Shown here: positions 1 through 64,000 of the stretch, piece by piece
How positions within the stretch are numbered: position 1 is the first letter of the stretch
How the letters are laid out: every line of letters starts with the position of its first letter
Origin: a virus
Strand: one strand, 5' to 3'
Length of the DNA stretch: 64,000 nt
Virus record (IMG/VR): IMGVR_UViG_3300027985_000286
Span: 1 to 64,000 of that record
The notes under the pieces: model-generated
Told to the model about the DNA's origin: nothing
Database searches by the model: none
The model's input: the letters and a program-made list of their open reading frames with translations, nothing else
Made by a program: the position numbers and the translations under genes

Positions 1-44
1 TTCTAGGTGCTATACTTTGCACATGAAATAAGGAGGGACACATA

Positions 45-284
45 ATGCCTAAGGTAATTGAAGACCTCAAGAACTACGCAAAGGAATTGGGTTATGAGGT
101 AGTTGAGCACACCTACTCAATCTACTTCAAAACTCCGAGCTTTTCCTTTGTGGTGCAGCTTGACCATAATGGAAACTTCAAGAAGGCGATGAAGCCCAAT
201 CCGTTCAAGGCTGACTGCACCACATACACCTCGGTGAACAAACTTCGGGCAGGGTTGGTTCGATGGTCAATTCATACGGAGTAG
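45..284 (+). CDS. hypothetical early protein
   Basis: ORF with strong SD (AGGAGG) downstream of a GGTGC-TATACT -10 element at 6-16. Confidence 0.7.
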   Translation: MPKVIEDLKNYAKELGYEVVEHTYSIYFKTPSFSFVVQLDHNGNFKKAMKPNPFKADCTTYTSVNKLRAGLVRWSIHTE

Positions 285-697
285 TACCTAGGCAGTTTCT
301 GGATTTCGTAAAAAAGCTCGAGCCCATCAAGGTTGTCCTGAAGTACGAGGAAGGGCGATACTATGGGCTAACGGATGATGGCACCTTTGGGTGTGATTGG
401 AGCACAACAACCATCACAATTTTCCATTCCAATGTAACCAACATCGTCAGGCCACCTAGGATTTCTGATGCACTCAGGGACTCTAGCCTACTGTGTGGTA
501 GAGTTGGCGGGGAGCAGTTCGACCCGCTGTCTCTGGATTGCCCTATCTTGATTGATTGGGTGAAATGGCTGAATGGAATAAACGTCCACACCAACTCTAG
601 GTTGCATATACCTAGACACGCACCCTTCACAGAAGAAGATCCCATCAGACTAGCAGTGCGTAGAGTGCAGGCTGGTCTCCCGCCGTATATTGAATAA
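263..697 (+). CDS. hypothetical protein
   Basis: ORF overlapping the previous gene on the same strand. Confidence 0.55.
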   Translation: MVNSYGVVPRQFLDFVKKLEPIKVVLKYEEGRYYGLTDDGTFGCDWSTTTITIFHSNVTNIVRPPRISDALRDSSLLCGRVGGEQFDPLSLDCPILIDWVKWLNGINVHTNSRLHIPRHAPFTEEDPIRLAVRRVQAGLPPYIE

Positions 698-702
698 TTT
701 TC

Positions 703-731
703 TTGCATCTTTCAATCAATGGTACTATCAT
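703..731 (+). promoter_or_regulatory. sigma70-type early promoter
   Basis: TTGCAT-17 bp-TATCAT, intergenic. Confidence 0.65.
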
Positions 732-779
732 TATGAACATAGGGAAGCACATTAACAAATGATTGAGAGGGTCTTAACA

Positions 780-923
780 ATGTTGAAGAGCATCCGCAAA
801 AGCATTCGTTCGTACCAGCTTACCAGCAACGGTTGGAAGCAGATTGATAAGTCCCTGTACGAAAAGGGTGGCAAAAAGGTAATGCTTGACAGTGACGGCG
901 AAATCCACTACATTCACTATTAA
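780..923 (+). CDS. hypothetical 47-aa protein (not in ORF track)
   Basis: ATG after GAGAGG SD; MLKSIRKSIRSYQLTSNGWKQ...HY*. Confidence 0.55.
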   Translation: MLKSIRKSIRSYQLTSNGWKQIDKSLYEKGGKKVMLDSDGEIHYIHY

Positions 924-950
924 GCGTTACTAATTGAAGAGGACTTGACA

Positions 951-1454
951 ATGAAAAAGAACTACTTTGTGGTAAAGAGTGTCGCCCAGGCTGCGCTGTT
1001 TGAGTACTGCCTTAAGGGTCAGATCTCTGACGGGTACTGGGAAAACTCCCGCCCCTTCAACCACTGGCAGATGTGGGGCCAAGCAACCGTCCAGGTTGCC
1101 AAGCCTGGTGATCAGACTGGTCGAAACTTTTATCCTCTGAAGGATAACTACAATTTCGCAGCAAAAGGTTTGCTGGATGTTGTGGGCAACCAAATGCTGG
1201 CAACGGCACGTTTGGGCATCAAGTTTGGCATGGATAACCTCAGTCTGCTGCGCAACTGCATTGGCGGTAACGGAGAGTTCTGTGTTCCTTCCTACCCTGG
1301 CACCCACTACGAAGACATCCGTGCTCGTCTGGCGAAGTTTGACCCCAAAGAGGTTGAGAACGCAATCAATGGTGTTAGTGTAGACTACACCATGAAGGAT
1401 ATGAAGGATGACCTCCAGGAACTCAAGAGTTTGGCTCGCACGCGCATTGCTTGA
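951..1454 (+). CDS. hypothetical protein
   Basis: GAGGA SD then ATG at 951; GC3-rich codon usage. Confidence 0.7.
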   Translation: MKKNYFVVKSVAQAALFEYCLKGQISDGYWENSRPFNHWQMWGQATVQVAKPGDQTGRNFYPLKDNYNFAAKGLLDVVGNQMLATARLGIKFGMDNLSLLRNCIGGNGEFCVPSYPGTHYEDIRARLAKFDPKEVENAINGVSVDYTMKDMKDDLQELKSLARTRIA

Positions 1455-1475
1455 CACGCGCGTTTGCGCTATAAT
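1447..1475 (+). promoter_or_regulatory. sigma70-type early promoter
   Basis: TTGCTT-17 bp-TATAAT. Confidence 0.7.
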
Positions 1476-1503
1476 CAAAAGACACACTGAGGAGGACTAC
1501 TGC

Positions 1504-2229
1504 ATGTCAAAACAGCGCATCGTGTGGACTGACCAAGAAAAAGACAAGATTGTCACCAGGGCAGCGGAACTTCGGTTCCTCAATCCTTCCCTTTCCGACG
1601 TGGACGCTTTGCGCTCTGCACAGAAAGAGCTGCTTCATGCGTCGCGTCAGCGTAACCTAACTCCTTGCCCCTCGTTGGTCGCCAAGTGGGCTCGTACCGC
1701 TATTGGCCAGAAGCTCCTGCACCTCAACCTCGAGGCCAAGGAAACTGAGAATGCAAAGAGCGAACCGCCTGAGGTTCCTGTGACGGATGTCAGCCAGGTT
1801 TCCACCGAAGACCTGCTGATGGCATTGGCAGAGCGGATCGCCCAGCACTTGAACATTCGTGCAATCGTCAAGGGAGCGGTGGCAGACGTCATTGCGGAAA
1901 TGCTCCCCAAGGCAGATGTGTTGCAGCAAAAACCCAAGAAGGCGGTCAAAGAACACACCGTTCTGATCCTCGGACTCTTGCCTAGCCAGTTCAACGAACT
2001 GAAGGAGGAATTCAAGGGAATGTTGGAACTGCGCATGGGATCGGCCAGCGTAGTGGCCAATGCCAAGGCAGCACGGTATATGGATGCTGTAATGGCACAT
2101 ACCAAGCATCTTGGGCACGACATGGAGAGGTCAATCCAGCCCTTGGCTAAGGAATACATCAGGGTCTCTGGGGGCGTTACTTCGATGAAGAGCGCGCTCG
2201 AGGACTACTGGGTTCGGGTCAACGAATAA
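1504..2229 (+). CDS. hypothetical protein, possible N-terminal DNA-binding domain and C-terminal DUF2325-like alpha/beta domain
   Basis: GAGGAGG SD before ATG 1504; C-terminal VLILG...DAVMAHTKHLGH...RVSGGVTSM pattern. Confidence 0.6.
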   Translation: MSKQRIVWTDQEKDKIVTRAAELRFLNPSLSDVDALRSAQKELLHASRQRNLTPCPSLVAKWARTAIGQKLLHLNLEAKETENAKSEPPEVPVTDVSQVSTEDLLMALAERIAQHLNIRAIVKGAVADVIAEMLPKADVLQQKPKKAVKEHTVLILGLLPSQFNELKEEFKGMLELRMGSASVVANAKAARYMDAVMAHTKHLGHDMERSIQPLAKEYIRVSGGVTSMKSALEDYWVRVNE

Positions 2230-2243
2230 ACGATACCCCCATT

Positions 2244-2265
2244 GGGGCCTTCGGGCCCCTCTTTT
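2244..2265 (+). terminator. intrinsic terminator
   Basis: GGGGCC-TTCG-GGCCCC-TCTTTT (UUCG tetraloop). Confidence 0.8.
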
Positions 2266-2274
2266 GGAGGAAGT

Positions 2275-2454
2275 ATGAATAAAAAGAGCCTTCTGTGCAA
2301 GCTTGGTATTCACCGTCCGTTGTTTGGCCATATTTTTGAATTCACCGATGTGGTGTCTCATAAGCCAGTCTACTCTGTCACCTGCCCGTGTGGAAAGCGG
2401 TTTTTAACTGATAGCACCTCAAAATGGTTTGGTTTTAAAGTATCAACCAAATAA
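2275..2454 (+). CDS. small Cys/His-containing hypothetical protein
   Basis: GGAGG SD, ATG 2275; LLCKLGIH...CPCGK. Confidence 0.6.
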   Translation: MNKKSLLCKLGIHRPLFGHIFEFTDVVSHKPVYSVTCPCGKRFLTDSTSKWFGFKVSTK

Positions 2455-2457
2455 ATA
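2452..2457 (+). promoter_or_regulatory. late (gp55-dependent) promoter
   Basis: TAAATA upstream of phoH; same hexamer precedes several late genes. Confidence 0.5.
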
Positions 2458-2500
2458 CTACTGAGCAATCCTGCTCAGCATAAAGTCAAAGAGAGGAAGC

Positions 2501-3241
2501 ATGGCCAAAGCTAAGTCACGCCACGATCTTATGGTCTATGACTTTGAAGCTAGAGAAGACGAGCGTACTGGTTCGAATAAGAAATCATTCCATGTCAAAG
2601 ACCTCCTCCCCGTTTCACCAAAAACCTTCACCCAAGAAACGTTCCTTAGAGCAATACTAGAGACCAACGTGTTTGGTTACGGCAGTGCAGGCACAGGAAA
2701 GTCGTTCCTAGCAATGCACGCAGCGTTTAAACTGGTTCTAGATGAGGACACACCCTACGACAAGCTGGTTATCATTCGCTCTACTGTACCTGTGAGAGAA
2801 AAAGGATTCCTACCTGGTACAGACGAGCAAAAGAACGAACCATATGAGATTGCCTATAAGGCTATTTGTGATGAGCTATTCCCGTACTCCAAGAGCTACG
2901 AGAATCTTAAGAAGGGTGGATACCTAACGTTCTCTGATACCAACTTGCGGGGTCTCACTCTATCAAACTGCGTGATGCTTGTCGATGAGACTCAGAATAT
3001 GACATTTGAGGAATTGGATACCATTATCACAAGAGCAGGAACAAACACAAAGGTGGTGTTTATTGGTGACACCAAGCAGACCGATCTTACCAAGAAACAC
3101 GATAAGAGTGGAATGGTTGACTTTATGCACATCATGGAAAATCTGAAGGAGGTTGAAATGATTCAATTCCTACCTTCAGATTGTGTCAGAAGCGGATTGG
3201 TAAAGGCGTACCTCAAGAGAAAAGAGGAGATTGGCCTTTAG
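2501..3241 (+). CDS. phoH: PhoH-family ATPase
   Basis: GSAGTGKS Walker A, GFLPGT, LRGLTL, LVDETQN, GDTKQTD motifs. Confidence 0.92.
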   Translation: MAKAKSRHDLMVYDFEAREDERTGSNKKSFHVKDLLPVSPKTFTQETFLRAILETNVFGYGSAGTGKSFLAMHAAFKLVLDEDTPYDKLVIIRSTVPVREKGFLPGTDEQKNEPYEIAYKAICDELFPYSKSYENLKKGGYLTFSDTNLRGLTLSNCVMLVDETQNMTFEELDTIITRAGTNTKVVFIGDTKQTDLTKKHDKSGMVDFMHIMENLKEVEMIQFLPSDCVRSGLVKAYLKRKEEIGL

Positions 3242-5133
3242 AAATTACGGCCAATCTCAATCCAAGCCCCTCTATCACCAGCAAAGTCGTCCCACTCTAG
3301 TGTGACGGCTTTGATATCTGTATCAAGAATCGCATCCGCCGTAAGCAAGAACACACCAGGTACGTCGATTGGCGTGGTATCTCTGGTACGATTTTTGAGC
3401 GTAAGGGTGGCAGATGATGCGCATTTCCTGATTGTTACTCTTTGACCATTGGTAAAACCAGCCTGGTTATCGGAAGAACCGTTGGACCCTAGAGCATCGA
3501 TGTTAGTTGCACTAGCGTTATAACCAATAACATTCTTACCATTAACCATTAGGTATGAGTAAGTAGTAACGCCGTCATCTGATGTAGCTGCTTGTCTAGA
3601 CGACCTCCAGTAAAAGGTTGCACCGTCAGGGTTCCAGATCTTCACGTAGTTACCGACCATATCTGTAATCGCTGAGGCAGGATTTCCTGGTGTTACGTTA
3701 TGCTCCAAAGACCAGAAAGACCTTGACTGCTGTGCAGACTCAGTCCATTCTAGAAAAGCGGTAGGAAACGTGGTAAACGTTCCAGACAGGTCCATTCTAT
3801 TATGTTCAACGTACAGACCTCGAACAAAACCTGCCATTATGACAGAGTAGTAAAGAGGATCACCTGACAACAAGAGGAACGTATTTTGGTAGATTCCAAT
3901 TGGACCAAGAACGGTTGCTGCAGATACTGCACTTTGGTCAGGGTGGGGCATAATCTCCAAACCCGGGTTAGGTTTTTCAAAGTTTGAACCAAGAACAGTC
4001 ACTGACCTACCTGCTTCAATGAATAGACCTGCAGGTCTATAATCGCTTCCTGATGTACCGTCCCAGTCTCTTGAAGGAACAAAATTGCAACCAATAAAGT
4101 TGATTCTCTTAGGGTGGAGAACCGTATTAACAGAAACCGGTGCTGCACCGCTAGCTTCCATGAGAAGCTCAACAGCACCTCTTCTGAATGCTCTGTCTGG
4201 TGTCGCAGACCTGGTACTAGGTCCGTATAACGAACGTGCAGGGCTTGATCCCAAGTGGCACCCGTCGTTGAAAAAGCATCCGATAAATTCGTGCTCCAGG
4301 CAATTGCCTTCTAAGCGGACATTGGCGTACTGGGAATCAACTACCGTACAGTCTCTGACTCTTAGTCTCTGAACGACGCCACCAGTGGTATAGAAATACA
4401 TGCCATATCCAGTAGATCCGGCTATGTGCATATTATCAATCCTGACATAGTCAATCGACCCAGATGTACCGCCATTAACCCCGTCGGCACTGGTCCATGA
4501 TGTACTAATACCTGTCCAATCTAGTCTCAATCCTTCGATCCAAATACCATTATTTCCAAAAACAGTAATCACAGGAGCGTTGCTAAAAGGTCTAATCTGA
4601 GCAAAACCAAAGATATGGGTCTTGGAGCTGATATTGATGTTTGCGTAATATACACCGTTAGGCACAAAGAGTTCTTGAACCGCCGCAATAGCTGCATTAA
4701 ACACAGCAGATTGGTCAACACTCGCTCCTGCGTCTGGGATTGCACCGAAATCTGTCACAGAAGCAATGCGATCAAGGTCACGTAACCAAGCCGAGGACCC
4801 GTCTCCAGCAGCAGGTACAAGAACAGTACCTCCATTGTGAGTGTAGGTCCCTGCAGAGGCTCCTGTAACGTACCTAAAGGGACCACCACCCCATCCTAGG
4901 GTAGTGTGGTAGTCAAGCCACACTCTGTTACCGTTAGACGCCACAACTTCTCTTAGAACGTCAACACCACCGGTGATTCTAGGCAGACCACTATCTGCCA
5001 TCTTCTTAAGAATACCATCTAGTTGGTACTTTCCAGTATCCGGATCCACAGGAATATCAGTAAAGAACTGAGACCAGGTGTTCTCTAGGTCTACTGAAGA
5101 AATAAGCTTGTCTGAAGGTATTTTGCTTGGCAT
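3238..5133 (-). CDS. tailspike / receptor-binding protein with parallel beta-helix (putative depolymerase)
   Basis: GGGPFRY...GGTVLVP...AWLR N-domain, SVTDFGA...D...AFNAAI, beta-helix-like repeats; late promoter upstream. Confidence 0.8.
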   Translation of the reverse strand: MPSKIPSDKLISSVDLENTWSQFFTDIPVDPDTGKYQLDGILKKMADSGLPRITGGVDVLREVVASNGNRVWLDYHTTLGWGGGPFRYVTGASAGTYTHNGGTVLVPAAGDGSSAWLRDLDRIASVTDFGAIPDAGASVDQSAVFNAAIAAVQELFVPNGVYYANINISSKTHIFGFAQIRPFSNAPVITVFGNNGIWIEGLRLDWTGISTSWTSADGVNGGTSGSIDYVRIDNMHIAGSTGYGMYFYTTGGVVQRLRVRDCTVVDSQYANVRLEGNCLEHEFIGCFFNDGCHLGSSPARSLYGPSTRSATPDRAFRRGAVELLMEASGAAPVSVNTVLHPKRINFIGCNFVPSRDWDGTSGSDYRPAGLFIEAGRSVTVLGSNFEKPNPGLEIMPHPDQSAVSAATVLGPIGIYQNTFLLLSGDPLYYSVIMAGFVRGLYVEHNRMDLSGTFTTFPTAFLEWTESAQQSRSFWSLEHNVTPGNPASAITDMVGNYVKIWNPDGATFYWRSSRQAATSDDGVTTYSYLMVNGKNVIGYNASATNIDALGSNGSSDNQAGFTNGQRVTIRKCASSATLTLKNRTRDTTPIDVPGVFLLTADAILDTDIKAVTLEWDDFAGDRGAWIEIGRNF

Positions 5134-5158
5134 GACTCTATCCTAATTGACTCTGCTC

Positions 5159-5164
5159 TATTTA
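5159..5164 (-). promoter_or_regulatory. late promoter for tailspike
   Basis: TAAATA on minus strand 26 nt upstream of ATG 5133. Confidence 0.65.
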
Positions 5165-5169
5165 ACCTC

Positions 5170-5198
5170 TTGCAATCTTGCGTCATTGGTGCTAGTAT
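5170..5198 (+). promoter_or_regulatory. sigma70-type early promoter
   Basis: TTGCAA-17 bp-TAGTAT with GGTGC before -10. Confidence 0.65.
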
Positions 5199-5222
5199 GT
5201 AGTGAACTAAAGGGAGTACGTT

Positions 5223-5510
5223 ATGTCAACTGCAAAGAACATTGAGGTCCCTAAGGTGTACGTCAGATGGTCTGATCCCAACCTAGACCACTTCGTCTCT
5301 ACTCAAATTGTTACTGACACCGGGTTGACCAACTGGAGTGTGGTGTATTCCTATGGCATGATGCGTGACGGAACCCTAGTCAACGTGGTACTGCCATTTG
5401 AGACCATTCCTAAGGGAAGGTTCTCTGGATTTGTTACGGATCACTGCAAGCAAGATGGCATTGATCCGGTCAGTAGTGGGTTCTGGAAATCTCTGGTTAG
5501 GATTTGGTGA
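5223..5510 (+). CDS. hypothetical protein
   Basis: GGGAG SD downstream of early promoter. Confidence 0.65.
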   Translation: MSTAKNIEVPKVYVRWSDPNLDHFVSTQIVTDTGLTNWSVVYSYGMMRDGTLVNVVLPFETIPKGRFSGFVTDHCKQDGIDPVSSGFWKSLVRIW

Positions 5511-5595
5511 TAAGAAAGATTGGTTGCATCTTAGATACAACCATGTATGCTTGCAACATACAAGCAGCGCAGCATCAAAGAGGACACGATATCCA

Positions 5596-5826
5596 ATGGA
5601 CACTGTATGGGAACTGAGCATCTTCATTACTACGAATTCCGGGACTACCCTTAAATTGTCCAAGATTTTTGGTCTCAGAGATGACGCTATTAAGGAGATG
5701 AAAGAGGACATTTCCAACAAAGCCTACTCCAACATCGAGTTGAAGGGTAAGAAAGATGGGAGCATCAGCGTTGAGATCTCAGATGACCGATATTACTTGT
5801 TACTGCGCCCTCGTTTGGTACACTGA
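5596..5826 (+). CDS. hypothetical protein
   Basis: GAGGA SD before ATG 5596 (shorter than ORF-track call). Confidence 0.55.
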   Translation: MDTVWELSIFITTNSGTTLKLSKIFGLRDDAIKEMKEDISNKAYSNIELKGKKDGSISVEISDDRYYLLLRPRLVH

Positions 5827-5840
5827 GAGGACAACTTATC

Positions 5841-6059
5841 ATGCGTAAGCCGATCAAAACCTTAATCAAACGCGCCTCTCCCGGCATAGTCGGCATCGAG
5901 CACTTAGCAGAGCATTGGTGCCATTGGGAGATTATGGAACTCTACAGACAGCTGGGCTGTTGGTCTCGGTTAATTGAGAACGATGTGCTTGCAGGCGAGT
6001 ACATCAGTGTAGAGTACGGCCTCAGCTACAAAGAAAAGATGGCAGACCATGAAACGTGA
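5841..6059 (+). CDS. hypothetical protein (paralog of 6615-6839)
   Basis: SD GAGAGG; LAEHWCHWEIMELYRQLG. Confidence 0.6.
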   Translation: MRKPIKTLIKRASPGIVGIEHLAEHWCHWEIMELYRQLGCWSRLIENDVLAGEYISVEYGLSYKEKMADHET

Positions 6060-6243
6060 ACTCTTCGATGTGAAGCGTGGTAAGATGGTTAACTGGTGCT
6101 GTCCTGGGCACGATGATTGGCCGGACGAGACCTACCGTAACCGTCGAAGTAAAAAGGCGCGATCTTTGGATAAGAAGCGGGAACACCGATATGTCCGCCA
6201 CGTAAAGAAGTATATCATCGGCGAGGAGAACGACAATGATTAA
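6049..6243 (+). CDS. hypothetical basic protein
   Basis: overlap-coupled ORF, CCPGHD motif. Confidence 0.55.
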   Translation: MKRELFDVKRGKMVNWCCPGHDDWPDETYRNRRSKKARSLDKKREHRYVRHVKKYIIGEENDND

Positions 6244-6598
6244 GATCGTGCTGCATCACACCAGCGACCTGTTTCCTAAGGTAGATTCCAGGTACTGGTT
6301 CGTGAGAACCCAAGGTCAAAACCAGCACTTCATTTTCGATATCTTTTACGACTGCACTATCGCCCAAGGTGATAGTGTGCCCGAGCTGAAAGAATTCGTT
6401 AAGGCTTGTCAGCAAGGCAAGACTAGCCTTGCGAGACTGCATATTGACCATCTGACGCAGAAGATAAACGACCTCTACCAGCTGGTGAATGATCAGCATA
6501 ACTTCATTGATGGCGTGACGGTACACCACAACCTTGCCATACCAGAAGACCTATTCTCTCGTTACTACAAGCTGGTCCCTGTCAGCTTGCGTAGTTGA
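6236..6598 (+). CDS. hypothetical protein
   Basis: GAGGAG SD, coupled ORF. Confidence 0.6.
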   Translation: MIKIVLHHTSDLFPKVDSRYWFVRTQGQNQHFIFDIFYDCTIAQGDSVPELKEFVKACQQGKTSLARLHIDHLTQKINDLYQLVNDQHNFIDGVTVHHNLAIPEDLFSRYYKLVPVSLRS

Positions 6599-6614
6599 AC
6601 ACCAGGAGTGTAAA

Positions 6615-6839
6615 ATGCCAGCTATAGCATTCAAGCTAGTTGACTTTAACCGAGATGCCAAGAGCTTAGCTCGACACTGGTGCTTAAGGGAACTGCAAGA
6701 GCTGCACGAGCAGCTAGGCATGAGTGTAGGTACCGTAACTGAAGAAGGACTAACCGGTCACGCAATTGATTTCATCTTCAACGATGAAGAAGACCTCTAC
6801 CAGGATTGGAAAGAGATGGAGAACTACTATGTCAATTAA
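6615..6839 (+). CDS. hypothetical protein (paralog of 5841-6059)
   Basis: AGGAG SD, ATG 6615; LARHWCLRELQELHEQLG. Confidence 0.6.
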   Translation: MPAIAFKLVDFNRDAKSLARHWCLRELQELHEQLGMSVGTVTEEGLTGHAIDFIFNDEEDLYQDWKEMENYYVN

Positions 6840-7188
6840 CTACATTCTACAGCCCGAAGACATCATGTTTTCTTGGATGAATCCTGATGAATGGGCAGTT
6901 CACCCTCAGAGTGGTGCTGGTGCCAAATACGTCATTGTTGACTACAGCATCCAGGTAGCCGTGTTCGAAGGTGACAACAGCAACGAGTTGATAAATTTTA
7001 CAGGGCGTTGCCGGGACAGTTGGGACCACTTAAAATCAGTGTACCCGAAGAAGTTTGATGTTCATGTTAATCAGGTATGCGCAAAACGTTCACGCAAGCT
7101 GCGCAAGAAGGGTGTTACTACGTGGTACTCTGGCCGTACAATTAACGGTAAGTCGAAGTTCTACCATTCCTTCGTGGTGTATCGGTAA
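6829..7188 (+). CDS. hypothetical protein
   Basis: GGAG SD, ATG 6829. Confidence 0.55.
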   Translation: MSINYILQPEDIMFSWMNPDEWAVHPQSGAGAKYVIVDYSIQVAVFEGDNSNELINFTGRCRDSWDHLKSVYPKKFDVHVNQVCAKRSRKLRKKGVTTWYSGRTINGKSKFYHSFVVYR

Positions 7189-7374
7189 CAGACTAGGGGC
7201 GTTCAAAGCATACTGTTGGAATACGCTTTGAACGCCCCTAGTCTTGAGGCATCCAGGAATTTGATTCCTATGTTTCGTTTCCTTTCCAGTCTTCTTCATC
7301 TGCTTCTTCCTGTCCAAAAACGTTTTCGAACGATTGAGGCGTATTGAATATTTCGCTACCGTATTGCCCTTCAT
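7090..7374 (-). CDS. small basic protein (NxVAK...NR...DRKK...KH type) whose frame runs through the hairpin
   Basis: GAGGT SD 8 nt before ATG; K/R-rich first 38 aa. Confidence 0.5.
   Translation of the reverse strand: MKGNTVAKYSIRLNRSKTFLDRKKQMKKTGKETKHRNQIPGCLKTRGVQSVFQQYALNAPSLLPIHHEGMVELRLTVNCTARVPRSNTLLAQLA
7191..7243. repeat. perfect 19-bp inverted repeat (hairpin) at convergence of + and - gene blocks
   Basis: GACTAGGGGCGTTCAAAGC - 15 nt - GCTTTGAACGCCCCTAGTC. Confidence 0.9.
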
Positions 7375-7645
7375 AGTTGCTGACCTCTTTGACTTCTGTT
7401 ACCTGAATAAAACCTTCCCTACTCTTTGACACCACGATGTCATAGTAGGGAATGGGCGTCCCCTCTTTCACATGACGGAACATCGGGGAAAATCCCTTGT
7501 AGACATAGCGTTGGTTATAGCACTGGTTCTCAATGAACACTGGGAGGAATCTCATCTGAGAAAAGATCTCAGTAAGGACGATCCTCTCATGTTCCACCAC
7601 GTTGTGCGACACCACAATAAAGCCTACTCTCTTCTGTGTACTCAC
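7268..7645 (-). CDS. hypothetical protein
   Basis: GTGA overlap with frd; YKGFSPMFRHVKEGTPIPYY motif. Confidence 0.6.
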   Translation of the reverse strand: MSTQKRVGFIVVSHNVVEHERIVLTEIFSQMRFLPVFIENQCYNQRYVYKGFSPMFRHVKEGTPIPYYDIVVSKSREGFIQVTEVKEVSNYEGQYGSEIFNTPQSFENVFGQEEADEEDWKGNET

Positions 7646-8205
7646 GTGACTACCTCCAATTCAATGAACTGTACCCTGAACCGGTTTAACGCGTCAGCCT
7701 CTACGGTCTGAATGGCAGTAACGCACTCCCAATTCCTCAAAGGCAAGATTTGAAAGAACCTGCTACTGTCCTGCAGTGCAGCCTCTTCGGGCAATGCACC
7801 GTTGGTGTAGATCTCTGTAAGGTATATCTTATCTACCAAGAGGTGGTCCTGACAGTAGTTGAAGATGGACTCACCCCCAATGATAAAGAACTCGTCTCTG
7901 CCGGCCAAGGCACTAACAAACCCTGCAATACCAAAAGCATCCTCGACAGTGTTGGCAATCAGCACGTCAGACCGCCTGAGAAGCGTTCTGCTAGACTCTT
8001 CAGAGCAGACTACTACATTAACACGCCCTGGCAGAGGATTGTAGCTGAGGCTCTCTAGCGTTTTCAAACCCATAATGACCACGTGGCCGTAGGTCTTCTC
8101 TTTGAACCGTTTCATGTCAGCCGGAACAAAAGGCCAAGGCAGCTGGCCTTCATAACCAATCAATCCTGTATCTTTGTCTCTGGCCACGATAATGGATGCT
8201 TTCAT
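7642..8205 (-). CDS. frd: dihydrofolate reductase
   Basis: IIVA...IG..GQLPW...DMKRFKEKT.GHVVIMG.KT.ESL...LPGRVNVV, IIGG, KIYLTEI. Confidence 0.93.
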   Translation of the reverse strand: MKASIIVARDKDTGLIGYEGQLPWPFVPADMKRFKEKTYGHVVIMGLKTLESLSYNPLPGRVNVVVCSEESSRTLLRRSDVLIANTVEDAFGIAGFVSALAGRDEFFIIGGESIFNYCQDHLLVDKIYLTEIYTNGALPEEAALQDSSRFFQILPLRNWECVTAIQTVEADALNRFRVQFIELEVVT

Positions 8206-8534
8206 TAGAGCTTGCCTATACTCTGAAGCATGTTGATACCAATCAGCGAGCGCAGTGCCATTGCTCCGGTCTGAGCAAGTTCTAGCTTCAGGTGCTCTAG
8301 GTCTCCACTAGAGTAGGTGCAGTCAATAGCAGCCTGCATAGCCTCACCACACTCTTCTGTCATAATCCCGACCATGTGGATTAGGTCTTCTGGCCAATGG
8401 CTATGCTTCTTCTCTGCCTTGGTCAACTCGTCCATGATAGCGGTGAGAGACTCGCCGTAAACCGTATTATCTCTTTGTTGCGTGTTGAACTGCGTACTCT
8501 TGGGCATTGCCGGGTCTCCTACTTCTTCAGGCAC
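8205..8534 (-). CDS. MazG-like all-alpha NTP pyrophosphohydrolase
   Basis: EECGE...ELAQTGAMALR acidic helix pattern. Confidence 0.65.
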   Translation of the reverse strand: MPEEVGDPAMPKSTQFNTQQRDNTVYGESLTAIMDELTKAEKKHSHWPEDLIHMVGIMTEECGEAMQAAIDCTYSSGDLEHLKLELAQTGAMALRSLIGINMLQSIGKL

Positions 8535-8884
8535 ATCATTTCAATAACGGTGTTGAGGAAGATTGTGTCCTTCATCTGAACCCACCCTGGCAGGCTAGAA
8601 AACGGTAGCAGGCAGGGATGAGTCTTTTTCTCTTCGTTCTTCTCTAAACCATACACCCATCCCTGACTCTTACGGAACGACATCCAGTTATCGTGCAGTG
8701 AGCTCGGGTAGATATTTGGGTAGTTCCTTAGAATAAACTGAACTCCATCTAAGACAGAGTCTTTCATCTCTTCAGAAGAATCAACCCACTCAGGCAGGCT
8801 GTTATCCCCATGTGCTTCGTTCCAAATCTTGGTACGTTCATGGCAAATGCAACCAATATCTTCAAGGCTGATGAATTCGCTCAT
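8519..8884 (-). CDS. RyR-domain protein
   Basis: HDNWM...GWVYG..KNEEKKTHPCLLPFSSLP...KD. Confidence 0.85.
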   Translation of the reverse strand: MSEFISLEDIGCICHERTKIWNEAHGDNSLPEWVDSSEEMKDSVLDGVQFILRNYPNIYPSSLHDNWMSFRKSQGWVYGLEKNEEKKTHPCLLPFSSLPGWVQMKDTIFLNTVIEMMCLKK

Positions 8885-9138
8885 TAAGAAATCCTCTTAG
8901 CAAGGTTCCATGACATATCATGGAGGTAAGTGTTAAACCAGCGTCTGATTGTGTAGCTGCGCACCAAGCTGATTAGCGTAAACCAAACACCGATGAGAAG
9001 GTTGTCGTGCAAAGGGATGTGAATCCCAAACCAAGGGAAAATGATTACCTGCGATGCAATTGCAATGCCATAGCCAATGACGATATTGGCAATAGATTCA
9101 ATCAAAGACCCGAGTCTACTCTGGTCCATCTGTTTCAT
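8884..9138 (-). CDS. small membrane protein
   Basis: QSR.GSL.E..AN..IGY, two hydrophobic helices, RSY.IRRWF. Confidence 0.7.
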   Translation of the reverse strand: MKQMDQSRLGSLIESIANIVIGYGIAIASQVIIFPWFGIHIPLHDNLLIGVWFTLISLVRSYTIRRWFNTYLHDMSWNLAKRIS

Positions 9139-9379
9139 CCTCTATCTGAAACAAACCACTAGGGTTTAGCGTTGAACGAAAATCACTATCAGTGAAGTAT
9201 GTCTTTTGGGTCTTTTTGGTTTTCTTGTGCTGATGAAGGAGTTGGTGCAATTCATCGACGATAGTCTCACCTTCTCTTTCAATGAGAAGGTCTAGCTCTT
9301 TCAAGTCAAGGGATGGAGGAATTCTTGGATTCATATCTTCGTCCGGACCAATGAACAAAAGGGGAGGTATACCCTTCAT
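9116..9379 (-). CDS. hypothetical protein
   Basis: AAGGTG SD; collinear with operon. Confidence 0.5.
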   Translation of the reverse strand: MKGIPPLLFIGPDEDMNPRIPPSLDLKELDLLIEREGETIVDELHQLLHQHKKTKKTQKTYFTDSDFRSTLNPSGLFQIEDETDGPE

Positions 9380-9390
9380 AGTGTCACCTT

Positions 9391-9420
9391 AAAGATTGGG
9401 TGGGCATTGCGCCCACCCAA
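9391..9420 (-). terminator. intrinsic terminator after gene 32
   Basis: TTGGGTGGGC-GCAAT-GCCCACCCAA then TCTTT on minus strand. Confidence 0.75.
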
Positions 9421-9425
9421 CGGTG

Positions 9426-10385
9426 TTACAGAGAGGCAAAGAATGCCATGTCGTCGTCTTCCTCCACACTTCCAGCAGCAGGAGGAGAAGACTGGTCAGG
9501 GGCCGTGTCAACTGTGCTAGCAGGCTCGTTCTGATTATGGATGGGGAGTCTTGAATCCTCGCCAGTTGAATCAGATGCCTTTTGGCCAGCAGAGGCAGGA
9601 ACGTTACCGTTCATGCCCAGCACCTTATGAAGATGAGCCTTCAGAACATCGTAGCTCTTGAAGAGCTTGGGATCGTTGAACTCCGTAAGGGAGAACGTAC
9701 CCTTCCACACCTCTTCCTTCTTAGCATCATTGCCAGGGAAAAGCTCTGACGGGTCAGCGAACTTAGAGTCCTCGTAATTAGGGACGACCTTGTTCTTACC
9801 GGTCCGTCTATCAGGCATTTCACGCCCAGAAGAACGATACTTGAAGTTGCACCCAAACCACATATCGAACGGGTCAACTGGAGTATCGTCCGCGTACTGA
9901 GGATTCACTGCCTTGTCGATAAAGTTCTTGACCTGCTTACCGAAGCGAAACAGGAAAACCTTACCGTTGTTCTCTGGGTGAACAGGGTCATCAACAACAA
10001 GGATGTTTGAAACGAACTTGAGGTTCTGATTCCGTTCACGAAGCTTCTTCTTCTTCGACTCGTCGTTGGCTTCCTTTGCAGCAGGCCACTCTTCGGCATT
10101 CAGCTCGGCAACAGGGTCAGGCTCACCGATAGAAGTGAGACTGCGCTCTGAATACACGCCACCAGGACCACGGAAGAAGAAAGACACCTCCTTGACGATA
10201 GAGTCATCACCATCCGGAGGAGGCAAGAACCGAATCGTTGCACTGCCGCACATCGTAGAATCTAGAGTCAGATTCCAAAAGCGGCCATCTTCCTTCTGGC
10301 TACCACCTCTATTGAGGTCATCGAGCTTCTTCTGAAGATCTTCAACACCCTTACCTGCACGACCTTTTAGCTTTGAAAAGTCCAC
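9426..10385 (-). CDS. 32: single-stranded DNA-binding protein gp32
   Basis: DGRFW, IRFLP, NILVVDDPVHPENNGKVFLFRFGK, acidic tail DDDMAFFASL; GTG start at 10385 after AAGGA. Confidence 0.93.
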   Translation of the reverse strand: MDFSKLKGRAGKGVEDLQKKLDDLNRGGSQKEDGRFWNLTLDSTMCGSATIRFLPPPDGDDSIVKEVSFFFRGPGGVYSERSLTSIGEPDPVAELNAEEWPAAKEANDESKKKKLRERNQNLKFVSNILVVDDPVHPENNGKVFLFRFGKQVKNFIDKAVNPQYADDTPVDPFDMWFGCNFKYRSSGREMPDRRTGKNKVVPNYEDSKFADPSELFPGNDAKKEEVWKGTFSLTEFNDPKLFKSYDVLKAHLHKVLGMNGNVPASAGQKASDSTGEDSRLPIHNQNEPASTVDTAPDQSSPPAAGSVEEDDDMAFFASL

Positions 10386-10462
10386 GTCTGTTTCCTTTTT
10401 TGAGTTAGTAATCGCTCTCTTGTTGCTAATTGTGCTCTCGGCACAGGCAAACTGAAGCAAGG

Positions 10463-10468
10463 TATTTA
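10463..10468 (-). promoter_or_regulatory. late promoter upstream of gene 32
   Basis: CTAAATAC on minus strand in the 59-32 intergenic gap. Confidence 0.6.
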
Positions 10469-10480
10469 GCATGAGGAAAA

Positions 10481-11098
10481 CTAGCCCAATTCAAGAACAG
10501 CTAGAGAATCCCAGTCAACCCGCATGAACGGTCTGAACCTCTCTAGCTTTTTCATTGTTGGCTCCCAAAGGATAGGGTCTGCAATCTTGACGTCGTCCCC
10601 GCCCAATACCTTTGAGAGTACAATGTAAGACCAGGGTCGAATCACCTTGGCCATCAGAAGCTTGAACACTTCTGGGTGATCGTTTTTCTTTACAGCAGTG
10701 AAGAACTCTTGAGGGTTTAGCGCCGCATGTTTCTTTACCTCTTTAACGTCATCCTTAAATGAGGACGGGAGCCTATTCTCGTATTCTACATACTCGCGGT
10801 ACAAATTCATAGCACTTCCTGTTAGAAGTTTCTTGACGAATACCTTATCGTCTAACAAGAAATTAACTGCAATGAACGTACGTAGAGCAGAAGTAGGCTT
10901 ATCGCGAAAGGTGTACTCAAGCCTGGCAAAATCTTTCTTGTCCTTCCTTAACCGATAACTAGCAACCGAAGAGCTAGTTGACCAGTTGTATTTGGTACCA
11001 TCGTAGTCAACGTCTGGTAGGAAGTGCAGCTTTACCGCCAAGTATTCGCGATACGCATTAAACCCTGGTATGCGATAAGGCTTGGCTTGTTCTGTCAT
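10481..11098 (-). CDS. 59: helicase loader gp59
   Basis: GFNAYREYLAVKLHF...YD..KY, RKDK..F..L; position between 33 and 32. Confidence 0.85.
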   Translation of the reverse strand: MTEQAKPYRIPGFNAYREYLAVKLHFLPDVDYDGTKYNWSTSSSVASYRLRKDKKDFARLEYTFRDKPTSALRTFIAVNFLLDDKVFVKKLLTGSAMNLYREYVEYENRLPSSFKDDVKEVKKHAALNPQEFFTAVKKNDHPEVFKLLMAKVIRPWSYIVLSKVLGGDDVKIADPILWEPTMKKLERFRPFMRVDWDSLAVLELG

Positions 11099-11364
11099 AG
11101 TGGTAAGGTTGGCTTCTTCTTTGACCGTATAATTCTAGCACCTTCCGCTTCTACGCGCAACCGCTCTTTCAAGGTTTCGTCAACAAGGTGCACAAGGTCG
11201 TCACCGTCAAGATCATGGTCTGCACAAAACACACCAATAGCCTCAATCATGCTCTCTGCTTTCTTTGACTCAACAATCTCCACCAGTTCAAGGTGAAAGC
11301 TTTCTGGTGTGTACACTTTACTCTTGATGTCTTCCTCGATGTCTTTGATGCTAACTTTGCTCAT
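11095..11364 (-). CDS. 33: late transcription co-activator gp33
   Basis: F..E..EIV...SMIEAI..FC...D, LKERLRVEA, C-terminal LPL; synteny. Confidence 0.8.
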   Translation of the reverse strand: MSKVSIKDIEEDIKSKVYTPESFHLELVEIVESKKAESMIEAIGVFCADHDLDGDDLVHLVDETLKERLRVEAEGARIIRSKKKPTLPL

Positions 11365-11533
11365 GCTTGATTAGGTTCCCTAGTGTGTCGTATCCTATGA
11401 ACTCACCAAGATGGTACGACACTACGTTCCAGCCACATTTGTTCACGTAGCTCTCGATATTGTTTGTGACGATGTGTCTGAACCAGTCACCGTTAATGTT
11501 CCTACAGATTACTGTCCAGGTTAACATCGTCAC
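11351..11533 (-). CDS. hypothetical protein
   Basis: GGGGG SD, fills gap in operon. Confidence 0.45.
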   Translation of the reverse strand: MTMLTWTVICRNINGDWFRHIVTNNIESYVNKCGWNVVSYHLGEFIGYDTLGNLIKHEQS

Positions 11534-11536
11534 CCC

Positions 11537-12265
11537 CTAAAAGATATTGAAGAACGCAAGTTCCTTCTTATCTAGCTTCCCTTCGTAAGCTAATTTAACA
11601 CGTCGGGCCTCACGCATAAAAGGCCCGATAGGCTGTAGGATTGCTCGGCACTTGATATCGTATTCACTGGCCATGATAATGAAGCACTGTTCTGGGGTTT
11701 GTCCGTACCGCTCTTCCCACATCAGGCCGTAAATCCCTGTCTGAATGAGATATTTGAATATCTTCTTCTTTCCCCATTTAGCAAACTGCCCGGCATATCT
11801 GGCAGTCTTAAAGTCTCCGATAGTGAGCTTACTGTTGACGTATCCTACAATGTCTACAGACCCAGCAACACCAACATCGTCGGAGTATAGCGGATATTCA
11901 ACAGCTAGTACCTCGGTGAACTTGTTGATGTGGACACGGGCACGGTTAAAGAGCACACCATACCTAGGGTTATAGTTTTTGACGTCAAACGTGTCTAGTG
12001 TGATGTAATCCTCGCACATCTTGTGGAACGCTGTACCACGGTCTGCAGCATCCATGGTAATACGCTTGGCTTCATCCTCTCCAATCCTCTCGACCCAGTC
12101 TTTAATCCCACCATCATCCATTACTTTCAGGATGGTGGTTGCGCTAGGATAAGAGTTCCCCTCTGGCGTGGTATAGTGGCGCACGCCAGTATCTTGGGTA
12201 ACACAACCGATGCCTTCGAGTCGAGCAGCTGGATTGAATGCAGGCTTTCTTAGGAGGCTCGTCAA
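11537..12265 (-). CDS. PD-(D/E)XK exonuclease
   Basis: RHY.TPEG.SYPS.TTIL, RGT.FH, VE..LYS, AGSVD, DFKT, Q...Y..M. Confidence 0.85.
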   Translation of the reverse strand: MTSLLRKPAFNPAARLEGIGCVTQDTGVRHYTTPEGNSYPSATTILKVMDDGGIKDWVERIGEDEAKRITMDAADRGTAFHKMCEDYITLDTFDVKNYNPRYGVLFNRARVHINKFTEVLAVEYPLYSDDVGVAGSVDIVGYVNSKLTIGDFKTARYAGQFAKWGKKKIFKYLIQTGIYGLMWEERYGQTPEQCFIIMASEYDIKCRAILQPIGPFMREARRVKLAYEGKLDKKELAFFNIF

Positions 12266-12615
12266 ACCAGTTCAACCCCTTCTTCATCGTCTTGGTCAGT
12301 TACACCAATACCCCTCTCTAACAGCCAGTGCTCGATGTACGCCTTCTTTTCCAGAAGAACTGTAAGAGTAGCCTGAGTAACTGCAACACCAACATAGCAC
12401 CCACCCATATCTACCTTGCCTCCACTCCCATCACTGTGTGACGAGAGGACACAATAGTAGACCTCCCCTTCGTCAATCCCTGGGATCTTAGCGCTCTTAG
12501 ATATACCTGCTTCAATCCCCATCAGTCTGGAGTTGGTGTTGTTGATTGCTTTAACAACGTTATTGTAAATACCAACAACGGTATTGATTTCACTCAACTG
12601 TTTCGTACTAATCAT
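12262..12615 (-). CDS. hypothetical protein
   Basis: ATGA-coupled ORF. Confidence 0.6.
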   Translation of the reverse strand: MISTKQLSEINTVVGIYNNVVKAINNTNSRLMGIEAGISKSAKIPGIDEGEVYYCVLSSHSDGSGGKVDMGGCYVGVAVTQATLTVLLEKKAYIEHWLLERGIGVTDQDDEEGVELV

Positions 12616-12995
12616 TCCTTAATTCCTCCTCGTTCAAATACTCTGGCTCGGTTTACCATAACCTCACCGTCTGAAGGTTCCCAGTTGCCCATCCATTCGT
12701 CAGGAATACCTACAACGAGTGAATCAACATCTGTATGCTGAATGTTGTACCCTCGCCGTAGGCATTCAGATACGACTGCTTTTTGTCTACTCACTAGCCA
12801 TCCGAGTCTTGGGTAGAAGAAACGACAATGACCAGTCCCTAGGGTGTAGCGACTAGGGTTGCGTTTATCGAGAGGAGACTCACCGCGTTTAATTGCTGCA
12901 CGGACATACCCAAAGATCCTGGGTAACTCACGGTACTCAGCAATCAGAGTTTTTTGTTTCAGCACCGTAGGGTCAAGCAGATTAACCCTAGTCAT
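12612..12995 (-). CDS. denV: pyrimidine-dimer DNA glycosylase (endonuclease V)
   Basis: MTRVNL...L.AEYRELPRIF, YTLGTGH.RFFY..L.WL..R, E.L.RGY. Confidence 0.93.
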   Translation of the reverse strand: MTRVNLLDPTVLKQKTLIAEYRELPRIFGYVRAAIKRGESPLDKRNPSRYTLGTGHCRFFYPRLGWLVSRQKAVVSECLRRGYNIQHTDVDSLVVGIPDEWMGNWEPSDGEVMVNRARVFERGGIKE

Positions 12996-13246
12996 TATCC
13001 TAATTCCTCAAGCCAAGGGTTGCAAGAAAGAGTCATCCAGCTCTGGTGAGAGTCATCCTGGGTTTGCTCTTCTTCTGGTGTTGTCCTAACCATTGCTTGC
13101 AGGTAGAAGTACCCGTCTGCGTACGCAACCCCACCTTGGCACGACCAGCCTTCTTTCTTTCCTAGAAGTCGATTCACTTCAGTAGCCAAGTCAGACAGGT
13201 TGAATGACCGGACAATCAGATACTCCTGTGTCAATCTACTTTCCAC
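12995..13246 (-). CDS. DUF1737-like small protein
   Basis: EY.IV...L...VN.LL..GW..QGGV...Y.QAMVR; GTG start after GAGAGG. Confidence 0.6.
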   Translation of the reverse strand: MESRLTQEYLIVRSFNLSDLATEVNRLLGKKEGWSCQGGVAYADGYFYLQAMVRTTPEEEQTQDDSHQSWMTLSCNPWLEELG

Positions 13247-13299
13247 GTAATGCCTCTCTAATAAGTAGCCTAAAGGAACATCACATGCGAGTTTAACAA

Positions 13300-13806
13300 A
13301 TGACAGAAAAGAAGTCAAGTAGACAGAGATACTACCAGGGTAAGTACCGGCCAATCAACAGAGAAAAGATACTAGGCAACCCTGACAATATTGTATATAG
13401 GTCGGGCTGGGAACGAGACCTCATGAAAAAGTTTGATACATCTCCTGATGTGCTGAAGTGGGGTAGTGAAGTTGAAGGGCAGCACATATGGTACAAGTCT
13501 CCTGTGGACGGACAGAAACACCGGTACTTTCCGGATTTCATCTTAGTCACTAGAAGCTCATCAAACGTCAAAGGACACGACGTTAGTTTACTTGAGGTCA
13601 AGCCATACGGTCAATGTTTCCCTCCCCAGCAAAGAGGTAAAAAGAAGGTAAGGTACGTCCATGAGGTCAAAACGTACTTGGTTAACCAAGCCAAATGGAG
13701 GGCTGCCAGAGAGTGGGCTACAGCACGAGGTTGGGTGTTTAAGGTAGTCACAGAACAAGGCGTACTAGAGGCAAGTGAAGCCATCAACGAAGAGCTTGTG
13801 TTCTGA
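13300..13806 (+). CDS. 4: head completion nuclease gp4 (TnsA-like)
   Basis: YQGKYRP.N.EK..G...IVYRSGWE, KWGSE, HRYFPDF, LEVKP, VNQAKW.AA. Confidence 0.9.
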   Translation: MTEKKSSRQRYYQGKYRPINREKILGNPDNIVYRSGWERDLMKKFDTSPDVLKWGSEVEGQHIWYKSPVDGQKHRYFPDFILVTRSSSNVKGHDVSLLEVKPYGQCFPPQQRGKKKVRYVHEVKTYLVNQAKWRAAREWATARGWVFKVVTEQGVLEASEAINEELVF

Positions 13807-13852
13807 ATTCGTTAGCGTTATTGTAGTCACTACTAGGTAACTCAGCGACTCA

Positions 13853-14206
13853 GTGAAAACAATGAAGAATCCACGCAGATATTATGTACCGAAGCTGGCT
13901 GGTGCCAACCAGCTTCCCATGAAAGAGAGGGAGCGCCTCCTCCTAGATGAACTGCGCAAGAGTGGTACTGGAGGCGTTCCTATGAATTACATAGACCCTA
14001 AGATCCTCAAGGGGCTGATCAAGAGAGGAGACGTGGTGTTGTTCACCCATTACTCCCCTCCGTTTACCTTGAGTAAGGTCAACTATCGGATGGTCAGAGC
14101 AAGGGAGTTTCCCAAGCAGGTTGACATTCCTGTTAGAGTGCCATACGCTAAACGCAAAGCAGATCTAGACGCTGCGGGGTTGAGGAGAAGGAGGGCAACA
14201 AAATGA
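13853..14206 (+). CDS. hypothetical basic protein
   Basis: ORF downstream of TTGTGT-17-TATTGT (13796-13824). Confidence 0.55.
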   Translation: MKTMKNPRRYYVPKLAGANQLPMKERERLLLDELRKSGTGGVPMNYIDPKILKGLIKRGDVVLFTHYSPPFTLSKVNYRMVRAREFPKQVDIPVRVPYAKRKADLDAAGLRRRRATK

Positions 14207-14637
14207 AAGTACCTGCTGTTAAGATTAAAGATAGTGTTCTGAGCGCCACTGAAAAATTGTACGGCGTTACAGAAGCAATGGCCCATATGGTAGGCAAGTG
14301 CTACACCACGTTTTTACCATACAACGGTGGAATTTTGGTTGATGGTATGTGGGACTTCTCTTTGGAGGATATTGAGTACGTTGAGGTTGAGGTCAGGGTC
14401 GATCCGAAGTCCTGCCGTACTACCTGCGAAACCTGGGTCTTGCTCAATGCCGCGCTCCCTAACCCAGAAGAGTACCCTCGGGTTCTGATCTACACTAAAA
14501 ACGATACGTTCGACGGCAAGCAGTATTTTGACGTCGACGCCAATCACCTAAATGAGGAGTTCTTTGCAGACCCGAGCCTGCAACCCAAGGAATGCAAAGC
14601 TGCGACGCACTGGACTGCTCTACCGTTTAAGATGTGA
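14203..14637 (+). CDS. hypothetical protein (paralog family with 14964 and 19036)
   Basis: ATGA overlap; KIKD...TE...WDF..EDIE. Confidence 0.6.
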   Translation: MKVPAVKIKDSVLSATEKLYGVTEAMAHMVGKCYTTFLPYNGGILVDGMWDFSLEDIEYVEVEVRVDPKSCRTTCETWVLLNAALPNPEEYPRVLIYTKNDTFDGKQYFDVDANHLNEEFFADPSLQPKECKAATHWTALPFKM

Positions 14638-14656
14638 AAACTGTAGGAGGACTACA

Positions 14657-14989
14657 ATGACCATGAAATCAATCAAAGAGCGAGTTTGGGATTACCTGAT
14701 TGAGGGTGTTGTGTCTAACACCCCCGAGGACTGTGCTGTAATCTATAACTCCCTCACTGACGACGAGAAGGATACGCTCAAGGAAATGATGCGCCACCCT
14801 ATTGACCTGTCTGACAAGGGAAACGCGCAATACAGTAAGGCAAGTTCCTGGCTAATCGAAGAGGGGTTGGCCACATACGTGAACTTTGATGGGTATGACT
14901 ATCTGGCTGCAACCATTATGGGTTCGCGGGTAATGATTGGTGTCAACAAAGGAAACCAGGGTAATGACGACAATTCGAATAAAGGATGA
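14657..14989 (+). CDS. hypothetical protein, possible winged helix
   Basis: AGGAGG SD, ATG 14657. Confidence 0.6.
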   Translation: MTMKSIKERVWDYLIEGVVSNTPEDCAVIYNSLTDDEKDTLKEMMRHPIDLSDKGNAQYSKASSWLIEEGLATYVNFDGYDYLAATIMGSRVMIGVNKGNQGNDDNSNKG

Positions 14990-15371
14990 CCTGAGCAAGA
15001 CCGAAAAGTTCTGTTCGGTCACGAGTGCCATGCTCGAAGCCAGGGGAAACACGTATAACAGTTCCGATAGCATCATTGAGTTTGGTACATTAGACAGAAT
15101 CTTCGACAAGTTCAACTATGTGACAGTGAAGCCGAACAAGGAGCCGTTCTTCGCTGTATGGATGTTTCACGCTGACGATGTAGATGTCATTAATGAAGGA
15201 TCACCTACGATTACGCCTTATGTCACTACAGATGAATGGATGGATAGACATCCGCAGCTGATCTCCAACATCCACGCAACGCTGAAATACACGTTGCGTG
15301 GAAGTCCAGAAGACATTAATATCGCAACTAGAATGTTGGCAATTCAATTCAGACAGGAGTTTGAAAAGTGA
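14964..15371 (+). CDS. hypothetical protein (paralog family)
   Basis: RIKDDL.KTE...WMFHADDVD. Confidence 0.6.
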   Translation: MTTIRIKDDLSKTEKFCSVTSAMLEARGNTYNSSDSIIEFGTLDRIFDKFNYVTVKPNKEPFFAVWMFHADDVDVINEGSPTITPYVTTDEWMDRHPQLISNIHATLKYTLRGSPEDINIATRMLAIQFRQEFEK

Positions 15372-15529
15372 GTAATAAAGATCTGAGCCGTAAGTTCTTC
15401 ATGGTTTTCAAAGACCGTCAGGCGATGGGTGACCTTCCCCGGACCCACGAGAACTGCCGCGAAAAGACCGGCGTCGCTCGACCTGGGAAGACTGGGCAGG
15501 ACAACGCCCGTCGAACTCGTTCTAAGTAA
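15368..15529 (+). CDS. hypothetical 53-aa basic protein (not in ORF track)
   Basis: GTGA overlap with previous stop, AGGAG SD; MSNKDLSRKFF...RRTRSK*. Confidence 0.45.
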   Translation: MSNKDLSRKFFMVFKDRQAMGDLPRTHENCREKTGVARPGKTGQDNARRTRSK

Positions 15530-15555
15530 GGTGTTGTTCGTGGTGTAACCTCCGA

Positions 15556-15587
15556 TTGGGGTTGGTGTAACAGCCAACCCAATTTTT
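15556..15587 (+). terminator. intrinsic terminator
   Basis: ATTGGGGTTGG...CCAACCCAAT followed by TTTT. Confidence 0.65.
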
Positions 15588-15590
15588 ACT

Positions 15591-15619
15591 TTGCTTTTGC
15601 TGCAATGTTCTGTTAGACT
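15591..15619 (+). promoter_or_regulatory. sigma70-type early promoter
   Basis: TTGCTT-17 bp-TAGACT with TG extended -10. Confidence 0.65.
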
Positions 15620-15666
15620 TAGCCTCGAGTACCTAACAAGGCTCTCTAACAAAGGAGTGATACGTA

Positions 15667-17697
15667 ATGATTGACAAGTTCCAGGCCTTTTCTGATAAGG
15701 TCGAGCATCAGTACAACCGTATGGCCGCCGAAGAAGGTGAGCTGTATACGGTTGACCTCCCAAACATTTTCGACATCTACCTGGAAGCGTTCCCTAAGGG
15801 TACCAATCCAGTGTTCCGCGAGCGGACTGAACACGATTGCTCCTGCTGCAAGAATTTCGTGCGGCATCTGGGCAACGTGGTCAAGATTCGTAAGACCAAG
15901 AAGGACGGTTTCTGGATTGAGACCATCTGGGACGTTGAAGGGCTCCCATACCCCTATGATGAAGTGGCTGTCATCCTCGGTGATCACATTCGAGCCAGCG
16001 CAATCAACGGCGTGTTTCGATCAAAGGAGGCTTCCTTCGGCAACAAGAAGACCTACGAACGGGTTGCCGAAAACGTCAAGACCTGGCATCACTTCTACGG
16101 CAAGGTGAACAGCAAGCATCGCCTGGAAAAGGGCAGTCGGACCTCAGCTGATCAGATTAACGGGGATGTCAACACCAAGGTCAAGGTTGTCAAGAGAGGT
16201 CTGGAAGAGATTGATGTAAACGCCTTGCGCAGTATCTCTGACCTCATTAAGGAAAAGGTACTGTACCGTGGAGAGGAGTTCGCCCAGGTCGTTTCTGAGT
16301 ACACTACGCTCAAGGTGAACTACGATAAGGTTCCGGATGACCAGAAGATGCTTTATGTCTGGTTCCATCGCAGTGATCGGAGTGCTCTGTTCCGCAATAC
16401 TGTGATCGGCACTCTCGCTCAGGACCTGACCAAGGGTGATGACCTCGAATCTGCAGTGCGGTCTTTTGAGTTGAAGGTCGCTCCGACCAACTACAAGCGA
16501 CCGAAGGCTCTCATCACTAAGAAGATGGTTGACAGTGCTCTGGCTACACTCAAGGAGAACAACCTTGATACTGCAATTGAGCGCCGTCTCGCCAAGCTGT
16601 CTGACGTGTCTGTGAACGATGTGCTGTTTGTGGACAACACGGTCAAGTCGGTTCTCAAGGGTGGTCATCTCGAAGAGTTGCTTTTGAGCAGCATCACGAA
16701 GAAGGATTCCAAGGTGGCGATTGCACATGACATCACCGGGGAGGAATTCTTCAAGCGTGTGGTCCCTGGAGCAAGTAACATTTCCATTTATTTGAGCGGC
16801 GATCATCTGAATAACTTTGTGACCCTTACCGCTCCTGTTCACGATGATGTTGCTCCTCTGTTCAAGTGGGACAACAACTTCTCTTGGTCTTATGATGGTG
16901 ACGTCACCGACTCCATCAAGGAGCGAGTGAAGAGGGCCGGAGGTAACGTCAGCGGAAAGCTTCGTGTCTCTCTGGCATGGTTCAACAAGGATGACCTTGA
17001 CATCCACGTTCACGAACCGAACCGTAACCATATCTACTTCGGCAACAAGAGCGGTAAGTTGGATGTAGATATGAACGTAGCATCGCCGGTTCGCGATGCT
17101 GTTGAGAACGTCACTTGGACTGACAGTAACCTGGCAGACGGGGAGTACCGGGTGGTTGTTCACAACTATAACCAGAGAGAGACGGACAACGTAGGATTCC
17201 TAATTGAGGTTGAATACGAGGGCAACGTTCGCACGTACTCGTTCGACAGTGCGGTGGGTAGCCGCTCGTATGTCGATGCTATCACCTTCAGCGTGAAGAA
17301 GGGTAAGCTCGTAGAGATCAAGGAATCAGCTGGTGTTCGACTCTCTGGTTCTGCTACTGCAGAGAAGTGGGGTTTGACTACCAACACGCTCGTGCCTGTT
17401 GACATCCTGTTGCTCTCCCCGAACTATTGGGGTGACAACAAGGTCGGGAACAAGCACTGGTTCTTTATTCTGAGAGGATGCAAGAATCCTGAGCCGGTGC
17501 GAGGTATCTACAACGAGTACCTGCGGCCTTCTCTCGATAAGCACCGCAAGGTATTTGAGGTGCTTGGGGCTAAGACCAAGTGTCCTGTGGCAGACGAGCA
17601 GCTTTCAGGGGTTGGGTTCTCCTCAACCAGACACGATACGGTAACTGCACACGTTACCACCGGCAACCGTACTACCGCTTACAACATCACGTTCTAA
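15667..17697 (+). CDS. large conserved phage protein with C-terminal YfaP/DUF2135-like domain
   Basis: HDCSCC near N-terminus; LRVSLAW...DDLDIHV.EP, LDVDMN, AVENV.W; strong SD. Confidence 0.7.
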   Translation: MIDKFQAFSDKVEHQYNRMAAEEGELYTVDLPNIFDIYLEAFPKGTNPVFRERTEHDCSCCKNFVRHLGNVVKIRKTKKDGFWIETIWDVEGLPYPYDEVAVILGDHIRASAINGVFRSKEASFGNKKTYERVAENVKTWHHFYGKVNSKHRLEKGSRTSADQINGDVNTKVKVVKRGLEEIDVNALRSISDLIKEKVLYRGEEFAQVVSEYTTLKVNYDKVPDDQKMLYVWFHRSDRSALFRNTVIGTLAQDLTKGDDLESAVRSFELKVAPTNYKRPKALITKKMVDSALATLKENNLDTAIERRLAKLSDVSVNDVLFVDNTVKSVLKGGHLEELLLSSITKKDSKVAIAHDITGEEFFKRVVPGASNISIYLSGDHLNNFVTLTAPVHDDVAPLFKWDNNFSWSYDGDVTDSIKERVKRAGGNVSGKLRVSLAWFNKDDLDIHVHEPNRNHIYFGNKSGKLDVDMNVASPVRDAVENVTWTDSNLADGEYRVVVHNYNQRETDNVGFLIEVEYEGNVRTYSFDSAVGSRSYVDAITFSVKKGKLVEIKESAGVRLSGSATAEKWGLTTNTLVPVDILLLSPNYWGDNKVGNKHWFFILRGCKNPEPVRGIYNEYLRPSLDKHRKVFEVLGAKTKCPVADEQLSGVGFSSTRHDTVTAHVTTGNRTTAYNITF

Positions 17698-17710
17698 AGG
17701 AGGAACGACA

Positions 17711-18124
17711 ATGGCAGAAAAGAACATTTTTGAAGTGGCAACCCGTGAGAAGTTTCGCTTCCAGTCTATCCGAGGTGAGCTGACGGTCGAGCAGCTCTGG
17801 GATATGCAGCTCCTTGCTCGTCAGGGTGACTTCGACCTCGACAACATCGCGAAGAAGATCTTCACCAACCTGAAGTCAATGGAAGAAGAATCCTTCGTTC
17901 GTACTCGCCCCAACCCGAAGAAGGCCGTGGAGGAGATGAAGCTGGAAATCGTCAAGCATATCATCCGGGTCAAGCAGGATGAGAAGGCGATTGCCAAGGC
18001 TGCAGCTGATCGGGCAGAGCGTCGCAACCAGCTCATGAAGGCCCTCGCAGAAAAGGAGAACGAGGAGCTGGAAAACAAGACGAAGGCGGAGATCATCAAG
18101 GAGCTGGAAGAACTCGGTGGTTAA
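17711..18124 (+). CDS. conserved coiled-coil phage protein, partner of upstream gene
   Basis: NIFE.ATR.KFRF...RG.L.VEQLWD; AAGGAGG SD. Confidence 0.7.
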   Translation: MAEKNIFEVATREKFRFQSIRGELTVEQLWDMQLLARQGDFDLDNIAKKIFTNLKSMEEESFVRTRPNPKKAVEEMKLEIVKHIIRVKQDEKAIAKAAADRAERRNQLMKALAEKENEELENKTKAEIIKELEELGG

Positions 18125-18149
18125 GAACCTGCTGGTCTTGAGCTAAACC

Positions 18150-18185
18150 GAATCCCTGGATGGTGCAAATCATCCAGGGATTCTT
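18150..18185 (+). terminator. intrinsic terminator
   Basis: GAATCCCTGGATG-8 nt-CATCCAGGGATTC, 13-bp stem. Confidence 0.75.
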
Positions 18186-18195
18186 GTAAAAGTGC

Positions 18196-18223
18196 TTGCA
18201 TCTTTGATGCGTGCGTGTATACT
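18196..18223 (+). promoter_or_regulatory. sigma70-type early promoter
   Basis: TTGCAT-16 bp-TATACT. Confidence 0.6.
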
Positions 18224-18264
18224 AACAACATACAAACAACGCAGCATTGAAGAAGGACTACAAA

Positions 18265-18660
18265 GTGAGCGTTCAAACCAAAAATGTGACCAAGACCAAA
18301 ATACCCGAAGAAGTCAAACAAGCTCTTCTGAAAACCAACCTTGCTTATCTCTGGAACCTAGAAGAGGCTAAAGAGTACACACTAACCGAAGACACCCAGG
18401 CGGTAGTCTGGAAGAATGGCAGGGTGGAGTACTACAGGAAGAATGTTGAAAAAGGTACCAAAGGTTGGTTGTTCACGTTTCCTAAGGTAACCTACAGTAA
18501 GTACGAGCAGATTGGTGACCAGAACTGGCCAGCAAAAGGTGCGGATATCATCCAGCACGGTGCGAACTACCAGTTCGTTGCGCTCCTTGAAGATGGTACC
18601 TTTGCGGAATCGTTCAAATCCGTAAAGTTCGACGAACCCCAAATTATTGGCAAGGTCTGA
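18265..18660 (+). CDS. hypothetical protein
   Basis: AAGGA SD, GTG start. Confidence 0.6.
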   Translation: MSVQTKNVTKTKIPEEVKQALLKTNLAYLWNLEEAKEYTLTEDTQAVVWKNGRVEYYRKNVEKGTKGWLFTFPKVTYSKYEQIGDQNWPAKGADIIQHGANYQFVALLEDGTFAESFKSVKFDEPQIIGKV

Positions 18661-18672
18661 GAGGTACGCAAA

Positions 18673-18981
18673 ATGACCAATCATATCCAAAATGCAATTG
18701 CTGCTATCGCATCCCAAACTGATAAGCAGTTCTTTGTGGTCACTCTGGTGGAAGAGGCTATCGGCCGCAAGGTTTCCTTCGAAGAACTCGGAAAGGCGAT
18801 CAAAGCCCTGGGCTACCACATTGAAAACAAGGTGGTCAGCGGACACGCTTTTCAACTGCAGTACAGGGAGAAGTACAACCAGCAAGCTGAAGAGAACATC
18901 CCGAACATCTACTTCGGCCCTGGCGGCTTCGAGAGCTATTGCGTCGGGGGTGGTTGCGCATACGCCATCAATAAGGGGTAA
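18673..18981 (+). CDS. hypothetical protein
   Basis: GAGGT SD. Confidence 0.65.
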   Translation: MTNHIQNAIAAIASQTDKQFFVVTLVEEAIGRKVSFEELGKAIKALGYHIENKVVSGHAFQLQYREKYNQQAEENIPNIYFGPGGFESYCVGGGCAYAINKG

Positions 18982-19035
18982 CAACCTCTGATTGCAGGGT
19001 TACTACGAACCAGTCCGGGATTGTAAGGAGGGAAA

Positions 19036-19260
19036 ATGGTTGCAAAACTCGTTAAGATCAAAGAAGACCTAACCGAGACCGAGTACTGGTTCGGTCTCAA
19101 CACTAAAACGGAGGGCATGAAAGGGGAGGAGTACTCGGAGTACCAAATGATTTTAACCAGCATGTACTCCCGACGGGACGAAAAGTACGTCAACGTTAGA
19201 GGAGTAGACGTGCTCGGTTGGATCTTTCATGTGTCGGATGTTGAATTCATCGAAAAGTGA
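19036..19260 (+). CDS. hypothetical protein (paralog family)
   Basis: AAGGAGG SD; KIKEDL.ETE...WIFHVSDVE. Confidence 0.65.
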   Translation: MVAKLVKIKEDLTETEYWFGLNTKTEGMKGEEYSEYQMILTSMYSRRDEKYVNVRGVDVLGWIFHVSDVEFIEK

Positions 19261-19270
19261 GGAGGTTACA

Positions 19271-19453
19271 ATGTCAATCGTAAGCATTTTTCTGTTCTTC
19301 TTGGGTGCCATGATGCTGACTGCTGCCGTGGTCTCAGAGGTGCGTTCTGCTGTTGTAGTTTTCAAGGGAACGGCAGCGTATCGTAATATATGGCCTGCTA
19401 TCTTATATGCCTCTATAGGATCAACTCTGATGTTTATTGCATCACACTTCTAA
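19271..19453 (+). CDS. small membrane protein
   Basis: GGAGGT SD; two hydrophobic segments. Confidence 0.6.
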   Translation: MSIVSIFLFFLGAMMLTAAVVSEVRSAVVVFKGTAAYRNIWPAILYASIGSTLMFIASHF

Positions 19454-19464
19454 GAGCAACGGCC

Positions 19465-19677
19465 ATGATATACGGTTATGTGCTAGTGGCTCTGGTCTTT
19501 GGTGGCCTGTGGCTTGTATTTACTGCCATCGTCAAGGAAATACGTCACGTTGCTTACATCATCGTCTTCAAAGATGAAGAGTACACAGTAAAGTACCCGA
19601 TACTCGTCGCATCTATAGGGATGCTGATAACCCTAATGTCATTAGTGGAAATCATGAGGATGGTGATCAATGGGTGA
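19465..19677 (+). CDS. small membrane protein
   Basis: two hydrophobic segments. Confidence 0.5.
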   Translation: MIYGYVLVALVFGGLWLVFTAIVKEIRHVAYIIVFKDEEYTVKYPILVASIGMLITLMSLVEIMRMVING

Positions 19678-19867
19678 CATCGGTCTAGTGCAGGCAGTAG
19701 CGCTCGTATTCTTTGGGTTGTCTGGTTTCTTTATCCACTACCAGACGTTTCAGATTTCTTTGCGAAACGGAGACAACCCGATTCGTATCACTGGCCTCCA
19801 GCTCGCGCTATACATGACAATTGCGGTAAACGGTTTTGCTGCTTTACTGCATATTGTCATTGGGTAG
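19670..19867 (+). CDS. small membrane protein
   Basis: GAGG SD; two hydrophobic segments. Confidence 0.55.
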   Translation: MGDIGLVQAVALVFFGLSGFFIHYQTFQISLRNGDNPIRITGLQLALYMTIAVNGFAALLHIVIG

Positions 19868-20200
19868 GGCACAGATCGGTTCGTTCTGGTCCTTTCGGTA
19901 ATAACAGAGCAGATCCTGTTCCTTTTTGATAAAGGTCAGGATCTGCTCCATCCATGTGGCAAACTTGGCAGCGTCCTGCCTGGTCAGCGCAATGTAAGAA
20001 GTAGGGACCCCTCCTTCGTCAACCACCAACGATTTGAACTGAACAGACGGAGCTTCAACCGGAGCCGGTCTATCTGGGTGCACCATTGGGGTTGGTACAT
20101 ACTCCACTCCCGGTCGAGCAGGAAAATCCCAAAAACAGCCGCTGAGCGTAAGTGTTGACATCAGCACCATCGGCAATAGGATCTTTGATAGCTTGGTCAT
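19844..20200 (-). CDS. outer-membrane spanin (Rz1-like lipoprotein)
   Basis: signal peptide with lipobox LSGC, Pro-rich segment, overlaps i-spanin 3' end. Confidence 0.8.
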   Translation of the reverse strand: MTKLSKILLPMVLMSTLTLSGCFWDFPARPGVEYVPTPMVHPDRPAPVEAPSVQFKSLVVDEGGVPTSYIALTRQDAAKFATWMEQILTFIKKEQDLLCYYRKDQNEPICALPNDNMQ

Positions 20201-20495
20201 TTTTGGCTTCCCAGTCTTTAATAGCTCTTCGAGCAATTGCTAGTTCAATGTCCGTCTTTCTGTTCTGCTTATCCAGCTCGTCCTTGCGTTTTTGCAAGTC
20301 GTCGTAGAGCGCCTGTAGCGCGTTATAACGCGACTCTGCATTTTGCTGTGCTACTACAGCAGCCTGCAGTTCTGTCTGCGCTACGTCGATCCTAGAGCTT
20401 TGCAGCAACAGAAACAGTGCTAACACTACGACCCAGGAAACTGCAGTTGCACTTATCCAAGGGTTCTTTAGAATCTTTAGCAGAAAACCGACCAT
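20070..20495 (-). CDS. inner-membrane spanin (Rz-like)
   Basis: N-terminal TM helix, long coiled coil, C-terminal Cys pair. Confidence 0.8.
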   Translation of the reverse strand: MVGFLLKILKNPWISATAVSWVVVLALFLLLQSSRIDVAQTELQAAVVAQQNAESRYNALQALYDDLQKRKDELDKQNRKTDIELAIARRAIKDWEAKNDQAIKDPIADGADVNTYAQRLFLGFSCSTGSGVCTNPNGAPR

Positions 20496-20788
20496 CACAA
20501 GTCCTTCATCTTTAGGTAGATGTGTTGTGTGGTATTGGCAGAGTTGCACAGCACAGTTGGCTTGCCCGAGTAAAGCCTCTTCTTTAGCTCTGCAGTCAAG
20601 TCAACATCGTCTAAAATCTCTTTCCATTTTCTACCACGTTCTTTACCCTGCATCATCTTAAGGTAGGAGTCATGAGGGACATGATATACAGGAGCACCGA
20701 ATGCCATGTCTCTACCTGCAACCGAAGCGCCGGTAACGTTAGTTGCCGGGGCAGAGTCCTCGTTGAGATATTCTTGGAAAGTCTTCAT
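20495..20788 (-). CDS. putative internal head protein
   Basis: N-terminus MKTFQEYLNE resembles the T4 capsid-targeting sequence. Confidence 0.6.
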   Translation of the reverse strand: MKTFQEYLNEDSAPATNVTGASVAGRDMAFGAPVYHVPHDSYLKMMQGKERGRKWKEILDDVDLTAELKKRLYSGKPTVLCNSANTTQHIYLKMKDL

Positions 20789-20952
20789 CAGATGCTTCCT
20801 TTATTGTGCAGAGCCCAAGCAGTTGCGTAGAGCTTTTCTTCCCAACCTTCTCCATACCTCTTCTTGAACTCTTCCTTGTTCGCCTTTACCCAGTCCTCTG
20901 CTTTCTTACCAGGAGGGGCTGACTCTTTGATATAGTCTTGGAACCTTTTCAT
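20788..20952 (-). CDS. putative internal head protein, 54 aa (not in ORF track)
   Basis: MKRFQDYIKE...KKRYGEGWEEKLYATAW; ATGA and TGATG overlaps with both neighbours. Confidence 0.65.
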   Translation of the reverse strand: MKRFQDYIKESAPPGKKAEDWVKANKEEFKKRYGEGWEEKLYATAWALHNKGSI

Positions 20953-21338
20953 GCTAGTGCCTCTAACTTGAACCTAAGGTCTACGTCTTCACTATACTCG
21001 CTCATGTTTATCTCAGGTATTGCCTGAGGTAGGACATTAAGAAATCTGAATACAGTCTTCGCCACCGGTATTTGATCACCGGTAAGCCTGAAGAATGCGA
21101 TTCTGACTAATGCCTTACTATCAAACACGTTTAGGAGCATTATGAAGGTGTTCAGCATTATCCTAACGTTAATACCATGGTCCCTGTCATTGAGGAAGGT
21201 ATCAATTGTCCTTCCCAGTCGTAACAGTTTGATGAAGTCAGACTTGAACTCCTCAACACCTAAGCAATGAGGGTTGGTGTAAGAGTCAATGGCGAACTGC
21301 TTTAGGTTGGTATTGTTCAAGAGATGTTGCTTATTCAT
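20949..21338 (-). CDS. conserved T4-like-phage hypothetical protein
   Basis: FA...Y.NP.C...EEF..D, LN..I.L.NVF pattern. Confidence 0.65.
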   Translation of the reverse strand: MNKQHLLNNTNLKQFAIDSYTNPHCLGVEEFKSDFIKLLRLGRTIDTFLNDRDHGINVRIMLNTFIMLLNVFDSKALVRIAFFRLTGDQIPVAKTVFRFLNVLPQAIPEINMSEYSEDVDLRFKLEALA

Positions 21339-21588
21339 CTGATGCTTGGTTAGCGGTAGATTTACTACCCGGCTTTCTACCTGCTCTTCTTCTTACCGCT
21401 TCTCTGGCAATCTTACTCACATGCTCGAGCTCTTCCACGTATTGCTCAATCTTCTTATCCAAATCTTTGACGGATACCAAAACTTCTCCGGTCTTGTCTA
21501 CAACCCAACCTTTGTCTGTTGCAGAGACCCAGTCGTCGTGCTTGGGCTTTTGCAACCATCTGGGTGGTGTAATCCAAATCATACGCAC
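21331..21588 (-). CDS. hypothetical protein
   Basis: PP.W...ATDKGWV...TGEVLVS motif; AAGGAG SD. Confidence 0.6.
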   Translation of the reverse strand: MRMIWITPPRWLQKPKHDDWVSATDKGWVVDKTGEVLVSVKDLDKKIEQYVEELEHVSKIAREAVRRRAGRKPGSKSTANQASDE

Positions 21589-21591
21589 TCC

Positions 21592-23691
21592 TTATTCAAA
21601 AACGTTTGCAACGATTCTAATCGTCTGCCCAGCAGTCGCCCCGCCTCTTGTTATACGAACCCTGACACTGTTCACGCTATTCAGGTACCAACCAAGATCC
21701 AACGGGCTTCTAGGTGTAGCAGAATATTTCTGAGGGATGGCATTGTATGGCCAAGTAGAGGCAAACAAGCTATCCGTATTCACATCCGTAAGAATCAAAT
21801 TCTCAACGTGTTTTAGCGTGAGTTTGCCGTCACCGTATGATGAGAATGTTGAGCTACCTTTTGTGGTGTCCGCTCTCACAAAATCGACGATGTTGAACTT
21901 AGTCACATTCGCCCCATCGATATGGACAGCACCCAGGTGGAATGCACCAGGAGTACTGATCAGAGCAGACGTATCCAATAGTGTCATTGTTGCAGTGACG
22001 CCTGTTGCAATGGTACAAGCCTCATCACTGTAGAACGTAACTGCTTGACCACCACCCAGAAGATCAATGATATCCCAAGGTGCGACCACGCGCGCATACG
22101 TTTCGATACCAGTTGCGTTCATCTGGCGTACGATCATGATGTTACCAGCAGCATCTTTAAAGTATTGACCAGAGGCAATCGTACCACCAACAACACTGGT
22201 GATAGAGAATTTAGAGTCGGCCATAAACTCCGACACGTCACCAGTACCAATGAAGATTAGAGAATCAGCACCGTTACCCATACGGAAGCCTTGCATCTGT
22301 CTTCCGTTAGACAGCGTAACGAAGTCATTAATGTAGATGTAATCCTGACCGTTGAAATCACCTAGAGTGTGAATACCTTCAAACCAAGTGCTACCGTCAA
22401 CGCTAAGCCCGGTCAGCACTGCTCTGGATTCGTTTCTACCAGCATCGCTAATCTCATTTGGCCACAGGTAGTTTCGGGATTTGATAGCAGCAAAAGGCTC
22501 GTATGCTTCAGATGTAGACTGGTAGAAGTGGCAACCTCTGATGCTAACCTCTCTCCAATCACCGAAGAAGTTACCACCGCAATTCGCCGGAGACCCTTCT
22601 GTGCCGTCTCCTCTGTACGAGTGGGCGACAATATGAGATCTGTACAGCGGGTCGGTTCCTGTGATATCTTCACCAGACACTGACATAGTGCTATTGTAGA
22701 TATGAACATGACCGTGACCGTGACCCGCAGCATTTAGGAAAATTGATGCCTGGGCAAATCCAAGGAACCTGCAATCAGTGATGTATACCCACTGAGCAGA
22801 AATCATTTCGATACCAAAGCTGGTCGGACCGCCGCCATTGTTAATCCAAACATTCTGGAAGTACGTTCTGTTGGCAGTGACTAGCTTTACGGTTGGAACG
22901 TTGGTTGCGGTACTCTTCTGAGAAATAAGAATATCTCTGAAAATTGTAAAAGAAGGCCCGTACACACCATCGTAGAAAGCATGGGTTGGGTCGACATTAG
23001 CAGTACCCACCTGTATAGTACCGGTAATAGAGATACCGGCCTTACCCATTCCGTCACCCTTGATAATGAAGCTATCGTCTCGAATGACAAGGTCACCAGT
23101 GTATAGGTAATTACCAATATCGTTGTGCTGGAAGTAAAGTGTTCCACCACCTAGTCCATCAACACCCGGGCCGCAACCAGTGAGACCGGCGCTTTCCATA
23201 GCGGCAACAGTAGCATCAATACCAGCAGTGTCCAGTACGCTATCTTGACCGACTGCGCCGAACCATCTGATGTTGTAAACGTTGTTGAACTGGTACCTAA
23301 CTAGAGCACTCTTACCGTCACCGCCTGCAGGGACAATAACCGTTCCACAATACGCCCCGCCGTTATCAACAAAGGTGCCTGCCACATCTACAGTTTTGTA
23401 AATGAACGTACCACCGTCTTCACCGCTAATCAGAAAAAACTTCCCGTCAGGAACGACATAGGTAGCCAAGTGAGTTAGCGCTTCTGCCTTGCCACTCAGG
23501 ATGGTGGCAGTTTTCATGATATCGGAAAGAGATACTGCGTCCGCCGCCGTGTTTACGATATCAGTGATAGGGTGTGGGTGTACTTCTACCTTATGCGCAT
23601 CAAGAATAGCCGTAGACACTGCAGTTGCAACATCCTGTGAAACCACGTTGCTATCCGTAAAAGGGTCTCTTCCTACGTAAGGGCTTGCCAT
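21592..23691 (-). CDS. second tailspike / receptor-binding protein with beta-helix
   Basis: GGTFIY...DNGG...GTVIVP...LVR, NIRWFGAVG...DT..I, GGGTLYF, beta-helix repeats. Confidence 0.8.
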   Translation of the reverse strand: MASPYVGRDPFTDSNVVSQDVATAVSTAILDAHKVEVHPHPITDIVNTAADAVSLSDIMKTATILSGKAEALTHLATYVVPDGKFFLISGEDGGTFIYKTVDVAGTFVDNGGAYCGTVIVPAGGDGKSALVRYQFNNVYNIRWFGAVGQDSVLDTAGIDATVAAMESAGLTGCGPGVDGLGGGTLYFQHNDIGNYLYTGDLVIRDDSFIIKGDGMGKAGISITGTIQVGTANVDPTHAFYDGVYGPSFTIFRDILISQKSTATNVPTVKLVTANRTYFQNVWINNGGGPTSFGIEMISAQWVYITDCRFLGFAQASIFLNAAGHGHGHVHIYNSTMSVSGEDITGTDPLYRSHIVAHSYRGDGTEGSPANCGGNFFGDWREVSIRGCHFYQSTSEAYEPFAAIKSRNYLWPNEISDAGRNESRAVLTGLSVDGSTWFEGIHTLGDFNGQDYIYINDFVTLSNGRQMQGFRMGNGADSLIFIGTGDVSEFMADSKFSITSVVGGTIASGQYFKDAAGNIMIVRQMNATGIETYARVVAPWDIIDLLGGGQAVTFYSDEACTIATGVTATMTLLDTSALISTPGAFHLGAVHIDGANVTKFNIVDFVRADTTKGSSTFSSYGDGKLTLKHVENLILTDVNTDSLFASTWPYNAIPQKYSATPRSPLDLGWYLNSVNSVRVRITRGGATAGQTIRIVANVFE

Positions 23692-23709
23692 TATTCGTCT
23701 ACCTTGTTA

Positions 23710-24051
23710 TTAGAATGTGAGCTCTAGGTAATCCATGGTCAAATCGACAGCGGCAGCATCACCAGCAATAGCCTGAATCTTATCACCAGGGGCAAGCACA
23801 ATACGGTTGCCGTCTGCGATGTTTAGAGCAGAGCCTACAGGGAGTTCAGTGTTCAACCCAGTAACCATCTTTTGGTCGAGAGTTGCGGCAATATACTTTC
23901 TCACGCCAACAGTGGTGTTAATCGTACCATCGGCATTGGCAGCTCTGAGACCAACAATGATGGTTTGGGTGGCAGCTGGACAAGTGTAGATGTCTGTCCA
24001 TGATGTAGTAAGAGTAACACCTAGATCTAGAAAGTTGAAAGGGACAGCCAT
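23710..24051 (-). CDS. beta-rich virion structural protein
   Basis: TDIYTCPA..., IVLAPGDKIQA; in late operon. Confidence 0.55.
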   Translation of the reverse strand: MAVPFNFLDLGVTLTTSWTDIYTCPAATQTIIVGLRAANADGTINTTVGVRKYIAATLDQKMVTGLNTELPVGSALNIADGNRIVLAPGDKIQAIAGDAAAVDLTMDYLELTF

Positions 24052-24057
24052 CTCTTA

Positions 24058-24534
24058 TTATCCTCCGAGTGCAATGGCCATGACGATCGCGTACATGATG
24101 GAGTTTTGTTCAATTTGCGGGTGGGCGTTAGGATCATCTCTGTTGATAAGGTTTTGGTGATCCATTACCTCAGTGTTTAGCCATGTGCGATAGTCTTCGA
24201 TTAGGGTAATGACACCGGCAGCAGTCGTGACACGATACAGCGCAATGGCATCAGACGATGGAGTGAACCCCTCTACTGCTGACGCGAGTGCTTCTGCACC
24301 CAACGTAACATCTAGGTACACAACGTTGACGCTGTTATCTGCGAGTGTGACAAAAGTATCAGGAATGTTGACTAGGGCAGTACCACGTCTCAGGTAGCTA
24401 GCTCGAATAAAGAAGTCAAGACCGGTATTGAAGTCTGGGTCGTTAGAAAAGCTACCAACCACACCTGTAGCGATTACCTCATTGTACTTCTCGAACCAAG
24501 TCTTAAAGGTATCACCCTGCTTAAGAGTTCTCAT
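24058..24534 (-). CDS. virion structural protein (fibre/spike adaptor-like)
   Basis: DTF..W..K.N N-terminus, HQNL..RDD..AHPQ motif; late promoter upstream. Confidence 0.55.
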   Translation of the reverse strand: MRTLKQGDTFKTWFEKYNEVIATGVVGSFSNDPDFNTGLDFFIRASYLRRGTALVNIPDTFVTLADNSVNVVYLDVTLGAEALASAVEGFTPSSDAIALYRVTTAAGVITLIEDYRTWLNTEVMDHQNLINRDDPNAHPQIEQNSIMYAIVMAIALGG

Positions 24535-24559
24535 TCGTGCTTCCTCTGCTGTTTGATTG

Positions 24560-24565
24560 TATTTA
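24560..24565 (-). promoter_or_regulatory. late promoter
   Basis: CTAAATAC on minus strand. Confidence 0.7.
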
Positions 24566-24573
24566 GCAGAGAC

Positions 24574-24599
24574 AAAAAGAAGGCCAGCATTGCTGGCCT
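24574..24599 (-). terminator. intrinsic terminator
   Basis: AGGCCAGC-AAT-GCTGGCCT-TCTTTTT on minus strand. Confidence 0.8.
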
Positions 24600-24713
24600 A
24601 AAGGCTGGTTAGTTATGTTCTACAGGCAGTGTCGTTATCCAGGCAGGTCCAGCTCCACCCTAGTACACTTTGGCACCCCTGTAGGCAGCTCTAGGACTGC
24701 GTTCTAGCGGACT

Positions 24714-25016
24714 TCACACGGCAGGGGTTGTATTGCTATTGCTGCCTACAATCGCCGTGTAGGCAGTCTCGTAGGCCTCGTTCTCTGCAACAGTCTTATC
24801 ATGAGACTGCTTATGGTAGTCTCGAGACATGGTCCGGAACAGCTTCTTGTCAAACTTGAACTCATCTGCCACACGATCAACAATAGCCTTCATCTGGTCT
24901 CGCTGAGCAGCAATGTGAGTCAAACACACATCCATTTCCTTGACTGCATTAAAAATCTTCTCACGGTCAGCAGGGCTGGACGGGACATTCGATTCCATGA
25001 TAGCTTCTACGGTCAT
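24714..25016 (-). CDS. T4 DsbA-like dsDNA-binding protein
   Basis: IF..VKE......I......K.I......E...D.K.F......YHK pattern as in T4 DsbA. Confidence 0.65.
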   Translation of the reverse strand: MTVEAIMESNVPSSPADREKIFNAVKEMDVCLTHIAAQRDQMKAIVDRVADEFKFDKKLFRTMSRDYHKQSHDKTVAENEAYETAYTAIVGSNSNTTPAV

Positions 25017-25024
25017 TATTGATT

Positions 25025-25684
25025 TTACCTGTGGTTGAGTACTGAAGGATATTCGAACCGGCAGTGGCTCTTAGGAGTTTCCCAAAACTCAGCAGCGTAC
25101 ACCTCAAAGACATGGTCTGCAACTGAGTACCCGAGGGAATCGCTATTACTTCTTTTCGAAGATCTCATAGTTCCCATGACGCTGCGTGCAACGTCAAGGA
25201 GAAACTTGGTAAGGTTCTCACTGGTAGGAACGAACGGAACGAAAACCATTCCTTCGAACTTCTCAGCGATTTCTTGTTTGAGAGGACCACCATCCAATAG
25301 CTCGGGGCTGATGCACTTGATATTGTGAGTTCTAGCAATATCGTTGGGGTGAGGTACAACCCATTCGTTGAACGGTTTAGGTACCTCGTGACTGAACAAA
25401 GGATCGTTGATGTCCATAATGAACTTGTGGTCCAGAACATCATCAATAAAGTCCTTCATAAACCCAAGGTGCTTGAAATCTGTTACCATGCCGGTATCGT
25501 CCACATCAGACGAACGCATGAAAATCTTCACACGACCTTGGTGTCCATGAATATGCCTGCACGCTAGACACGTTGAGTTACCAGATGTGAGCTTTGAGTC
25601 AAGCTTTTGAGTCCATACTCGATGGCCATAGCAAAAATCAAAACTCTTGTCGATAGAGAAAATCTGAGTATTCCGAGGCTGCAA
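25025..25684 (-). CDS. queD: 6-carboxy-5,6,7,8-tetrahydropterin synthase
   Basis: FCYGHR, CRHIHGH, GMVTDF, LDHKF, PTSENL, WETPKS. Confidence 0.88.
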   Translation of the reverse strand: MQPRNTQIFSIDKSFDFCYGHRVWTQKLDSKLTSGNSTCLACRHIHGHQGRVKIFMRSSDVDDTGMVTDFKHLGFMKDFIDDVLDHKFIMDINDPLFSHEVPKPFNEWVVPHPNDIARTHNIKCISPELLDGGPLKQEIAEKFEGMVFVPFVPTSENLTKFLLDVARSVMGTMRSSKRSNSDSLGYSVADHVFEVYAAEFWETPKSHCRFEYPSVLNHR

Positions 25685-25696
25685 GTCAGTGTCTCC

Positions 25697-26194
25697 TTAG
25701 GAAGGTTTATAGTTGACAACAGTAATATCTGCGCCTGCTGTGACTTCTTCAATAACTGCGGCGATCTTGTTCCAATCACCACCGGCAATACCAGCCCCAA
25801 TCTTCGGTATACCAATTTTGGGCTTGTTAAAGTTGGCAAAGCGAAGCTTGACATTGTAAAACGCTTCACGCACCCAGCGCAAACGGTTTTCAGGAGTGTC
25901 GTACAGTAGCGAAAAACCACCAGGCTGATACTGCGTGTACGCATTGATAATAGTAAGCTTGTGGCTACCTAAGTCGCAATTGACGAACGACATCTTTCCT
26001 GCCTGATTAATATCGCCTTTATACAGCTTTGCGAAGTTCTTGTCTGCCTTGACCGCCGCCGGGAACTCTTTTGCGATGGTTGCTGCAATGCCTCCACCCA
26101 TCGTGGCAAAGCAGTTGCAACCGTGTACGATGACATCAAAGTCACCGTTTTTTGCCATTGCAATGAGATCACCATCAACATACTTGAGCGCCAT
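25697..26194 (-). CDS. macrodomain ADP-ribose hydrolase (T4 Tk.4-like)
   Basis: GDL, IVHGCNCF.TMGGGIA, NAYTQY, PKIGAGIAGGDW. Confidence 0.9.
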   Translation of the reverse strand: MALKYVDGDLIAMAKNGDFDVIVHGCNCFATMGGGIAATIAKEFPAAVKADKNFAKLYKGDINQAGKMSFVNCDLGSHKLTIINAYTQYQPGGFSLLYDTPENRLRWVREAFYNVKLRFANFNKPKIGIPKIGAGIAGGDWNKIAAVIEEVTAGADITVVNYKPS

Positions 26195-26209
26195 GTAGGT
26201 ACCTTCCTC

Positions 26210-26632
26210 TTAGTGCATCTTATCTCTGGGTGGGATATACTCAACTTCCCACAGTTCTTTTTCTACAGCGTCTCTTACTTCCATCAAGACCGAAGCGAGA
26301 TGATACTTCCATAAAATCTCATCCCGGAAGCAGTATTCTGCCTTATTTGCCTCTAGTATCATTTCAAACTCTTGCCTTGCTTCATCAATCTCTTCATCAC
26401 TCTTACCAGCGTCTTTCATCTTAACTAGCTGGTCTTCGATCCACTCTCTCATCTTGACAACCCGTTCCTCGGTGTCCTTCTTGAAATTCCGAGGAACGGG
26501 ATGCCGACTAATGTCAATCAAGGCCGAGCTATCTATGATGCTGTCCAGCATATCTTGATCGCTAGGCCCTTTGTATTCGTCATCAACCCCTTCATCATCT
26601 AGTTCGTCGATGTCGCTGTTTTCTTCCGACAC
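26210..26632 (-). CDS. acidic hypothetical protein
   Basis: ORF in operon, GAGG SD. Confidence 0.55.
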   Translation of the reverse strand: MSEENSDIDELDDEGVDDEYKGPSDQDMLDSIIDSSALIDISRHPVPRNFKKDTEERVVKMREWIEDQLVKMKDAGKSDEEIDEARQEFEMILEANKAEYCFRDEILWKYHLASVLMEVRDAVEKELWEVEYIPPRDKMH

Positions 26633-26635
26633 AAG

Positions 26636-26872
26636 CTAGCCTCTTGAGTAAACAGGCCGAAGATGAGGTTCCTTGGTGTTCTCATCGATAAGAACGTCGA
26701 TGTCGACAATAGCATACCCGGGCATGGCACTGTCTACGAAATAGACACCATGCTTGAAACCCAGATCATTAATGATCTGGGAGAGTTCCTTCTGCATCCT
26801 GCCTAGGTCATTCCTGGGCACGTTGCTCAGGCGGTTGGTCACATATTCCTTGATGTCTTCGATGTTCATCAT
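26636..26872 (-). CDS. hypothetical protein
   Basis: AGGAGG SD. Confidence 0.6.
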   Translation of the reverse strand: MMNIEDIKEYVTNRLSNVPRNDLGRMQKELSQIINDLGFKHGVYFVDSAMPGYAIVDIDVLIDENTKEPHLRPVYSRG

Positions 26873-26892
26873 AGTGTAGTCCTCCTGTTAAG

Positions 26893-26968
26893 TGGTGGGC
26901 CCGGCGGGATTCGAACCCGAAACCTGAGCGTTATGAGCACCCTGCACTAACCGTTGTGCTACAGGCCC
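26893..26968 (-). tRNA. tRNA with CAU anticodon, probably tRNA-Ile2 (otherwise Met)
   Basis: 76-nt cloverleaf GGGCCTG...GGTTAG...CTCATAA...GGTTCGAATCC...CGGGCCCACCA with encoded CCA. Confidence 0.92.
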
Positions 26969-26974
26969 GTGTCA

Positions 26975-27181
26975 TTAGTAATTATAAAGCCTGGAAACTT
27001 CTTTTTCAACACTTGTTGACGTGAACATCTTGTTCATGTCGTTCCATTCAACAAGATCACCTTGAGTGGTACGCGCAACCTTATCGTTCAACCATCGGTC
27101 GATAGTAAAGATCTGAGGGTTCTTACCGGGCCGAGCTACGAGACAAGTAGAACCAGAATCAGGCCGTCCACTATTGGTCAT
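26975..27181 (-). CDS. hypothetical protein
   Basis: GGAG SD, overlaps upstream stop. Confidence 0.5.
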   Translation of the reverse strand: MTNSGRPDSGSTCLVARPGKNPQIFTIDRWLNDKVARTTQGDLVEWNDMNKMFTSTSVEKEVSRLYNY

Positions 27182-27560
27182 CTTGTTTGCTCCAAGCTAG
27201 AATTGAGATAACGTCAGCATTTAACCGAACAGCACTAATGGTTTCAGGTGCAGACTTTGAAAGAACAAACGCTGCAGCCCTGTGATTACCGTCAACGATA
27301 TGGTCATCTGAAGACGTGACAATGGGTTTATCAAACTTATTGATTCGGTTAACCTTTTCTAAATCCAAATGATGCTGAACTGTCCTGAGCGACGTAACTT
27401 CACCCTTGGATAAGTCCACCAAGTCGTAGCCAAAGTAATTCTTAGCCTTATCGAGTAGATCATCATCAAACTGCGGCATGTCCGTACGTGACACCAAGGC
27501 AGTCACGTTGTTATTGGCACTTTGCTCGTTAAGAAAAGACCTAAAGCTTTTGAGCTGCAT
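27171..27560 (-). CDS. ParB/Srx-like domain protein with capsid-targeting-like N-terminus
   Basis: PIVTSSD.HIVDGNHR.AA; MQLKSFRSFLNE; GGAG SD before ATG 27560. Confidence 0.7.
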   Translation of the reverse strand: MQLKSFRSFLNEQSANNNVTALVSRTDMPQFDDDLLDKAKNYFGYDLVDLSKGEVTSLRTVQHHLDLEKVNRINKFDKPIVTSSDDHIVDGNHRAAAFVLSKSAPETISAVRLNADVISILAWSKQDDQ

Positions 27561-27588
27561 GAATTCTCCGGCAAAGGTTGAGTGAGAA

Positions 27589-27828
27589 TTACGAAACGAA
27601 GGTAAGTCCATTTTCGTAGAAATACCCAAGGCGGGATCGATGGGTAACCGGGCAATCCACCTTCACAGTGGCAATGTTTGGGATGCCTTCTGCGCCCAAA
27701 AGCTTGCGCACTGTGGCATCACTGATGTTCTTAAGAGCCTTTAACCGAATGATTTCAGGGAAGGTTGCAGGAGTTTTGCGCTTCTTGAGGTAACTGATAA
27801 TGATCTGAGTAACAGTCTTCTTAGCCAT
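27589..27828 (-). CDS. small winged-helix-like DNA-binding protein
   Basis: AAGGA SD before MAKKTV; TF.EI...ISDATVRKLL. Confidence 0.5.
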   Translation of the reverse strand: MAKKTVTQIIISYLKKRKTPATFPEIIRLKALKNISDATVRKLLGAEGIPNIATVKVDCPVTHRSRLGYFYENGLTFVS

Positions 27829-27908
27829 TGCGGTGTCCTTATAGAAGGGAAAATAGAAAACAGTTGTATATCCTACATTTAGCATAGTACAGGAAAACTA
27901 ACTCCTGG

Positions 27909-28541
27909 TCAAGAACATTTGCTCGATCCACAGGAAGAACACATGAAGCACCCTCCTGAATAGATGATCTTTCCACCACACTCCTCGCACTCTTGATCAT
28001 CTGCTACTTCACCATCCATAATGTAATTGCTAAGGAACTTCTTCAACTGGAACAGAAAAGAGTTGACGTAAATGTCTTCCATCCTATTCAATTCAGCTAC
28101 GATGTTCTTGATTAGAACTCCGTGCCTAAGCAGCAAAGAGATCACTCGTGTGAGTTTAGTTGTATTCGACTCGTGGTGTATCTTTTTCTCTACGTCTCTC
28201 ACGTAATCTTCTGGAATCTTCTTACGTCTTGCTAGCCCCAACATACGCTCAACAGCGTCGCTCGTAGATGCTGATTTCTCTGGGCTGTTGGTATGACAAA
28301 ACAGCGCAAAAGGCTGCTCTGTAGACTTGTGGTACACAACAGTCAGGTACCACTTTCTACCTTCAGACCTCAGCACCTTCATCCGAGCAGGAGAGTCATC
28401 TGGCAGCTTTACGCTATCTAAGATCACTTCCTCTGGTGCTTGTTCTTTAGGTGCAAGCTTATTCAAGCTCACGCTCACAATCTTTTGAAAAATAGGCAGC
28501 GCCTCTGGTTCTTCTTTGTAGGCGAGATTAGAATTTGCCAT
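27909..28541 (-). CDS. nrdJb: class II ribonucleotide reductase small subunit (TSCPD domain plus Zn ribbon)
   Basis: KWYLTV, PFALF, RVISLLLRHGV, C-terminal CEECG...GGCFMCSSCGSSKC. Confidence 0.8.
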   Translation of the reverse strand: MANSNLAYKEEPEALPIFQKIVSVSLNKLAPKEQAPEEVILDSVKLPDDSPARMKVLRSEGRKWYLTVVYHKSTEQPFALFCHTNSPEKSASTSDAVERMLGLARRKKIPEDYVRDVEKKIHHESNTTKLTRVISLLLRHGVLIKNIVAELNRMEDIYVNSFLFQLKKFLSNYIMDGEVADDQECEECGGKIIYSGGCFMCSSCGSSKCS

Positions 28542-30540
28542 AGTACCCTTCCTTAATTGCGTCAAAAAGGTTTGCGGCTGTATGTGTCTGCCCATCGTAC
28601 TCAATCAAGGTGTTACCTGTTACCACAACATCAGACCCGTCTTCTAGAGTAAAGACGTACTCTGTATTACCAAGATCCTCTTCTTTCACCAACACACCTT
28701 GAAACGCATCGGGATTGAAACGGAAGGTGGTACACCCCTTAAGTCCTTTCTCGTACGCATAAAGGTAGATATCACTGAAATCCTTATAGGGTAATGATGT
28801 TGGAACGTTAACTGTTTTGGAGATAGAAGAGTCGCACCACTTTTGCGCAGCAGCCTGTACGTCGATGTGATTTCGGGGTGTTACGTTATCTGTGGTGCTG
28901 AACCATTCAGGTACAACATCCGACCCCGTGATGTGTTTATACGCAAGCATCTCGTAACTAAAGACGAGCATTGCGTCTTTAGTCTTCTTGCCTTCCTTGA
29001 TCACGTTGCGAGTATACTGGTGAGCAAAGCTTGGTTCAATGCCACCAGATGCGTTATTGTTGATAGACAGAGAAATTGTACCAGTGGGTGCCACGCTGGT
29101 ATGGTGCGAGAATCTGCATCCGTGTTCTAACGCAATGCTGTAACCCTCAGGCCACTCTTCCCAGATCTTGCTCATGTACTTACCGTTAACCCACATCCTT
29201 CGATTGTTTTGATCTTCAAAAAGCGGGGCTGGGCCTTTCTCAATCGCCAGCTCAGTACCTGTCTTGAATCCCTGCACTGCCATCTCACGCATGACGTTCT
29301 CGGTAAACTCAATTGACTCTTCGCTACCGTATGTCATGTTCATCATAGTCATCGCAGAACCTAACCCAAGAACTCCCATACCGTGTCGTCTAGTAAGGCT
29401 GATCTCTTCTCTCTGCTCTTTCAAAGGGAGTCCGTTCATATCAACCACATTATCTAACATACGGGTAAACGTAGCCACTACACTACGGAACTTCTCCCAG
29501 TCAAACAGAGGTGAGTCACTAAAGGGGTTGATAACAAACCTGGTGACGTTAACAGAACCCAGAAGACACGAGCCATGAGGGGGAAGAGGCTGCTCACCGC
29601 ACGGGTTGGTTGCACGGATCCGCTCTCTCCAATAGTTGTTATTCAACTCGTTGATTCTATCAATAAGAAGGAATCCAGGCTCAGCGTAATCGTATGTGGA
29701 CTGCATAATGATGTCCCAGAGATACCTAGCCTTTACTCTTTTGTAGACTCGACACGTGATATGGTTATCGCTGTAGACATAATCCATGCTATCGCAATAC
29801 TCGGCATCCCAGAACATCTTCTTAAGCGTCACCTCAATCTCACCAGATTCAACCTTATCTAGCTCACTCTTCTTGATAGGGAAAACGAGTTCCCAATCGT
29901 CATCATTGATTACACGATCAACGAAATCATCGTCGATTAAGAGCGACATATTGAATTGGCGCAATCTGCCATCTTCTCTCTTGGCCCGAATAAAGTCTTC
30001 CACATCTGGGTGCCACACTGCGAAGGTTGCCATCTGTGCTCCTCTGCGACCACCAGCCGAGGAGACAGTGAAACACATCTTATCAAAGATATCCATAAAT
30101 GGCAAGGGTCCAGACGTATACGCGCCTGCACCGCTAACGTGGGCTCCCTTTGGACGTAGAGTTGAAAACTCGTACCCGATACCACACCCAGCCTTCAAAG
30201 TTAGAGCAGACTCTTTGCATGAATCCATGATACTGTCCATGGAGTCTTTTACGATATTGGATACAGTGCAGTTAATCAGAGACGTCTTAGGCTTGAACTC
30301 TTCTGCACCTGCGTTAGATACAATTCTACCACCAGGTGTTGCACCATCTACCATACACTGAAAGAAGCGTTCCTCCCATTCGCCACGAACAGGTTCCTTC
30401 TCTACCCTAGCCAGTGCCCTGGCAATCCTTCGATACGTACCAAATAGATTGCGGTCAACTGCATTGCCCTTCAGATCTTTGAGCTGATACTTCTTCTGCC
30501 AAATTTCAACGGATGTCTCTTGTAGCGGGATGGAAATCAT
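28528..30540 (-). CDS. nrdJa: adenosylcobalamin-dependent class II ribonucleotide reductase large subunit
   Basis: PGGRI.SNAG, LINC, GGRRGAQM, TNPCGEQPLPP, APTGTIS, SISKTVN, LKGCTTFR, YYGKF end. Confidence 0.92.
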   Translation of the reverse strand: MISIPLQETSVEIWQKKYQLKDLKGNAVDRNLFGTYRRIARALARVEKEPVRGEWEERFFQCMVDGATPGGRIVSNAGAEEFKPKTSLINCTVSNIVKDSMDSIMDSCKESALTLKAGCGIGYEFSTLRPKGAHVSGAGAYTSGPLPFMDIFDKMCFTVSSAGGRRGAQMATFAVWHPDVEDFIRAKREDGRLRQFNMSLLIDDDFVDRVINDDDWELVFPIKKSELDKVESGEIEVTLKKMFWDAEYCDSMDYVYSDNHITCRVYKRVKARYLWDIIMQSTYDYAEPGFLLIDRINELNNNYWRERIRATNPCGEQPLPPHGSCLLGSVNVTRFVINPFSDSPLFDWEKFRSVVATFTRMLDNVVDMNGLPLKEQREEISLTRRHGMGVLGLGSAMTMMNMTYGSEESIEFTENVMREMAVQGFKTGTELAIEKGPAPLFEDQNNRRMWVNGKYMSKIWEEWPEGYSIALEHGCRFSHHTSVAPTGTISLSINNNASGGIEPSFAHQYTRNVIKEGKKTKDAMLVFSYEMLAYKHITGSDVVPEWFSTTDNVTPRNHIDVQAAAQKWCDSSISKTVNVPTSLPYKDFSDIYLYAYEKGLKGCTTFRFNPDAFQGVLVKEEDLGNTEYVFTLEDGSDVVVTGNTLIEYDGQTHTAANLFDAIKEGYYGKF

Positions 30541-30585
30541 TGCTTCTCTCTTGTTATGAGCTTATTGACACGGATACTACTTATT

Positions 30586-32040
30586 CTAGATATTCCAGTC
30601 CGAAACGTCCACATTTTTGGCAGAGTTTGGTTTCTGCTGTGTACTCAAAGGGTTATTATCGCTCTTACTTTCCTGTGATTTTTTGTTTTTTCTAACCTTT
30701 TCTTCATAGAGTAGTTCTTGCTGATCTGCAGGTAACTGATGGAAACGCATCAAGTCCGTATCCATACCTAGCAAGAAGCGCCTCACTCTAGACTTCTTAT
30801 TGTAGCGATTCTTCAACTGCTTGAACAACGCCTTGTTCTCTTCTTCCATCTCTTCAGGTTGAGATATTGAGAGAATGAAGTCAGCGTCCTTGGTAATATC
30901 AATAGATCCCCCAGAGTGTGTCATTTGCACCTCAAGTTGCTGCATACCTTCTCTATTCAGCTGGTGTGCAGACCAAAGGCCGAAGTTACCTTCGGTCGCA
31001 AGAGCCTTGAGCTCTTTTGTTACTGTGCCTAAGTAAAGATTAGAATTCTGCATGGCACTTAGAGGTAGAGAAGACGATGCAACAATACCAAGGTAGTCAA
31101 CAAGAACAACATCAGGTGTAAACCCTTTCTTGAACAAGAGCTCACGTAGAAGATTCTTATATGTGATGCTGTTTGACCTTAGAGGAGGGTAATCACGAAT
31201 TACCAGCTCACCTGTAACCTTTTCACGTATGCTCTTCAGACGCTTGACATAGTTGTCTTCCTTGATTTTGTAGAAGTTATCTGTTGTGATACCTAGGATG
31301 TTCGCGTCAATTCTCTCGCGAATCATTTCCCTTGACATCTCACAAGATAGGAAAAGTACCTTGTACCCCTGTGACAAGTACATTCCCGCCAAGTAGCACA
31401 GAAACGCAGTTTTACCTACGTTAACACCAGCAAACACCAGGTTAACAGTCTTTCTTGGGATGCCACCTCTTGTGATGTAGTTCAGTACCTCAATATCAAA
31501 AGGCATCTTGTTGGTATTATCTTCAGAGTGCTGATAGTATTGAAACTGCTTTTCGATGTCTTCGAAGTAGTCCATACCAATATCAGTATCGAAATCTACT
31601 GCAAGTGCGTCTCTGAAAAGGTCAGGGATAGCCGTTCTTTGAAGGCTCTTTTCCTTATCTGCGGACTTTTCGTAAATGCTGATGGACTCCATCAGAGCGT
31701 TATGAAGAGCTCTGTCCTTAATCCACTCCTTTGTTCTGTCAATAAGCCACGCAGAGTGCGTCTCTCCACTAGGACCAGTTTCTGGAGCCTCTCGTATTTC
31801 CTGAAGCGTGTCAACGCAATCTCGGTGGAGTTTCTCGTTTAGGTCAGAGTCTTCTACCATGATACTCAGCGCATCAATCGAAGGAACGCCGTTGTACTCT
31901 TTGTAAAATGACTCAATCAAACCAAATACCTTCCCGTAAGGAGGGTGTTGGAAGTACTCTTTCTTGATGTAAGGGATTGCTCTGATTGTGTAATCTTTGT
32001 TATGGATTAAACCTTTAAGAACTTCTGTGTCAAACGCCAT
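30586..32040 (-). CDS. 41: replicative DNA helicase gp41
   Basis: AGVNVGKT Walker A, SCEM, RIDAN, LVDYLGI, QLNR, KQLKNRY. Confidence 0.93.
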   Translation of the reverse strand: MAFDTEVLKGLIHNKDYTIRAIPYIKKEYFQHPPYGKVFGLIESFYKEYNGVPSIDALSIMVEDSDLNEKLHRDCVDTLQEIREAPETGPSGETHSAWLIDRTKEWIKDRALHNALMESISIYEKSADKEKSLQRTAIPDLFRDALAVDFDTDIGMDYFEDIEKQFQYYQHSEDNTNKMPFDIEVLNYITRGGIPRKTVNLVFAGVNVGKTAFLCYLAGMYLSQGYKVLFLSCEMSREMIRERIDANILGITTDNFYKIKEDNYVKRLKSIREKVTGELVIRDYPPLRSNSITYKNLLRELLFKKGFTPDVVLVDYLGIVASSSLPLSAMQNSNLYLGTVTKELKALATEGNFGLWSAHQLNREGMQQLEVQMTHSGGSIDITKDADFILSISQPEEMEEENKALFKQLKNRYNKKSRVRRFLLGMDTDLMRFHQLPADQQELLYEEKVRKNKKSQESKSDNNPLSTQQKPNSAKNVDVSDWNI

Positions 32041-32396
32041 TACACTTCCTTGATAGCTGCGGTCGGGTTTTTCCCATCAAAGATAAGCATATCAAGAACT
32101 CGTCTTACAAATCGCCTGGTCTCTAGATCTTGGATGATAGACGGGGATTCTTTACCAGGATCAACAACCTCACCATTCAACTCAAAAACTACATGGTACA
32201 CTGCAGGATTCTTGGAGTTCTCTACATCTAGAGATAGACCAGTCATGTATACAGTATAACCCTTAAGCTCCCCCGTCAAGACATCAAACGCAACACACCC
32301 CCTTTCCATGTCATAGAAATCACGTATCTTTACACCATTGACTTTGATAGCTCTTTTGGTGATTTTACGGTATAGCTTGGCTAGGAAAGAAAACAT
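32040..32396 (-). CDS. hypothetical protein at the T4 gene 40 position
   Basis: lies between uvsX and 41; synteny only. Confidence 0.45.
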   Translation of the reverse strand: MFSFLAKLYRKITKRAIKVNGVKIRDFYDMERGCVAFDVLTGELKGYTVYMTGLSLDVENSKNPAVYHVVFELNGEVVDPGKESPSIIQDLETRRFVRRVLDMLIFDGKNPTAAIKEV

Positions 32397-33496
32397 TACC
32401 CAAGCTCCACACCAGTGGTAGAAGCAACGATTTCACCTGTCTCTTCATCATACACGACATTACCAATTTTACCTGACCCATCGTTTGACAGAGAGTAAGC
32501 GTTTTTGATGTCTCTCTGGAAATCCTTATTGTTCAAGACAGGTCCCCAGAACTCTTCTGTGGACGTATCTCTTCTGCGCCAACCTTTGTCGTTTTCGACG
32601 CAGGTTCGGCTGTACCACCCCTTCTTACTGGCATCGATGTAACCGAGCGCAGCGCCAATATCTAGGAGGCCAGAGTACGGGTCGATACCACCTTCGAATG
32701 TAACAGTAAGAGGAATAGAGCTACGTTCCTTTACAGCTCTGCTCTTATCAATATCAATAATGAACTCGTAGCCAATAACATCCGTTCCTTCTTTAATCTG
32801 CCGTCTACGGATAATAAAGATGCTGTTAGAGGCATAGTAGCCGCCAGTACCGCCACCCACAATTTGTCTAGGGTGCGTCGCGATTTCAGAGTAAGTATGG
32901 TTAACGCAGATGAACGGAATATCTTTGGTCGCGAAGTGTGGAGTTGACATGCGGAACAGACTTTTGAGCGCCTTGGCTCTTGTCATATCTGCAACAGACT
33001 TCTCAGTTAGCGCGTCCTCTACTTCTTTCTTGGATGCCAAGTTACCAATCGAGTCAACGAACATAATAACATGGTCTTCACGCTTCAGTTCTTCCAGCAT
33101 AGACATCAGATTGAACTTAAGCTCTTCAATATTGGTAACAGGCACATGAATCACTCGATTTTTGTCAATACCGAAGAAGTCAAAGTACGAGAAACTTGCA
33201 CCAAACTCTGAATCAAAGAACACGCAAACAGCATCATCGTACTTCTCCATGAAAGGAGCGATCATGGCCAAGCTGATATTTGACTTGAAGTGCTTGGATG
33301 GCCCAGCAGGCATGATAACACCACAGCTCAACCCACCTCCAAGTTCACCGCTCAAGGCGATGTTAAGAGCGTAGATGGGAGTCGGTACTTCCTTTCTGTC
33401 TGTGAAAAACTTCGAGTTTGCAAAGATCTCTGCCCCTTCCGTCTTAACAGCTTTCATCATACGTAGGGCGAGTGAAGAGTGGTTAGAGATTGCCAT
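32396..33496 (-). CDS. uvsX: RecA-like recombinase
   Basis: AGPSKHFKS, FFDSEFG, VDSIGNLASKKE, DMTRAK.LKSLFR. Confidence 0.95.
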   Translation of the reverse strand: MAISNHSSLALRMMKAVKTEGAEIFANSKFFTDRKEVPTPIYALNIALSGELGGGLSCGVIMPAGPSKHFKSNISLAMIAPFMEKYDDAVCVFFDSEFGASFSYFDFFGIDKNRVIHVPVTNIEELKFNLMSMLEELKREDHVIMFVDSIGNLASKKEVEDALTEKSVADMTRAKALKSLFRMSTPHFATKDIPFICVNHTYSEIATHPRQIVGGGTGGYYASNSIFIIRRRQIKEGTDVIGYEFIIDIDKSRAVKERSSIPLTVTFEGGIDPYSGLLDIGAALGYIDASKKGWYSRTCVENDKGWRRRDTSTEEFWGPVLNNKDFQRDIKNAYSLSNDGSGKIGNVVYDEETGEIVASTTGVELG

Positions 33497-33531
33497 GTAA
33501 TGTCCTTTAGCGTTGACTATGAGAATATGCC

Positions 33532-33578
33532 CTACACTGCGCTAGACGCGTTCTCCCACGACTTCTAGCGTAGTGCAG
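33532..33578. repeat. imperfect 15-bp inverted repeat between genes 43 and uvsX
   Basis: CTACACTGCGCTAGA...TCTAGCGTAGTGCAG. Confidence 0.7.
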
Positions 33579-33592
33579 TGTAACTGTACTGA

Positions 33593-36226
33593 TTAGAAAA
33601 AAGACTGGGGAGGACCGTCTCTATCTTCTTCAAGCTTGGGCTTGAACTCTAAGTCCCAACCTATCAGCCCTGCAAAAGACTCGGCAGGCGAGACAAACGA
33701 CTTCTGGAAGATAGTTTCTCTGTCAACATATTGGTGAAGTTTAAACTCAGGAGGCAGTTCCTCTCTGAACGCAATCACATCTACATGATGGTGATTGGGC
33801 TTGAGCATAATATAGCGGATTTTCTCTTTATCTGCAATAGGAGGGATACTCTTAATCTCAAGCTTTCTTAGTATTGCATTATGGTAGATAGACCCCCGAA
33901 TGTGGGCTTGTACGCCCTTCACAGTAGGCATGCCTTTTGAGTCTGAGTACTTCTTGATACCATTTACACCTCTAGGCACTGCAATGGTTTCTACTGGCAT
34001 TGCTTGGTATTCTACCTTAACACCTCTGAAAAGTTCAAAGAGCGCTTCCTGGTCTTTCAGTAGACACGTCATGTACACCTTTTTTAGATACTCTCGCGCC
34101 CACTTTGGCGTAGACGACTTTACCGACTCAAGCCCCTGTACCTTCAAGTCAGGCTCGTAGTACCTAACGCCTTCGTTATCCCAGACTGCCATGGCGTAGT
34201 GTTTCTTTGAACTCCAGATCGCTACCTCTGCAATAGCCTCTCTCTTCATAAAGAGTTTCTGATCGTAACCGTTCAGGTACTCTCTTAAATTCTCGCAGGA
34301 CTGGTTGATAACAGGCTGGATCCTGGTTTCACAGAACTTATCCAGCATGGTAACGATGTCGTTGGTCGACGCTTTGGGGTTGAACTTGGTATACCTGTTG
34401 ACGATGTCACTAAGGTCAACGTACGATGAGTCTGTATCTGAGTATATCCACCTGGACTTTGTATCACCTAACACAGACATCAAGAACTCATCGATATCAC
34501 GAGATGCCCACCTTACTGCAGTCTGCCCACCTGTTGTGATTGCCTCTGCAACATCAATCTTGAAGTATTGGAAGAACTTGTTGGAGATTGCGCCATAACC
34601 AGAGTTCATAGCAATCTTGAGTGCCATCTGCATGGCATCCTTAGCTGCAACTGCGTTTTCGTAGAACTTCTTGTCCTCCTCGGTTGTTGCATCGACCTTC
34701 TTTTGTTTGAGCGCCAGCATCTCTTTCTTCACAACCTTTCTTTGGTTGTAGTAGAACTGCATCATCTCGCTAAGGAACGACCTGAAGTCTCTTCGGTACA
34801 AAGAACCATTAGGTGTAACACACAGGTTCAATGTCTTTGCGTAGTGCAGCAGAGTTTCTGATACCTCTTTGTTGACGCATGTATCAATGCTTACAGCGTC
34901 AATGTCACAGTCAAACTCAGAAGACTTTGCGTACCTAATTGCATCTTGGTCGTTTGACTTCATCAACGCTTGTCTAAAGTCAGACCTAGACACCCAGGTT
35001 TCCGGACCAAGATTCTGGTGCATGATAAGGTGTGGATACAGAGACGCAAAATCGAAAGATACAACCCAACGATACTTCCCTGCCTTAGGCTCCATGACAA
35101 ACCCGCCAGGAAACTCTCGGTATAGCTCTTTATTGGGGAAGACCGGTGGTATCTGTTTCTTGTCAAGGTACAGGTACGAATAGATCGCGTTGGTCCACAA
35201 TCTGGTAGTACCTAGCGTATCTGCGTAGTTTGACATCGTCAAGTAAGACAAAGCATACGTGATGTCTAGATACTTGAGTTTTCTATCTAGCTCAACAACA
35301 AGCTCAACGTCAACGATGTTGTAAACCTGGTAAAGCTGAGGATTCTCTCGTGCTAGATCCTGAAGGTTGTGGTTGCTGTAAGCCACCTTGTTACCTACAC
35401 CTTCTGCCTGAGCAATAAAGCCCAAGCGATACGATTCTCTTGTCAGGTACCTGTGCTTCTTGTAAAGACTGATATAGTCAAGGTCGGTCATACCTACGAT
35501 GTCAATCTTCTTGACCTCGTTTCCAAAATTAACTGTAGTCTCGACAACAAAAACACTCTCGAACGGACTGAGTTTTTTCGCCCATGTTTCACCCAAGACC
35601 TTACAAATGCGGAAGTACAGATACGGAATATCAAAAATCTCTGTATTCCATCCGGTGAAGTTATCGGCATTCATGGATGCCCAGAACTGAACAAATGCAA
35701 CCAATAAGTCGTGCTCACTATCAAACTTCTTATGCACCACGTTCAAGTGGGATATCATCGGGTCACTAGAATCAAAATCATACAGGCTCAGGCAAACGTA
35801 CGTATCTGTGATATTATCGTGTACGGTCAGGAGGTCAACAGGGTACTTTGCTTCTTCTGGATTTGGAAACTCGTCTGCATTAACCTCAATGTCCAAGGTT
35901 AGGGTTCTAATCTTACTCTTATCGTACTCAATCTTTCCGTACCTGTTGCATACCTCTTCCAGAGCAAAATCAGATGTACCGCAAAAGCTAACCCCTTCAA
36001 CACCTTTGTACGACTTCAGGAACTGCGATGCGTCTTTAGCTGAGCTAAAGCTCTTAGGTTTCAGAGATGTTCCGTAATAATCGGTATAACCAGACTCAAA
36101 GCTCGGGTCCCTTTCCCAGATAGTCGGCTCTAGCTCTACTATCACATTCTTTGTGTCTACATCATCCTGTTTTTCTCTTACCAGTACAGTGTTTCCCCAT
36201 CTACGATAGAAAGTGTAAAATGACAA
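33593..36226 (-). CDS. 43: family B DNA polymerase gp43
   Basis: LDIEV, GWN...FDIPYL, YN..DV, SFDFASLYP, K...NS.YG, YSDTDS; TTG start after GAGGTG. Confidence 0.96.
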   Translation of the reverse strand: MSFYTFYRRWGNTVLVREKQDDVDTKNVIVELEPTIWERDPSFESGYTDYYGTSLKPKSFSSAKDASQFLKSYKGVEGVSFCGTSDFALEEVCNRYGKIEYDKSKIRTLTLDIEVNADEFPNPEEAKYPVDLLTVHDNITDTYVCLSLYDFDSSDPMISHLNVVHKKFDSEHDLLVAFVQFWASMNADNFTGWNTEIFDIPYLYFRICKVLGETWAKKLSPFESVFVVETTVNFGNEVKKIDIVGMTDLDYISLYKKHRYLTRESYRLGFIAQAEGVGNKVAYSNHNLQDLARENPQLYQVYNIVDVELVVELDRKLKYLDITYALSYLTMSNYADTLGTTRLWTNAIYSYLYLDKKQIPPVFPNKELYREFPGGFVMEPKAGKYRWVVSFDFASLYPHLIMHQNLGPETWVSRSDFRQALMKSNDQDAIRYAKSSEFDCDIDAVSIDTCVNKEVSETLLHYAKTLNLCVTPNGSLYRRDFRSFLSEMMQFYYNQRKVVKKEMLALKQKKVDATTEEDKKFYENAVAAKDAMQMALKIAMNSGYGAISNKFFQYFKIDVAEAITTGGQTAVRWASRDIDEFLMSVLGDTKSRWIYSDTDSSYVDLSDIVNRYTKFNPKASTNDIVTMLDKFCETRIQPVINQSCENLREYLNGYDQKLFMKREAIAEVAIWSSKKHYAMAVWDNEGVRYYEPDLKVQGLESVKSSTPKWAREYLKKVYMTCLLKDQEALFELFRGVKVEYQAMPVETIAVPRGVNGIKKYSDSKGMPTVKGVQAHIRGSIYHNAILRKLEIKSIPPIADKEKIRYIMLKPNHHHVDVIAFREELPPEFKLHQYVDRETIFQKSFVSPAESFAGLIGWDLEFKPKLEEDRDGPPQSFF

Positions 36227-36237
36227 GCTGCACCTCT

Positions 36238-36957
36238 TTATGATAGGCTTTCTATGACTTCTTTTAGTACCATGTGGACTGTTCTTTCCGCTACGTGGTA
36301 ATTATAGGTTTTGGATAGAACAGTAACTCTAGCACAATCTGTGCTGGAAGAAAACATATTGTCCAAGAGGTAAGCAAAGTCTCTCCTCTCTTCTGATAGG
36401 TTCAGCGCGTTATGCGGATTAGCAACCCAAACAAAACCGGCCTTTCCTCTTTTGATATCTTTCTCGTAGTGACCAATAAAGGCTTTGATCTGGTCAATAC
36501 TATCATCTACCAAGATTGGTGCATGTCCGTAAGGCGTGTTCTTTCTGATGAAGTCAACTTTGGTTTCGTACAGAGGAAGGCAATCAATTTCGTCTGGCGG
36601 CTTACACGAAACGGCACTAAATTGAGTTGAGCTGTCAAACGCAGACAGAACATCAACGATGTTATTTTCTCTTAACCTCTTGGTTTTAGTGCTTGACCCA
36701 CAAGAAGATAAGAGGTGCGTACCTTGAAGGTGTCTGGCTAGAACCCTGGAGTTCTCTAGAGTGTTAAGGTTTCCGAAAAATTCGCTTTCGTTGAACTTGC
36801 GGACAGACGCGTCGAATTCTTCTTCACTCAGACCAAATCTAGGTAGCTTGTTTGCGTGCCATCCTAAACACTTATGCTCCACTCCGTTCATATATTCGCG
36901 GATACCTTCTTTCCAGTCAAGGATGGTATCGTCTACATCAATGAATGTTTTGTGCAT
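36238..36957 (-). CDS. HAD-superfamily phosphatase / 5'-nucleotidase-like
   Basis: motif I DVDDT, motif II LSS, K, motif IV VDDS. Confidence 0.75.
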   Translation of the reverse strand: MHKTFIDVDDTILDWKEGIREYMNGVEHKCLGWHANKLPRFGLSEEEFDASVRKFNESEFFGNLNTLENSRVLARHLQGTHLLSSCGSSTKTKRLRENNIVDVLSAFDSSTQFSAVSCKPPDEIDCLPLYETKVDFIRKNTPYGHAPILVDDSIDQIKAFIGHYEKDIKRGKAGFVWVANPHNALNLSEERRDFAYLLDNMFSSSTDCARVTVLSKTYNYHVAERTVHMVLKEVIESLS

Positions 36958-36970
36958 CGTACTTTACCTA

Positions 36971-37765
36971 CTAGACTGTTGGCATTTCGGAAATTTCTAC
37001 GGGTGTGATGTTTTTGGTTACAAGGTTTTGCATGTTAAGGTCATCTGTATTCGGGTTCTTTTTCTGCAATAGGTCTGCAATCATTTCTGCAACCTTTTTT
37101 GATTTCAAGGGGTGAACTGCATATTCTTCAAAATCCAGATAAGATCCGGTTGCTTCTCTAAACGTGACAAACCTCTTTAAGCACTGCCAACATTCACCAC
37201 AAGGAACACCATTATGACTATGCCAGCAAGAAGATGACTTCTTGCTGATATCATAAATGCTTACGCCGTGATTCAAGGCCCATCTAACAGCATCAACCTT
37301 AGTCCATCCTCTGTCGGCTAGTGGGAAAACCACTCTGACCTGTTCTTCCTTGAATGGAGACAAGGTGTAGGTTGTAAGACCAGATACCACGTCTCTAAAG
37401 AAGGCGTTCTTATCTGTAGCGTCAATATTTACCTCATCAACCAAAGATCCTAGCCATATCTCATCTGGCAGGAACTGGCAAGCAGCAAGGGTAACAAACA
37501 CTAGGTTTCTCCCTGGAATGTAGATACTACCCTTTAAAGGCTCGCTCTTCTTGGCGACGCAGCCAATACCATTCTTACCCAACCAGTCTACGTTCATGCG
37601 AATAACGTTTAGAGGGAGAAGGGAAACTTCCTCTTTCTCCGATTCTGCTCCGTGCGCATAATAAACGCACACAACATCGTCATCTTTATTTTCTACCTCT
37701 GACAACCTCTTCATTATGAAACTGTCTAGACCACCAGAGTAAAGGATTACAATCTTTTTACGCAT
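36971..37765 (-). CDS. queC: 7-cyano-7-deazaguanine synthase-family ATPase
   Basis: SGGLDS PP-loop, YIPGRN, Zn motif C-x8-CGECWQC..R. Confidence 0.87.
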   Translation of the reverse strand: MRKKIVILYSGGLDSFIMKRLSEVENKDDDVVCVYYAHGAESEKEEVSLLPLNVIRMNVDWLGKNGIGCVAKKSEPLKGSIYIPGRNLVFVTLAACQFLPDEIWLGSLVDEVNIDATDKNAFFRDVVSGLTTYTLSPFKEEQVRVVFPLADRGWTKVDAVRWALNHGVSIYDISKKSSSCWHSHNGVPCGECWQCLKRFVTFREATGSYLDFEEYAVHPLKSKKVAEMIADLLQKKNPNTDDLNMQNLVTKNITPVEISEMPTV

Positions 37766-38150
37766 CGTCGTGTCTCACGTTTTCTTTTTCTACAAGGTTA
37801 TGATGAAGAAGGACGATATTAACCCAAGGGCAAGCCTTCTTTATGATTTCTGCCTGAATCTGGTCATCCTCAAAATGGATATCTATCCGTTTTCCAGAGT
37901 CCTTAAGCATAGTAATCACTTCAGCCTTATGAAGAGCAGAGCTCTCTCTAGTCTTTTGATTGAACGGAAGAGGATTGTAAAACACTCTGTTCGCAATGCC
38001 TAGCCCACCTAGAAATCTTTCTGTTTCGGGCATCTCTTCAAAAGACCTACCTGTGATGATAACGTCAGAGTGACATGGTCGGACCCCAGTCCGACCATGT
38101 CCCATAAAGATTACACCGTCAATATCGAATGAGTTCATACTAGAACTCAT
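37758..38150 (-). CDS. small cap-less HAD phosphatase
   Basis: FDIDGV, IITGRS, HK, HFEDD; overlaps both the MIPS gene and queC. Confidence 0.82.
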   Translation of the reverse strand: MSSSMNSFDIDGVIFMGHGRTGVRPCHSDVIITGRSFEEMPETERFLGGLGIANRVFYNPLPFNQKTRESSALHKAEVITMLKDSGKRIDIHFEDDQIQAEIIKKACPWVNIVLLHHNLVEKENVRHDDA

Positions 38151-39264
38151 TCGTGAGGTAGTAGGTAGGGATCTCTCTGGCAGCTAGGTACTCACATTCT
38201 GCCTTCGCTTCCGAGTACATCATTTGCATTGGAGGTGTCTTCTGAGTCCACGCGCTAGGTCCACGAAGAGAACCTTTAATGCCCAATTCCTGAGCCACCT
38301 TTAGATACCTGATAGCATCAATAACAACACCCGCAGAATTTTCACTATCTTGGACTGACAGCTTGATATCAACTGTAATCTCAGCCCCTCCGAAAGATTC
38401 AAGGATGACGTTGAAGTAAGCAACCTTATTGTCTTTCAGGTACGGAATAAAGGTACTTGGCCCAGCGAACAACGTATCCTTTTCCATAGGAATACCACGT
38501 ATGTCATTCTGAGCCCTAATGACATTCTCTTTGCTAATCTTCTTGGAAGACAGCCTGTTAGGGTTCATCATGTTGGCGAAGTCTGTATTTCCACCAACAT
38601 TCAGTTGCTGATGGAACTTTACCTTGCACCCTCTGTCAAAGGCGAGCTCCTGAATAACCTGAGACAAGATAGATGCACCAACTTGACTACGCATATCATC
38701 ACCAATAAGAGGAAGACCGGCATCAATAAACCTTTTCTCCCACTCAAGGTTAGACGCAATGAATACTGGAATACAGTTTAAGAAAGGAATACCTGCATCA
38801 ATAGCACTCTGCGCGTAGAACTCAGTACCAACCTGAGACCCCACAGGGAGATAGTTAATGAGCATCTGTGCACCACTGTCTCTGAGGGCTTGAGCTACAT
38901 CAACAGGCTCTTCCTTGGCAATTTTGAAATTGATTGTATCGTGGAAGTTCTCCATATGAAGTGAGACACCATCACAAACTCTACCCATTTGAACCGTACA
39001 CTTGTCATCAATCTGAGTATGAAACACGCGGCAACAGTTGGGCTCTTCGAACATTGCAACATGAAGAGGCTTACCAACCTTTCTTTCATCAACATCAAAA
39101 GCAGCAACTACCTCAATGTCTGTTGGTCCATAACCACCGATGTCTTTAAACATAATACCAGGAAGACTATCCTGATTATTGTGACGATAGTAGTTGATGC
39201 CCTGAATCAGGGCAGATGCGCAGTTACCAACTCCCGCGATAGCAACCTTAATTTTTTCAGACAT
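38140..39264 (-). CDS. ino1: myo-inositol-1-phosphate synthase (bacterial/archaeal type)
   Basis: KVAIAGVGNCASALIQG, AAFDVD..KVG, NYLPVGS, NCIPVFIAS, IGDD.RSQVGA, QLNVGGNTDF, SKKISK, DNKVAY, DSENSAGVVIDAIR. Confidence 0.95.
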   Translation of the reverse strand: MSEKIKVAIAGVGNCASALIQGINYYRHNNQDSLPGIMFKDIGGYGPTDIEVVAAFDVDERKVGKPLHVAMFEEPNCCRVFHTQIDDKCTVQMGRVCDGVSLHMENFHDTINFKIAKEEPVDVAQALRDSGAQMLINYLPVGSQVGTEFYAQSAIDAGIPFLNCIPVFIASNLEWEKRFIDAGLPLIGDDMRSQVGASILSQVIQELAFDRGCKVKFHQQLNVGGNTDFANMMNPNRLSSKKISKENVIRAQNDIRGIPMEKDTLFAGPSTFIPYLKDNKVAYFNVILESFGGAEITVDIKLSVQDSENSAGVVIDAIRYLKVAQELGIKGSLRGPSAWTQKTPPMQMMYSEAKAECEYLAAREIPTYYLTNEF

Positions 39265-39341
39265 GTCTGTTTCCTTTAGAGTTAAAGGGTGGAAAGGCCT
39301 AAGGAAAACACCCCAAAAGCGACGCCTTTATGTCAATCTAT

Positions 39342-39370
39342 ATAGTAACACTTTCAGAGATACTAGTCAA
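39342..39370 (-). promoter_or_regulatory. sigma70-type promoter driving ino1-HAD-queC-HAD-43
   Basis: TTGACT-17 bp-TACTAT with TG extended -10 on minus strand. Confidence 0.7.
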
Positions 39371-40691
39371 ACAAAGAGTCTAACGTTCCTCTTTGAGTTG
39401 TTATTTTTGATGCTTTAAACCCAACTCTTGTCAAGGTACTGCCGTTCTTTTCGTTTGTTATGACCAAATTGGTATTGAACCTGTTGTTGGATACGGTTCT
39501 ATAGTCGCCAACGTGACTAAAGCTATCACTTCGTCCTAAACTAGAAAAATAATCATCCAACCTTACTGTTTCTTGAACCGTTGCGAGACCGCCTCTCAGT
39601 GGTCTTGCAACTTTCTCTTGCATGACACCCTCTACAAACCTTAACCAGGTTTCGTCTACATCTCTGGAGTATGATACTGCCTGAGAGTTGTTATAAACTC
39701 TAGAAGAAGCCAGTAGCTGTTTGATTTTCTCTGTAACGCTACTCAATGACTCCAAGTGCGCCCATTTTTCGTGCATTAGCGTCCATGGCATCTCTTTTAG
39801 AACAACAACAGGGCAAGAAAAAGCCTCTTCAATCACACCGTAGCCGAAAGTCTCCATCTTAGCTGGATGGTAAGCCACTTTGGCCTTAGAAATGAAGTCA
39901 ACCTTAGCAGCCCCTGTTAAACTATGTCGAATCTCATACTCCTTAACTCCGTTATCTTCGAGAGACCTTCTGAACTTCTCAGCGCTGGAACCAGATGTCA
40001 TTACTAGAGCTTTGCACTTCAGTTCTTTCACAACTCTAATGAACTCTTCTGGATTTTTTCTATCCTGGTACGTTCCGATAAACAGCAACCCTTCTTTACT
40101 TGGATAGAGGTTCGCGTATTCTAAGGATGGTTCTGCTATGGGTAAAGGAAGGCACACCCCTTTTGATGTTGGTGGTATCAACTTTAGATTATCGTTTGAC
40201 TGACTTCCTATTACCACGTTCTTACTAAGAAGAGACAACAACCATTCTTGGTACGGTCTGTTGAACACTGACTTTTTAGCAAGTAAAACCGATTCCGGGT
40301 TATGGGTGTAGTACACTACTGGAACGTTCAGATCCAAAGATACAATTGGATCAAGAGCCTCTTCATCATTGACAATGATTAAGTCATACACTGATTCTCT
40401 AATAGCGTCAATCAAAGCGTTCCTAAAGTTTACCTGTCTCTCAAAGCAAAGTCCATCACTGAACATGAATATCTTCTTATGGTGGCTATAAGCCAACGGA
40501 TCTTTAGGGCTAACTACCTTGCACTCCTTTTCAACATCTGGGTGCAGTCTTCCTCTCATTAAGGGTGAGTCTACAACAATATCAACAACCCACCCATACT
40601 TCTTCGCCATAAGATGAAACCCCTTGATAAAGGTCCCAACACCACCATTAATAGACAAATATCGATTCGAAACGACCTGACACACTCGCAT
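39363..40691 (-). CDS. GT-B fold (GT4-like) glycosyltransferase
   Basis: N-terminal GGVGT loop, VVYYTH, LFIG....RKN, HPA..ETFGY...E (Ex7E-type motif); ends TLDSLFD. Confidence 0.85.
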   Translation of the reverse strand: MRVCQVVSNRYLSINGGVGTFIKGFHLMAKKYGWVVDIVVDSPLMRGRLHPDVEKECKVVSPKDPLAYSHHKKIFMFSDGLCFERQVNFRNALIDAIRESVYDLIIVNDEEALDPIVSLDLNVPVVYYTHNPESVLLAKKSVFNRPYQEWLLSLLSKNVVIGSQSNDNLKLIPPTSKGVCLPLPIAEPSLEYANLYPSKEGLLFIGTYQDRKNPEEFIRVVKELKCKALVMTSGSSAEKFRRSLEDNGVKEYEIRHSLTGAAKVDFISKAKVAYHPAKMETFGYGVIEEAFSCPVVVLKEMPWTLMHEKWAHLESLSSVTEKIKQLLASSRVYNNSQAVSYSRDVDETWLRFVEGVMQEKVARPLRGGLATVQETVRLDDYFSSLGRSDSFSHVGDYRTVSNNRFNTNLVITNEKNGSTLTRVGFKASKITTQRGTLDSLFD

Positions 40692-40699
40692 GGTAACTC

Positions 40700-41983
40700 C
40701 TAGTCAAAGAGATCATCCAGAGACGATACGTTTGCCGCTTTCGTTTCCAGCCTTTGACTGTGAACCTTAGGTCCAATAGTTTTTGACCACTTAATGAATT
40801 CGTTATAGTCAGTAACTTGCAACAAGGTAGATAGAATAGATTGCCCTTCTCTAGACAACCATTTCAATAGGGAAGACTCTTCCCTAAACAAGGAGTTCAC
40901 GTGGTAGGTGAAATTGGCTATACTAGCAAACGCAGCAGCAACCATGAACACATGATATTGTTCAACTCTGTCTTCAGAAGAAAAATAGTCCCAGCTCCTC
41001 TTTGAAGAGTTTGTTGTCAACGACTCAACCACATCGCTCAAAGAAAACCTAGCACCCACATCACCAAAGTACCTTATGATATCCCTATGGTATTCTTCTA
41101 TTACCTTAACGTTGGTTGTTCCATAGAGCTGAAGCTTACCTCTACTGTTTAGGTAAGACCCGTTACTGAGCTTCATGGTATGAGACGTTGAATCGTAAGA
41201 TAGGTGCGTGTTCTGGTTAAGGTAACCAGTTTGATACAAGATAGCAGAGGGGAAAAGCCTAGCGATGCTTCCAACACCCAAAAGGTGCACGTTGGCTTTG
41301 ATGTCTTCCTCACACGGGAGAACAGGTACAGATGCCGCCCTTTCAATAGCTTCAAGAAGACCGTTACCGATAGACGTACCAGCAATTGATACACCTGCAA
41401 TCTGACAGTGCATGTCTATTGGGACCTCTTTAAGAAGAACCTCAACCCAACGTTGAAACCAATAGATCCCATTACCCTGCACGATCATCATAGGCTTGGT
41501 TTTATAGCCATGGGTCCTAAAGTACTCAATCTGAGATGCGAGATTGTACCCTGACTTCTTAGCGTACGAGTCGAAGTTATCTTTATCAAATCTCTTGCTA
41601 TTCAGGTCATTAATGACTGACCGGTTGTTGACTACAACAGGGACCTCATCAAAAGACATTGCGACTGTTGAGTGCTTCCCTTGTTTTTCATAAACAGCCT
41701 GCCTAAGACTGTCAGTAATCATTTTTCCTAGAGTAACGACCTGTAGGCCTCCCGAATCTGCATGTACGCTAGAAACGCTCTTAAATCTGTCATACGCTGC
41801 ACCAAACTTCTTTTCAGTATGCGCGTTGAACAAAATTCCATAACTATGACCGTGCGCTCCTTGTATAGGAGCAAACACCTCTTTGTCAATCCTATCCAAT
41901 ACGCTGTTGTTCTGGTAGCTTCTACTTAGAGCGAACCGGGTATGACCCATTCCTGAAGCAATGTACTCTAGATTAAGTGGCAT
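40700..41983 (-). CDS. dpdA: TGT-family 7-deazaguanine DNA transglycosylase (DpdA/DpdA2-like)
   Basis: HADSGGLQ, MSFDE, IVQG, HLLGVGS, SYDSTS TGT-barrel motifs; next to folE; ends SLDDLFD. Confidence 0.85.
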   Translation of the reverse strand: MPLNLEYIASGMGHTRFALSRSYQNNSVLDRIDKEVFAPIQGAHGHSYGILFNAHTEKKFGAAYDRFKSVSSVHADSGGLQVVTLGKMITDSLRQAVYEKQGKHSTVAMSFDEVPVVVNNRSVINDLNSKRFDKDNFDSYAKKSGYNLASQIEYFRTHGYKTKPMMIVQGNGIYWFQRWVEVLLKEVPIDMHCQIAGVSIAGTSIGNGLLEAIERAASVPVLPCEEDIKANVHLLGVGSIARLFPSAILYQTGYLNQNTHLSYDSTSHTMKLSNGSYLNSRGKLQLYGTTNVKVIEEYHRDIIRYFGDVGARFSLSDVVESLTTNSSKRSWDYFSSEDRVEQYHVFMVAAAFASIANFTYHVNSLFREESSLLKWLSREGQSILSTLLQVTDYNEFIKWSKTIGPKVHSQRLETKAANVSSLDDLFD

Positions 41984-41985
41984 GT

Positions 41986-42663
41986 TTAGTTTCGGATTAG
42001 GCTAGTAAACTCTTTTCTAGTACTCTCATTTTCAATGAAAGCACCGTTCAAAGATGTTGAAGTCGTCTCCGATCCAGCATCTTCAATACCCCTCGAAATC
42101 ACGCAATAGTGCTTCGCAGTAATAGACACTGCCACATCATTCGTATCAAGGATGTACTTGAGCGCCTCTGCAATCTGCACAGTAAGCCTCTCTTGAACCT
42201 GAGGCCTGCGTGAGAAGTAGTCCACAATGCGGTTAATCTTGCTCAGGCCAATCACCTTAGCCTTAGGGATATAGGCTACAGTAGCCTTGCCATCAATAGT
42301 AACACCGTGATGCTCACACGCAGACATCACCCGAATGCCACGCTCTACGAGCATCTCATCGTACCCCATCTTATTCTCGATGGTGGTACACTTAGGGAAA
42401 TACTCTGGCTTCAAACCCCAGAACAGCTCGTTGACGAACATCTTAGCAATTCGGTTGGGTGTATCCCTCAGAGAGTCGTCTTGCAGGTCCATGCCTAAGA
42501 TAGACCAGATTGACTTCATGTGAGCACGAATATCTTTAATCTTTTCCTCGTCATCACCTCTTAGATGAGTCTCGATGACAGGGGTTTGCAACTTGAGCTT
42601 TAGGAGGTGCTCTTGAACTCTGAGACCCAGCACCTCATCACACTTAGACTTATCCGGCTTCAT
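41986..42663 (-). CDS. folE: GTP cyclohydrolase I
   Basis: DTPNRIAKM, SACEHH, IGLSKINRIV, RRPQVQERLT, H.C..SRG. Confidence 0.96.
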   Translation of the reverse strand: MKPDKSKCDEVLGLRVQEHLLKLKLQTPVIETHLRGDDEEKIKDIRAHMKSIWSILGMDLQDDSLRDTPNRIAKMFVNELFWGLKPEYFPKCTTIENKMGYDEMLVERGIRVMSACEHHGVTIDGKATVAYIPKAKVIGLSKINRIVDYFSRRPQVQERLTVQIAEALKYILDTNDVAVSITAKHYCVISRGIEDAGSETTSTSLNGAFIENESTRKEFTSLIRN

Positions 42664-42680
42664 TCGGTTTCCTTAAAGGT

Positions 42681-42715
42681 AAGAAAGGGTGGTGTAGGAG
42701 ACTCCTACACCACCC
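42681..42715 (-). terminator. intrinsic terminator immediately upstream of folE
   Basis: GGGTGGTGTAGGA-3 nt-TCCTACACCACCC (13-bp stem) then TTTCTT on minus strand. Confidence 0.75.
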
Positions 42716-42738
42716 AGCTTAGTTAACACCGGTGGGCA

Positions 42739-43257
42739 TCAGTAAGCCACACCATCTCGCATCTCATCCACAGTGTCCCGCACGTAGCTGGAGGCGAGGG
42801 CCTTGTTGCTGTTGAAGAGGTCCACAGCGGCCTTCTCGATGACCGCCTTCTCCGACTCCTTCACCTTCTCCATATCCGACCCAGCCTTCAGGAGGTCGGC
42901 GTCCATCATTTCCTTGACCATCCGGATGACGTCCCCCTTCTTGCTGGAAATCAGCGTGCGCTTCCGATACACGCTCTTGCCGTTACGATACTTGACCTCA
43001 CGGTCAATGTGCACCACGTTGCCGTCGCTCGGGGCCGGGGCCGGGGCCGGGGTGGTCACCGCCTCTTCGGGCTGGGCCGGGTCAACATCCACCAGCTTCA
43101 GGGCCGGCGCAGCCTGCGGGATGCCAGCCTTGGCCCACCGACGGGCGCTGGAGACCGAAACACTGTGCTTCGCGGCCGCAGCAGCCGGGCTCATACCGTT
43201 GGACATATCCGCGATCACCGCATTCTTCACCTTCATGTCAATTGCGTTCGAGTTCAT
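42739..43257 (-). CDS. HTH-containing early protein, GC-rich
   Basis: GMS...AAAKHSVS.SSARRW HTH, PA-rich linker; AAGGAG SD before ATG 43257. Confidence 0.7.
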   Translation of the reverse strand: MNSNAIDMKVKNAVIADMSNGMSPAAAAAKHSVSVSSARRWAKAGIPQAAPALKLVDVDPAQPEEAVTTPAPAPAPSDGNVVHIDREVKYRNGKSVYRKRTLISSKKGDVIRMVKEMMDADLLKAGSDMEKVKESEKAVIEKAAVDLFNSNKALASSYVRDTVDEMRDGVAY

Positions 43258-43328
43258 GTTGTTACTCCTTTCCATTGTCTAGTAGTGTTCTGGCCCTTGC
43301 CAGCGTGTTTTGTGTTTCCACAGTATGA

Positions 43329-43356
43329 ATAATACTGTCTTTTAGATATCTTGCAA
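43329..43356 (-). promoter_or_regulatory. sigma70-type early promoter
   Basis: TTGCAA-16 bp-TATTAT on minus strand. Confidence 0.6.
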
Positions 43357-43400
43357 GGCTTTTCTGCACAAGAGTTTCTTATGAGAATGATAAATTTTAC

Positions 43401-44282
43401 TTATGTCCCCCAGCTGTTCCCGAACAGGTCAATGTGAAGCCTGGGGCTGTACCGGTAGCCATACTTCATTGCAAGGTTAGCCACAGTGGTTGAATTCTTG
43501 ATGTAGTCTTCATAAGTACCACCAACAGGCATCAGGTACACCGGTACGCTAAACGGTAGTTTGGCATATTCCATGAACTCGCCAACCTCGAACACATCTT
43601 GTTCATCCTGAACAACGAACTTGAGAACTGGTTGTGCTCCGGATTCAAACAACGTATTGACCGCATCGTAAGACCATGCCTTCTCCCTACTCTCTCCAGA
43701 TGCTCTCATCTTCGGTGAGATTGACAGTGTGATGCAATCTAGGTCAATAAGGCTCCCTCCGGCGATTAGAGCACCGTTAACACACCAAAAGTCCGACGGC
43801 CACGCTTGCGTGCCATTCGTCTCAAACGTGATATGCTGAAGTCCGTTCTCACGACAGAGTATGTCAATCGTCTCTAACAGACCTTTAGCGTTCTTCTGAA
43901 GCAGAGGCTCCCCGCCTGTAATAACAAGGTGCGTGTTCTCGTCAAACTGCTCATCAAAGAACAGTCCCCCGTTCACCTCAACAATCTTATATGCTAACTC
44001 CTTAGGGGTCATCTCAGTGCTCATATGCTTGAAACGCTTATCCCAAGCAGCGTAGCTATCACACCCAGTCTTGACAAGAGGAAGATCTTTGATGCTACCA
44101 TATTGATAAAATAGAGCAGCTACGGAGTCACGTTCCTTGGACTTCTGACCTTCAGGCATGCCAAACCCTGCGCACTGAAGATTGCATCCAAAGAGGCGCA
44201 CAAACACCGAAGGAGTGCCTACATGCAGGCCCTCACCTTGAATAGACTTGAACACCTCAACAACAGTTAGATTGCTGCTCAT
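43401..44282 (-). CDS. queE: 7-carboxy-7-deazaguanine synthase (radical SAM)
   Basis: E.F.SIQGEG..VG.PSVFVRLFGCNL.C...CDS, ITGGEPLLQ, FETNGT, SISPK, LKFVV, SPRLH. Confidence 0.92.
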   Translation of the reverse strand: MSSNLTVVEVFKSIQGEGLHVGTPSVFVRLFGCNLQCAGFGMPEGQKSKERDSVAALFYQYGSIKDLPLVKTGCDSYAAWDKRFKHMSTEMTPKELAYKIVEVNGGLFFDEQFDENTHLVITGGEPLLQKNAKGLLETIDILCRENGLQHITFETNGTQAWPSDFWCVNGALIAGGSLIDLDCITLSISPKMRASGESREKAWSYDAVNTLFESGAQPVLKFVVQDEQDVFEVGEFMEYAKLPFSVPVYLMPVGGTYEDYIKNSTTVANLAMKYGYRYSPRLHIDLFGNSWGT

Positions 44283-44790
44283 CTTTCTTCTCCATATACT
44301 TTTCCATGAACTCTTCGTAGCGGATAGACATTGTAGCATGGTACTCACGAGGGTTCATATTACACTTTACTGATGGCTTGCTTGAGTTCGTCAACCCTGC
44401 CGATAGGGTGAAAACCTTCTGCCTACTATGACCTGCTCCCCTACCAGACCAGTACACTACTTCTATGAGTTGCGTCTTGTCTTTATTTAGAATCCTGAAG
44501 ATCTCAGAATCGTTAACTCTAAGGAGTGCAGTACACCTAGCCATCACTTCGATTTGTTTCTGCTTGGGTAAGCAAGACTGCTCTGTGGGATATACCTTGA
44601 TTGTTGAGCCGTCAACAAGGTTGAGGTAATCTGTAAGGCCACCAACAGGACAGTTGGTGTTAGCGTCAATGGTTACGCAGTAGTAACCTGTCTGCTTGTT
44701 TGATTCCTGAATGAATCCAATGCCATCGAAAGCATAGTACAGTTCTGGATATAGAGTTCGTTTCTGTCTAATAGCAACAACTCTTGTCAT
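44257..44790 (-). CDS. hypothetical protein
   Basis: GAGGAG SD; overlaps queE start. Confidence 0.6.
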   Translation of the reverse strand: MTRVVAIRQKRTLYPELYYAFDGIGFIQESNKQTGYYCVTIDANTNCPVGGLTDYLNLVDGSTIKVYPTEQSCLPKQKQIEVMARCTALLRVNDSEIFRILNKDKTQLIEVVYWSGRGAGHSRQKVFTLSAGLTNSSKPSVKCNMNPREYHATMSIRYEEFMEKYMEKKDEQQSNCC

Positions 44791-44810
44791 ATCGCAAACT
44801 CCTCATCAAT

Positions 44811-44837
44811 AAAAAGAGGGGGAGTTAATCCTCCCCC
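44811..44837 (-). terminator. intrinsic terminator
   Basis: GGGGGAG-GATTAA-CTCCCCC-TCTTTTT on minus strand. Confidence 0.7.
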
Positions 44838-45178
44838 AAACCTTCTTCGTCGTCATCAAACTCGTCGTCTTCGATGTCGCTGACCTCGATGTCGTTCAGC
44901 TCTTTGAGCGTATCCTCGTCATTGAGATCATCATCATCAACATCAACACCGTAATACTCACTCATGTATTCCTGCATGAAATCCAGATCTTGCCAGTAAG
45001 AGCTAGCAATCTCCTTACCATCCGAATCCGCAAGAACCAAGCAGTAGCTCTGAGTCTCGTTGCTGAAGTAAACGTTGAAATACTCTGCCTTATCGATCTG
45101 CTCGTCAGTGAACGGTGGCTGGACTTCTCCATCCTCTGCCATACGAACGAACGTCATGTACTCGTTAAGTTTCAACAC
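44825..45178 (-). CDS. highly acidic hypothetical protein
   Basis: AGGAG SD; D/E-rich C-terminus. Confidence 0.6.
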   Translation of the reverse strand: MLKLNEYMTFVRMAEDGEVQPPFTDEQIDKAEYFNVYFSNETQSYCLVLADSDGKEIASSYWQDLDFMQEYMSEYYGVDVDDDDLNDEDTLKELNDIEVSDIEDDEFDDDEEGLGED

Positions 45179-45208
45179 TGTCTTTTTCTCCTATGGTGAA
45201 CGTCTTAT

Positions 45209-45727
45209 TTACACCTTATCACCAACGTAGAAAAGACCATCAGACTCCAGGTCAGGAGTAAAGAACGTTTCCTTGCTCTTAAGGAATTTGCCGGCAGGGA
45301 AGAACTTACCGTTGTCGTCGGTATGATCCTTCACTACACGTAGAGCATACGCAGATTTCTTTTTGAACTCCACCGGGAAGATTATGCAGTCCACACCATG
45401 CTTGAGCTTGTACGTCTCAGCTGTTCGGTAAGCGCACTCGTAGGTAGGACACAGCTTGCTCATGTTACTATCAAAGACTCGACGCATCCCTTCATCGGCG
45501 TCCATCCCCATAACATACGCAAGGCCATAAGCAACAACCAGGAGGTCCAAGCACCCGTCTGCCATCTCCTTGATATCCTTTTTCTCGAAACCCTCAAAGA
45601 CCTCTCCAGCTTCCTCTCGGATGAGGTCTACGTACATCGAAACCGGACCCCAGTCCAGATTACGAACGTCCCCTCTCACATTGCCAAACACCTCGTTCAT
45701 TACTGCAACATCTGAAAAGTTGCTCAT
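45209..45727 (-). CDS. MazG/PRA-PH-like NTP pyrophosphohydrolase
   Basis: LIREE..E, E.ADG..DLLVV.YG, V..SNMSK, GK.LK. Confidence 0.85.
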   Translation of the reverse strand: MSNFSDVAVMNEVFGNVRGDVRNLDWGPVSMYVDLIREEAGEVFEGFEKKDIKEMADGCLDLLVVAYGLAYVMGMDADEGMRRVFDSNMSKLCPTYECAYRTAETYKLKHGVDCIIFPVEFKKKSAYALRVVKDHTDDNGKFFPAGKFLKSKETFFTPDLESDGLFYVGDKV

Positions 45728-46203
45728 GCTCCACCTTCCTTGCGAGCCCGAGCCTTATCAGCTCGCATCATATACTTGGGTTTCAGAGACCAATTCTTCT
45801 TGTCTGCGTAACTAAGAATCTTGATCATACCCAAGTGCGATACATTGGACTCAGCGTCCGCCTTATCGATGAGTTCACACAGTCCCCATTCCTCTAGAAG
45901 AAGTGCGATACGGTTGCGCCGTCCGTAGTCTTCATGCGTCATGGTGGACGGGCGACCATCCTGAGCAAACATTTCCTTGAAGTGCAGGATTGCGTACTCA
46001 CCCTGGCGATGCAGGATGTGGCAACTCTGCCAAAGCACGCTACCCTTTGCAGGCACGCCAATTCGGGTAAGAGACTCCCTGATCTTGTTGAAGTCTTCGT
46101 GGCTCTTCAGCTTGATTCGAATGCCATCGCCGTCAAACACATCGGTTTCAATTCCTTCAACTTCCGCCAGAAGGGTACCGTTGTTAGTCGTATCAGAACT
46201 CAT
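45724..46203 (-). CDS. regA: translational repressor
   Basis: DF.KIRESLTRIG, LWQSCHILHRQG.YAI.HFKE.F..DG, RRNRIA.LL.EWGL. Confidence 0.95.
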   Translation of the reverse strand: MSSDTTNNGTLLAEVEGIETDVFDGDGIRIKLKSHEDFNKIRESLTRIGVPAKGSVLWQSCHILHRQGEYAILHFKEMFAQDGRPSTMTHEDYGRRNRIALLLEEWGLCELIDKADAESNVSHLGMIKILSYADKKNWSLKPKYMMRADKARARKEGGA

Positions 46204-46610
46204 TTTACTCTGCCTCCAACGTTCATTCTCTGCTTAATGTCGTCAATTTGCTCTTTAGTTAAAACCTTAAGAGCATCAACTGCCTTTGCCTTACTGTAAC
46301 CGTAATAACGCATAACAACGTCCAAATCATCGTATGCTGACTTTTTAGCCCACTTTCCTCTGCGTCTCTTCGACCGGATTGAGTTAAAAAGGTAGTCGAA
46401 GTGCATCTGCTTACTTACCAAAGGATGCTTATTCATCTCATTGGCATACAAGATCGTATCTACGTGTTGACTCAAAGCTTGCACGATGATAAAAGGATCG
46501 TAGGTCCTAACGTTGTCTTCTCCGTTTTCGCCCCTAGTAGCATCAACCTTAGTAAACGTAATCGAGTCTAGGATCTCAAACAAGTCAGCCACGTTAAGCC
46601 TTCCACTCAA
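46200..46610 (-). CDS. 62: clamp loader small subunit gp62
   Basis: Y.PFI...ALS, ANEMN, HFDYL...IR, KWAK, YYGYS..KA; true start may be slightly downstream. Confidence 0.9.
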   Translation of the reverse strand: MSGRLNVADLFEILDSITFTKVDATRGENGEDNVRTYDPFIIVQALSQHVDTILYANEMNKHPLVSKQMHFDYLFNSIRSKRRRGKWAKKSAYDDLDVVMRYYGYSKAKAVDALKVLTKEQIDDIKQRMNVGGRVK

Positions 46611-47550
46611 CAGAGGCCATTAAGGAAACCGCTAGGGCAACCAAATGAACCTCCTTGCTTGGAACAATACCATCAAACCGTTGGTACTCTTCAAGGGTCA
46701 AGATAACCTCAGGAATTGACGAAGGCTTAACCTTCTCGTAGAGAACCTTATAGAGACCCTCGTAGATAGCAGACGTGTCGTACCCTGATGTGTCCGCTGC
46801 CCACTGTCGAATCTCTTTGAAGTCTCTATTCTTCATTAGCTCAACAAGCTTGTCAACGTTAGAACCTTTGAGTGCCTCAAGGATACCAACGTCAATTTTC
46901 CCGCTCTTAGCGTAGCTGTTAAGCTCTGTAAGGACCTTACGGTTATCGGGGAAATAACGCTGGATAACTGCAGCAACCACTTTCTTATCGTGCACAACAC
47001 CTTCCAGTTCCAGAATCTGGATAGTCCTCTTCATCAGCTGAAGAGCAAGCGGTGCTTTCTCAGTTGACGGGATTGAGAAATCAATCTGCTTCAACCGAGA
47101 GCGAAGAGGTTCGATAATAAGATTGGGATAGTTGCAGGTGAAGATAAAGCTACAGTTCTTGCTGAACTCTTCAATCGCAGACCTCAAGGCAGGCTGAGTA
47201 GAGTTCTTCTGTAGGTGGTCAGCCTCATCAAGGATTACAACCTTGCCGTTACCTGTTAGGCTGGTGGTAGATGCAAACTGCCTAATCTTGGTACGTAGTA
47301 CATCAATACCACTATCTTCTGATGCTGGAATAAACATCCAATCGCAGTCCAGCTCGTTACACAGAGCTTTCGCAGCAGTTGTCTTGCCAGTTCCCGGCGG
47401 TCCTGACAGAAGTAGATTGGGCATTCTACCGCTATCTACAATAGAGAGCATTAGCCCAGATGTTGCAGCTGGAAGGATGCAGTCTTTGATTGTTGCTGGT
47501 CTATACTTTTCTGTCCAAAGGTGTTCGTTTTCGTTAAATGAAATCGTCAA
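46594..47550 (-). CDS. 44: clamp loader ATPase subunit gp44
   Basis: LW.EKYRP.TI..CILP, GPPGTGKTT, ILDEAD, Q.ALR..IEEFS, EPLRSR; start approximate. Confidence 0.93.
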   Translation of the reverse strand: MTISFNENEHLWTEKYRPATIKDCILPAATSGLMLSIVDSGRMPNLLLSGPPGTGKTTAAKALCNELDCDWMFIPASEDSGIDVLRTKIRQFASTTSLTGNGKVVILDEADHLQKNSTQPALRSAIEEFSKNCSFIFTCNYPNLIIEPLRSRLKQIDFSIPSTEKAPLALQLMKRTIQILELEGVVHDKKVVAAVIQRYFPDNRKVLTELNSYAKSGKIDVGILEALKGSNVDKLVELMKNRDFKEIRQWAADTSGYDTSAIYEGLYKVLYEKVKPSSIPEVILTLEEYQRFDGIVPSKEVHLVALAVSLMASVEWKA

Positions 47551-47602
47551 AACACATACTCCCCGCAATGTGCCCTCCCTGGCACTGTCCATCTCAACGC
47601 TA

Positions 47603-48307
47603 TTATACGTTGAATTCGCTGCTATCTGCAACAGCCATCACATAAACAATCGGCTGGTTTTTGTTGATAAAGAGCGCAATGAGAGAACCTTTACGCTTTG
47701 CGATCTTAACAGTATAGTCCCCACCAAGCATCTTGAGGTTGTCAGAGTCAAAGACAATCTTGAACACCTTATCAGACGAACATAGCTTAGTCTTGAATGA
47801 ATTGCCCTTGCTTCCTGTGTCCAACTTCACATCTAGCGCAGTAAATGAAATATCCGATCCGTCACCAACAAACGCAAGGTTAGGAAGCTTCAGTGTAGCC
47901 GACGCGCGATAAGCAGCAACAAGCTTATCGTTGCCCAAGTCAAACTCAACAAGAATCTCATCAGGTACCAGATCTCTATCGGAGAATCCAGTAATCATTC
48001 GCTCATCTGCCATGTGGTACTTAATGGCAAGCTCTCCCTTCTGGTCCTGAATTGACAGGAAATCGTCGTCGACGAACTCAATAAGAGGAGACTCGACCAA
48101 AGAAAGAACAGACAAGAGTTCCATAATGTCGTACACCACAAAGTTGCCCGGGAAGGCACCAACCTTTGCAGTGAGCATGAGGGTATTATCAGGGCTCTTA
48201 ACACGAAGAATATCAGAGTCCTTCTTAATCATCACGTTACGATGAATCGTGCCTGCATTTTTGAGAATATCAAACAGCTCTTTTGTTACCTTTACCTGAC
48301 TAGTCAT
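47603..48307 (-). CDS. 45: sliding clamp gp45
   Basis: ILKN...I, F.VYD..ELLSVLSL, ATLKLP.L, NLKML.GDY.V; synteny 45-44-62-regA. Confidence 0.88.
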   Translation of the reverse strand: MTSQVKVTKELFDILKNAGTIHRNVMIKKDSDILRVKSPDNTLMLTAKVGAFPGNFVVYDIMELLSVLSLVESPLIEFVDDDFLSIQDQKGELAIKYHMADERMITGFSDRDLVPDEILVEFDLGNDKLVAAYRASATLKLPNLAFVGDGSDISFTALDVKLDTGSKGNSFKTKLCSSDKVFKIVFDSDNLKMLGGDYTVKIAKRKGSLIALFINKNQPIVYVMAVADSSEFNV

Positions 48308-48326
48308 GTTTTCTCCAAACGTTGAA

Positions 48327-49586
48327 CTAAGCTACCTTGTGATACCTGGTGGTCTCAACCAAATCTTGCCTGATCACTTCCCCAGAAAACGGATTATACG
48401 CTACGAGCTTACCTCCATAAACAGCCCCACCGTCAATATTGGCCTTAACCTTGTCAATGTTCTCTACGTACTCCCAATGCCTATGGCCGTGCACCTGCTT
48501 CATATCAAACGAACGGAACCACTGGTGTTCGTCATCGAACATGATAGAAGTCCGACGATTAGAGACAGAAATCGGAAAAGTAATACACCCGTCAATAGAC
48601 GCGTTTGCGTCCATACCAGCATGAGTGATCAGCACAGAATCGCAACTGCCGTCCTTCATCAGAATGATGCTAGGAGGCATATGACCAATAATCAGGTCAA
48701 TGACACCCTCCTTGGTCATGATTGTGCTTTGCTCTAACTGACGGTGGGTGTACTCCCTAGAAACACTCCTACACACCTTATTCTGGGTGAGTTCCATCAA
48801 GAAGGAGTGCTCGTGGTTTCCCCGAACGCAATGCAGGTTGATGTCTTTCGAGGATTCCGGGAGCTCGACGTTGTCTTTAATGAACCTCAACATCTCAATA
48901 CTACCGTACCCGCGGTCAATAACATCCCCAGCGAGGATCACGTCCTTTGCTCCGACGTTTGCGAGCTTCTGCATCAACTCAAGAAACGTCTGATAGCAAC
49001 CGTGGACATCACCAACAACCCAAGCAGACCCGTTGGTTTGGACGATCTTCGTCCAGAAATTCTTTCCGTACTTCGTGAAGAAGAGATGAACAGAGTCGTC
49101 GAAGTTCTTCTCGTACATCTCCTTGGTTACAGTAAAAACTTCAATACCACTGGTGTACAGCCACTTATCGCTGCTCTGGAGCTTCGACACCGTTCCTTCA
49201 ACTACAGCCTTGGGCACGTAGAGCCCAAAAGTTTCGGCCCGTCTGCGAATGTTTCCCATAAGGTACTCAACATCTCGCACCCTGAAGTCAATCACGATCA
49301 ACCTTGCCCGGTAACGGTCAACAATCTTCTTGATCTCGTTAATACCTTTCGAAGTGGCAAAAGTCGCATCGATAACAGTGGGCGCCCCGCGAAGGAGCCG
49401 GCTCTCTAGGGCCTGGTTGATAAAACTGAACACCTCTTTCGAAGTGTCCTGGTCAGCACTGTTGCCACCAAGCATCACCCTCAAGGCATCGGAAGACAGA
49501 ATGATAGATGTAGGAAACAGTACTCTAGCAAGAGTACTCTTGCCGGACCCTTGAGGCCCTCTCATCAAAACCACAGTGTTTCTCAT
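48327..49586 (-). CDS. polynucleotide kinase-phosphatase (P-loop kinase plus calcineurin-like phosphoesterase)
   Basis: GPQGSGKST, SSD..R, VIDAT; GDVHG, GDVIDRG, RGNHE, THAG, HGH. Confidence 0.87.
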   Translation of the reverse strand: MRNTVVLMRGPQGSGKSTLARVLFPTSIILSSDALRVMLGGNSADQDTSKEVFSFINQALESRLLRGAPTVIDATFATSKGINEIKKIVDRYRARLIVIDFRVRDVEYLMGNIRRRAETFGLYVPKAVVEGTVSKLQSSDKWLYTSGIEVFTVTKEMYEKNFDDSVHLFFTKYGKNFWTKIVQTNGSAWVVGDVHGCYQTFLELMQKLANVGAKDVILAGDVIDRGYGSIEMLRFIKDNVELPESSKDINLHCVRGNHEHSFLMELTQNKVCRSVSREYTHRQLEQSTIMTKEGVIDLIIGHMPPSIILMKDGSCDSVLITHAGMDANASIDGCITFPISVSNRRTSIMFDDEHQWFRSFDMKQVHGHRHWEYVENIDKVKANIDGGAVYGGKLVAYNPFSGEVIRQDLVETTRYHKVA

Positions 49587-49590
49587 GATG

Positions 49591-50574
49591 TCACTCCATG
49601 TTAAATCCGAGGTACTTAACGTACTTCTGGAAGTTGGGCTGCTTTTCTAGCCACTCTTCAACAGAAAGTCCTTCGATGTTGTTCTTAGCGTCATTATACG
49701 CTGCTTCCAGCGCAGGAACAACTTCTTCCTCACAATTCAAAGGAACGCCGTTGTGCATATCCATGATAAGAGACTTTGCCTTGTGCTTTAACTCGCCATA
49801 CCAGTAATGACGCACAAACAAGAAAAAGCGAGTCTTCACCTTGAATACAACAAGGGGCTGGTCATCGGCGTCCTTCAAGTGCACTACCCACCCTTCGGTG
49901 TTTCTGTATCTCCGGAGCATGTTCAGGTATCCACCAAAACCCACCATATCCCCAAACGTTCTTCGACCATCAAAAACTACGCTCTTGGGGATGATAACCT
50001 CATCGTCAAAAACGCTGGTTCGGTAGTCAAGGTACCTGCCCGTAACCGTTTCACGGACTCCAATAAGAACAGCAGTGTCCAACACGTCGTGCCGGTTATT
50101 ACGCTCCAAGAAAGGGAACATGACATGAGGATCGTTCTTGGTATCCATAACCTCGAACATATAGGTGTGGTTCTTTCGCATACCGTTGTAATTACAGACC
50201 TTATCCAGCAAGACCCGGTCATTCAAGGTCATGTCAGTCCCTGCACTACCCTTGTTGGTATTGATCCACTGACCTTTATGATTGAAGACAATGGACAAAT
50301 GACCATTGAACTTCTCATACGCCTCGAAGTAAGACCCAGGGTTTTCAAGGTGAATTCGAAGTAGGTTGGCCTCTTTAGTATTGTGCACCTCGTTGACGTT
50401 GAAGAACTTATCAAACGGGTTGCTTACGATGTCACCGTGCTTGTCGTAAACATGACCACGAGACTTAATAACCGTTGGAGTCCACAGTCTCTTGTAGAAG
50501 GCAGCCTTCGTGTAGCAGTGAAGCGTAAGATCTTCACCAAAAGGAACTTTCCTTACAACACGATTGGAGCTCAT
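49591..50574 (-). CDS. Rnl1-like RNA ligase
   Basis: RG, PFDKFFN, motif I EKFNG, MFE, motif IV EGWVV, motif V KVKT. Confidence 0.82.
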   Translation of the reverse strand: MSSNRVVRKVPFGEDLTLHCYTKAAFYKRLWTPTVIKSRGHVYDKHGDIVSNPFDKFFNVNEVHNTKEANLLRIHLENPGSYFEAYEKFNGHLSIVFNHKGQWINTNKGSAGTDMTLNDRVLLDKVCNYNGMRKNHTYMFEVMDTKNDPHVMFPFLERNNRHDVLDTAVLIGVRETVTGRYLDYRTSVFDDEVIIPKSVVFDGRRTFGDMVGFGGYLNMLRRYRNTEGWVVHLKDADDQPLVVFKVKTRFFLFVRHYWYGELKHKAKSLIMDMHNGVPLNCEEEVVPALEAAYNDAKNNIEGLSVEEWLEKQPNFQKYVKYLGFNME

Positions 50575-50583
50575 ACCGCCTCC

Positions 50584-50691
50584 TTAACGAAACATGGTCG
50601 CAGAAATCGCAAAGATTGCGATCAGCAGAGCGGCCAGACCTGCGGTAGCGAGGCGGCAAAGGGAAAACGGCTCACAGCTTCGAATAGTCAT
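50584..50691 (-). CDS. 35-aa membrane peptide (not in ORF track)
   Basis: GGAGG SD; one hydrophobic helix. Confidence 0.4.
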   Translation of the reverse strand: MTIRSCEPFSLCRLATAGLAALLIAIFAISATMFR

Positions 50692-51157
50692 ACGCATCAA
50701 CCTCCCATGGGAATTTAATCCAAGTGTTTGCATCTTTATTCACACGTCTTGCTGCATAATCACAAGTGAAAGAGCTATTGGTGTTCTCAATCAATACCGC
50801 AGACTTGCACCTGTCAGAAGTTTGAAATCTGGACATCACATGGTCTAACGTCGCACCGCTATCGTTAATATCATCAACAATCAGCACATTTGACTCACTC
50901 TGAGAAAGTAGGTCAAAGATGCTGCCGTCCTCGTAAGATAGGTGCCCGTTGTCGTTTCTGCCATTATAGTGGCTAACGAAGTAGGTGTAAACAGAGCCAA
51001 CGTTCAACTGATGGCTAAGAATGGTTGCAGGAACCATTCCACCTCGAACCAACGCAAGAATGCAGTCTGGCTTGAAACCTGAAGTTTGAACGAGAAGACA
51101 GAGGTCACGGACATTATCCAACACTTCCTGAAACGACAATTCCTTATCAGCCATCAA
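50672..51157 (-). CDS. type I phosphoribosyltransferase (Gpt/xanthine-guanine PRT-like)
   Basis: LVRGG..PA, VLIVDDINDSGATL PRPP loop, WI.FPWE. Confidence 0.9.
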   Translation of the reverse strand: MMADKELSFQEVLDNVRDLCLLVQTSGFKPDCILALVRGGMVPATILSHQLNVGSVYTYFVSHYNGRNDNGHLSYEDGSIFDLLSQSESNVLIVDDINDSGATLDHVMSRFQTSDRCKSAVLIENTNSSFTCDYAARRVNKDANTWIKFPWEVDAYDYSKL

Positions 51158-51164
51158 GACACCC

Positions 51165-51686
51165 TCAATAGTTGGTTGGCTCGAAAGGTCTTCCTAAGAC
51201 CTCTTCCCAAGACATCACGTTAACTCCTCTGTTCTTCAGGTAATCTACTCCCGTTAAGTCTCTGTATGCTTCCAAGTAGTATAGCGACTTGACACCTGAG
51301 TTTGCAACTCTCATTGCGCATTGAAGACAAGGCGAGTAGGTCTGGTAAATCACACTGCCGTGAGCAGATACTCCTTCCTTGAGCATCTTGTCTAGAGCGT
51401 TCTGCTCTGCATGGATGACAGTAGGCTTGGTGATGAGCTCAAACCCGCCTCCTGGCCAGAACTTGGCATTGTCCTTAATCTCGCAACAGTTATCATCACC
51501 GGGTGCGGTTCCGTTGTAACCTACATATACGCCCATGGAAGGAGTGACAATACAAGCGCCAACCTTCTTCCTAACTGCGTAGCTTGCATCCTTTATCATG
51601 AAGGCAATCATCATCCATTGCATCGGGTACTTTTCTTGATTGTCCGCGCTGTATGATGGTTTCAAGTGCAGCAGATCATGGTTCAT
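51165..51686 (-). CDS. cd: dCMP deaminase
   Basis: KVGA.IV, GYNGT, HAEQNA, SPCLQC. Confidence 0.92.
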   Translation of the reverse strand: MNHDLLHLKPSYSADNQEKYPMQWMMIAFMIKDASYAVRKKVGACIVTPSMGVYVGYNGTAPGDDNCCEIKDNAKFWPGGGFELITKPTVIHAEQNALDKMLKEGVSAHGSVIYQTYSPCLQCAMRVANSGVKSLYYLEAYRDLTGVDYLKNRGVNVMSWEEVLGRPFEPTNY

Positions 51687-52311
51687 TGTCAGAAGCCCAC
51701 CCTGCCAATGCTTTTTGAATCTGCAGTGCATCAATAATGCAGTCATGCAGAGAATCGTGCTTCTGGCAGTTTGGTGTTTCGTCAGACACATCAATGTAAC
51801 CACGTTCAGCACCTACTAGGAAGTGAAGCATAGTACGAATATCTCTCCAACGCCAAAAGTCGTAGAACCCGTCCTTTTGTACGCTCTTTCCTTGAGACTT
51901 GTACAAGTTATGCAAGAGCTTTACTTCAAGCTCCCCACGACTTGCCAACCAAAAGTTCAGATGGTCACCACTCTTGTTAGAGAAGTGGTTTTCCTTTAGA
52001 GTTTTCTCAATGTTGGGTACAAGATCTTGGATGGGGATATCGTTAGGGCTTGGCAAAACGCAGCGTTTCCGCACGTCGGGTGCCTGCATCTTCCACCAGT
52101 CTACAGTATCACTATCTACCGTCCTTCCCATCAGTTTTTGAGACGAAACATCTAGCTTCCACCTCTTACCTGAGCTCATCAGCTCTTTTTCTGTGTAGTT
52201 CAGTCTCTGGTTGAAATCAACCAAAACCATAGAGAAATCTAAAATGACAGACCCTTCGTCAACACCCAAGGTCTCTGCGTCACAAATCATAAACCGCATG
52301 TTCATTGTCAT
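51676..52311 (-). CDS. dexA: DexA-like 3'-5' exonuclease (DEDDh)
   Basis: DAETLG, T..WW..Q, FW..RDIRT, HDSLHDC..D. Confidence 0.8.
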   Translation of the reverse strand: MTMNMRFMICDAETLGVDEGSVILDFSMVLVDFNQRLNYTEKELMSSGKRWKLDVSSQKLMGRTVDSDTVDWWKMQAPDVRKRCVLPSPNDIPIQDLVPNIEKTLKENHFSNKSGDHLNFWLASRGELEVKLLHNLYKSQGKSVQKDGFYDFWRWRDIRTMLHFLVGAERGYIDVSDETPNCQKHDSLHDCIIDALQIQKALAGWASDNEP

Positions 52312-52871
52312 TTATCAGCCTCGAAGTAATCCATAGATTGCTCATCATCGTCGTCGCCACCAAGCACTTCGTCAGCAAGCTCATCCAACTTATACTTGTC
52401 TGTTAAAGGTAGCCCATCAACCCTTCCGAACATGGTACCATCCTTGATGCTATCCAGAACTTCCTTGGGCATCACTCTAAGGTTCATCTTCGCTTGAGCT
52501 GACTCTTCTTTATCTTCATCAGAGACCCTGTCATCAAGATCCTTCCTGGTGTAGAACATCTCTGACAGAGTCATGGCATTCCAGAGAATCGCGTCAACCT
52601 CAGCACTCCCCTTCATTGTAGGGTCATCGTCCATATCCTGACCATTCTGAAACTTCGTAAGATGGCGCAACATGCAATCAATAAGCTCAGACCACTGAGC
52701 ACCCTTCTTCCAGTTACCTCTTGAATACTTTACAGAACCTCGTTCACAATGGCCCGCAAAACCTTTGATAGCGTTGGGCCATTCAAGAAAATAGCTGAGC
52801 TTAGGCTTACCAGAGTTATTTCTGGAGCAAAGAGTAGCGTCTCTGTTAGGGTCTTGTGAGTCGATTGCCAT
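52308..52871 (-). CDS. dATP/dGTP diphosphohydrolase domain protein (DUF5664-like)
   Basis: GKP..S, G..KY.R.NWKKG, D...RHL..F..G.D.D, WN...L. Confidence 0.75.
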   Translation of the reverse strand: MAIDSQDPNRDATLCSRNNSGKPKLSYFLEWPNAIKGFAGHCERGSVKYSRGNWKKGAQWSELIDCMLRHLTKFQNGQDMDDDPTMKGSAEVDAILWNAMTLSEMFYTRKDLDDRVSDEDKEESAQAKMNLRVMPKEVLDSIKDGTMFGRVDGLPLTDKYKLDELADEVLGGDDDDEQSMDYFEADK

Positions 52872-52879
52872 TTTGTCCT

Positions 52880-54601
52880 CTACTTGATGACCGTAAAATC
52901 GTTTTCTAGCTTGAAAGAAATCTCGCTTCTAAAGTGCGAAGCCATCTCTTCTTGTCTCTGAGTGATAACAAAGATGTTCTTATCCGAAAATTCCTGCTTA
53001 AGAAGCAACAGTAACATTTCAACGCCCTCAGGGTCAAGTGACTCCATCATCTCATCAATAAAGAGCAAGTTGCACGATAGAGTAGACTTTGCCTCTGCCA
53101 CTTTCTTCCAAGTAAGAAGAATTGCAAAGTCAACCCTCCTCTTCTGACCGTTAGACAGGTTTTCGTACACAAAGCCAGACCTGGCTGGATTAGCAAACGA
53201 CTCGCCGAACGTTTCGTCCAACTGAAACGCAATGTTAAAGTTCATCTTCTCAAGAAAACCATTAAGGATCTGGTTAATCACAGGAATGTACTGCTTGATG
53301 ACGTGAGCCTTTGCACCGTCATCCTTTAAAGAAATCACTACGTCTCTTAGCGCATCGTAAACCTTATCGACGTCAGCTTTTCTGATAAGCAGTTCGCTCA
53401 TCTTGCTCTGGAGCTCTTTCAGCGTTTCCCTCTTAGGGTCCAAATCAAGACTACTCTCTAGCTTTTTGATAGAGGCCTCGATAAGAGAAAGATTGGCCTT
53501 TGCAGCATCCAGCTCTGCTGACACCAGCATGGCTCTTTGCTTGATTTCTCTTACCTTCTCCTCAGTATCAATGAACGAGTTAACTGCAAGACGATGATCT
53601 TCCTCCCTGCGCTTCAGCTCCTCATGCTTTCCGTCAAGGTCTCTGATTTGGATGTTGCAATCATCAACAATAGACTTCACGTGGCTGGGGTTCATGCTCT
53701 GCCCGCACGTAGGGCAAACGCTATTACTTTCAAAGAACCCAATCTTGTCCCAGCAGGCTTTGATCTTAGTTCTAATCTCACCACCAAACCTAAAGAAGTT
53801 GGCAGTCTTCTCCTTCATCTTATCGCCGTCGTACGCTGTTAGAGCGGTCAGGAGAGGACTTGCCTCTTCCTTGACCAAGCGTAAACGTTCTACAATTTCG
53901 TCGCAGCGTGCACGCTCTGAGGCAGCCTCAGCCTGCTTTTCGCTAACCTGTCTTGCTGCATTGGCCTCAAGTTCAGAGATTAGAGACGCAGCATTATCAA
54001 TGTCTTTTTGTAGAAGACGGATGTTAAGCTCAATGTCATCATACTCAATCTTAACTTGCTTGATTTTTGCAGATGCAATCTTGTTCATGAACGAGAAGAT
54101 GCTAATACCTAAGACATCTTCTACAACCTTTCGTCTACTAGCAGCATCTAAGGACATGAAGGGGACAAAGTCTTCCTTTTCCAGGATGACCATCTGGGTA
54201 AAAAGTTTCTTGTCAAAACCAATCCTATTCTCCAACATCTTCTGATATAGCTTAATGTTGGCAGGTTGCTTGAGAAGCTCACCGTTTTCCCAAATTTCAA
54301 ACTTCTTGGGTTTTTCTCCTCGTACTACCTTATACAGAGTGCTTCCTTGCTTCCACTCGATCTCAACCTCTAGTCCGCCCTTACTCTTGATGTTGATTAG
54401 ACCACCCAGATTCACTTTTCTGTGAGGTCTACCAAACAAGGCATACACGATAGCTTCTGCGATTGTGGTTTTGCCTGATCCGTTAAGACCTGTGATTGCG
54501 GTTAGGTGCGATTTATCCAAGTCAATGGTAATCCAGTTGTTACCTACCGCAAGAAAGTTTCTGTATCGTACCTTAATGAAGTCTAAGTGCATTCTACTCA
54601 C
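52880..54601 (-). CDS. 46: recombination nuclease ATPase subunit gp46 (Rad50-like)
   Basis: RNFL.VGN, GLNGSGKTT, CPTCGQ hook, LSNGQK.R.D, LFIDE. Confidence 0.93.
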   Translation of the reverse strand: MSRMHLDFIKVRYRNFLAVGNNWITIDLDKSHLTAITGLNGSGKTTIAEAIVYALFGRPHRKVNLGGLINIKSKGGLEVEIEWKQGSTLYKVVRGEKPKKFEIWENGELLKQPANIKLYQKMLENRIGFDKKLFTQMVILEKEDFVPFMSLDAASRRKVVEDVLGISIFSFMNKIASAKIKQVKIEYDDIELNIRLLQKDIDNAASLISELEANAARQVSEKQAEAASERARCDEIVERLRLVKEEASPLLTALTAYDGDKMKEKTANFFRFGGEIRTKIKACWDKIGFFESNSVCPTCGQSMNPSHVKSIVDDCNIQIRDLDGKHEELKRREEDHRLAVNSFIDTEEKVREIKQRAMLVSAELDAAKANLSLIEASIKKLESSLDLDPKRETLKELQSKMSELLIRKADVDKVYDALRDVVISLKDDGAKAHVIKQYIPVINQILNGFLEKMNFNIAFQLDETFGESFANPARSGFVYENLSNGQKRRVDFAILLTWKKVAEAKSTLSCNLLFIDEMMESLDPEGVEMLLLLLKQEFSDKNIFVITQRQEEMASHFRSEISFKLENDFTVIK

Positions 54602-55676
54602 CCACCGCCATCATGTCTACCGCTTCATCGTAGATCTGTCTAACGGTATTAGCTAAAGTCGTCTTATCTGCCTTACTGTACTCTTCAACGTAACCCATCA
54701 AAACCTCTACGGTACCTTTCTTGGCAGCGTCTTGGATAATCTTGCTCGTATCGTCTGGGCTGATGTTAGTCAACAGGTAACGTTCAACAACTCCAAACGA
54801 TATGAGATCTAACGTGTCAAGCCTCTTTTTAAGACTAAGGTACTTCTTGTTATCGCTCTTGTTCAAGACGATAAGCTCAAGAATACTGCCCTCCAGCTCA
54901 CGTTTCAAGACATCGGCATCCGGAACCTCAAACTCAACCGAATCATCATAGTAGATACGCTGAAACAAGCAGTAATCATTTTCAACATACTCATCGTCGC
55001 CTGTATCAGTGTCAAGAACGAAGAAGCCTCTCTTGTCTCCGTAACACTGCCAGGTCAAGTGAAACGTAGACCCGATATACTGGATGTTATCTGTTAAACC
55101 TGGATGGTGGTAGTGTCCGCTATACACCTTTTTGAAGTGCTTGAAGATACCCGAGTCCAAGCCCTTTTCCGACACGCTGTTGGCGTACATCTTAGCACCA
55201 GCGACCTCGAAGTGGCCTACACAGTAATCAGCTGTGGACTCTGCCATCTTCAAAAGAAACTGCTCAGCGTTATTCTTAGATAACCACGGTACGAGGCAGA
55301 AGGTAGTACCACCGATATGAACGTCTTCTACGGATTCGATTAGCTTGACGTTTGGATGGTTAGGGAAAAGTTCTTTGATAGCATTGATCTCATTGTCATG
55401 TCTAAAGAAGATGTCGTGATTGCCCGGGATGACATACATCATCACACCTTCTTTCTCAAGCATATCAAAGAAAGACTCTTTCATGGAACGATGGACCTTA
55501 TAGTTGATGTTTGTTTTCACATCAACAAAGTCACCACCATGAATGATTACTTTAATGCCGTGCGCCTTGAGATATGGAAAGAAGACCTCTTTCCAATAGT
55601 AGCGCATCAGTTCTTCGAAGGCGCTGGAGTTACCCCTAGCGCCCCAGTGAGTATCAGAGATTAACGCAACCTTCAT
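54594..55676 (-). CDS. 47: recombination nuclease subunit gp47 (Mre11-like)
   Basis: SDTHWG, HGGDF.D, PGNHD, GHFE, SGHYH. Confidence 0.93.
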   Translation of the reverse strand: MKVALISDTHWGARGNSSAFEELMRYYWKEVFFPYLKAHGIKVIIHGGDFVDVKTNINYKVHRSMKESFFDMLEKEGVMMYVIPGNHDIFFRHDNEINAIKELFPNHPNVKLIESVEDVHIGGTTFCLVPWLSKNNAEQFLLKMAESTADYCVGHFEVAGAKMYANSVSEKGLDSGIFKHFKKVYSGHYHHPGLTDNIQYIGSTFHLTWQCYGDKRGFFVLDTDTGDDEYVENDYCLFQRIYYDDSVEFEVPDADVLKRELEGSILELIVLNKSDNKKYLSLKKRLDTLDLISFGVVERYLLTNISPDDTSKIIQDAAKKGTVEVLMGYVEEYSKADKTTLANTVRQIYDEAVDMMAVGE

Positions 55677-55960
55677 TCTTTGCCTACCTTACGTCTCGCC
55701 CAATGGTAGATATCCGTCTTTGAGTGAGCAAGCATCTCGTTCAGGAGCTGAACGATAACTTCAGCTCCCTTAACCGAAAACAGAGACATAACCGCCGAGT
55801 GTTCAAAGTCGGCATTGTTTTGCAGCTCTCCGTAATGCACACTCACCCGATAGTTGTACCGCCGACTTTCCGAGTTCTTTAGCAGCACAGTTGGACCGTG
55901 ATTGTAGATATCGAAGCAGAACTTGTAGAACATGCTAGGCGTGACAGTTTTCATTTTCAA
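55673..55960 (-). CDS. hypothetical protein
   Basis: coupled between genes 55 and 47. Confidence 0.55.
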   Translation of the reverse strand: MKMKTVTPSMFYKFCFDIYNHGPTVLLKNSESRRYNYRVSVHYGELQNNADFEHSAVMSLFSVKGAEVIVQLLNEMLAHSKTDIYHWARRKVGKE

Positions 55961-56610
55961 TCCTCCAGAATTGCATCAAGACCAACCTTGGGTGGAGTAG
56001 TCTCACTCCCCTCATCAACTGCAGCCTTAGGCTTCTTGCCTCCGTACGCAGGACTATTTTCAAAATGATCAACAAACTTCAAGGCATCTACAAACTGGTC
56101 TGATAGTACAGACCCACCCATTATAGCAAAGTCTTCGTCGTCCTGCACAGCAGAAAAGCCGCCATTTTCAACGAAAAGCTTATACCGTATGTACTGCTTG
56201 GTTTTTTCCTCTTTGATCTTTTTGATAAAAGCAGTCCTAACAGTCTGAGTAATGTACGCAAACGGGTTCCTAGACTCAGACGGGTTAAAGGCTCGGGTAT
56301 ACCTCACACAAGCTTCAATGGCATTACCTATCATATCCTCTTTCCATGAGCTGGTATATCCACGAAAGAGATGATGGTTTGAGTAGCCTTGCGCTATAAG
56401 GATGAAAGCCTCTCCCATGTACTCCGTCATCTTAGGCATTTCATCAATCAAGCCTTGCTTGTATTTCTGATACTCTCCGTGGAACCAAACATAGTCTTGG
56501 TACAAACGCTCGTTGTCTATGTAGTGTCGAGTCTCTCTTAGCCCTCTAACGACTTCTTCATCCACTTTATCTGGTTCCATCGTAACTGACTTCACGATGG
56601 CTTTCTTCAA
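55957..56610 (-). CDS. 55: late sigma factor gp55
   Basis: HYIDN, IA...S....F.GY...WKEDMI..AIE, F.P..S.NPFAYITQ....AF...I..EK. Confidence 0.93.
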   Translation of the reverse strand: MKKAIVKSVTMEPDKVDEEVVRGLRETRHYIDNERLYQDYVWFHGEYQKYKQGLIDEMPKMTEYMGEAFILIAQGYSNHHLFRGYTSSWKEDMIGNAIEACVRYTRAFNPSESRNPFAYITQTVRTAFIKKIKEEKTKQYIRYKLFVENGGFSAVQDDEDFAIMGGSVLSDQFVDALKFVDHFENSPAYGGKKPKAAVDEGSETTPPKVGLDAILED

Positions 56611-56639
56611 CGCTAGTTCTCCTTTTCTGAGTAACCTAC

Positions 56640-56668
56640 AATATAACGCTTTTGGCTATCCTAGTCAA
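56640..56668 (-). promoter_or_regulatory. sigma70-type promoter for gene 55 operon
   Basis: TTGACT-17 bp-TATATT on minus strand. Confidence 0.7.
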
Positions 56669-56734
56669 CCTTTATTCTACGTTTCTTTCACAACGTTCAA
56701 CTCAAAGTTTTACAAAAGTTTACACTTTTCAGGC

Positions 56735-56763
56735 TTGACAAGGTCGATTTGAGCTAATACATT
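56735..56763 (+). promoter_or_regulatory. sigma70-type promoter facing an AT-rich non-coding tract
   Basis: TTGACA-17 bp-TACATT. Confidence 0.6.
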
Positions 56764-56951
56764 ATTATTCTTGTGTTGTTAAATCTGTTAGCCAATCGCG
56801 TAGCGAGACATATACAGTAACATCAACTTGAAGAATTAGCTAATATCGTCATTCTCTAAAGAAAAATCAAATAAGAAAAAGATAAATCAATGAAATTATA
56901 ACAATTATTCCAATTTCTATGAGTGAAATTAGGCTGTACTCTTAATCAGCT

Positions 56952-56957
56952 TAAATA
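56952..56957 (+). promoter_or_regulatory. late promoter
   Basis: TAAATAC upstream of gene 2. Confidence 0.65.
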
Positions 56958-56984
56958 CAGTTATTGCACACAAGCGTGACTGGC

Positions 56985-57653
56985 ATGGCTGATACCCCAA
57001 CTAAATCAAAGCAAGAAGCTCTAGAACGAGAACTGGACAAGAGTAGACCAGCTCTTGTCCGTACCCTCATCAAAAGATACCATCGTGACTTCGGTGCTAA
57101 CGCAGCACGTCACTCTCGTAGAAGTAGACAATGGTTTAGAGAGCAAGCGACTAAGATAGGCAAGGTTCGCACATCCAAGATCATGAAGGCTCAATGGATT
57201 GCGGACAAGCCTAAAATTGGTCGCTTGTACCTGTACCAGTACGATGCCAAGACTAAAGATACGTTACCATATTGGGATATGTTCCCATTGGTGTTCTTCT
57301 TCAACTCTTGGACAGGTAAGAATGGAAAGAAGTACCTAATTGGTATCAATCTTCATTACCTGCAGCCTGCTCTCAGAATGTACCTTTTTGCTGAGTTGCT
57401 TTCGCTAAGAAACGAAAAGAGGTACAGACCTAATACACGACTCAAGATATCGTGGGAGATACTACAGCGATTTGCCAACTTCAAGCTGGTTCAACCTTGT
57501 GTTAAGAAGTACCTAGTGGAGCACATCCGTTCGAAGTTTATTGAAATCCCGTCCGAAGATTGGGAAATTGTCATCCCGTTGGGTCTGGAGAGATTCCAGA
57601 AGGCAGCTTCAGCTAAGGTTTGGTCAGACTCAGCTAAAGGTAGAACAAAGTGA
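56985..57653 (+). CDS. 2: DNA end protector gp2
   Basis: S..WF, GRLY.Y.YDAK.KDTLPYWD.FPL, GINLHYL, PCVKKYL, E.FQKA...KVWSDS. Confidence 0.92.
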   Translation: MADTPTKSKQEALERELDKSRPALVRTLIKRYHRDFGANAARHSRRSRQWFREQATKIGKVRTSKIMKAQWIADKPKIGRLYLYQYDAKTKDTLPYWDMFPLVFFFNSWTGKNGKKYLIGINLHYLQPALRMYLFAELLSLRNEKRYRPNTRLKISWEILQRFANFKLVQPCVKKYLVEHIRSKFIEIPSEDWEIVIPLGLERFQKAASAKVWSDSAKGRTK

Positions 57654-58504
57654 TAAGCACAAGCGAGATTCTCAATGACATCAAGCTTAACGGTATTGCT
57701 AGGAAGAACCGGTTCCTGGTAGAAATCCAGATACCGGACAAGGTTGTTGAAGCTGCAGCTGCCAAAGGCGTTAAGGTAGACAGTAGAACCTTATCTCTGA
57801 GATGTTACAGCACACAGCTTCCACCGAAATCTATTGCCAGCACTGATGTTAAGATTGGTGGTGTTAACCAGAAGATTCCTTACAGCAGAACCTTTGATGA
57901 TGTGACCATGACGTTTCTCATTGAGCGCAACATGAACACTAAGAAGGTTTTTGATATTTGGCAAGATGTGATCGCCCCTAATGACTTCGGGCATGTTGCC
58001 TATGCTGACGATATCTCAACAACTGTCTCGGTTAGCCATATCACGAACACAGATACGATTGAGTACACTCTATTCCTAAAGAAGGCATACCCAATTATCG
58101 TTAACTCACTGGATTATGCCAACGACGACAACGAGAGCTACCAGGCTCTAGGCGTTACGTGGACATTTAGAACTGTATCCTCTACAATGGACTCCAAGGA
58201 GACTAAGCTAACCACGCTACCTTCATTCGATGTATTCAATAAGGACGGGTTTACTGTTGCATCTGTGATGGAGTTTACCAACCAGCTGGCTAGCTTCAAC
58301 CTTCAAGGAGAGGCTCTCCTGTGGTACCAGAAGGCAGATAACTTTGTGGGAGGGTTCACCGGTGGTTACGGCATAAACAGCATTGGTTCTCTTGTTAAGA
58401 GGATGGAGTTTTCTGTTACCAATAACATCAGGTTCCTAGAATCTGATAGAGCTAAAATCACAACCGCTATCAGCTCTCTTAAGAGCAAGCTTGGTATCAA
58501 TTAA
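57650..58504 (+). CDS. 54: baseplate tail-tube initiator gp54-like
   Basis: GIAR.NRF.VEI, C...QLP, K.PY.R.FD...MTF, FD.WQ, AYP. Confidence 0.75.
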   Translation: MISTSEILNDIKLNGIARKNRFLVEIQIPDKVVEAAAAKGVKVDSRTLSLRCYSTQLPPKSIASTDVKIGGVNQKIPYSRTFDDVTMTFLIERNMNTKKVFDIWQDVIAPNDFGHVAYADDISTTVSVSHITNTDTIEYTLFLKKAYPIIVNSLDYANDDNESYQALGVTWTFRTVSSTMDSKETKLTTLPSFDVFNKDGFTVASVMEFTNQLASFNLQGEALLWYQKADNFVGGFTGGYGINSIGSLVKRMEFSVTNNIRFLESDRAKITTAISSLKSKLGIN

Positions 58505-58516
58505 GGAGATGACTAC

Positions 58517-59260
58517 ATGGCATTGCCCAAACTAAAGGTTCCTGTTTCTAGACTGAAGTCTATGGATGGAAAGGTGACCTATACTATTCGTCCTTTCTCT
58601 AACAAAGAACAGAACATTCTGCTCATGGCCAAGGAGTCGGTTAAGGCTTCTACTGACAAGCGTCAGGCTATGAAAGCTGTGGTAGAGTCAATGGAACAGG
58701 TAATCGGTAACTGCTTGATTGATGCAAATATTGATGACATTCCTTGGTATGACTTCCAGTTTCTGATGATTGAGATTCGTAAGATTAGCGTAGATAATAT
58801 CTCTAAACTCAGCTTCAAGTGCACTAGCACCAAGGAAGACGGTAGCAAGTGCAACACACCTTATACCATCGGTGTCAACTTAGATAAGATTGAGGTTGTA
58901 GGCAAGGTCCCAGAGACTAAAGATGATAGAGTTATTGATATTGACGGTAACGTGAGCGCGTACATGAGGCATCCTACTTTCAAGATGTTCAAGTCAATCT
59001 ACCTCGATGACTTGAACGAGTATAATGCTCTACGCATGTTCATTGAGTACGTGTTTGATAAGGAAGGCAACATATACCCAATGGCTGAAGCAACAGATCA
59101 AGAGCTTGAAGAATTCTTGGAAGATGCCGGTCCAAACATGAAAAAGATCCAAGACTGGATTGAGTCTGCGCCCAAGCCGTATTACCGACTTGAATATACT
59201 TGCAGAGGGTGTGGAAACAAAAAGGTAATTGAGCTGAGGACCCCCGACGATTTTTTTTAA
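58517..59260 (+). CDS. 26: baseplate hub assembly protein gp26
   Basis: MALPKL..P, RPF..KE..ILLMAKE, IR..SV, C..C Zn motifs, ends DFF. Confidence 0.85.
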   Translation: MALPKLKVPVSRLKSMDGKVTYTIRPFSNKEQNILLMAKESVKASTDKRQAMKAVVESMEQVIGNCLIDANIDDIPWYDFQFLMIEIRKISVDNISKLSFKCTSTKEDGSKCNTPYTIGVNLDKIEVVGKVPETKDDRVIDIDGNVSAYMRHPTFKMFKSIYLDDLNEYNALRMFIEYVFDKEGNIYPMAEATDQELEEFLEDAGPNMKKIQDWIESAPKPYYRLEYTCRGCGNKKVIELRTPDDFF

Positions 59261-59280
59261 CACTGCTCAGTCATGAGAGC

Positions 59281-59451
59281 ATGATTTCGTGCTTCAAGGT
59301 TAACCTCTCACTGAAGAAGCATGGATTCTCTATTACTGAGTTGGATGATATGATGCCTTTTGAAAGAGATGCCTACTTCCTCTTGATTGAGCAAGAGATA
59401 AACGAGAAGAACAGCAAGAATAAGAATAACAAGGCTTTCGATATAGGATAA
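59281..59451 (+). CDS. 51: gp51-like baseplate hub assembly catalyst (not in ORF track; probably reached by -1 frameshift from gene 26)
   Basis: H.FSITELDDMMPFER..Y..L motif; frame open back to the T8 tract at 59251. Confidence 0.75.
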   Translation: MISCFKVNLSLKKHGFSITELDDMMPFERDAYFLLIEQEINEKNSKNKNNKAFDIG

Positions 59452-59455
59452 TGTA

Positions 59456-61336
59456 ATGGCAACAAACAGCAAAGATACAGACGTTCCACGTCAAGATATG
59501 GTTGACGAGAAGAACGCGAACATTACTCAATCCAAACTAGGCCAGTTCCTAAGCAGGGCTAGAGCAATCCAAGTTGCGCTAGATGTACGCCTTAAGCAAG
59601 GTGATGAGCTAGTTCAGTTCTTGCAGAAGAAGTTAGAGGATAATCTCAAGGCTCAGCTAACAGATAGTCTGGTTATTCGTCGCCAGTCTGTTAGAGAAAT
59701 GAGGACTATTAAAAATCAGATCTACCAAGGAAACCTTTCTCTATCCGAAAAGAACAGGGACGTGTTTGCTGGACTCTACAATAGAGCCATTGAAGAATCG
59801 GTAAAGAGTAACAGCATCCTTGCCAAGACCGCTAGCGATTTTGTCTCGAGCGTTAAGGGCAACCTTCCGTCGATGGACACAATATTGTCTGCCGTGTCGG
59901 TTGCTAACCCTGTTGTTGGTTTTGGATTGAGGCTGACAAAGGACCTGATTGGTAGCGCAAGGAACAGAAAGAGAGCATTTGAAGAAGAGCGTAAGAAGAC
60001 ACTTGAGAACCTAGAGGATGAGGCTAGGAAGACTAGCCTAGAGGACAAAGCTGCACAAAAGCAGCTTGACAATGAAGAGGCCCAAGAAGAAAAGGATAAG
60101 AAGGGTGACGGTGATATTGTCACCATGTCCGATAAATCTGTCAGTGACCTAAACGCACCTTCAGACGAGTGGCTCCAAAAGATTTACACGTCAATAGAGC
60201 AGATTAAAGAGCATACTCTTGATTTGCTAGGCAGACCGGAAGACATCAAGACTGACGATCCCCTAGATCTTCTAAGAGAGTCGCTACAGAACGATGGTAC
60301 AGTTAAGATTGATACTGCAGACCTCCTAAATGCTCAGGAAGACCTTAAGGGAGAGATTGAAAAGGTAGCGGACAACACGGGTGACATTCTCAGTATTAAC
60401 GAGGAGGAGCAACGTGATAACGAATCAGAAAGACTTCAGACCATCGAAGACAAGAGGGAAGATAAGTCGCTTGGGGTGGGCACAGAGAAGATCGCAGAAG
60501 AGGGCAAAGGGAAACTTGGGTCTATTGTATCTGGCATCACAGGAATGCTTCTGGGTCGCGGTGGCCTCGGTATGCTCTTGGGTCTTGCTGGTGCTATCAT
60601 TGGCACTATCATTTCTGTATTGACAGGCTTTGTTGGTCTAGCTGCATACATCCCTGGTATCGCTGTAGTTGGTGCGGCTTTTGCTGCAGCTAAGTCATTC
60701 TTTGACGGGTGGACAGATGCGGCTGCGATTCTTGGAAAACCAGAGAACCAGATTGACTTCGGCGATAAAATTGCTGCTGGTCTCGGTTCTATTGGTGGTT
60801 TGGTTGGTAGTCTCCTTGATATGATTACGTCTGCGTTTGGTTTTGACACTAACCTAGAGGAAGGAATCAAAGATTTCAGCGCCAAGTTTGTAGCAGAGTT
60901 GATTGATGACGTTGAGAGTCTTCTAAAATCTGCTGTTAGCGGTGCGACAGAGTTCTTTGGCAAGCTAGGTGAAACCATTGATAAGGTAATCGAATGGGCT
61001 AAAGAAAAGACCAAAGAGTACCTGCCGGATTTCATGTATGACTGGATGTGGGGCAACTCAAGCGATGTCAACATTGGAGAAGGGTTTACTCCTGGTGGGA
61101 GTGATGTGCAGATGGGAGAGGTTGCACCTTCTGCTAGGGTGTCTAGAGCAGAGGCGCTCAACAGCGCAGTTGAAAGAGCTAAAGCCCAAGGAGCGGCCGT
61201 GCCTACTGTAGTGGCACCCAGCCAGACTACAGTCGACAACTCTAGAAGCACTGTGATCAATGTTCCTAGGAGTGTGCGCAACGACGACAGGACTCTAGAC
61301 AGAATAGAGCGCCAGACTGCGAATGGCGGCTGGTAG
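59456..61336 (+). CDS. tape measure / baseplate hub gp29-like
   Basis: long helical protein with Gly/Ala-rich hydrophobic stretch, between 26/51 and 48. Confidence 0.7.
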   Translation: MATNSKDTDVPRQDMVDEKNANITQSKLGQFLSRARAIQVALDVRLKQGDELVQFLQKKLEDNLKAQLTDSLVIRRQSVREMRTIKNQIYQGNLSLSEKNRDVFAGLYNRAIEESVKSNSILAKTASDFVSSVKGNLPSMDTILSAVSVANPVVGFGLRLTKDLIGSARNRKRAFEEERKKTLENLEDEARKTSLEDKAAQKQLDNEEAQEEKDKKGDGDIVTMSDKSVSDLNAPSDEWLQKIYTSIEQIKEHTLDLLGRPEDIKTDDPLDLLRESLQNDGTVKIDTADLLNAQEDLKGEIEKVADNTGDILSINEEEQRDNESERLQTIEDKREDKSLGVGTEKIAEEGKGKLGSIVSGITGMLLGRGGLGMLLGLAGAIIGTIISVLTGFVGLAAYIPGIAVVGAAFAAAKSFFDGWTDAAAILGKPENQIDFGDKIAAGLGSIGGLVGSLLDMITSAFGFDTNLEEGIKDFSAKFVAELIDDVESLLKSAVSGATEFFGKLGETIDKVIEWAKEKTKEYLPDFMYDWMWGNSSDVNIGEGFTPGGSDVQMGEVAPSARVSRAEALNSAVERAKAQGAAVPTVVAPSQTTVDNSRSTVINVPRSVRNDDRTLDRIERQTANGGW

Positions 61337-61347
61337 AGCGCGATACG

Positions 61348-61353
61348 TAAATA
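61348..61353 (+). promoter_or_regulatory. late promoter
   Basis: TAAATAG upstream of gene 48. Confidence 0.55.
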
Positions 61354-61414
61354 GTAGCATTGCTAGTACACGTCAGAAAAAGAACCGCTTAGAACGCGTC
61401 TTAGAGGGTCACAG

Positions 61415-62311
61415 GTGGCTAACCAAACACAAGCACTAAACGATAAGGCTAAGAGAAACCCTTACCTGAAGACCTCACTCAAGTATCCTTTGGACGTTGA
61501 GACTGAAGGGCAAGGTCATATCATTCTATTCAACATCAATGTGGTGTCTGGTACTAAGTTTGCAAACACCACATCCAATATCCAGAATCCAGGACCTGTA
61601 GTTCAAAGACCAGGATCTAACTCCCTAAGGTCTAGAACGTCCCTGGATAGGAACACAAAGCGAATTGACACGTCGATTGCTTTGCACTTACCTCTCAACC
61701 TTACCTTCAACTACATGCAGGATTGGAGCGAGAGTGAGATGGGTGCTGCAGCTAGAGCATACGACTTCGTCTCTAACTGGGACCAGCTTACCTTATCTCA
61801 GGTGTGGGAGTCGTTCAAGACAAGTGGTGGTAACATCCTTGCGAGTATGCTCCAGCAGCTAAGCCCTATCAATGCAAGAGACTTGCTAGATTTCGAACGG
61901 GGTCAGATTAAGAACCCGTACAAAGAGCTTCTCTTCGGTGGTACTAAGAACCGCGCGTTTAACTTTCAGTTCAAGTTCACACCAAGGAACGCAGAAGAGA
62001 CAAAGCAGGTAAAAGATATCTGCAAACAGTTCAAGCTACACCAGGCGCCAGAGTTTGTTGGAACTCTCGGTAACGCATATATCTTATACCCGTCAGAGTT
62101 TGATATTAGTTTCATTAAGAAAGATGGTACGAGGAATGAATGGATTAACAAGATATCAACGTGTGCGCTAACAAGCTGCGAGATTATATACGGAGATGAG
62201 GGAGGGTATCAAATCCATGAAGACGAGTCTCCGGTAGAGATCGCACTGAATCTTGCGTTCATGGAAATGGAAGCTTTGTCCAAGGCAAGAATTGAGCAGG
62301 AGGACTTCTAA
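61415..62311 (+). CDS. 48: baseplate tail-tube cap gp48
   Basis: LKYP, I.L.LP, NPY.ELLF.G...R.F.F.FKF.P.N..E, YPSEF.I, L.F.E.E.L. Confidence 0.87.
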   Translation: MANQTQALNDKAKRNPYLKTSLKYPLDVETEGQGHIILFNINVVSGTKFANTTSNIQNPGPVVQRPGSNSLRSRTSLDRNTKRIDTSIALHLPLNLTFNYMQDWSESEMGAAARAYDFVSNWDQLTLSQVWESFKTSGGNILASMLQQLSPINARDLLDFERGQIKNPYKELLFGGTKNRAFNFQFKFTPRNAEETKQVKDICKQFKLHQAPEFVGTLGNAYILYPSEFDISFIKKDGTRNEWINKISTCALTSCEIIYGDEGGYQIHEDESPVEIALNLAFMEMEALSKARIEQEDF

Positions 62312-62781
62312 TGAGCTACTTCTTACCCTTTCCGATGGTAAGCTTTGACGGTACACAAATGCCGGACATTACTGTCTCAACTATCATTTCTAGTTACGGC
62401 AGAGATAGCTTCTTTGAGTATACGGTCCAAGACGATGAAACCCCTGAGATGCTAGCTCATAGGCTGTACCGTAATTCTGAGTATGCTAGCTTTATTCTCA
62501 TGATGAATGATATTGTTGACCCTTACGAAGAGTGGCCTCTTAATTCAGAGGCTCTCAACCAAGTTGTTGCAGATAACTACATTGACCCCTACAGTATTCA
62601 CCACTACGAAACTCTGATGGGAAACATTGTCTCAGAGACCTACCCAGAGTTTGACCGTATTCCTGTTACCAACTTAGAGTACGAGACTAGGAAGAACGAT
62701 GCTAAGAGAGATATCTTCCTGCTGGTTCCAGACTTAATTGCTTCTTTTGCCGAGCAGCATAAGGCTCTTCTGAAGGTGTAG
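62311..62781 (+). CDS. 53: baseplate wedge subunit gp53
   Basis: YF..FP, Y.V.D.ETPE.LA..LY, N.I.DPY.EWP, HHYE, EYE..KN..KR.I. Confidence 0.88.
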   Translation: MSYFLPFPMVSFDGTQMPDITVSTIISSYGRDSFFEYTVQDDETPEMLAHRLYRNSEYASFILMMNDIVDPYEEWPLNSEALNQVVADNYIDPYSIHHYETLMGNIVSETYPEFDRIPVTNLEYETRKNDAKRDIFLLVPDLIASFAEQHKALLKV

Positions 62782-62782
62782 T

Positions 62783-64000
62783 ATGAACGAAATCCAGCAA
62801 GACAGAAAGTTTAGAGGTCAGTATACCATATCTAAGGTGTCTTTGATCACGCACCAAGGAGTTGAAGCTGACCTGCTGCATGTCTTTACTGAAATCAACA
62901 TATACGAAGACATCTTCTCAACCTCTCTGTCTGGTAATATCTCAATATACGATTCAATCAACCTGATTTCGAATTTACCAATCGTGGGTGGCGAAACACT
63001 AGAGCTTGAGTGGTCTACGTCAGCCAAAGAAGATACCCCTATTAAGAAAACCATGGTTGTGCATCGTATTGGTGACAAGATACCTCAGAAAGAACGTGTG
63101 CGCTCTTACACGCTATACTTCGTTACCCCAGAAGCCTTCATGAACCAACAGGTTCAGCTGATTAAGTCATATACGGGTACGCCATCCAAGATCATTGAAG
63201 ACATCTTTTACAAAGACGCGTTTCCTGATACAACCAAGCCTATTGTTGTTGAGAAGACAAAGAACATTCATTCTCTTGTATCCTGTCACTGGAACCCGTT
63301 TAAGGCGTTTACGTACCTAGCCAAGAGAGCAGTATCAATCGAAGGTAAAACTGCGTACCTGTTTTACGAGAGTCTGTATGGGTTTAATTTTAGATCTCTT
63401 GAGACGTTGTTTGAGCAAGAACCTTCTGTCAAGTACCAAAGAATCCTTGCAGTCAACGCCAACAATTTTAGCTCTGATGAGTTCAAGGAACGATTTAGCC
63501 ACGTAGAGTCTTTCTTGATTGGTGAGAGCGGACAGGTACTGGACATGGTGAACAGAGGTGCCTTTGGTCATACATGGGTGTATGTTGATGTATTCAACAA
63601 ACGCATTGATAAGAAACCCTACGTGTACGATTCAGACTTTAATAAGACCAAGCACGTAGAACAATACCCCTTCTATCCAGATAACGTTCAGTGGTTAGGT
63701 GACGAGAAGTCAAATAGGTACATGAGTGTGATTCACCCAGGGTCTACAATCGCCAACAATACGATGGCTGGTCAACTCCAGTATGGAAAACGATTGGCAA
63801 TCCTTAACCAGTTGTCTATGGTTGAAGAAACTATTGAAGTGGCAGGTGACAGTGAAATGTTCGTCGGCAACGTTGCTGAGTTCGACCCACCATCACCAGA
63901 GAGTATGGATACCCAATTCAAGAGAGAGCGGTACTACTCTGGTAAATCTTTGGTGACTGCAATCAGACACCAGTTGACTAAGACAGGCTACAAGATGTTT
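62783..64000 (+). CDS. baseplate hub gp27-like protein (truncated by window end)
   Basis: ATG 62783; EINIYEDIFS..LSG.I.I.DS.NL...LPI.GGE; frame appears open to the end of the window. Confidence 0.75.
   Translation, partial: MNEIQQDRKFRGQYTISKVSLITHQGVEADLLHVFTEINIYEDIFSTSLSGNISIYDSINLISNLPIVGGETLELEWSTSAKEDTPIKKTMVVHRIGDKIPQKERVRSYTLYFVTPEAFMNQQVQLIKSYTGTPSKIIEDIFYKDAFPDTTKPIVVEKTKNIHSLVSCHWNPFKAFTYLAKRAVSIEGKTAYLFYESLYGFNFRSLETLFEQEPSVKYQRILAVNANNFSSDEFKERFSHVESFLIGESGQVLDMVNRGAFGHTWVYVDVFNKRIDKKPYVYDSDFNKTKHVEQYPFYPDNVQWLGDEKSNRYMSVIHPGSTIANNTMAGQLQYGKRLAILNQLSMVEETIEVAGDSEMFVGNVAEFDPPSPESMDTQFKRERYYSGKSLVTAIRHQLTKTGYKMF

What the first reader, a model, noticed from the sequence alone, without database searches (positions are those of the whole stretch)
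36238..44282. Candidate new DNA hypermodification: 7-deazaguanine pathway with embedded inositol synthase, glycosyltransferase and HAD phosphatases
Seen: minus-strand order queE-(HTH insert)-folE-dpdA/TGT-like-GT-B glycosyltransferase-myo-inositol-1-phosphate synthase-HAD-queC-HAD-DNA polymerase, with tight or overlapping junctions; queD lies at 25025-25684. Known: FolE/QueD/QueE/QueC make CDG/preQ0, and DpdA exchanges it for G in phage DNA as an anti-restriction modification. MIPS cyclises glucose-6-P to inositol-1-P. Some GT4 enzymes (MshA) glycosylate inositol-1-P, and T4 glucosyltransferases are GT-B enzymes acting on DNA. No QueF, ArcS or Gat-QueC is seen in the window. Inference: MIPS, HAD and GT sit between dpdA and queC, so they probably belong to the pathway. 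The product may be a deazaguanine carrying an inositol (or inositol-phosphate) and/or sugar group, loosely analogous to glycosylated queuosine. I know of no described inositol-containing DNA base.
Basis: partly seen in the sequence, partly recalled or inferred. Interest (0 to 1): 0.96.

Follow-up and report, generated by a model that had tools for sequence, protein, structure and literature searches.

The report
Inositol and sugar genes in deazaguanine cluster
A T4-like phage has an inositol-making gene pair and a DNA-tethered sugar transferase inside the genes that put 7-deazaguanine into its DNA; both add-ons recur in other phage DNA-modification clusters, which points to an undescribed decorated DNA base that no one has yet shown chemically.

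Summary
The gene order is real. On the minus strand lie QueE, a small unknown ORF, FolE, a DpdA2-type transglycosylase, a GT4 glycosyltransferase, inositol-3-phosphate synthase (MIPS), a 130-aa HAD phosphatase, a divergent QueC-like protein, an NT5C-like nucleotidase and DNA polymerase. QueD lies at 25025-25684.

- MIPS plus the small HAD is a mobile pair. In about 35 phage loci it sits inside three kinds of DNA-hypermodification cassette: TET/ADDT/kinase, hydroxymethylase/HMUDK, and deazaguanine.
- Sampling by QueC-like instead, about 25 of 38 close relatives have MIPS directly upstream, against 0 of 40 distant QueCs. HAD-QueC fusions exist.
- The GT belongs to a family of at least 288 IMG/VR relatives. 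QueE lies within 9 kb in 71 of the 80 examined, usually with no QueC and no MIPS.
- GT and DpdA both end in the acidic-hydrophobic tail found on this phage's gp55, a known clamp client.

Best reading: an inositol-bearing, probably glycosylated, 7-deazaguanine in DNA. The chemistry is inferred, not shown. MIPS-linked and unlinked QueC-likes barely differ, which weakens the ligase idea.

This scan has flagged the MIPS-HAD pattern before in at least eight other genomes. No paper in the searched library describes it.

The parts
43401..44348 (-). QueE-like radical-SAM 7-carboxy-7-deazaguanine (CDG) synthase; probable true start is the ATG at 44282
   Evidence: phrog_2076 5.6e-55; TIGR03365 4e-17, below cut-off
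42739..43275 (-). 178-aa Ala/Pro-rich ORF of unknown function in a GC-rich stretch; not conserved in related clusters, so probably an inserted gene
   Evidence: HTH_23 below cut-off; no PHROG; unclustered; GC 0.507 against about 0.43 around it
42687..42715 (-). Terminator-like hairpin (13-bp stem, 8 GC pairs, T-rich tail) between the 178-aa ORF and FolE
41986..42663 (-). GTP cyclohydrolase I (FolE)
   Evidence: PF01227 2.4e-58; NF006824 2e-90, above cut-off
40700..41983 (-). DpdA2-type DNA guanine transglycosylase, ending in ..SSLDDLFD (clamp-binding-type tail)
   Evidence: tblastn to nt-1 and VH7D DpdA2; invariant DSGGxQ; TGT/DpdA fold; tail
39363..40691 (-). GT-B (GT4-like) glycosyltransferase: catalytic body 1-360, disordered linker 361-437, C-terminal ..TLDSLFD tail
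   Evidence: family context
38140..39264 (-). myo-inositol-3-phosphate synthase (MIPS/Ino1-like)
   Evidence: 1GR0 2e-86; TIGR03450 1.9e-100; phrog_33138 1e-161; conserved motifs
37758..38150 (-). 130-aa capless HAD phosphatase, the constant partner of phage MIPS; overlaps MIPS by 11 nt and QueC-like by 8 nt
36971..37765 (-). Divergent QueC-like PP-loop ATPase: SGGLDS, PGRNLVF and a 4-Cys zinc site are kept, but the canonical ETDxSGYPDCR stretch is replaced
36238..36957 (-). 239-aa HAD-fold protein, probably an NT5C-type 5'(3')-deoxyribonucleotidase; not part of the conserved module
   Evidence: phrog_420; Atlas feature score 0.95 and TM 0.67 to NT5C-type clusters; unclustered
25025..25684 (-). 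QueD (6-carboxytetrahydropterin synthase), encoded 11 kb away
   Evidence: PF01242 5.8e-21; phrog_2389
47603..48307 (-). gp45-type sliding clamp, the presumed docking partner of the DpdA and GT tails (context)
   Evidence: phrog_223 1.7e-42

Best explanation
This is a phage 7-deazaguanine DNA-modification cluster to which two separate add-on modules have been joined. Together they most likely produce an undescribed, bulkier base.

Core (assigned by homology to characterised enzymes):
- FolE, QueD and QueE turn GTP into 7-carboxy-7-deazaguanine (CDG).
- The DpdA2-type transglycosylase swaps a deazaguanine base for guanine in double-stranded DNA.

Add-on 1 (inferred):
- MIPS cyclises host glucose-6-phosphate to inositol-3-phosphate.
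- The 130-aa HAD removes the phosphate, either before or after coupling.
- The inositol is joined to the 7-substituent. The most economical route is through the QueC-like PP-loop enzyme. Canonical QueC adenylates the CDG carboxylate and lets ammonia attack; here an inositol hydroxyl could attack instead and give an ester.

Add-on 2 (inferred):
- The GT4 enzyme is held on the sliding clamp by its C-terminal tail. It transfers a sugar from a host nucleotide-sugar to the modified base once that base is in DNA.
- In this phage the likely acceptor is an inositol hydroxyl.

The result would shield G positions from restriction and other DNA-directed defences.
For: 1. MIPS-HAD is a conserved pair.
- The 130-aa HAD occurs in exactly the 19 phage records that hold MIPS, always just downstream.
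- It is present in 30 of 34 MIPS loci.

2. The pair lies inside DNA-modification cassettes of three chemistries.
- Tet_JBP - ADDT - MIPS - HAD - Ploopntkinase3, in about 20 loci including Caulobacter phage Cr30.
- TS-like hydroxymethylase and dCMP deaminase - MIPS - HAD - HMUDK - T4-bGT-like - C5 methylase.
- FolE/QueE/DpdA with MIPS - HAD - QueC-like.
- On the MIPS tree the QueC context arises at least three times among ADDT-context rows.

3. An independent sample drawn by QueC-like gives the same link.
- About 25 of 38 close-clade loci have MIPS adjacent, in several gene orders: MIPS-HAD-QueC, MIPS-methyltransferase-QueC, MIPS-QueC-GT, MIPS-HAD-GT-QueC and QueC-MIPS.
- 0 of 40 distant QueC loci have it.

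4. HAD-QueC fusion proteins exist.
- At least 35 representatives (50%-identity clusters) match end to end.
- Two of four fusion loci have MIPS directly upstream.

5. The GT family is tied to the deazaguanine pathway.
- Of 80 loci examined, 71 have QueE within 9 kb and 30 have a DpdA2-like gene, often adjacent. A complete 203-kb genome is among them.

6. The tails point to action on DNA.
- Of 527 ORFs in this genome only four end in L[DE]x[LIFMV][FLYM]: the gp55 homologue, DpdA, GT and one small ORF.
- The same kind of tail ends the DNA polymerase of Moby and L032, and many TET, ADDT and GT proteins of related cassettes.
- PMC2988020 states that such acidic-hydrophobic C-termini of gp43, gp55 and gp33 bind gp45.
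- The GT model has a disordered 80-residue linker before the tail.

7. The catalytic motifs of MIPS and HAD are invariant.
Against: - No chemistry is shown. No tool can say what is attached to what.
- MIPS-linked and MIPS-unlinked QueC-likes differ consistently at only four positions (H38/I, F90/L, Q194/V, K197/R). They may therefore all do the ordinary QueC reaction, which leaves the coupling enzyme unidentified.
- An ester from a PP-loop enzyme has no precedent that I know of.
- 13 of 38 close QueC-like loci lack MIPS. 80 of 80 sampled GT-family loci lack MIPS. So neither partner needs inositol.
- One MIPS lineage (L034/L035) sits among unrelated genes without the HAD.
- Many of the loci are related T4-like phages, so counts of loci overstate the number of independent events.
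- MIPS and QueC-like fall below NCBIfam equivalog cut-offs.
- This phage's own polymerase ends ..PPQSFF, a weaker version of the tail.
Confidence: 0.55

Rival explanations
1. Ordinary deazaguanine modification plus an unrelated metabolic module. The QueC-like is a normal preQ0 synthase and the DNA carries dPreQ0 or dADG. MIPS-HAD makes free myo-inositol for some other purpose, such as host lipid, solute or signalling metabolism. It merely sits in the plastic region near the replication genes.
For: - QueC-like keeps the PP-loop and zinc site.
- It hardly differs between MIPS-linked and unlinked loci.
- MIPS-HAD also occurs without any que genes.
- One MIPS lineage has no recognisable DNA-modification neighbours.
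- The Ps15 paper treats MIPS as a bacteria-like acquisition (PMC9025141).
Against: - 31 of 34 MIPS loci have the pair within one or two genes of a DNA-modifying enzyme: ADDT, kinase/HMUDK or QueC-like.
- The pair has moved between cassette types at least three times and landed inside a DNA-modification cassette each time.
- HAD-QueC fusions exist.
- MIPS/HAD/QueC overlap translationally here.
Confidence: 0.2
2. Two independent decorations. The GT glycosylates a CDG-level deazaguanine directly in DNA, as it presumably does in the many clusters without QueC or MIPS. Inositol is used elsewhere or on another base, so there is no inositol-sugar conjugate.
For: - The GT family occurs in 80 of 80 sampled loci without MIPS or QueC-like. 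Its usual neighbours are FolE/QueD/QueE, a second GT, an NAD-dependent sugar epimerase/dehydratase and a cytidylyltransferase-like gene.
- A complete genome has no QueC.
Against: - Here, and in L058 and L027/L069, the GT lies directly beside MIPS, HAD or QueC-like.
- If the QueC-like makes a nitrile or an amide, the usual deazaguanines offer no hydroxyl for a GT.
- No pyrimidine-modification genes (ADDT) are present in this genome.
Confidence: 0.15
3. The MIPS-like enzyme makes a different cyclitol phosphate, for example a five-membered cyclitol like the Ari2-type enzymes of carbocyclic nucleoside pathways. In that case the appended or produced moiety is not myo-inositol.
For: The second-best solved relative is a five-membered-cyclitol-phosphate synthase (6K96, 1.2e-51). 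The protein is below the NCBIfam equivalog cut-off (336 against 638 bits).
Against: It is much closer to genuine Ino1 (1GR0: 294 against 179 bits, full length). The SKKxSK and DSxNSAG motifs are conserved.
Confidence: 0.05

Closest known systems
Phage 7-deazaguanine DNA modification (FolE-QueD-QueE-QueC plus DpdA/DpdA2; dPreQ0, dADG, dG+, dPreQ1, mdPreQ1, fdPreQ1, dDG, dCDG; PMC6884629, PMC10516641)
   Same: FolE, QueD, QueE and a QueC-family protein are present. The DpdA2-type transglycosylase is related to the tested nt-1 and VH7D enzymes. The cluster lies among the replication genes of a large myovirus-type genome.
   Different: It adds MIPS, a dedicated HAD phosphatase and a GT4 glycosyltransferase. 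None of these is among the described tailoring enzymes (QueF, ArcS, Gat-QueC, DpdL, DpdM, DpdN). The QueC-like is very divergent (E 0.002 to the B. subtilis QueC structure). None of the eight described bases contains a cyclitol or a sugar.
Pyrimidine hypermodification by 5-hmdU DNA kinase plus amino-acid:DNA transferase (ADDT/aGPT-Pplase; Pfam PF18723, PF18724), and TET/JBP-associated cassettes
   Same: The same MIPS-HAD pair (49-70% identical MIPS) sits between ADDT and a P-loop kinase in about 20 phage loci, including Caulobacter phage Cr30. The logic is the same: an activated base substituent is attacked by a small-molecule nucleophile. TET, ADDT and GT proteins there carry the same C-terminal tails.
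   Different: This genome has no ADDT. No TET or HMUDK was seen within about 10 kb of the cluster; the rest of the genome was not searched for them. The target base here is guanine replaced by a deazaguanine, not a hydroxymethylpyrimidine.
Mycothiol start: Ino1 + MshA (GT4, acts on inositol-3-P) + MshA2 phosphatase. More generally, the GT4 'sugar-phosphate synthase plus HAD phosphatase' pairs (SPS/SPP, OtsA/OtsB, VldE/VldH)
   Same: The same three enzyme types are present. MshA, SPS, OtsA and VldE are the top structural matches of the GT.
   Different: The GT carries a clamp-binding-type tail and a long disordered linker. Its family usually occurs without MIPS, next to QueE and DpdA2. Those same PDB entries are also the generic matches reported for known DNA arabinosyltransferases (PMC13326640), so they do not identify the acceptor.
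T4 glucosyl-hydroxymethylcytosine and the arabinosyl or other glycosyl pyrimidines of RB69, DLP3 and TET-type phages (PMC13326640; bioRxiv 10.1101/2023.12.21.572611)
   Same: A GT-B enzyme decorates a modified base in a T4-like phage after the base is in DNA. The donor is probably a host nucleotide-sugar.
   Different: The acceptor would be on a purine analogue (7-deazaguanine), for which no DNA glycosylation is described in the library searched.

Membership tests
Phage 7-deazaguanine DNA-modification system | Genes for the preQ0/CDG pathway (FolE, QueD, QueE, QueC-family) | tested here: met
   FolE is above its curated cut-off. QueD and QueC-like are above Pfam cut-offs. QueE matches phrog_2076 at 5.6e-55.
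Phage 7-deazaguanine DNA-modification system | A DpdA-family transglycosylase encoded with the pathway | tested here: met
   tblastn to tested DpdA2 proteins; invariant DSGGxQ; TGT/DpdA fold.
Phage 7-deazaguanine DNA-modification system | Deazaguanine nucleosides present in virion DNA | not testable with these tools
   Needs LC-MS/MS of DNA. This phage is an uncultured IMG/VR contig.
DpdA2 subfamily | Sequence kinship with Vibrio phage nt-1 and VH7D DpdA2 | tested here: met
   29-31% identity over 96% of the query, E about 1e-42 to 1e-44. Closest relatives are in BUCT-ZZ01, ACP17 and pf16 (32-36%).
myo-inositol-3-phosphate synthase (EC 5.5.1.4) | Full-length similarity to a characterised Ino1, with conserved NAD-binding and catalytic motifs | tested here: met
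   1GR0 2e-86 over residues 2-358. GxGNCAS, SKKxSK and DSxNSAG are conserved across 25 phage sequences.
myo-inositol-3-phosphate synthase (EC 5.5.1.4) | Score above the NCBIfam equivalog cut-off (TIGR03450) | tested here: not met
   336.5 bits against a 638 cut-off. It is a divergent member, so substrate identity is inferred.
HAD phosphatase | Motifs I-IV (DxD, T/S, K, DD) | tested here: met
   D9, D11, T33, K75 and D95-D96 are invariant or nearly so in 23 sequences. The substrate cannot be tested.
QueC (7-cyano-7-deazaguanine synthase, EC 6.3.4.20) | PP-loop SGGxDS and the 4-Cys zinc site | tested here: met
   SGGLDS; C180, C189, C192 and C195 are invariant.
QueC (7-cyano-7-deazaguanine synthase, EC 6.3.4.20) | Equivalog-level similarity, and the central ETDxSGYPDC motif of the two solved QueCs | tested here: not met
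   TIGR00364 36.6 bits against a 150.3 cut-off. 3BL5 only E 0.002, and the aligned stretch reads DEvNidATDKNaFFR. It is therefore filed as QueC-like, not as QueC.
GT-B / GT4 glycosyltransferase | Two-Rossmann GT-B fold | tested here: met
   Model pLDDT is high over residues 1-360. Foldseek probability is 1.00 to SPS, MshA, OtsA, BshA and PimA.
GT-B / GT4 glycosyltransferase | Pfam gathering score for Glycos_transf_1 | tested here: not met
   22.7 bits against a 26.4 cut-off. Some family members carry PF00534 in precomputed annotations.
T4-type sliding-clamp clients | Acidic-hydrophobic C-terminal peptide after a flexible linker | tested here: met
   ..TLDSLFD and ..SLDDLFD. Only 4 of 527 ORFs have such an end, one of them gp55. 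The linker is disordered. The motif is described in PMC2988020. Binding itself was not tested.
ADDT/5-HMUDK pyrimidine hypermodification | ADDT (PF18724) encoded in the genome | tested here: not met
   No match in the 149-kb record.

The most novel reading that the evidence does not exclude
Phage DNA in which guanine is replaced by a 7-deazaguanine carrying a cyclitol (myo-inositol) that is further glycosylated on the DNA by a clamp-tethered GT4 enzyme. This would be the first cyclitol-containing nucleobase and the first glycosylated purine analogue in DNA. More broadly, inositol would be a shared building block that phages plug into three unrelated base-modification chemistries.
Probability: 0.4. 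Interest if true: 0.95.

Novelty: new variant of a known kind. Interest (0 to 1): 0.85.

Why it matters
Known 7-deazaguanine DNA bases carry only small groups: nitrile, amide, amidine, (methyl/formyl)aminomethyl, carboxyl or hydrogen. A cyclitol- and sugar-bearing version would be a new class of DNA hypermodification. It would bear on restriction, CRISPR and glycosylase-based defences, on sequencing and enzymatic handling of phage DNA, and on enzyme discovery: a PP-loop ligase or another enzyme that couples a polyol to a base, and a DNA-directed GT acting on a purine analogue.

It is directly testable, because cultured phages carry parts of the system:
- Menderavirus phages have MIPS-HAD-QueC-DpdA.
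- Cr30 has MIPS-HAD with ADDT.
- BUCT-ZZ01 has GT-DpdA without MIPS.

Tried and rejected
- Megablast of the 8-kb region against 50,697 phage records found no match.
- Single-sequence IMG/VR scans with QueC-like and GT found 3 and 0 loci. Alignment-based scans were needed.
- A search for fused forms of the 130-aa HAD among longer proteins found none, which is weak evidence.
- phmmer of DpdA against PDB sequences found nothing. A fold search was needed.
- I looked for residues separating MIPS-linked from unlinked QueC-likes as a sign of a new specificity. Only four positions differ, so this does not support a specialised ligase.
- Promoter-like sites are not above the shuffled expectation (13 against 16.6).
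- No Rfam family, such as a preQ1 riboswitch, was found.
- The weak QueF hit lies inside FolE and reflects the shared fold.
- No sugar-nucleotide genes were found in the phage's own genome. PF01370 and PF00483 are absent. The PF01467 hit at 118959-119162 was not followed and is probably NadR-type.
- hhalign of the 282-aa 'c29' protein against the DpdA2 alignment was inconclusive (probability 25%).
- Ten literature searches found no paper linking inositol to phage DNA modification.

Full report
**What is there**

The window belongs to a 149-kb IMG/VR virus record, estimated 87% complete. It is a T4-like phage. The region is flanked by the clamp loader, regA, sliding clamp, DNA polymerase, UvsX and gp41.

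On the minus strand, transcribed from high to low coordinates, lie:
- QueE (43401-44348, probably starting at 44282)
- a 178-aa ORF of unknown function
- a strong terminator-like hairpin (42715-42687)
- FolE
- a 427-aa transglycosylase
- a 442-aa glycosyltransferase
- MIPS
- a 130-aa HAD
- a 264-aa QueC-like protein
- a 239-aa HAD-fold protein
- the DNA polymerase

These assignments rest. QueD is at 25025-25684. MIPS, HAD and QueC-like overlap by 11 and 8 nt. FolE, DpdA and GT are 2 and 8 nt apart. Megablast finds no close relative among 50,697 phage records.

**The uncertain identities, checked**

- The 427-aa protein has no Pfam or PDB sequence hit. It is 29-31% identical over 96% of its length to the DpdA2 proteins of Vibrio phages nt-1 and VH7D, which were shown to insert preQ0 or preQ1 into DNA (PMC10516641). 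The TGT signature DSGGxQ is invariant in 26 relatives. Its model matches only TGT and DpdA structures.
- The GT scores below Pfam cut-offs. Its model is a GT-B fold over residues 1-360, closest to GT4 retaining enzymes. It is followed by about 80 disordered residues and a short terminal helix.
- MIPS aligns end to end with M. tuberculosis Ino1 (2e-86) and keeps the conserved motifs.
- The 130-aa HAD keeps all four HAD motifs.
- The QueC-like keeps the PP-loop and zinc site. It is very far from the solved QueCs (E 0.002), and its central motif is replaced.
- The 239-aa protein resembles NT5C-type deoxyribonucleotidases. It is unique to this locus, so I do not count it as part of the module.

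**Does MIPS belong to DNA modification?**

The opposite is found.

- In cultured Stenotrophomonas Menderavirus phages the order is FolE - MIPS - 123-aa HAD - QueC-like - DpdA - QueE. MIPS is 61% identical, HAD 50% and QueC-like 46%, but DpdA only 29%.
- The small HAD occurs in exactly the 19 phage records that hold MIPS.
- An IMG/VR scan seeded with MIPS gave 32 loci. ORF clustering and Pfam sort them into three contexts:
  - About 20 loci, including Caulobacter phage Cr30, read Tet_JBP dioxygenase - (GT-B) - ADDT - MIPS - HAD - P-loop nucleotide kinase 3.
  - Three loci read TS-like hydroxymethylase - dCMP deaminase - MIPS - HAD - HMUDK - T4-bGT-like - C5 methylase.
  - Eight loci carry FolE/QueE/DpdA with MIPS - HAD - QueC-like.
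- Only L034/L035 (one lineage) and a 4-kb fragment show no such neighbours.
- On a MIPS tree the QueC context appears at least three separate times among ADDT-context rows. The pair has therefore moved between cassette types and landed inside a DNA-modification cassette each time.

**Independent sampling by the QueC-like gene**

The QueC-like family has more than 300 metagenomic relatives. An alignment-based IMG/VR scan gave 78 loci.

- Among 38 close relatives, about 25 have MIPS directly adjacent. None of the 40 distant QueC loci does.
- The gene orders vary: MIPS-HAD-QueC, MIPS-methyltransferase-QueC, MIPS-QueC-GT, MIPS-HAD-GT-QueC and, in another QueC subgroup, QueC-MIPS.
- A HAD-QueC fusion follows MIPS in L038 and L125. 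The fusion is a real family, with at least 35 representatives at the 50%-identity level matching end to end.
- The 13 close relatives without MIPS have SAM methyltransferases, or a PRTase with a kinase, in the same upstream slot. This slot looks like a place where tailoring genes are exchanged.

**The GT is a second, separate add-on**

- Its family has at least 288 relatives in IMG/VR.
- In the best 80 loci, 71 have QueE within 9 kb, 56 QueD, 48 FolE, 42 a second GT and 30 a DpdA2-like gene, which is often adjacent. None has MIPS or a QueC-like gene.
- One complete 203-kb genome has neither QueC nor MIPS.
- Typical neighbours are an NAD-dependent sugar epimerase/dehydratase and a cytidylyltransferase-like gene. 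Synechococcus phage BUCT-ZZ01 is a cultured example.
- Only this window, L058 and L027/L069 combine the GT with MIPS and QueC-like.

**Where the enzymes act**

- GT ends ..TLDSLFD and DpdA ends ..SLDDLFD.
- In the whole genome only 4 of 527 ORFs end this way. One of them is the gp55 late sigma factor.
- The same kind of tail ends the DNA polymerase of Moby and L032, DpdA homologues, and many TET, ADDT and GT proteins of the other cassettes. It is absent from MIPS, HAD and QueC-like.
- Nearly all of the 40 GT-family C-termini printed end in ..LFEGL..LFEFI or similar.
- T4 gp43, gp55 and gp33 bind the gp45 clamp through such acidic-hydrophobic C-termini on flexible linkers (PMC2988020).
- I infer that DpdA and GT work on DNA at the clamp, and that MIPS, HAD and QueC-like work on small molecules.

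**Proposed mechanism**

By homology: FolE, QueD and QueE make CDG, MIPS makes inositol-3-phosphate, the HAD is a phosphatase, and DpdA2 exchanges guanine in DNA.

Inferred: inositol becomes part of the 7-substituent. The most economical route is the QueC-like enzyme adenylating the CDG carboxylate and an inositol hydroxyl attacking in place of ammonia. The clamp-tethered GT then adds a sugar to the base in DNA.

Weak points:
- MIPS-linked and unlinked QueC-likes differ at only four conserved positions.
- Neither QueC-like nor GT requires MIPS in other phages.
- The loci are phylogenetically related, so the counts overstate independence.

I put 0.55 on inositol, sugar or both ending up on the deazaguanine base. 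I put less on the exact ester route.

**Novelty**

Ten full-text searches found no paper linking inositol to phage DNA modification. The Ps15 paper lists MIPS only as a bacteria-like gene. The deazaguanine papers list no cyclitol or sugar derivative.

Earlier follow-ups in this scan reached the same MIPS-HAD conclusion on at least eight other genomes. Those are unchecked AI notes and I do not count them as independent evidence.

What this window adds is the GT module, its large family context without QueC, and the combination of both add-ons in one cluster.

Noticed in passing
L202-L281 (IMG/VR); L004 = Synechococcus phage BUCT-ZZ01 ON615601 59509-78840: A large family of phage clusters reads FolE-QueD-QueE + GT48 + DpdA2 + a second GT, often with an NAD-dependent sugar epimerase/dehydratase and a cytidylyltransferase-like gene, but with no QueC. 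One is a complete 203-kb genome. This is a candidate glycosylated CDG-level deazaguanine in its own right.
   Followed up: partly
window 42739-43275 and 42687-42715: A 178-aa Ala/Pro-rich ORF with only a sub-threshold HTH hit lies in a GC-rich stretch (0.507 against about 0.43). It is followed by a 13-bp-stem terminator-like hairpin and interrupts QueE-FolE. Related clusters have no counterpart.
   Followed up: partly
window 36238-36957: A 239-aa HAD-fold protein just upstream of the DNA polymerase resembles NT5C-type 5'(3')-deoxyribonucleotidases. It possibly adjusts the nucleotide pool.
   Followed up: partly
L008, L017, L022, L023, L026, L032, L039 (C-termini listed): TET/JBP dioxygenases, ADDT transferases and GT-B enzymes of the pyrimidine-type cassettes also end in [ST]L[DE]xFF-type tails like the phage DNA polymerases. 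Clamp tethering may be general for post-replicative DNA-modifying enzymes in T4-like phages.
   Followed up: partly
L059:6014-7993, L072:7188-7739, L077:7291-8001, L047:7401-7997, L063:7387-8010: In QueC-like loci the slot just upstream of QueC-like holds SAM methyltransferases, with or without MIPS, or a PRTase-like gene plus an APS-kinase-like kinase. This suggests further undescribed deazaguanine tailoring.
   Followed up: partly
They might salvage the guanine released by DpdA or make a deazaguanine nucleotide.
   Followed up: no
L034:9995-11134 (117-kb contig) and L035: A MIPS (54% identical) has no HAD partner and sits on the opposite strand among unknown genes next to a 1637-aa ORF. It is the one clear exception to the DNA-modification context.
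   Followed up: partly
L127:7001-8886 (273-kb IMG/VR contig): A jumbo-phage-sized contig has QueC-like directly followed by MIPS (the reverse order), with a 282-aa 'c29' protein that shares the HxLG and DSTS motifs with DpdA2 (hhalign probability only 25%).
   Followed up: partly
G000 118959-119162: A CTP_transf_like hit lies inside a 354-aa ORF elsewhere in the same phage. It is probably a NadR-type NMN adenylyltransferase.
   Followed up: no

Follow-up and report, generated by a model that had tools for sequence, protein, structure and literature searches.

The window analysed here is a 64,000-nucleotide stretch of viral DNA (positions 1 to 64,000 of IMG/VR record IMGVR_UViG_3300027985_000286), from the 149-kb genome of a T4-like phage. 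Two adjacent genes on its minus strand encode a DpdA2-family DNA guanine transglycosylase and a glycosyltransferase (GT), together with genes for replication and for 7-deazaguanine precursors (Table 1). The precursor genes are linked to dpdA2; those for FolE and for the QueE-like and QueC-like enzymes are found within 4 kb, and QueD is encoded elsewhere in the window. The position homologous to the QueE-like gene is annotated as QueE in phages ACP17, X1 and Bhz51. Genes for an inositol-synthase-like and a phosphatase-like protein sit between the GT and QueC-like genes, and the same pair is present in Stenotrophomonas phage Bhz51. The genes for a T4-type sliding clamp (gp45) and its loader (gp44 and gp62) lie on the same strand, 5-7 kb from those of DpdA2 and the GT. 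The clamp scores 23.9 bits against Pfam gp45-slide_C, slightly under the 25-bit cut-off, and 2170 homologs of it were found. A megablast search with positions 36900-44400 against 50,697 phage records returned no near-identical phage genome.

Table 1. Features of the window discussed in the text.
Feature	Position	Strand	Basis
QueD (PTPS)	25175..25654	-	PF01242, 71.2 bits, above cut-off
gp43 DNA polymerase	33593..36226	-	phrog_262, E 8.5e-259
QueC-like ATP-pyrophosphatase	36971..37765	-	Pfam QueC, E 3.1e-12
Small PNK/HAD-phosphatase-like protein	37758-38150	-	phrog_415
Inositol-1-phosphate-synthase-like protein	38140-39264	-	Pfam Inos-1-P_synth, E 5.9e-23
GT-B (GT4-like, E-x7-E) glycosyltransferase (442 aa), whose gene follows dpdA2 after 8 bases	39363..40691	-	Pfam, AF2, Foldseek
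GT tail TLDSLFD, residues 436-442, putative gp45-binding motif	39366..39386	-	translation, motif scan, conservation
GT disordered linker, residues 419-435	39387-39437	-	pLDDT <50
DpdA2-family DNA guanine transglycosylase (TGT fold), 427 aa	40700..41983	-	phrog_10773, E 2.9e-94
DpdA2 tail SLDDLFD, residues 421-427, putative gp45-binding motif	40703..40723	-	translation, motif scan, conservation
DpdA2 linker, about residues 403-420	40724-40777	-	low pLDDT
FolE, a GTP cyclohydrolase I that starts 7-deazaguanine synthesis	41986..42663	-	Pfam PF01227, E 2.4e-58
QueE-like radical SAM enzyme; true start probably ATG near 44282	43401..44348	-	weak Pfam Fer4_12 and Radical_SAM
gp44 and gp62 clamp loader (gp44 46594-47631; gp62 46200-46610)	46200..47631	-	Pfam AAA and Gp44_lid; phrog_225 for 46200-46610
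gp45-type sliding clamp, proposed docking partner	47603..48307	-	phrog_223, E 1.7e-42
gp55 late sigma factor, looser tail GLDAILED*	55957..56610	-	phrog_234, E 7.5e-45

The window DpdA2 is 29% identical to that of Vibrio phage nt-1 over residues 3-412 (tblastn, E 2e-42) and falls inside the DpdA2 family tree (FastTree). Pfam TGT has no match to the protein, which has already been published as a property of DpdA2 (PMC6884629). Since a sequence profile matched nothing among PDB sequences, we turned to a fold search; the AlphaFold2 model (mean pLDDT 93) matched bacterial and eukaryotic tRNA-guanine transglycosylases with a Foldseek probability of 1.0 and a TM of about 0.5. Residues D76, S77, G78, G79, Q81, D264 and S265, in the DSGG.Q and SYDS columns, are invariant in the DpdA2 alignment. 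By family, the enzyme is predicted to put a 7-deazaguanine base in the place of DNA guanine, an exchange demonstrated for the nt-1 and VH7D enzymes only (PMC10516641). The GT matches Pfam Glycos_transf_1, Glyco_trans_1_4 and Glyco_transf_4, each under its cut-off, and its model has a two-Rossmann GT-B fold, with Foldseek probabilities of 1.0 to MshA, BshA, PimA and tll1591. Both glutamates of its E-x7-E motif (E280 and E288) are invariant.

The sequence-only reading had noticed that both proteins end in a peptide of the kind that docks on the T4 clamp. The endings that we re-read from the translations match: DpdA2 (ORF 40700-41983, minus strand) ends ...TKAANVSSLDDLFD*, with the tail SSLDDLFD, and the GT (ORF 39363-40691, minus strand) ends ...TTQRGTLDSLFD*, with the tail GTLDSLFD. 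The short linkers reported before the tails also appear as low-pLDDT stretches in both AlphaFold2 models. Over the last 20 residues of DpdA2 the pLDDT is 74 and then 57, with a short helix at 422-426; it is below 50 throughout GT residues 419-442, which include a helical turn at 437-439. Among the 1615 stop-to-stop frames of 40 aa or longer that the complete 149-kb genome contains, a strict motif ([ST]L[DE].[LFIM][FLY] in the last 10 residues) occurs in 2, namely DpdA2 and the GT. At the DNA level the two tails share 15/27 bases and their codons differ, so neither is a recent DNA copy of the other. The looser ending described for gp55 was likewise recovered, as ...KVGLDAILED*.

Conservation among homologs, on which the sequence-only reading had made its case depend, was found in both families; most homologs retain the tail at a body identity of only about 30%. 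A canonical tail ends 66/120 database homologs of DpdA2. In a FastTree set of 128 DpdA2 sequences, aligned with the tail left out, 106 carry a tail (75 canonical and 31 variant), spread over both main clades. About 47/53 GT homologs, with bodies about 31% identical, have LE[SDAG]LF followed by a single last residue. When DpdA2 sequences were anchored at the C-terminus, the positions [ST], L, [ED], [LF] and F held 2.1-3.8 bits versus 0.7-1.5 in the linker, although three of these positions belonged to the anchoring pattern.

The ending is also selective. Across 80 related loci, 89/3159 frames finish with L[DE].[LF]F followed by 0-3 residues, comprising 67 DpdA, 15 GT, 5 polymerase and 2 other frames; among the long frames of a complete 202-kb relative (G002), only the GT, DpdA2 and polymerase have it. 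In the closest relative contig DpdA2 ends ...NLGDLF* and the GT ...SLEDLF*. ACP17 and Bhz51 have a tailed DpdA2 and no GT, and one DpdA2/GT clade has a shorter ITLF ending with spacing like that of beta-clamp motifs (L022; P0054, P0058). Baseplate-hub (gp26-like) proteins end in GLDDFFV in ACP17 and in GLETFFA in BUCT-ZZ01, so a similar ending is possible on a protein without a known DNA role.

In relatives, the tails also resemble the end of the phage's own polymerase. The polymerase and DpdA endings are PSLDDLFE and TTLDELFE in ACP17, SSLEDLFG and NSLDDLFG in Bhz51, and SSLESLFG and QSLEELFG in X1; in BUCT-ZZ01, the polymerase (TLDDFFS), DpdA (SLDSFFD) and GT (SLEDFFND) all have an FF form. 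Five IMG/VR genomes (G001-G003, G005 and G010) likewise pair the motif on their own polymerase with a matching tail. The class of ending (LF or FF) is the same in 11/13 pairs with readable tails (Fisher p = 0.035, ignoring relatedness). The window polymerase itself has a non-canonical tail (...KLEEDRDGPPQSFF*), in which, on alignment with 11 other gp43 C-termini, a 7-residue insertion splits the motif; a search downstream of the gene for a frameshifted or read-through canonical tail found none. Because of this split, the argument from a polymerase-like tail rests on relatives, not on the window genome. Campylobacter phage CP220 has a DpdA3 and full replacement of G. Its polymerase ends TETLEEW* (95 to 125 kb inspected; the DpdA3 gene was not located there).

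In T4, the clamp-binding motif (SCBM) is EKASLDFLFG in gp43 and EPEGLDFLFD in a loop of the ligase; the ligase-loop peptide has been crystallised with gp45 and binds with a Kd of about 11 uM (PMC6212786). In gp55 and gp33 the SCBMs are attached through linkers (PMC7892883). Reading the T4 tails directly gave SLDFLFG* for gp43 and SLDFLYEAND* for gp55. The T4 likeness that had been claimed for the window tails holds, as they are equal in form to the experimentally mapped gp43 and ligase motifs (PMC6212786). They follow the consensus of the T4/RB69 SCBMs, (S/T)-L-(D/E)-x-(L/F)-F, placed 0-3 residues from the C-terminus after a flexible linker, and the window genome has a cognate gp45 and gp44/62, as in those systems. 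However, at the middle position the window tails have a polar residue (D or S) and T4 has Phe, and binding to the window gp45 is predicted. The carriers also differ; instead of replication or transcription factors, they are a base-exchanging enzyme of TGT fold and a glycosyltransferase of GT-B type. Every computable check (T4 motif match, conservation and the cognate gp43 tails of relatives) thus agrees with the claim that two unrelated folds share a tail of the gp45-docking type.

We consider it probable, on these comparisons of protein endings, that the DpdA2 and GT tails are T4-type sliding-clamp-binding motifs tethering both enzymes to gp45. As both end in a polymerase-type clamp peptide, both probably ride the clamp and modify freshly copied DNA. 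The Leu-x-x-Leu-Phe face of SLDDLFD and TLDSLFD, each on its flexible linker, would insert into the hydrophobic pocket of the gp45 trimer, the one that gp43, the T4 ligase loop, gp55 and gp33 occupy. gp44/62 loads gp45 at primer termini and nicks, and since the trimer has three pockets, it could carry both DpdA2 and the GT along the newly made duplex. At that site DpdA2 would replace guanine by a 7-deazaguanine base from the FolE, QueD, QueE and QueC-like pathway, after which decoration by the GT would follow. The motif, its place and conservation, its match to polymerase tails, both enzyme folds and the clamp and loader genes are observed; gp45 binding itself, which reaction comes first, any rise in modification density and the acceptor used by the GT are inferred.

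A predicted complex of three gp45 subunits with DpdA residues 378-427 scored 0.47 (best of 3 controls, 0.00), which counts as weak support for docking; similar complexes have already been solved (RB69 and T4 gp45 with peptides), and the score may therefore reflect likeness only. The three runs share at least 50% of contacts and the partner pLDDT is at least 38. In calibration, the mark was reached by 58/80 solved complexes and 2/110 mismatched pairs, with scores of at most 0.60 in 7 of those 80 and in both passing mismatches. Sliding clamps persist on DNA behind the fork and are also loaded at nicks. Hence, while the clamp tether proposed by the sequence-only reading is supported by comparison, its further step, tying base exchange and decoration to the fork, claims more detail than the evidence carries. 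No publication that connects DpdA with a clamp came up in our literature search.

Related enzymes suggest how much such a tether might matter. In E. coli, DpdA2 from nt-1 and from VH7D puts preQ0 or preQ1 into DNA (PMC10516641). These two enzymes belong to the same family as the window enzyme (29-31% identity) and have the same FolE, QueD, QueE and QueC linkage (PMC6884629, PMC10516641). However, they end ...RRGTTAEFPAFKEQE or ...TTAEYPDFKS and are tail-less, as the only characterised DpdA2 enzymes; since they are nonetheless active, the tail is dispensable for catalysis. T4 alpha-glucosyltransferase co-purifies with gp45 and has been suggested to act on DNA while it is being replicated (Sommer et al., 2004, as related in PMC13216743). 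It is thus, like the window GT, a phage glycosyltransferase with a clamp association, physically observed for the T4 enzyme and predicted for the window GT; however, it belongs to a different GT family and ends ...KEQFDIITK*, without an LDxLF tail. Its binding to gp45 was not regarded as the chief factor behind the glucosylation level (PMC13216743). Since this binding occurs without such a tail and is not considered decisive, clamp tethering may weigh modestly in physiology.

Clamp-tethered DNA modification has a eukaryotic parallel in DNMT1, whose PIP box binds PCNA and thereby makes modification follow replication. The parallel is no more than an analogy, as DNMT1 is a methyltransferase with an internal PIP box and no homology to the window enzymes.

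The clamp tail and the conserved adjacency to dpdA2 point to DNA as the acceptor of the GT. Alternatively, the tail may dock on the clamp while the enzyme acts on a small molecule (inositol phosphate, as for MshA) or on the free 7-deazaguanine base, in which case docking would merely put that chemistry near DpdA2. The nearest solved folds are indeed MshA, whose acceptor is inositol-1-phosphate, BshA and PimA, and genes for an inositol-1-phosphate-synthase-like and a small phosphatase-like protein adjoin that of the GT. We nevertheless find this unlikely, since many T4-like contigs have the tailed GT-DpdA2 pair with inositol synthase absent from the 10 kb fetched on each side, and a clamp tail is of no obvious use to an enzyme of soluble metabolites. 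In Xanthomonas phage X1, moreover, a GT homolog encoded far from dpdA has no tail. These observations strengthen the earlier argument that the GT acts on DNA.

The beta-clamp pentapeptide QL[SD]LF resembles the tails, and the clade ending in ITLF has beta-like spacing. It is improbable, however, that the host beta clamp, or another shared replisome protein, is the partner rather than gp45: the L-x-x-[LF]-F spacing and the flanking [ST] and [DE] fit T4 gp43 and not QLxLF, the phages' B-family polymerases, which in T4 and RB69 work with gp45, carry this tail too, and every homolog found lies in a T4-like context encoding its own clamp. A non-clamp role (degradation tag, DpdA2-GT contact or packaging signal) or a chance resemblance would accommodate the gp26-like endings of two relatives and the working tail-less enzymes, but is very improbable, as chance is excluded by the frame counts (2/1615; 87/89; G002) and by conservation, the polymerase bears the same tail, and DpdA2 is tailed in the GT-less phages ACP17 and Bhz51, so that the tail is not a DpdA2-GT contact.

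The current view holds DpdA insertion to be post-replicative and goes no finer (PMC10516641). With a tail on most DpdA2 enzymes and their partner GTs, recruitment to gp45 on new DNA would offer a concrete mechanism for site finding and high density, and putative clamp clients would grow from replication and transcription factors to enzymes of base exchange and decoration. It would follow that reconstitution of the modification may need the clamp and loader, that tailed phages can be expected to carry denser modification than the characterised phages whose enzymes have no tail, and that DNA should be the substrate of the GT, pointing to an undescribed glycosylated 7-deazaguanine.

More tentatively, the tether might turn DpdA2 from a sparse modifier into a sweeper of new DNA that replaces a large share of guanine, and the GT could come behind it on that clamp, the pair making up a 'modification tool-belt'; we regard this as possible, though doubtful. 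In nt-1 and phi-ST2 DNA the modification is on at most about 0.3% of G, and the assays of VH7D DpdA2 were confined to E. coli; in that host, ACP17 dpdA and dpdL yielded no product (PMC6884629, PMC10516641). If the idea is correct, the low level in nt-1 and phi-ST2 would fit their tail-less enzymes, and ACP17-type tailed systems would have failed in E. coli for want of their own clamp and loader. The split motif on the window polymerase could then reflect competition for the three clamp pockets.

Four other endings in the window genome were considered as extra clamp clients but dismissed because they fit the motif too loosely or had another explanation: those of gp32 (DDDMAFFASL*), an exonuclease (ELAFFNIF*), an rIIB-like protein (VKDMFVD*) and gp26 (RTPDDFF*, on a T-run).

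The C-termini singled out by the sequence-only reading translate as it described them: the DpdA-like protein ends ...NVSSLDDLFD, the neighbouring glycosyltransferase (GT) ...QRGTLDSLFD and gp55 ...GLDAILED. The whole genome has 1615 stop-to-stop frames that reach 40 aa, and only 2 of them, the DpdA-like protein and the GT, show the pattern [ST]L[DE].[LFIM][FLY] within the last ten residues; a looser pattern added gp55 alone within the window. Both tails read (S/T)-L-D-x-L-F plus one further residue, and their likeness lies at the protein level, since the codons differ (15/27 bases identical). The short linker said to precede each tail appears in both AlphaFold2 models as a low-confidence stretch after a confident body, followed by the motif region as a one-turn helix (pLDDT 74 and then 57 over the last 20 residues of DpdA; below 50 for GT residues 419-442).

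Known sliding-clamp-binding motifs in T4 include EKASLDFLFG of gp43 and EPEGLDFLFD of a ligase loop, whose peptide has been crystallised on gp45 (Kd ~11 uM) (PMC6212786), as well as the linker-borne motifs of gp55 and gp33, which bind the hydrophobic patch of each gp45 protomer (PMC7892883). Read directly, T4 gp43 ends ...SLDFLFG and gp55 ...SLDFLYEAND. Our strongest argument that the tails are probably clamp-binding motifs comes from sequence comparison: the cognate gp43 of related phages ends in the same tail.

C-terminal tails of polymerase and modifying enzymes in related phages
Phage	gp43	DpdA2	GT
ACP17	PSLDDLFE	TTLDELFE	
Bhz51	SSLEDLFG	NSLDDLFG	
X1	SSLESLFG	QSLEELFG	
BUCT-ZZ01	TLDDFFS	SLDSFFD	SLEDFFND
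G002 (IMG/VR)	ATLEGLFS	MSLEDLFA	STLESLFK

The gp43 and DpdA2 tails are also alike in the IMG/VR relatives G001, G003, G004, G005, G010 and L066. Where both tails of a pair could be read, they closed in the same way, with Leu-Phe or with Phe-Phe, in 11/13 cases (Fisher p = 0.035, ignoring shared ancestry). Across six-frame ORFs of 80 loci (n=3159), 89 ended in the motif (67 DpdA, 15 GT, 5 polymerase and 2 others), and the only long frames carrying it in the complete, 202-kb G002 genome were GT, DpdA2 and polymerase.

Conservation among homologs had been proposed as a check, and the tail is indeed kept in both families. It is canonical in 66 of 120 DpdA2 homologs (25-58% identity), with near variants in many more, and ~47/53 GT homologs (~31% identity) end LE[SDAG]LF plus one residue; nearly all DpdA2 proteins of the 80 IMG/VR loci carry the tail ending. 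In a DpdA2 profile of 141 sequences anchored at the C-terminus, the [ST], L, [ED], [LF] and F positions hold 2.1-3.8 bits vs 0.7-1.5 bits for the 14 linker positions before them, and the [ST] and [ED] preferences lay outside the anchoring pattern. In a FastTree phylogeny (n=128, last 12 residues removed), 75 canonical and 31 variant tails are scattered through both main clades, and the nt-1/VH7D clade is without the tail. Tailed GT homologs directly adjoin the DpdA2 gene in T4-like contigs; the Xanthomonas phage X1 homolog, far from dpdA, lacks the tail. In this phage's closest relative (gp45 59% identical), DpdA2 ends ...NLGDLF and the GT homolog ...SLEDLF. Contig L022, which encodes the nearest relative of the GT (42% identity; L022:8690-12062 and 16691-17788), has a shortened variant common to GT (...DIITLF) and DpdA2 (...PTITLFD), and its split polymerase ends ITLESFFN.

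A predicted complex of three gp45 copies (121-row alignment) with DpdA residues 378-427 scored 0.47 vs 0.00 for the best of three controls, which the tool terms 'weak support', with at least 50% contact agreement between runs and a partner pLDDT of at least 38. The docking mark is passed by 58/80 solved complexes and 2/110 mismatched pairs, and at 0.60 or below by just 7/80 solved complexes and both of those mismatches. Because gp45-peptide complexes have already been solved, the score may reflect likeness to them rather than evidence for the pair itself.

The 427-aa DpdA-like protein is a member of the DpdA2 family that Hutinet et al. defined (PMC6884629). It matches Vibrio phage nt-1 DpdA2 (29% identity, E 2e-42) and phrog_10773 (E 2.9e-94), its model (mean pLDDT 93) resembles tRNA-guanine transglycosylases (Foldseek probability 1.0), and DSGG.Q and SYDS are invariant in an alignment of 44 sequences. 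The GT itself (442 aa) is of the GT-B type and GT4-like: every Pfam match falls below its cut-off, its model matches MshA, BshA, PimA and tll1591 (Foldseek probability 1.0), and the E-x7-E pair E280, E288 is invariant. The acceptor of MshA, among the nearest solved folds, is inositol-1-phosphate, and directly downstream of the GT lie inositol-1-phosphate-synthase-like and small phosphatase-like genes (37758-40691, -), a pair also present in Stenotrophomonas Menderavirus phages. The cluster of this phage is a candidate for making an inositol- or sugar-bearing 7-deazaguanine. In other T4-like contigs, the tailed GT-DpdA2 pairs had no inositol synthase in the 10 kb fetched to each side.

Several observations fit less easily. 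This phage's own gp43 ends ...KLEEDRDGPPQSFF; in an alignment with eleven other gp43 C-termini, an insertion of seven residues separates KLEE, the counterpart of SLE[DS], from the final FF, the counterpart of [LF]F. This split tail (33593-33660; ...KLEE-DRDGPPQ-SFF vs SLE[DS][LF]F in relatives) is unusual among T4-like gp43, and no canonical gp43 tail was found in alternative frames. As the gp43 motif is interrupted, the contiguous motif here is on the modifying enzymes, not the polymerase. The DpdA2 enzymes of nt-1, VH7D and phi-ST2, which are the sole members to have been tested to date, are all tail-less, ending ...TTAEYPDFKS or ...TTAEFPAFKEQE. Those of nt-1 and VH7D are active in E. coli, so the tail is dispensable for catalysis, and at most ~0.3% of G is modified in nt-1 and phi-ST2 DNA (PMC6884629, PMC10516641). 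ACP17 dpdA together with dpdL failed in E. coli; a tempting but unproven link would tie the tail to this failure as well as to how densely DNA is modified. T4 alpha-GT binds gp45 (PMC13216743), yet its sequence, read directly, has no tail of the DpdA2/GT type, and in that study the alpha/beta ratio was found to be set by expression level, not clamp binding (PMC13216743). Gp26-like baseplate proteins have endings similar to the motif (ACP17 GLDDFFV, BUCT-ZZ01 GLETFFA); the window's gp26-like hub, a structural protein, has the motif-like ending ...RTPDDFF on a T-run. Outside the window, a 316-329-aa protein (genome 115996-116985, +; L121:497-1486) ends IGAIIDKIFD. It belongs to phrog_4400, has no Pfam match and its G004 homolog ends TIDRIF, which makes the protein another possible clamp client.

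Primer ends and nicks are where gp44/62 loads gp45, each trimer of which has three pockets. If the tails do bind the clamp, DpdA2 and GT would dock on it and travel with it over freshly synthesised duplex DNA. DpdA2 would exchange G for a 7-deazaguanine base supplied by FolE, QueD, QueE and the QueC-like enzyme, and the GT would then act on the DNA. Coupling to the fork, as first proposed, is not required, since clamps left behind it would do equally well. Our literature search found no paper linking DpdA to a sliding clamp, although the general idea is not new, T4 alpha-GT being an existing clamp-bound phage DNA glycosyltransferase. The interest of DpdA and GT as putative clamp clients lies in how sharply this can be tested.

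The whole record is a T4-like phage of 149,348 bp, the window being its replication and early-gene half, and the 7-deazaguanine cluster sits among the minus-strand genes of the 27-57 kb stretch (UvsX, gp43, regA-like, gp62, gp44, gp45, gp46/gp47 and gp55).

Coordinates of replication, modification and baseplate genes in the window
Feature	Position	Strand	Group
QueD	25175-25654	-	7-deazaguanine cluster
UvsX	32396-33496	-	
gp43 polymerase	33593-36226	-	
QueC-like	36971-37765	-	7-deazaguanine cluster
Small phosphatase-like	37758-38150	-	7-deazaguanine cluster
Inositol-1-phosphate-synthase-like	38140-39264	-	7-deazaguanine cluster
GT	39363-40691	-	7-deazaguanine cluster
DpdA-like	40700-41983	-	7-deazaguanine cluster
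FolE	41986-42663	-	7-deazaguanine cluster
QueE-like	43401-44348	-	7-deazaguanine cluster
regA-like	45724-46203	-	
gp62	46200-46610	-	
gp44	46594-47631	-	
gp45 clamp	47603-48307	-	
gp46 / gp47	52880-55676	-	
gp55	55957-56610	-	
gp26-like baseplate hub	58517-59260	+	

The QueE frame as listed (GTG at 44348) overlaps an upstream 177-aa ORF by ~90 bases (44257-44348); a likelier start is an ATG near 44282 that leads into ...VFKSIQGEG. Nucleotide-pool genes adjoin the replication genes (45209-45727, 50672-51157, 51165-51812 and 52308-52871, all -); their products are a MazG-like pyrophosphatase, a phosphoribosyltransferase, a dCMP-deaminase-like protein and one that bears the N-terminal domain of dATP/dGTP diphosphohydrolase (PF18909, E 1e-19).
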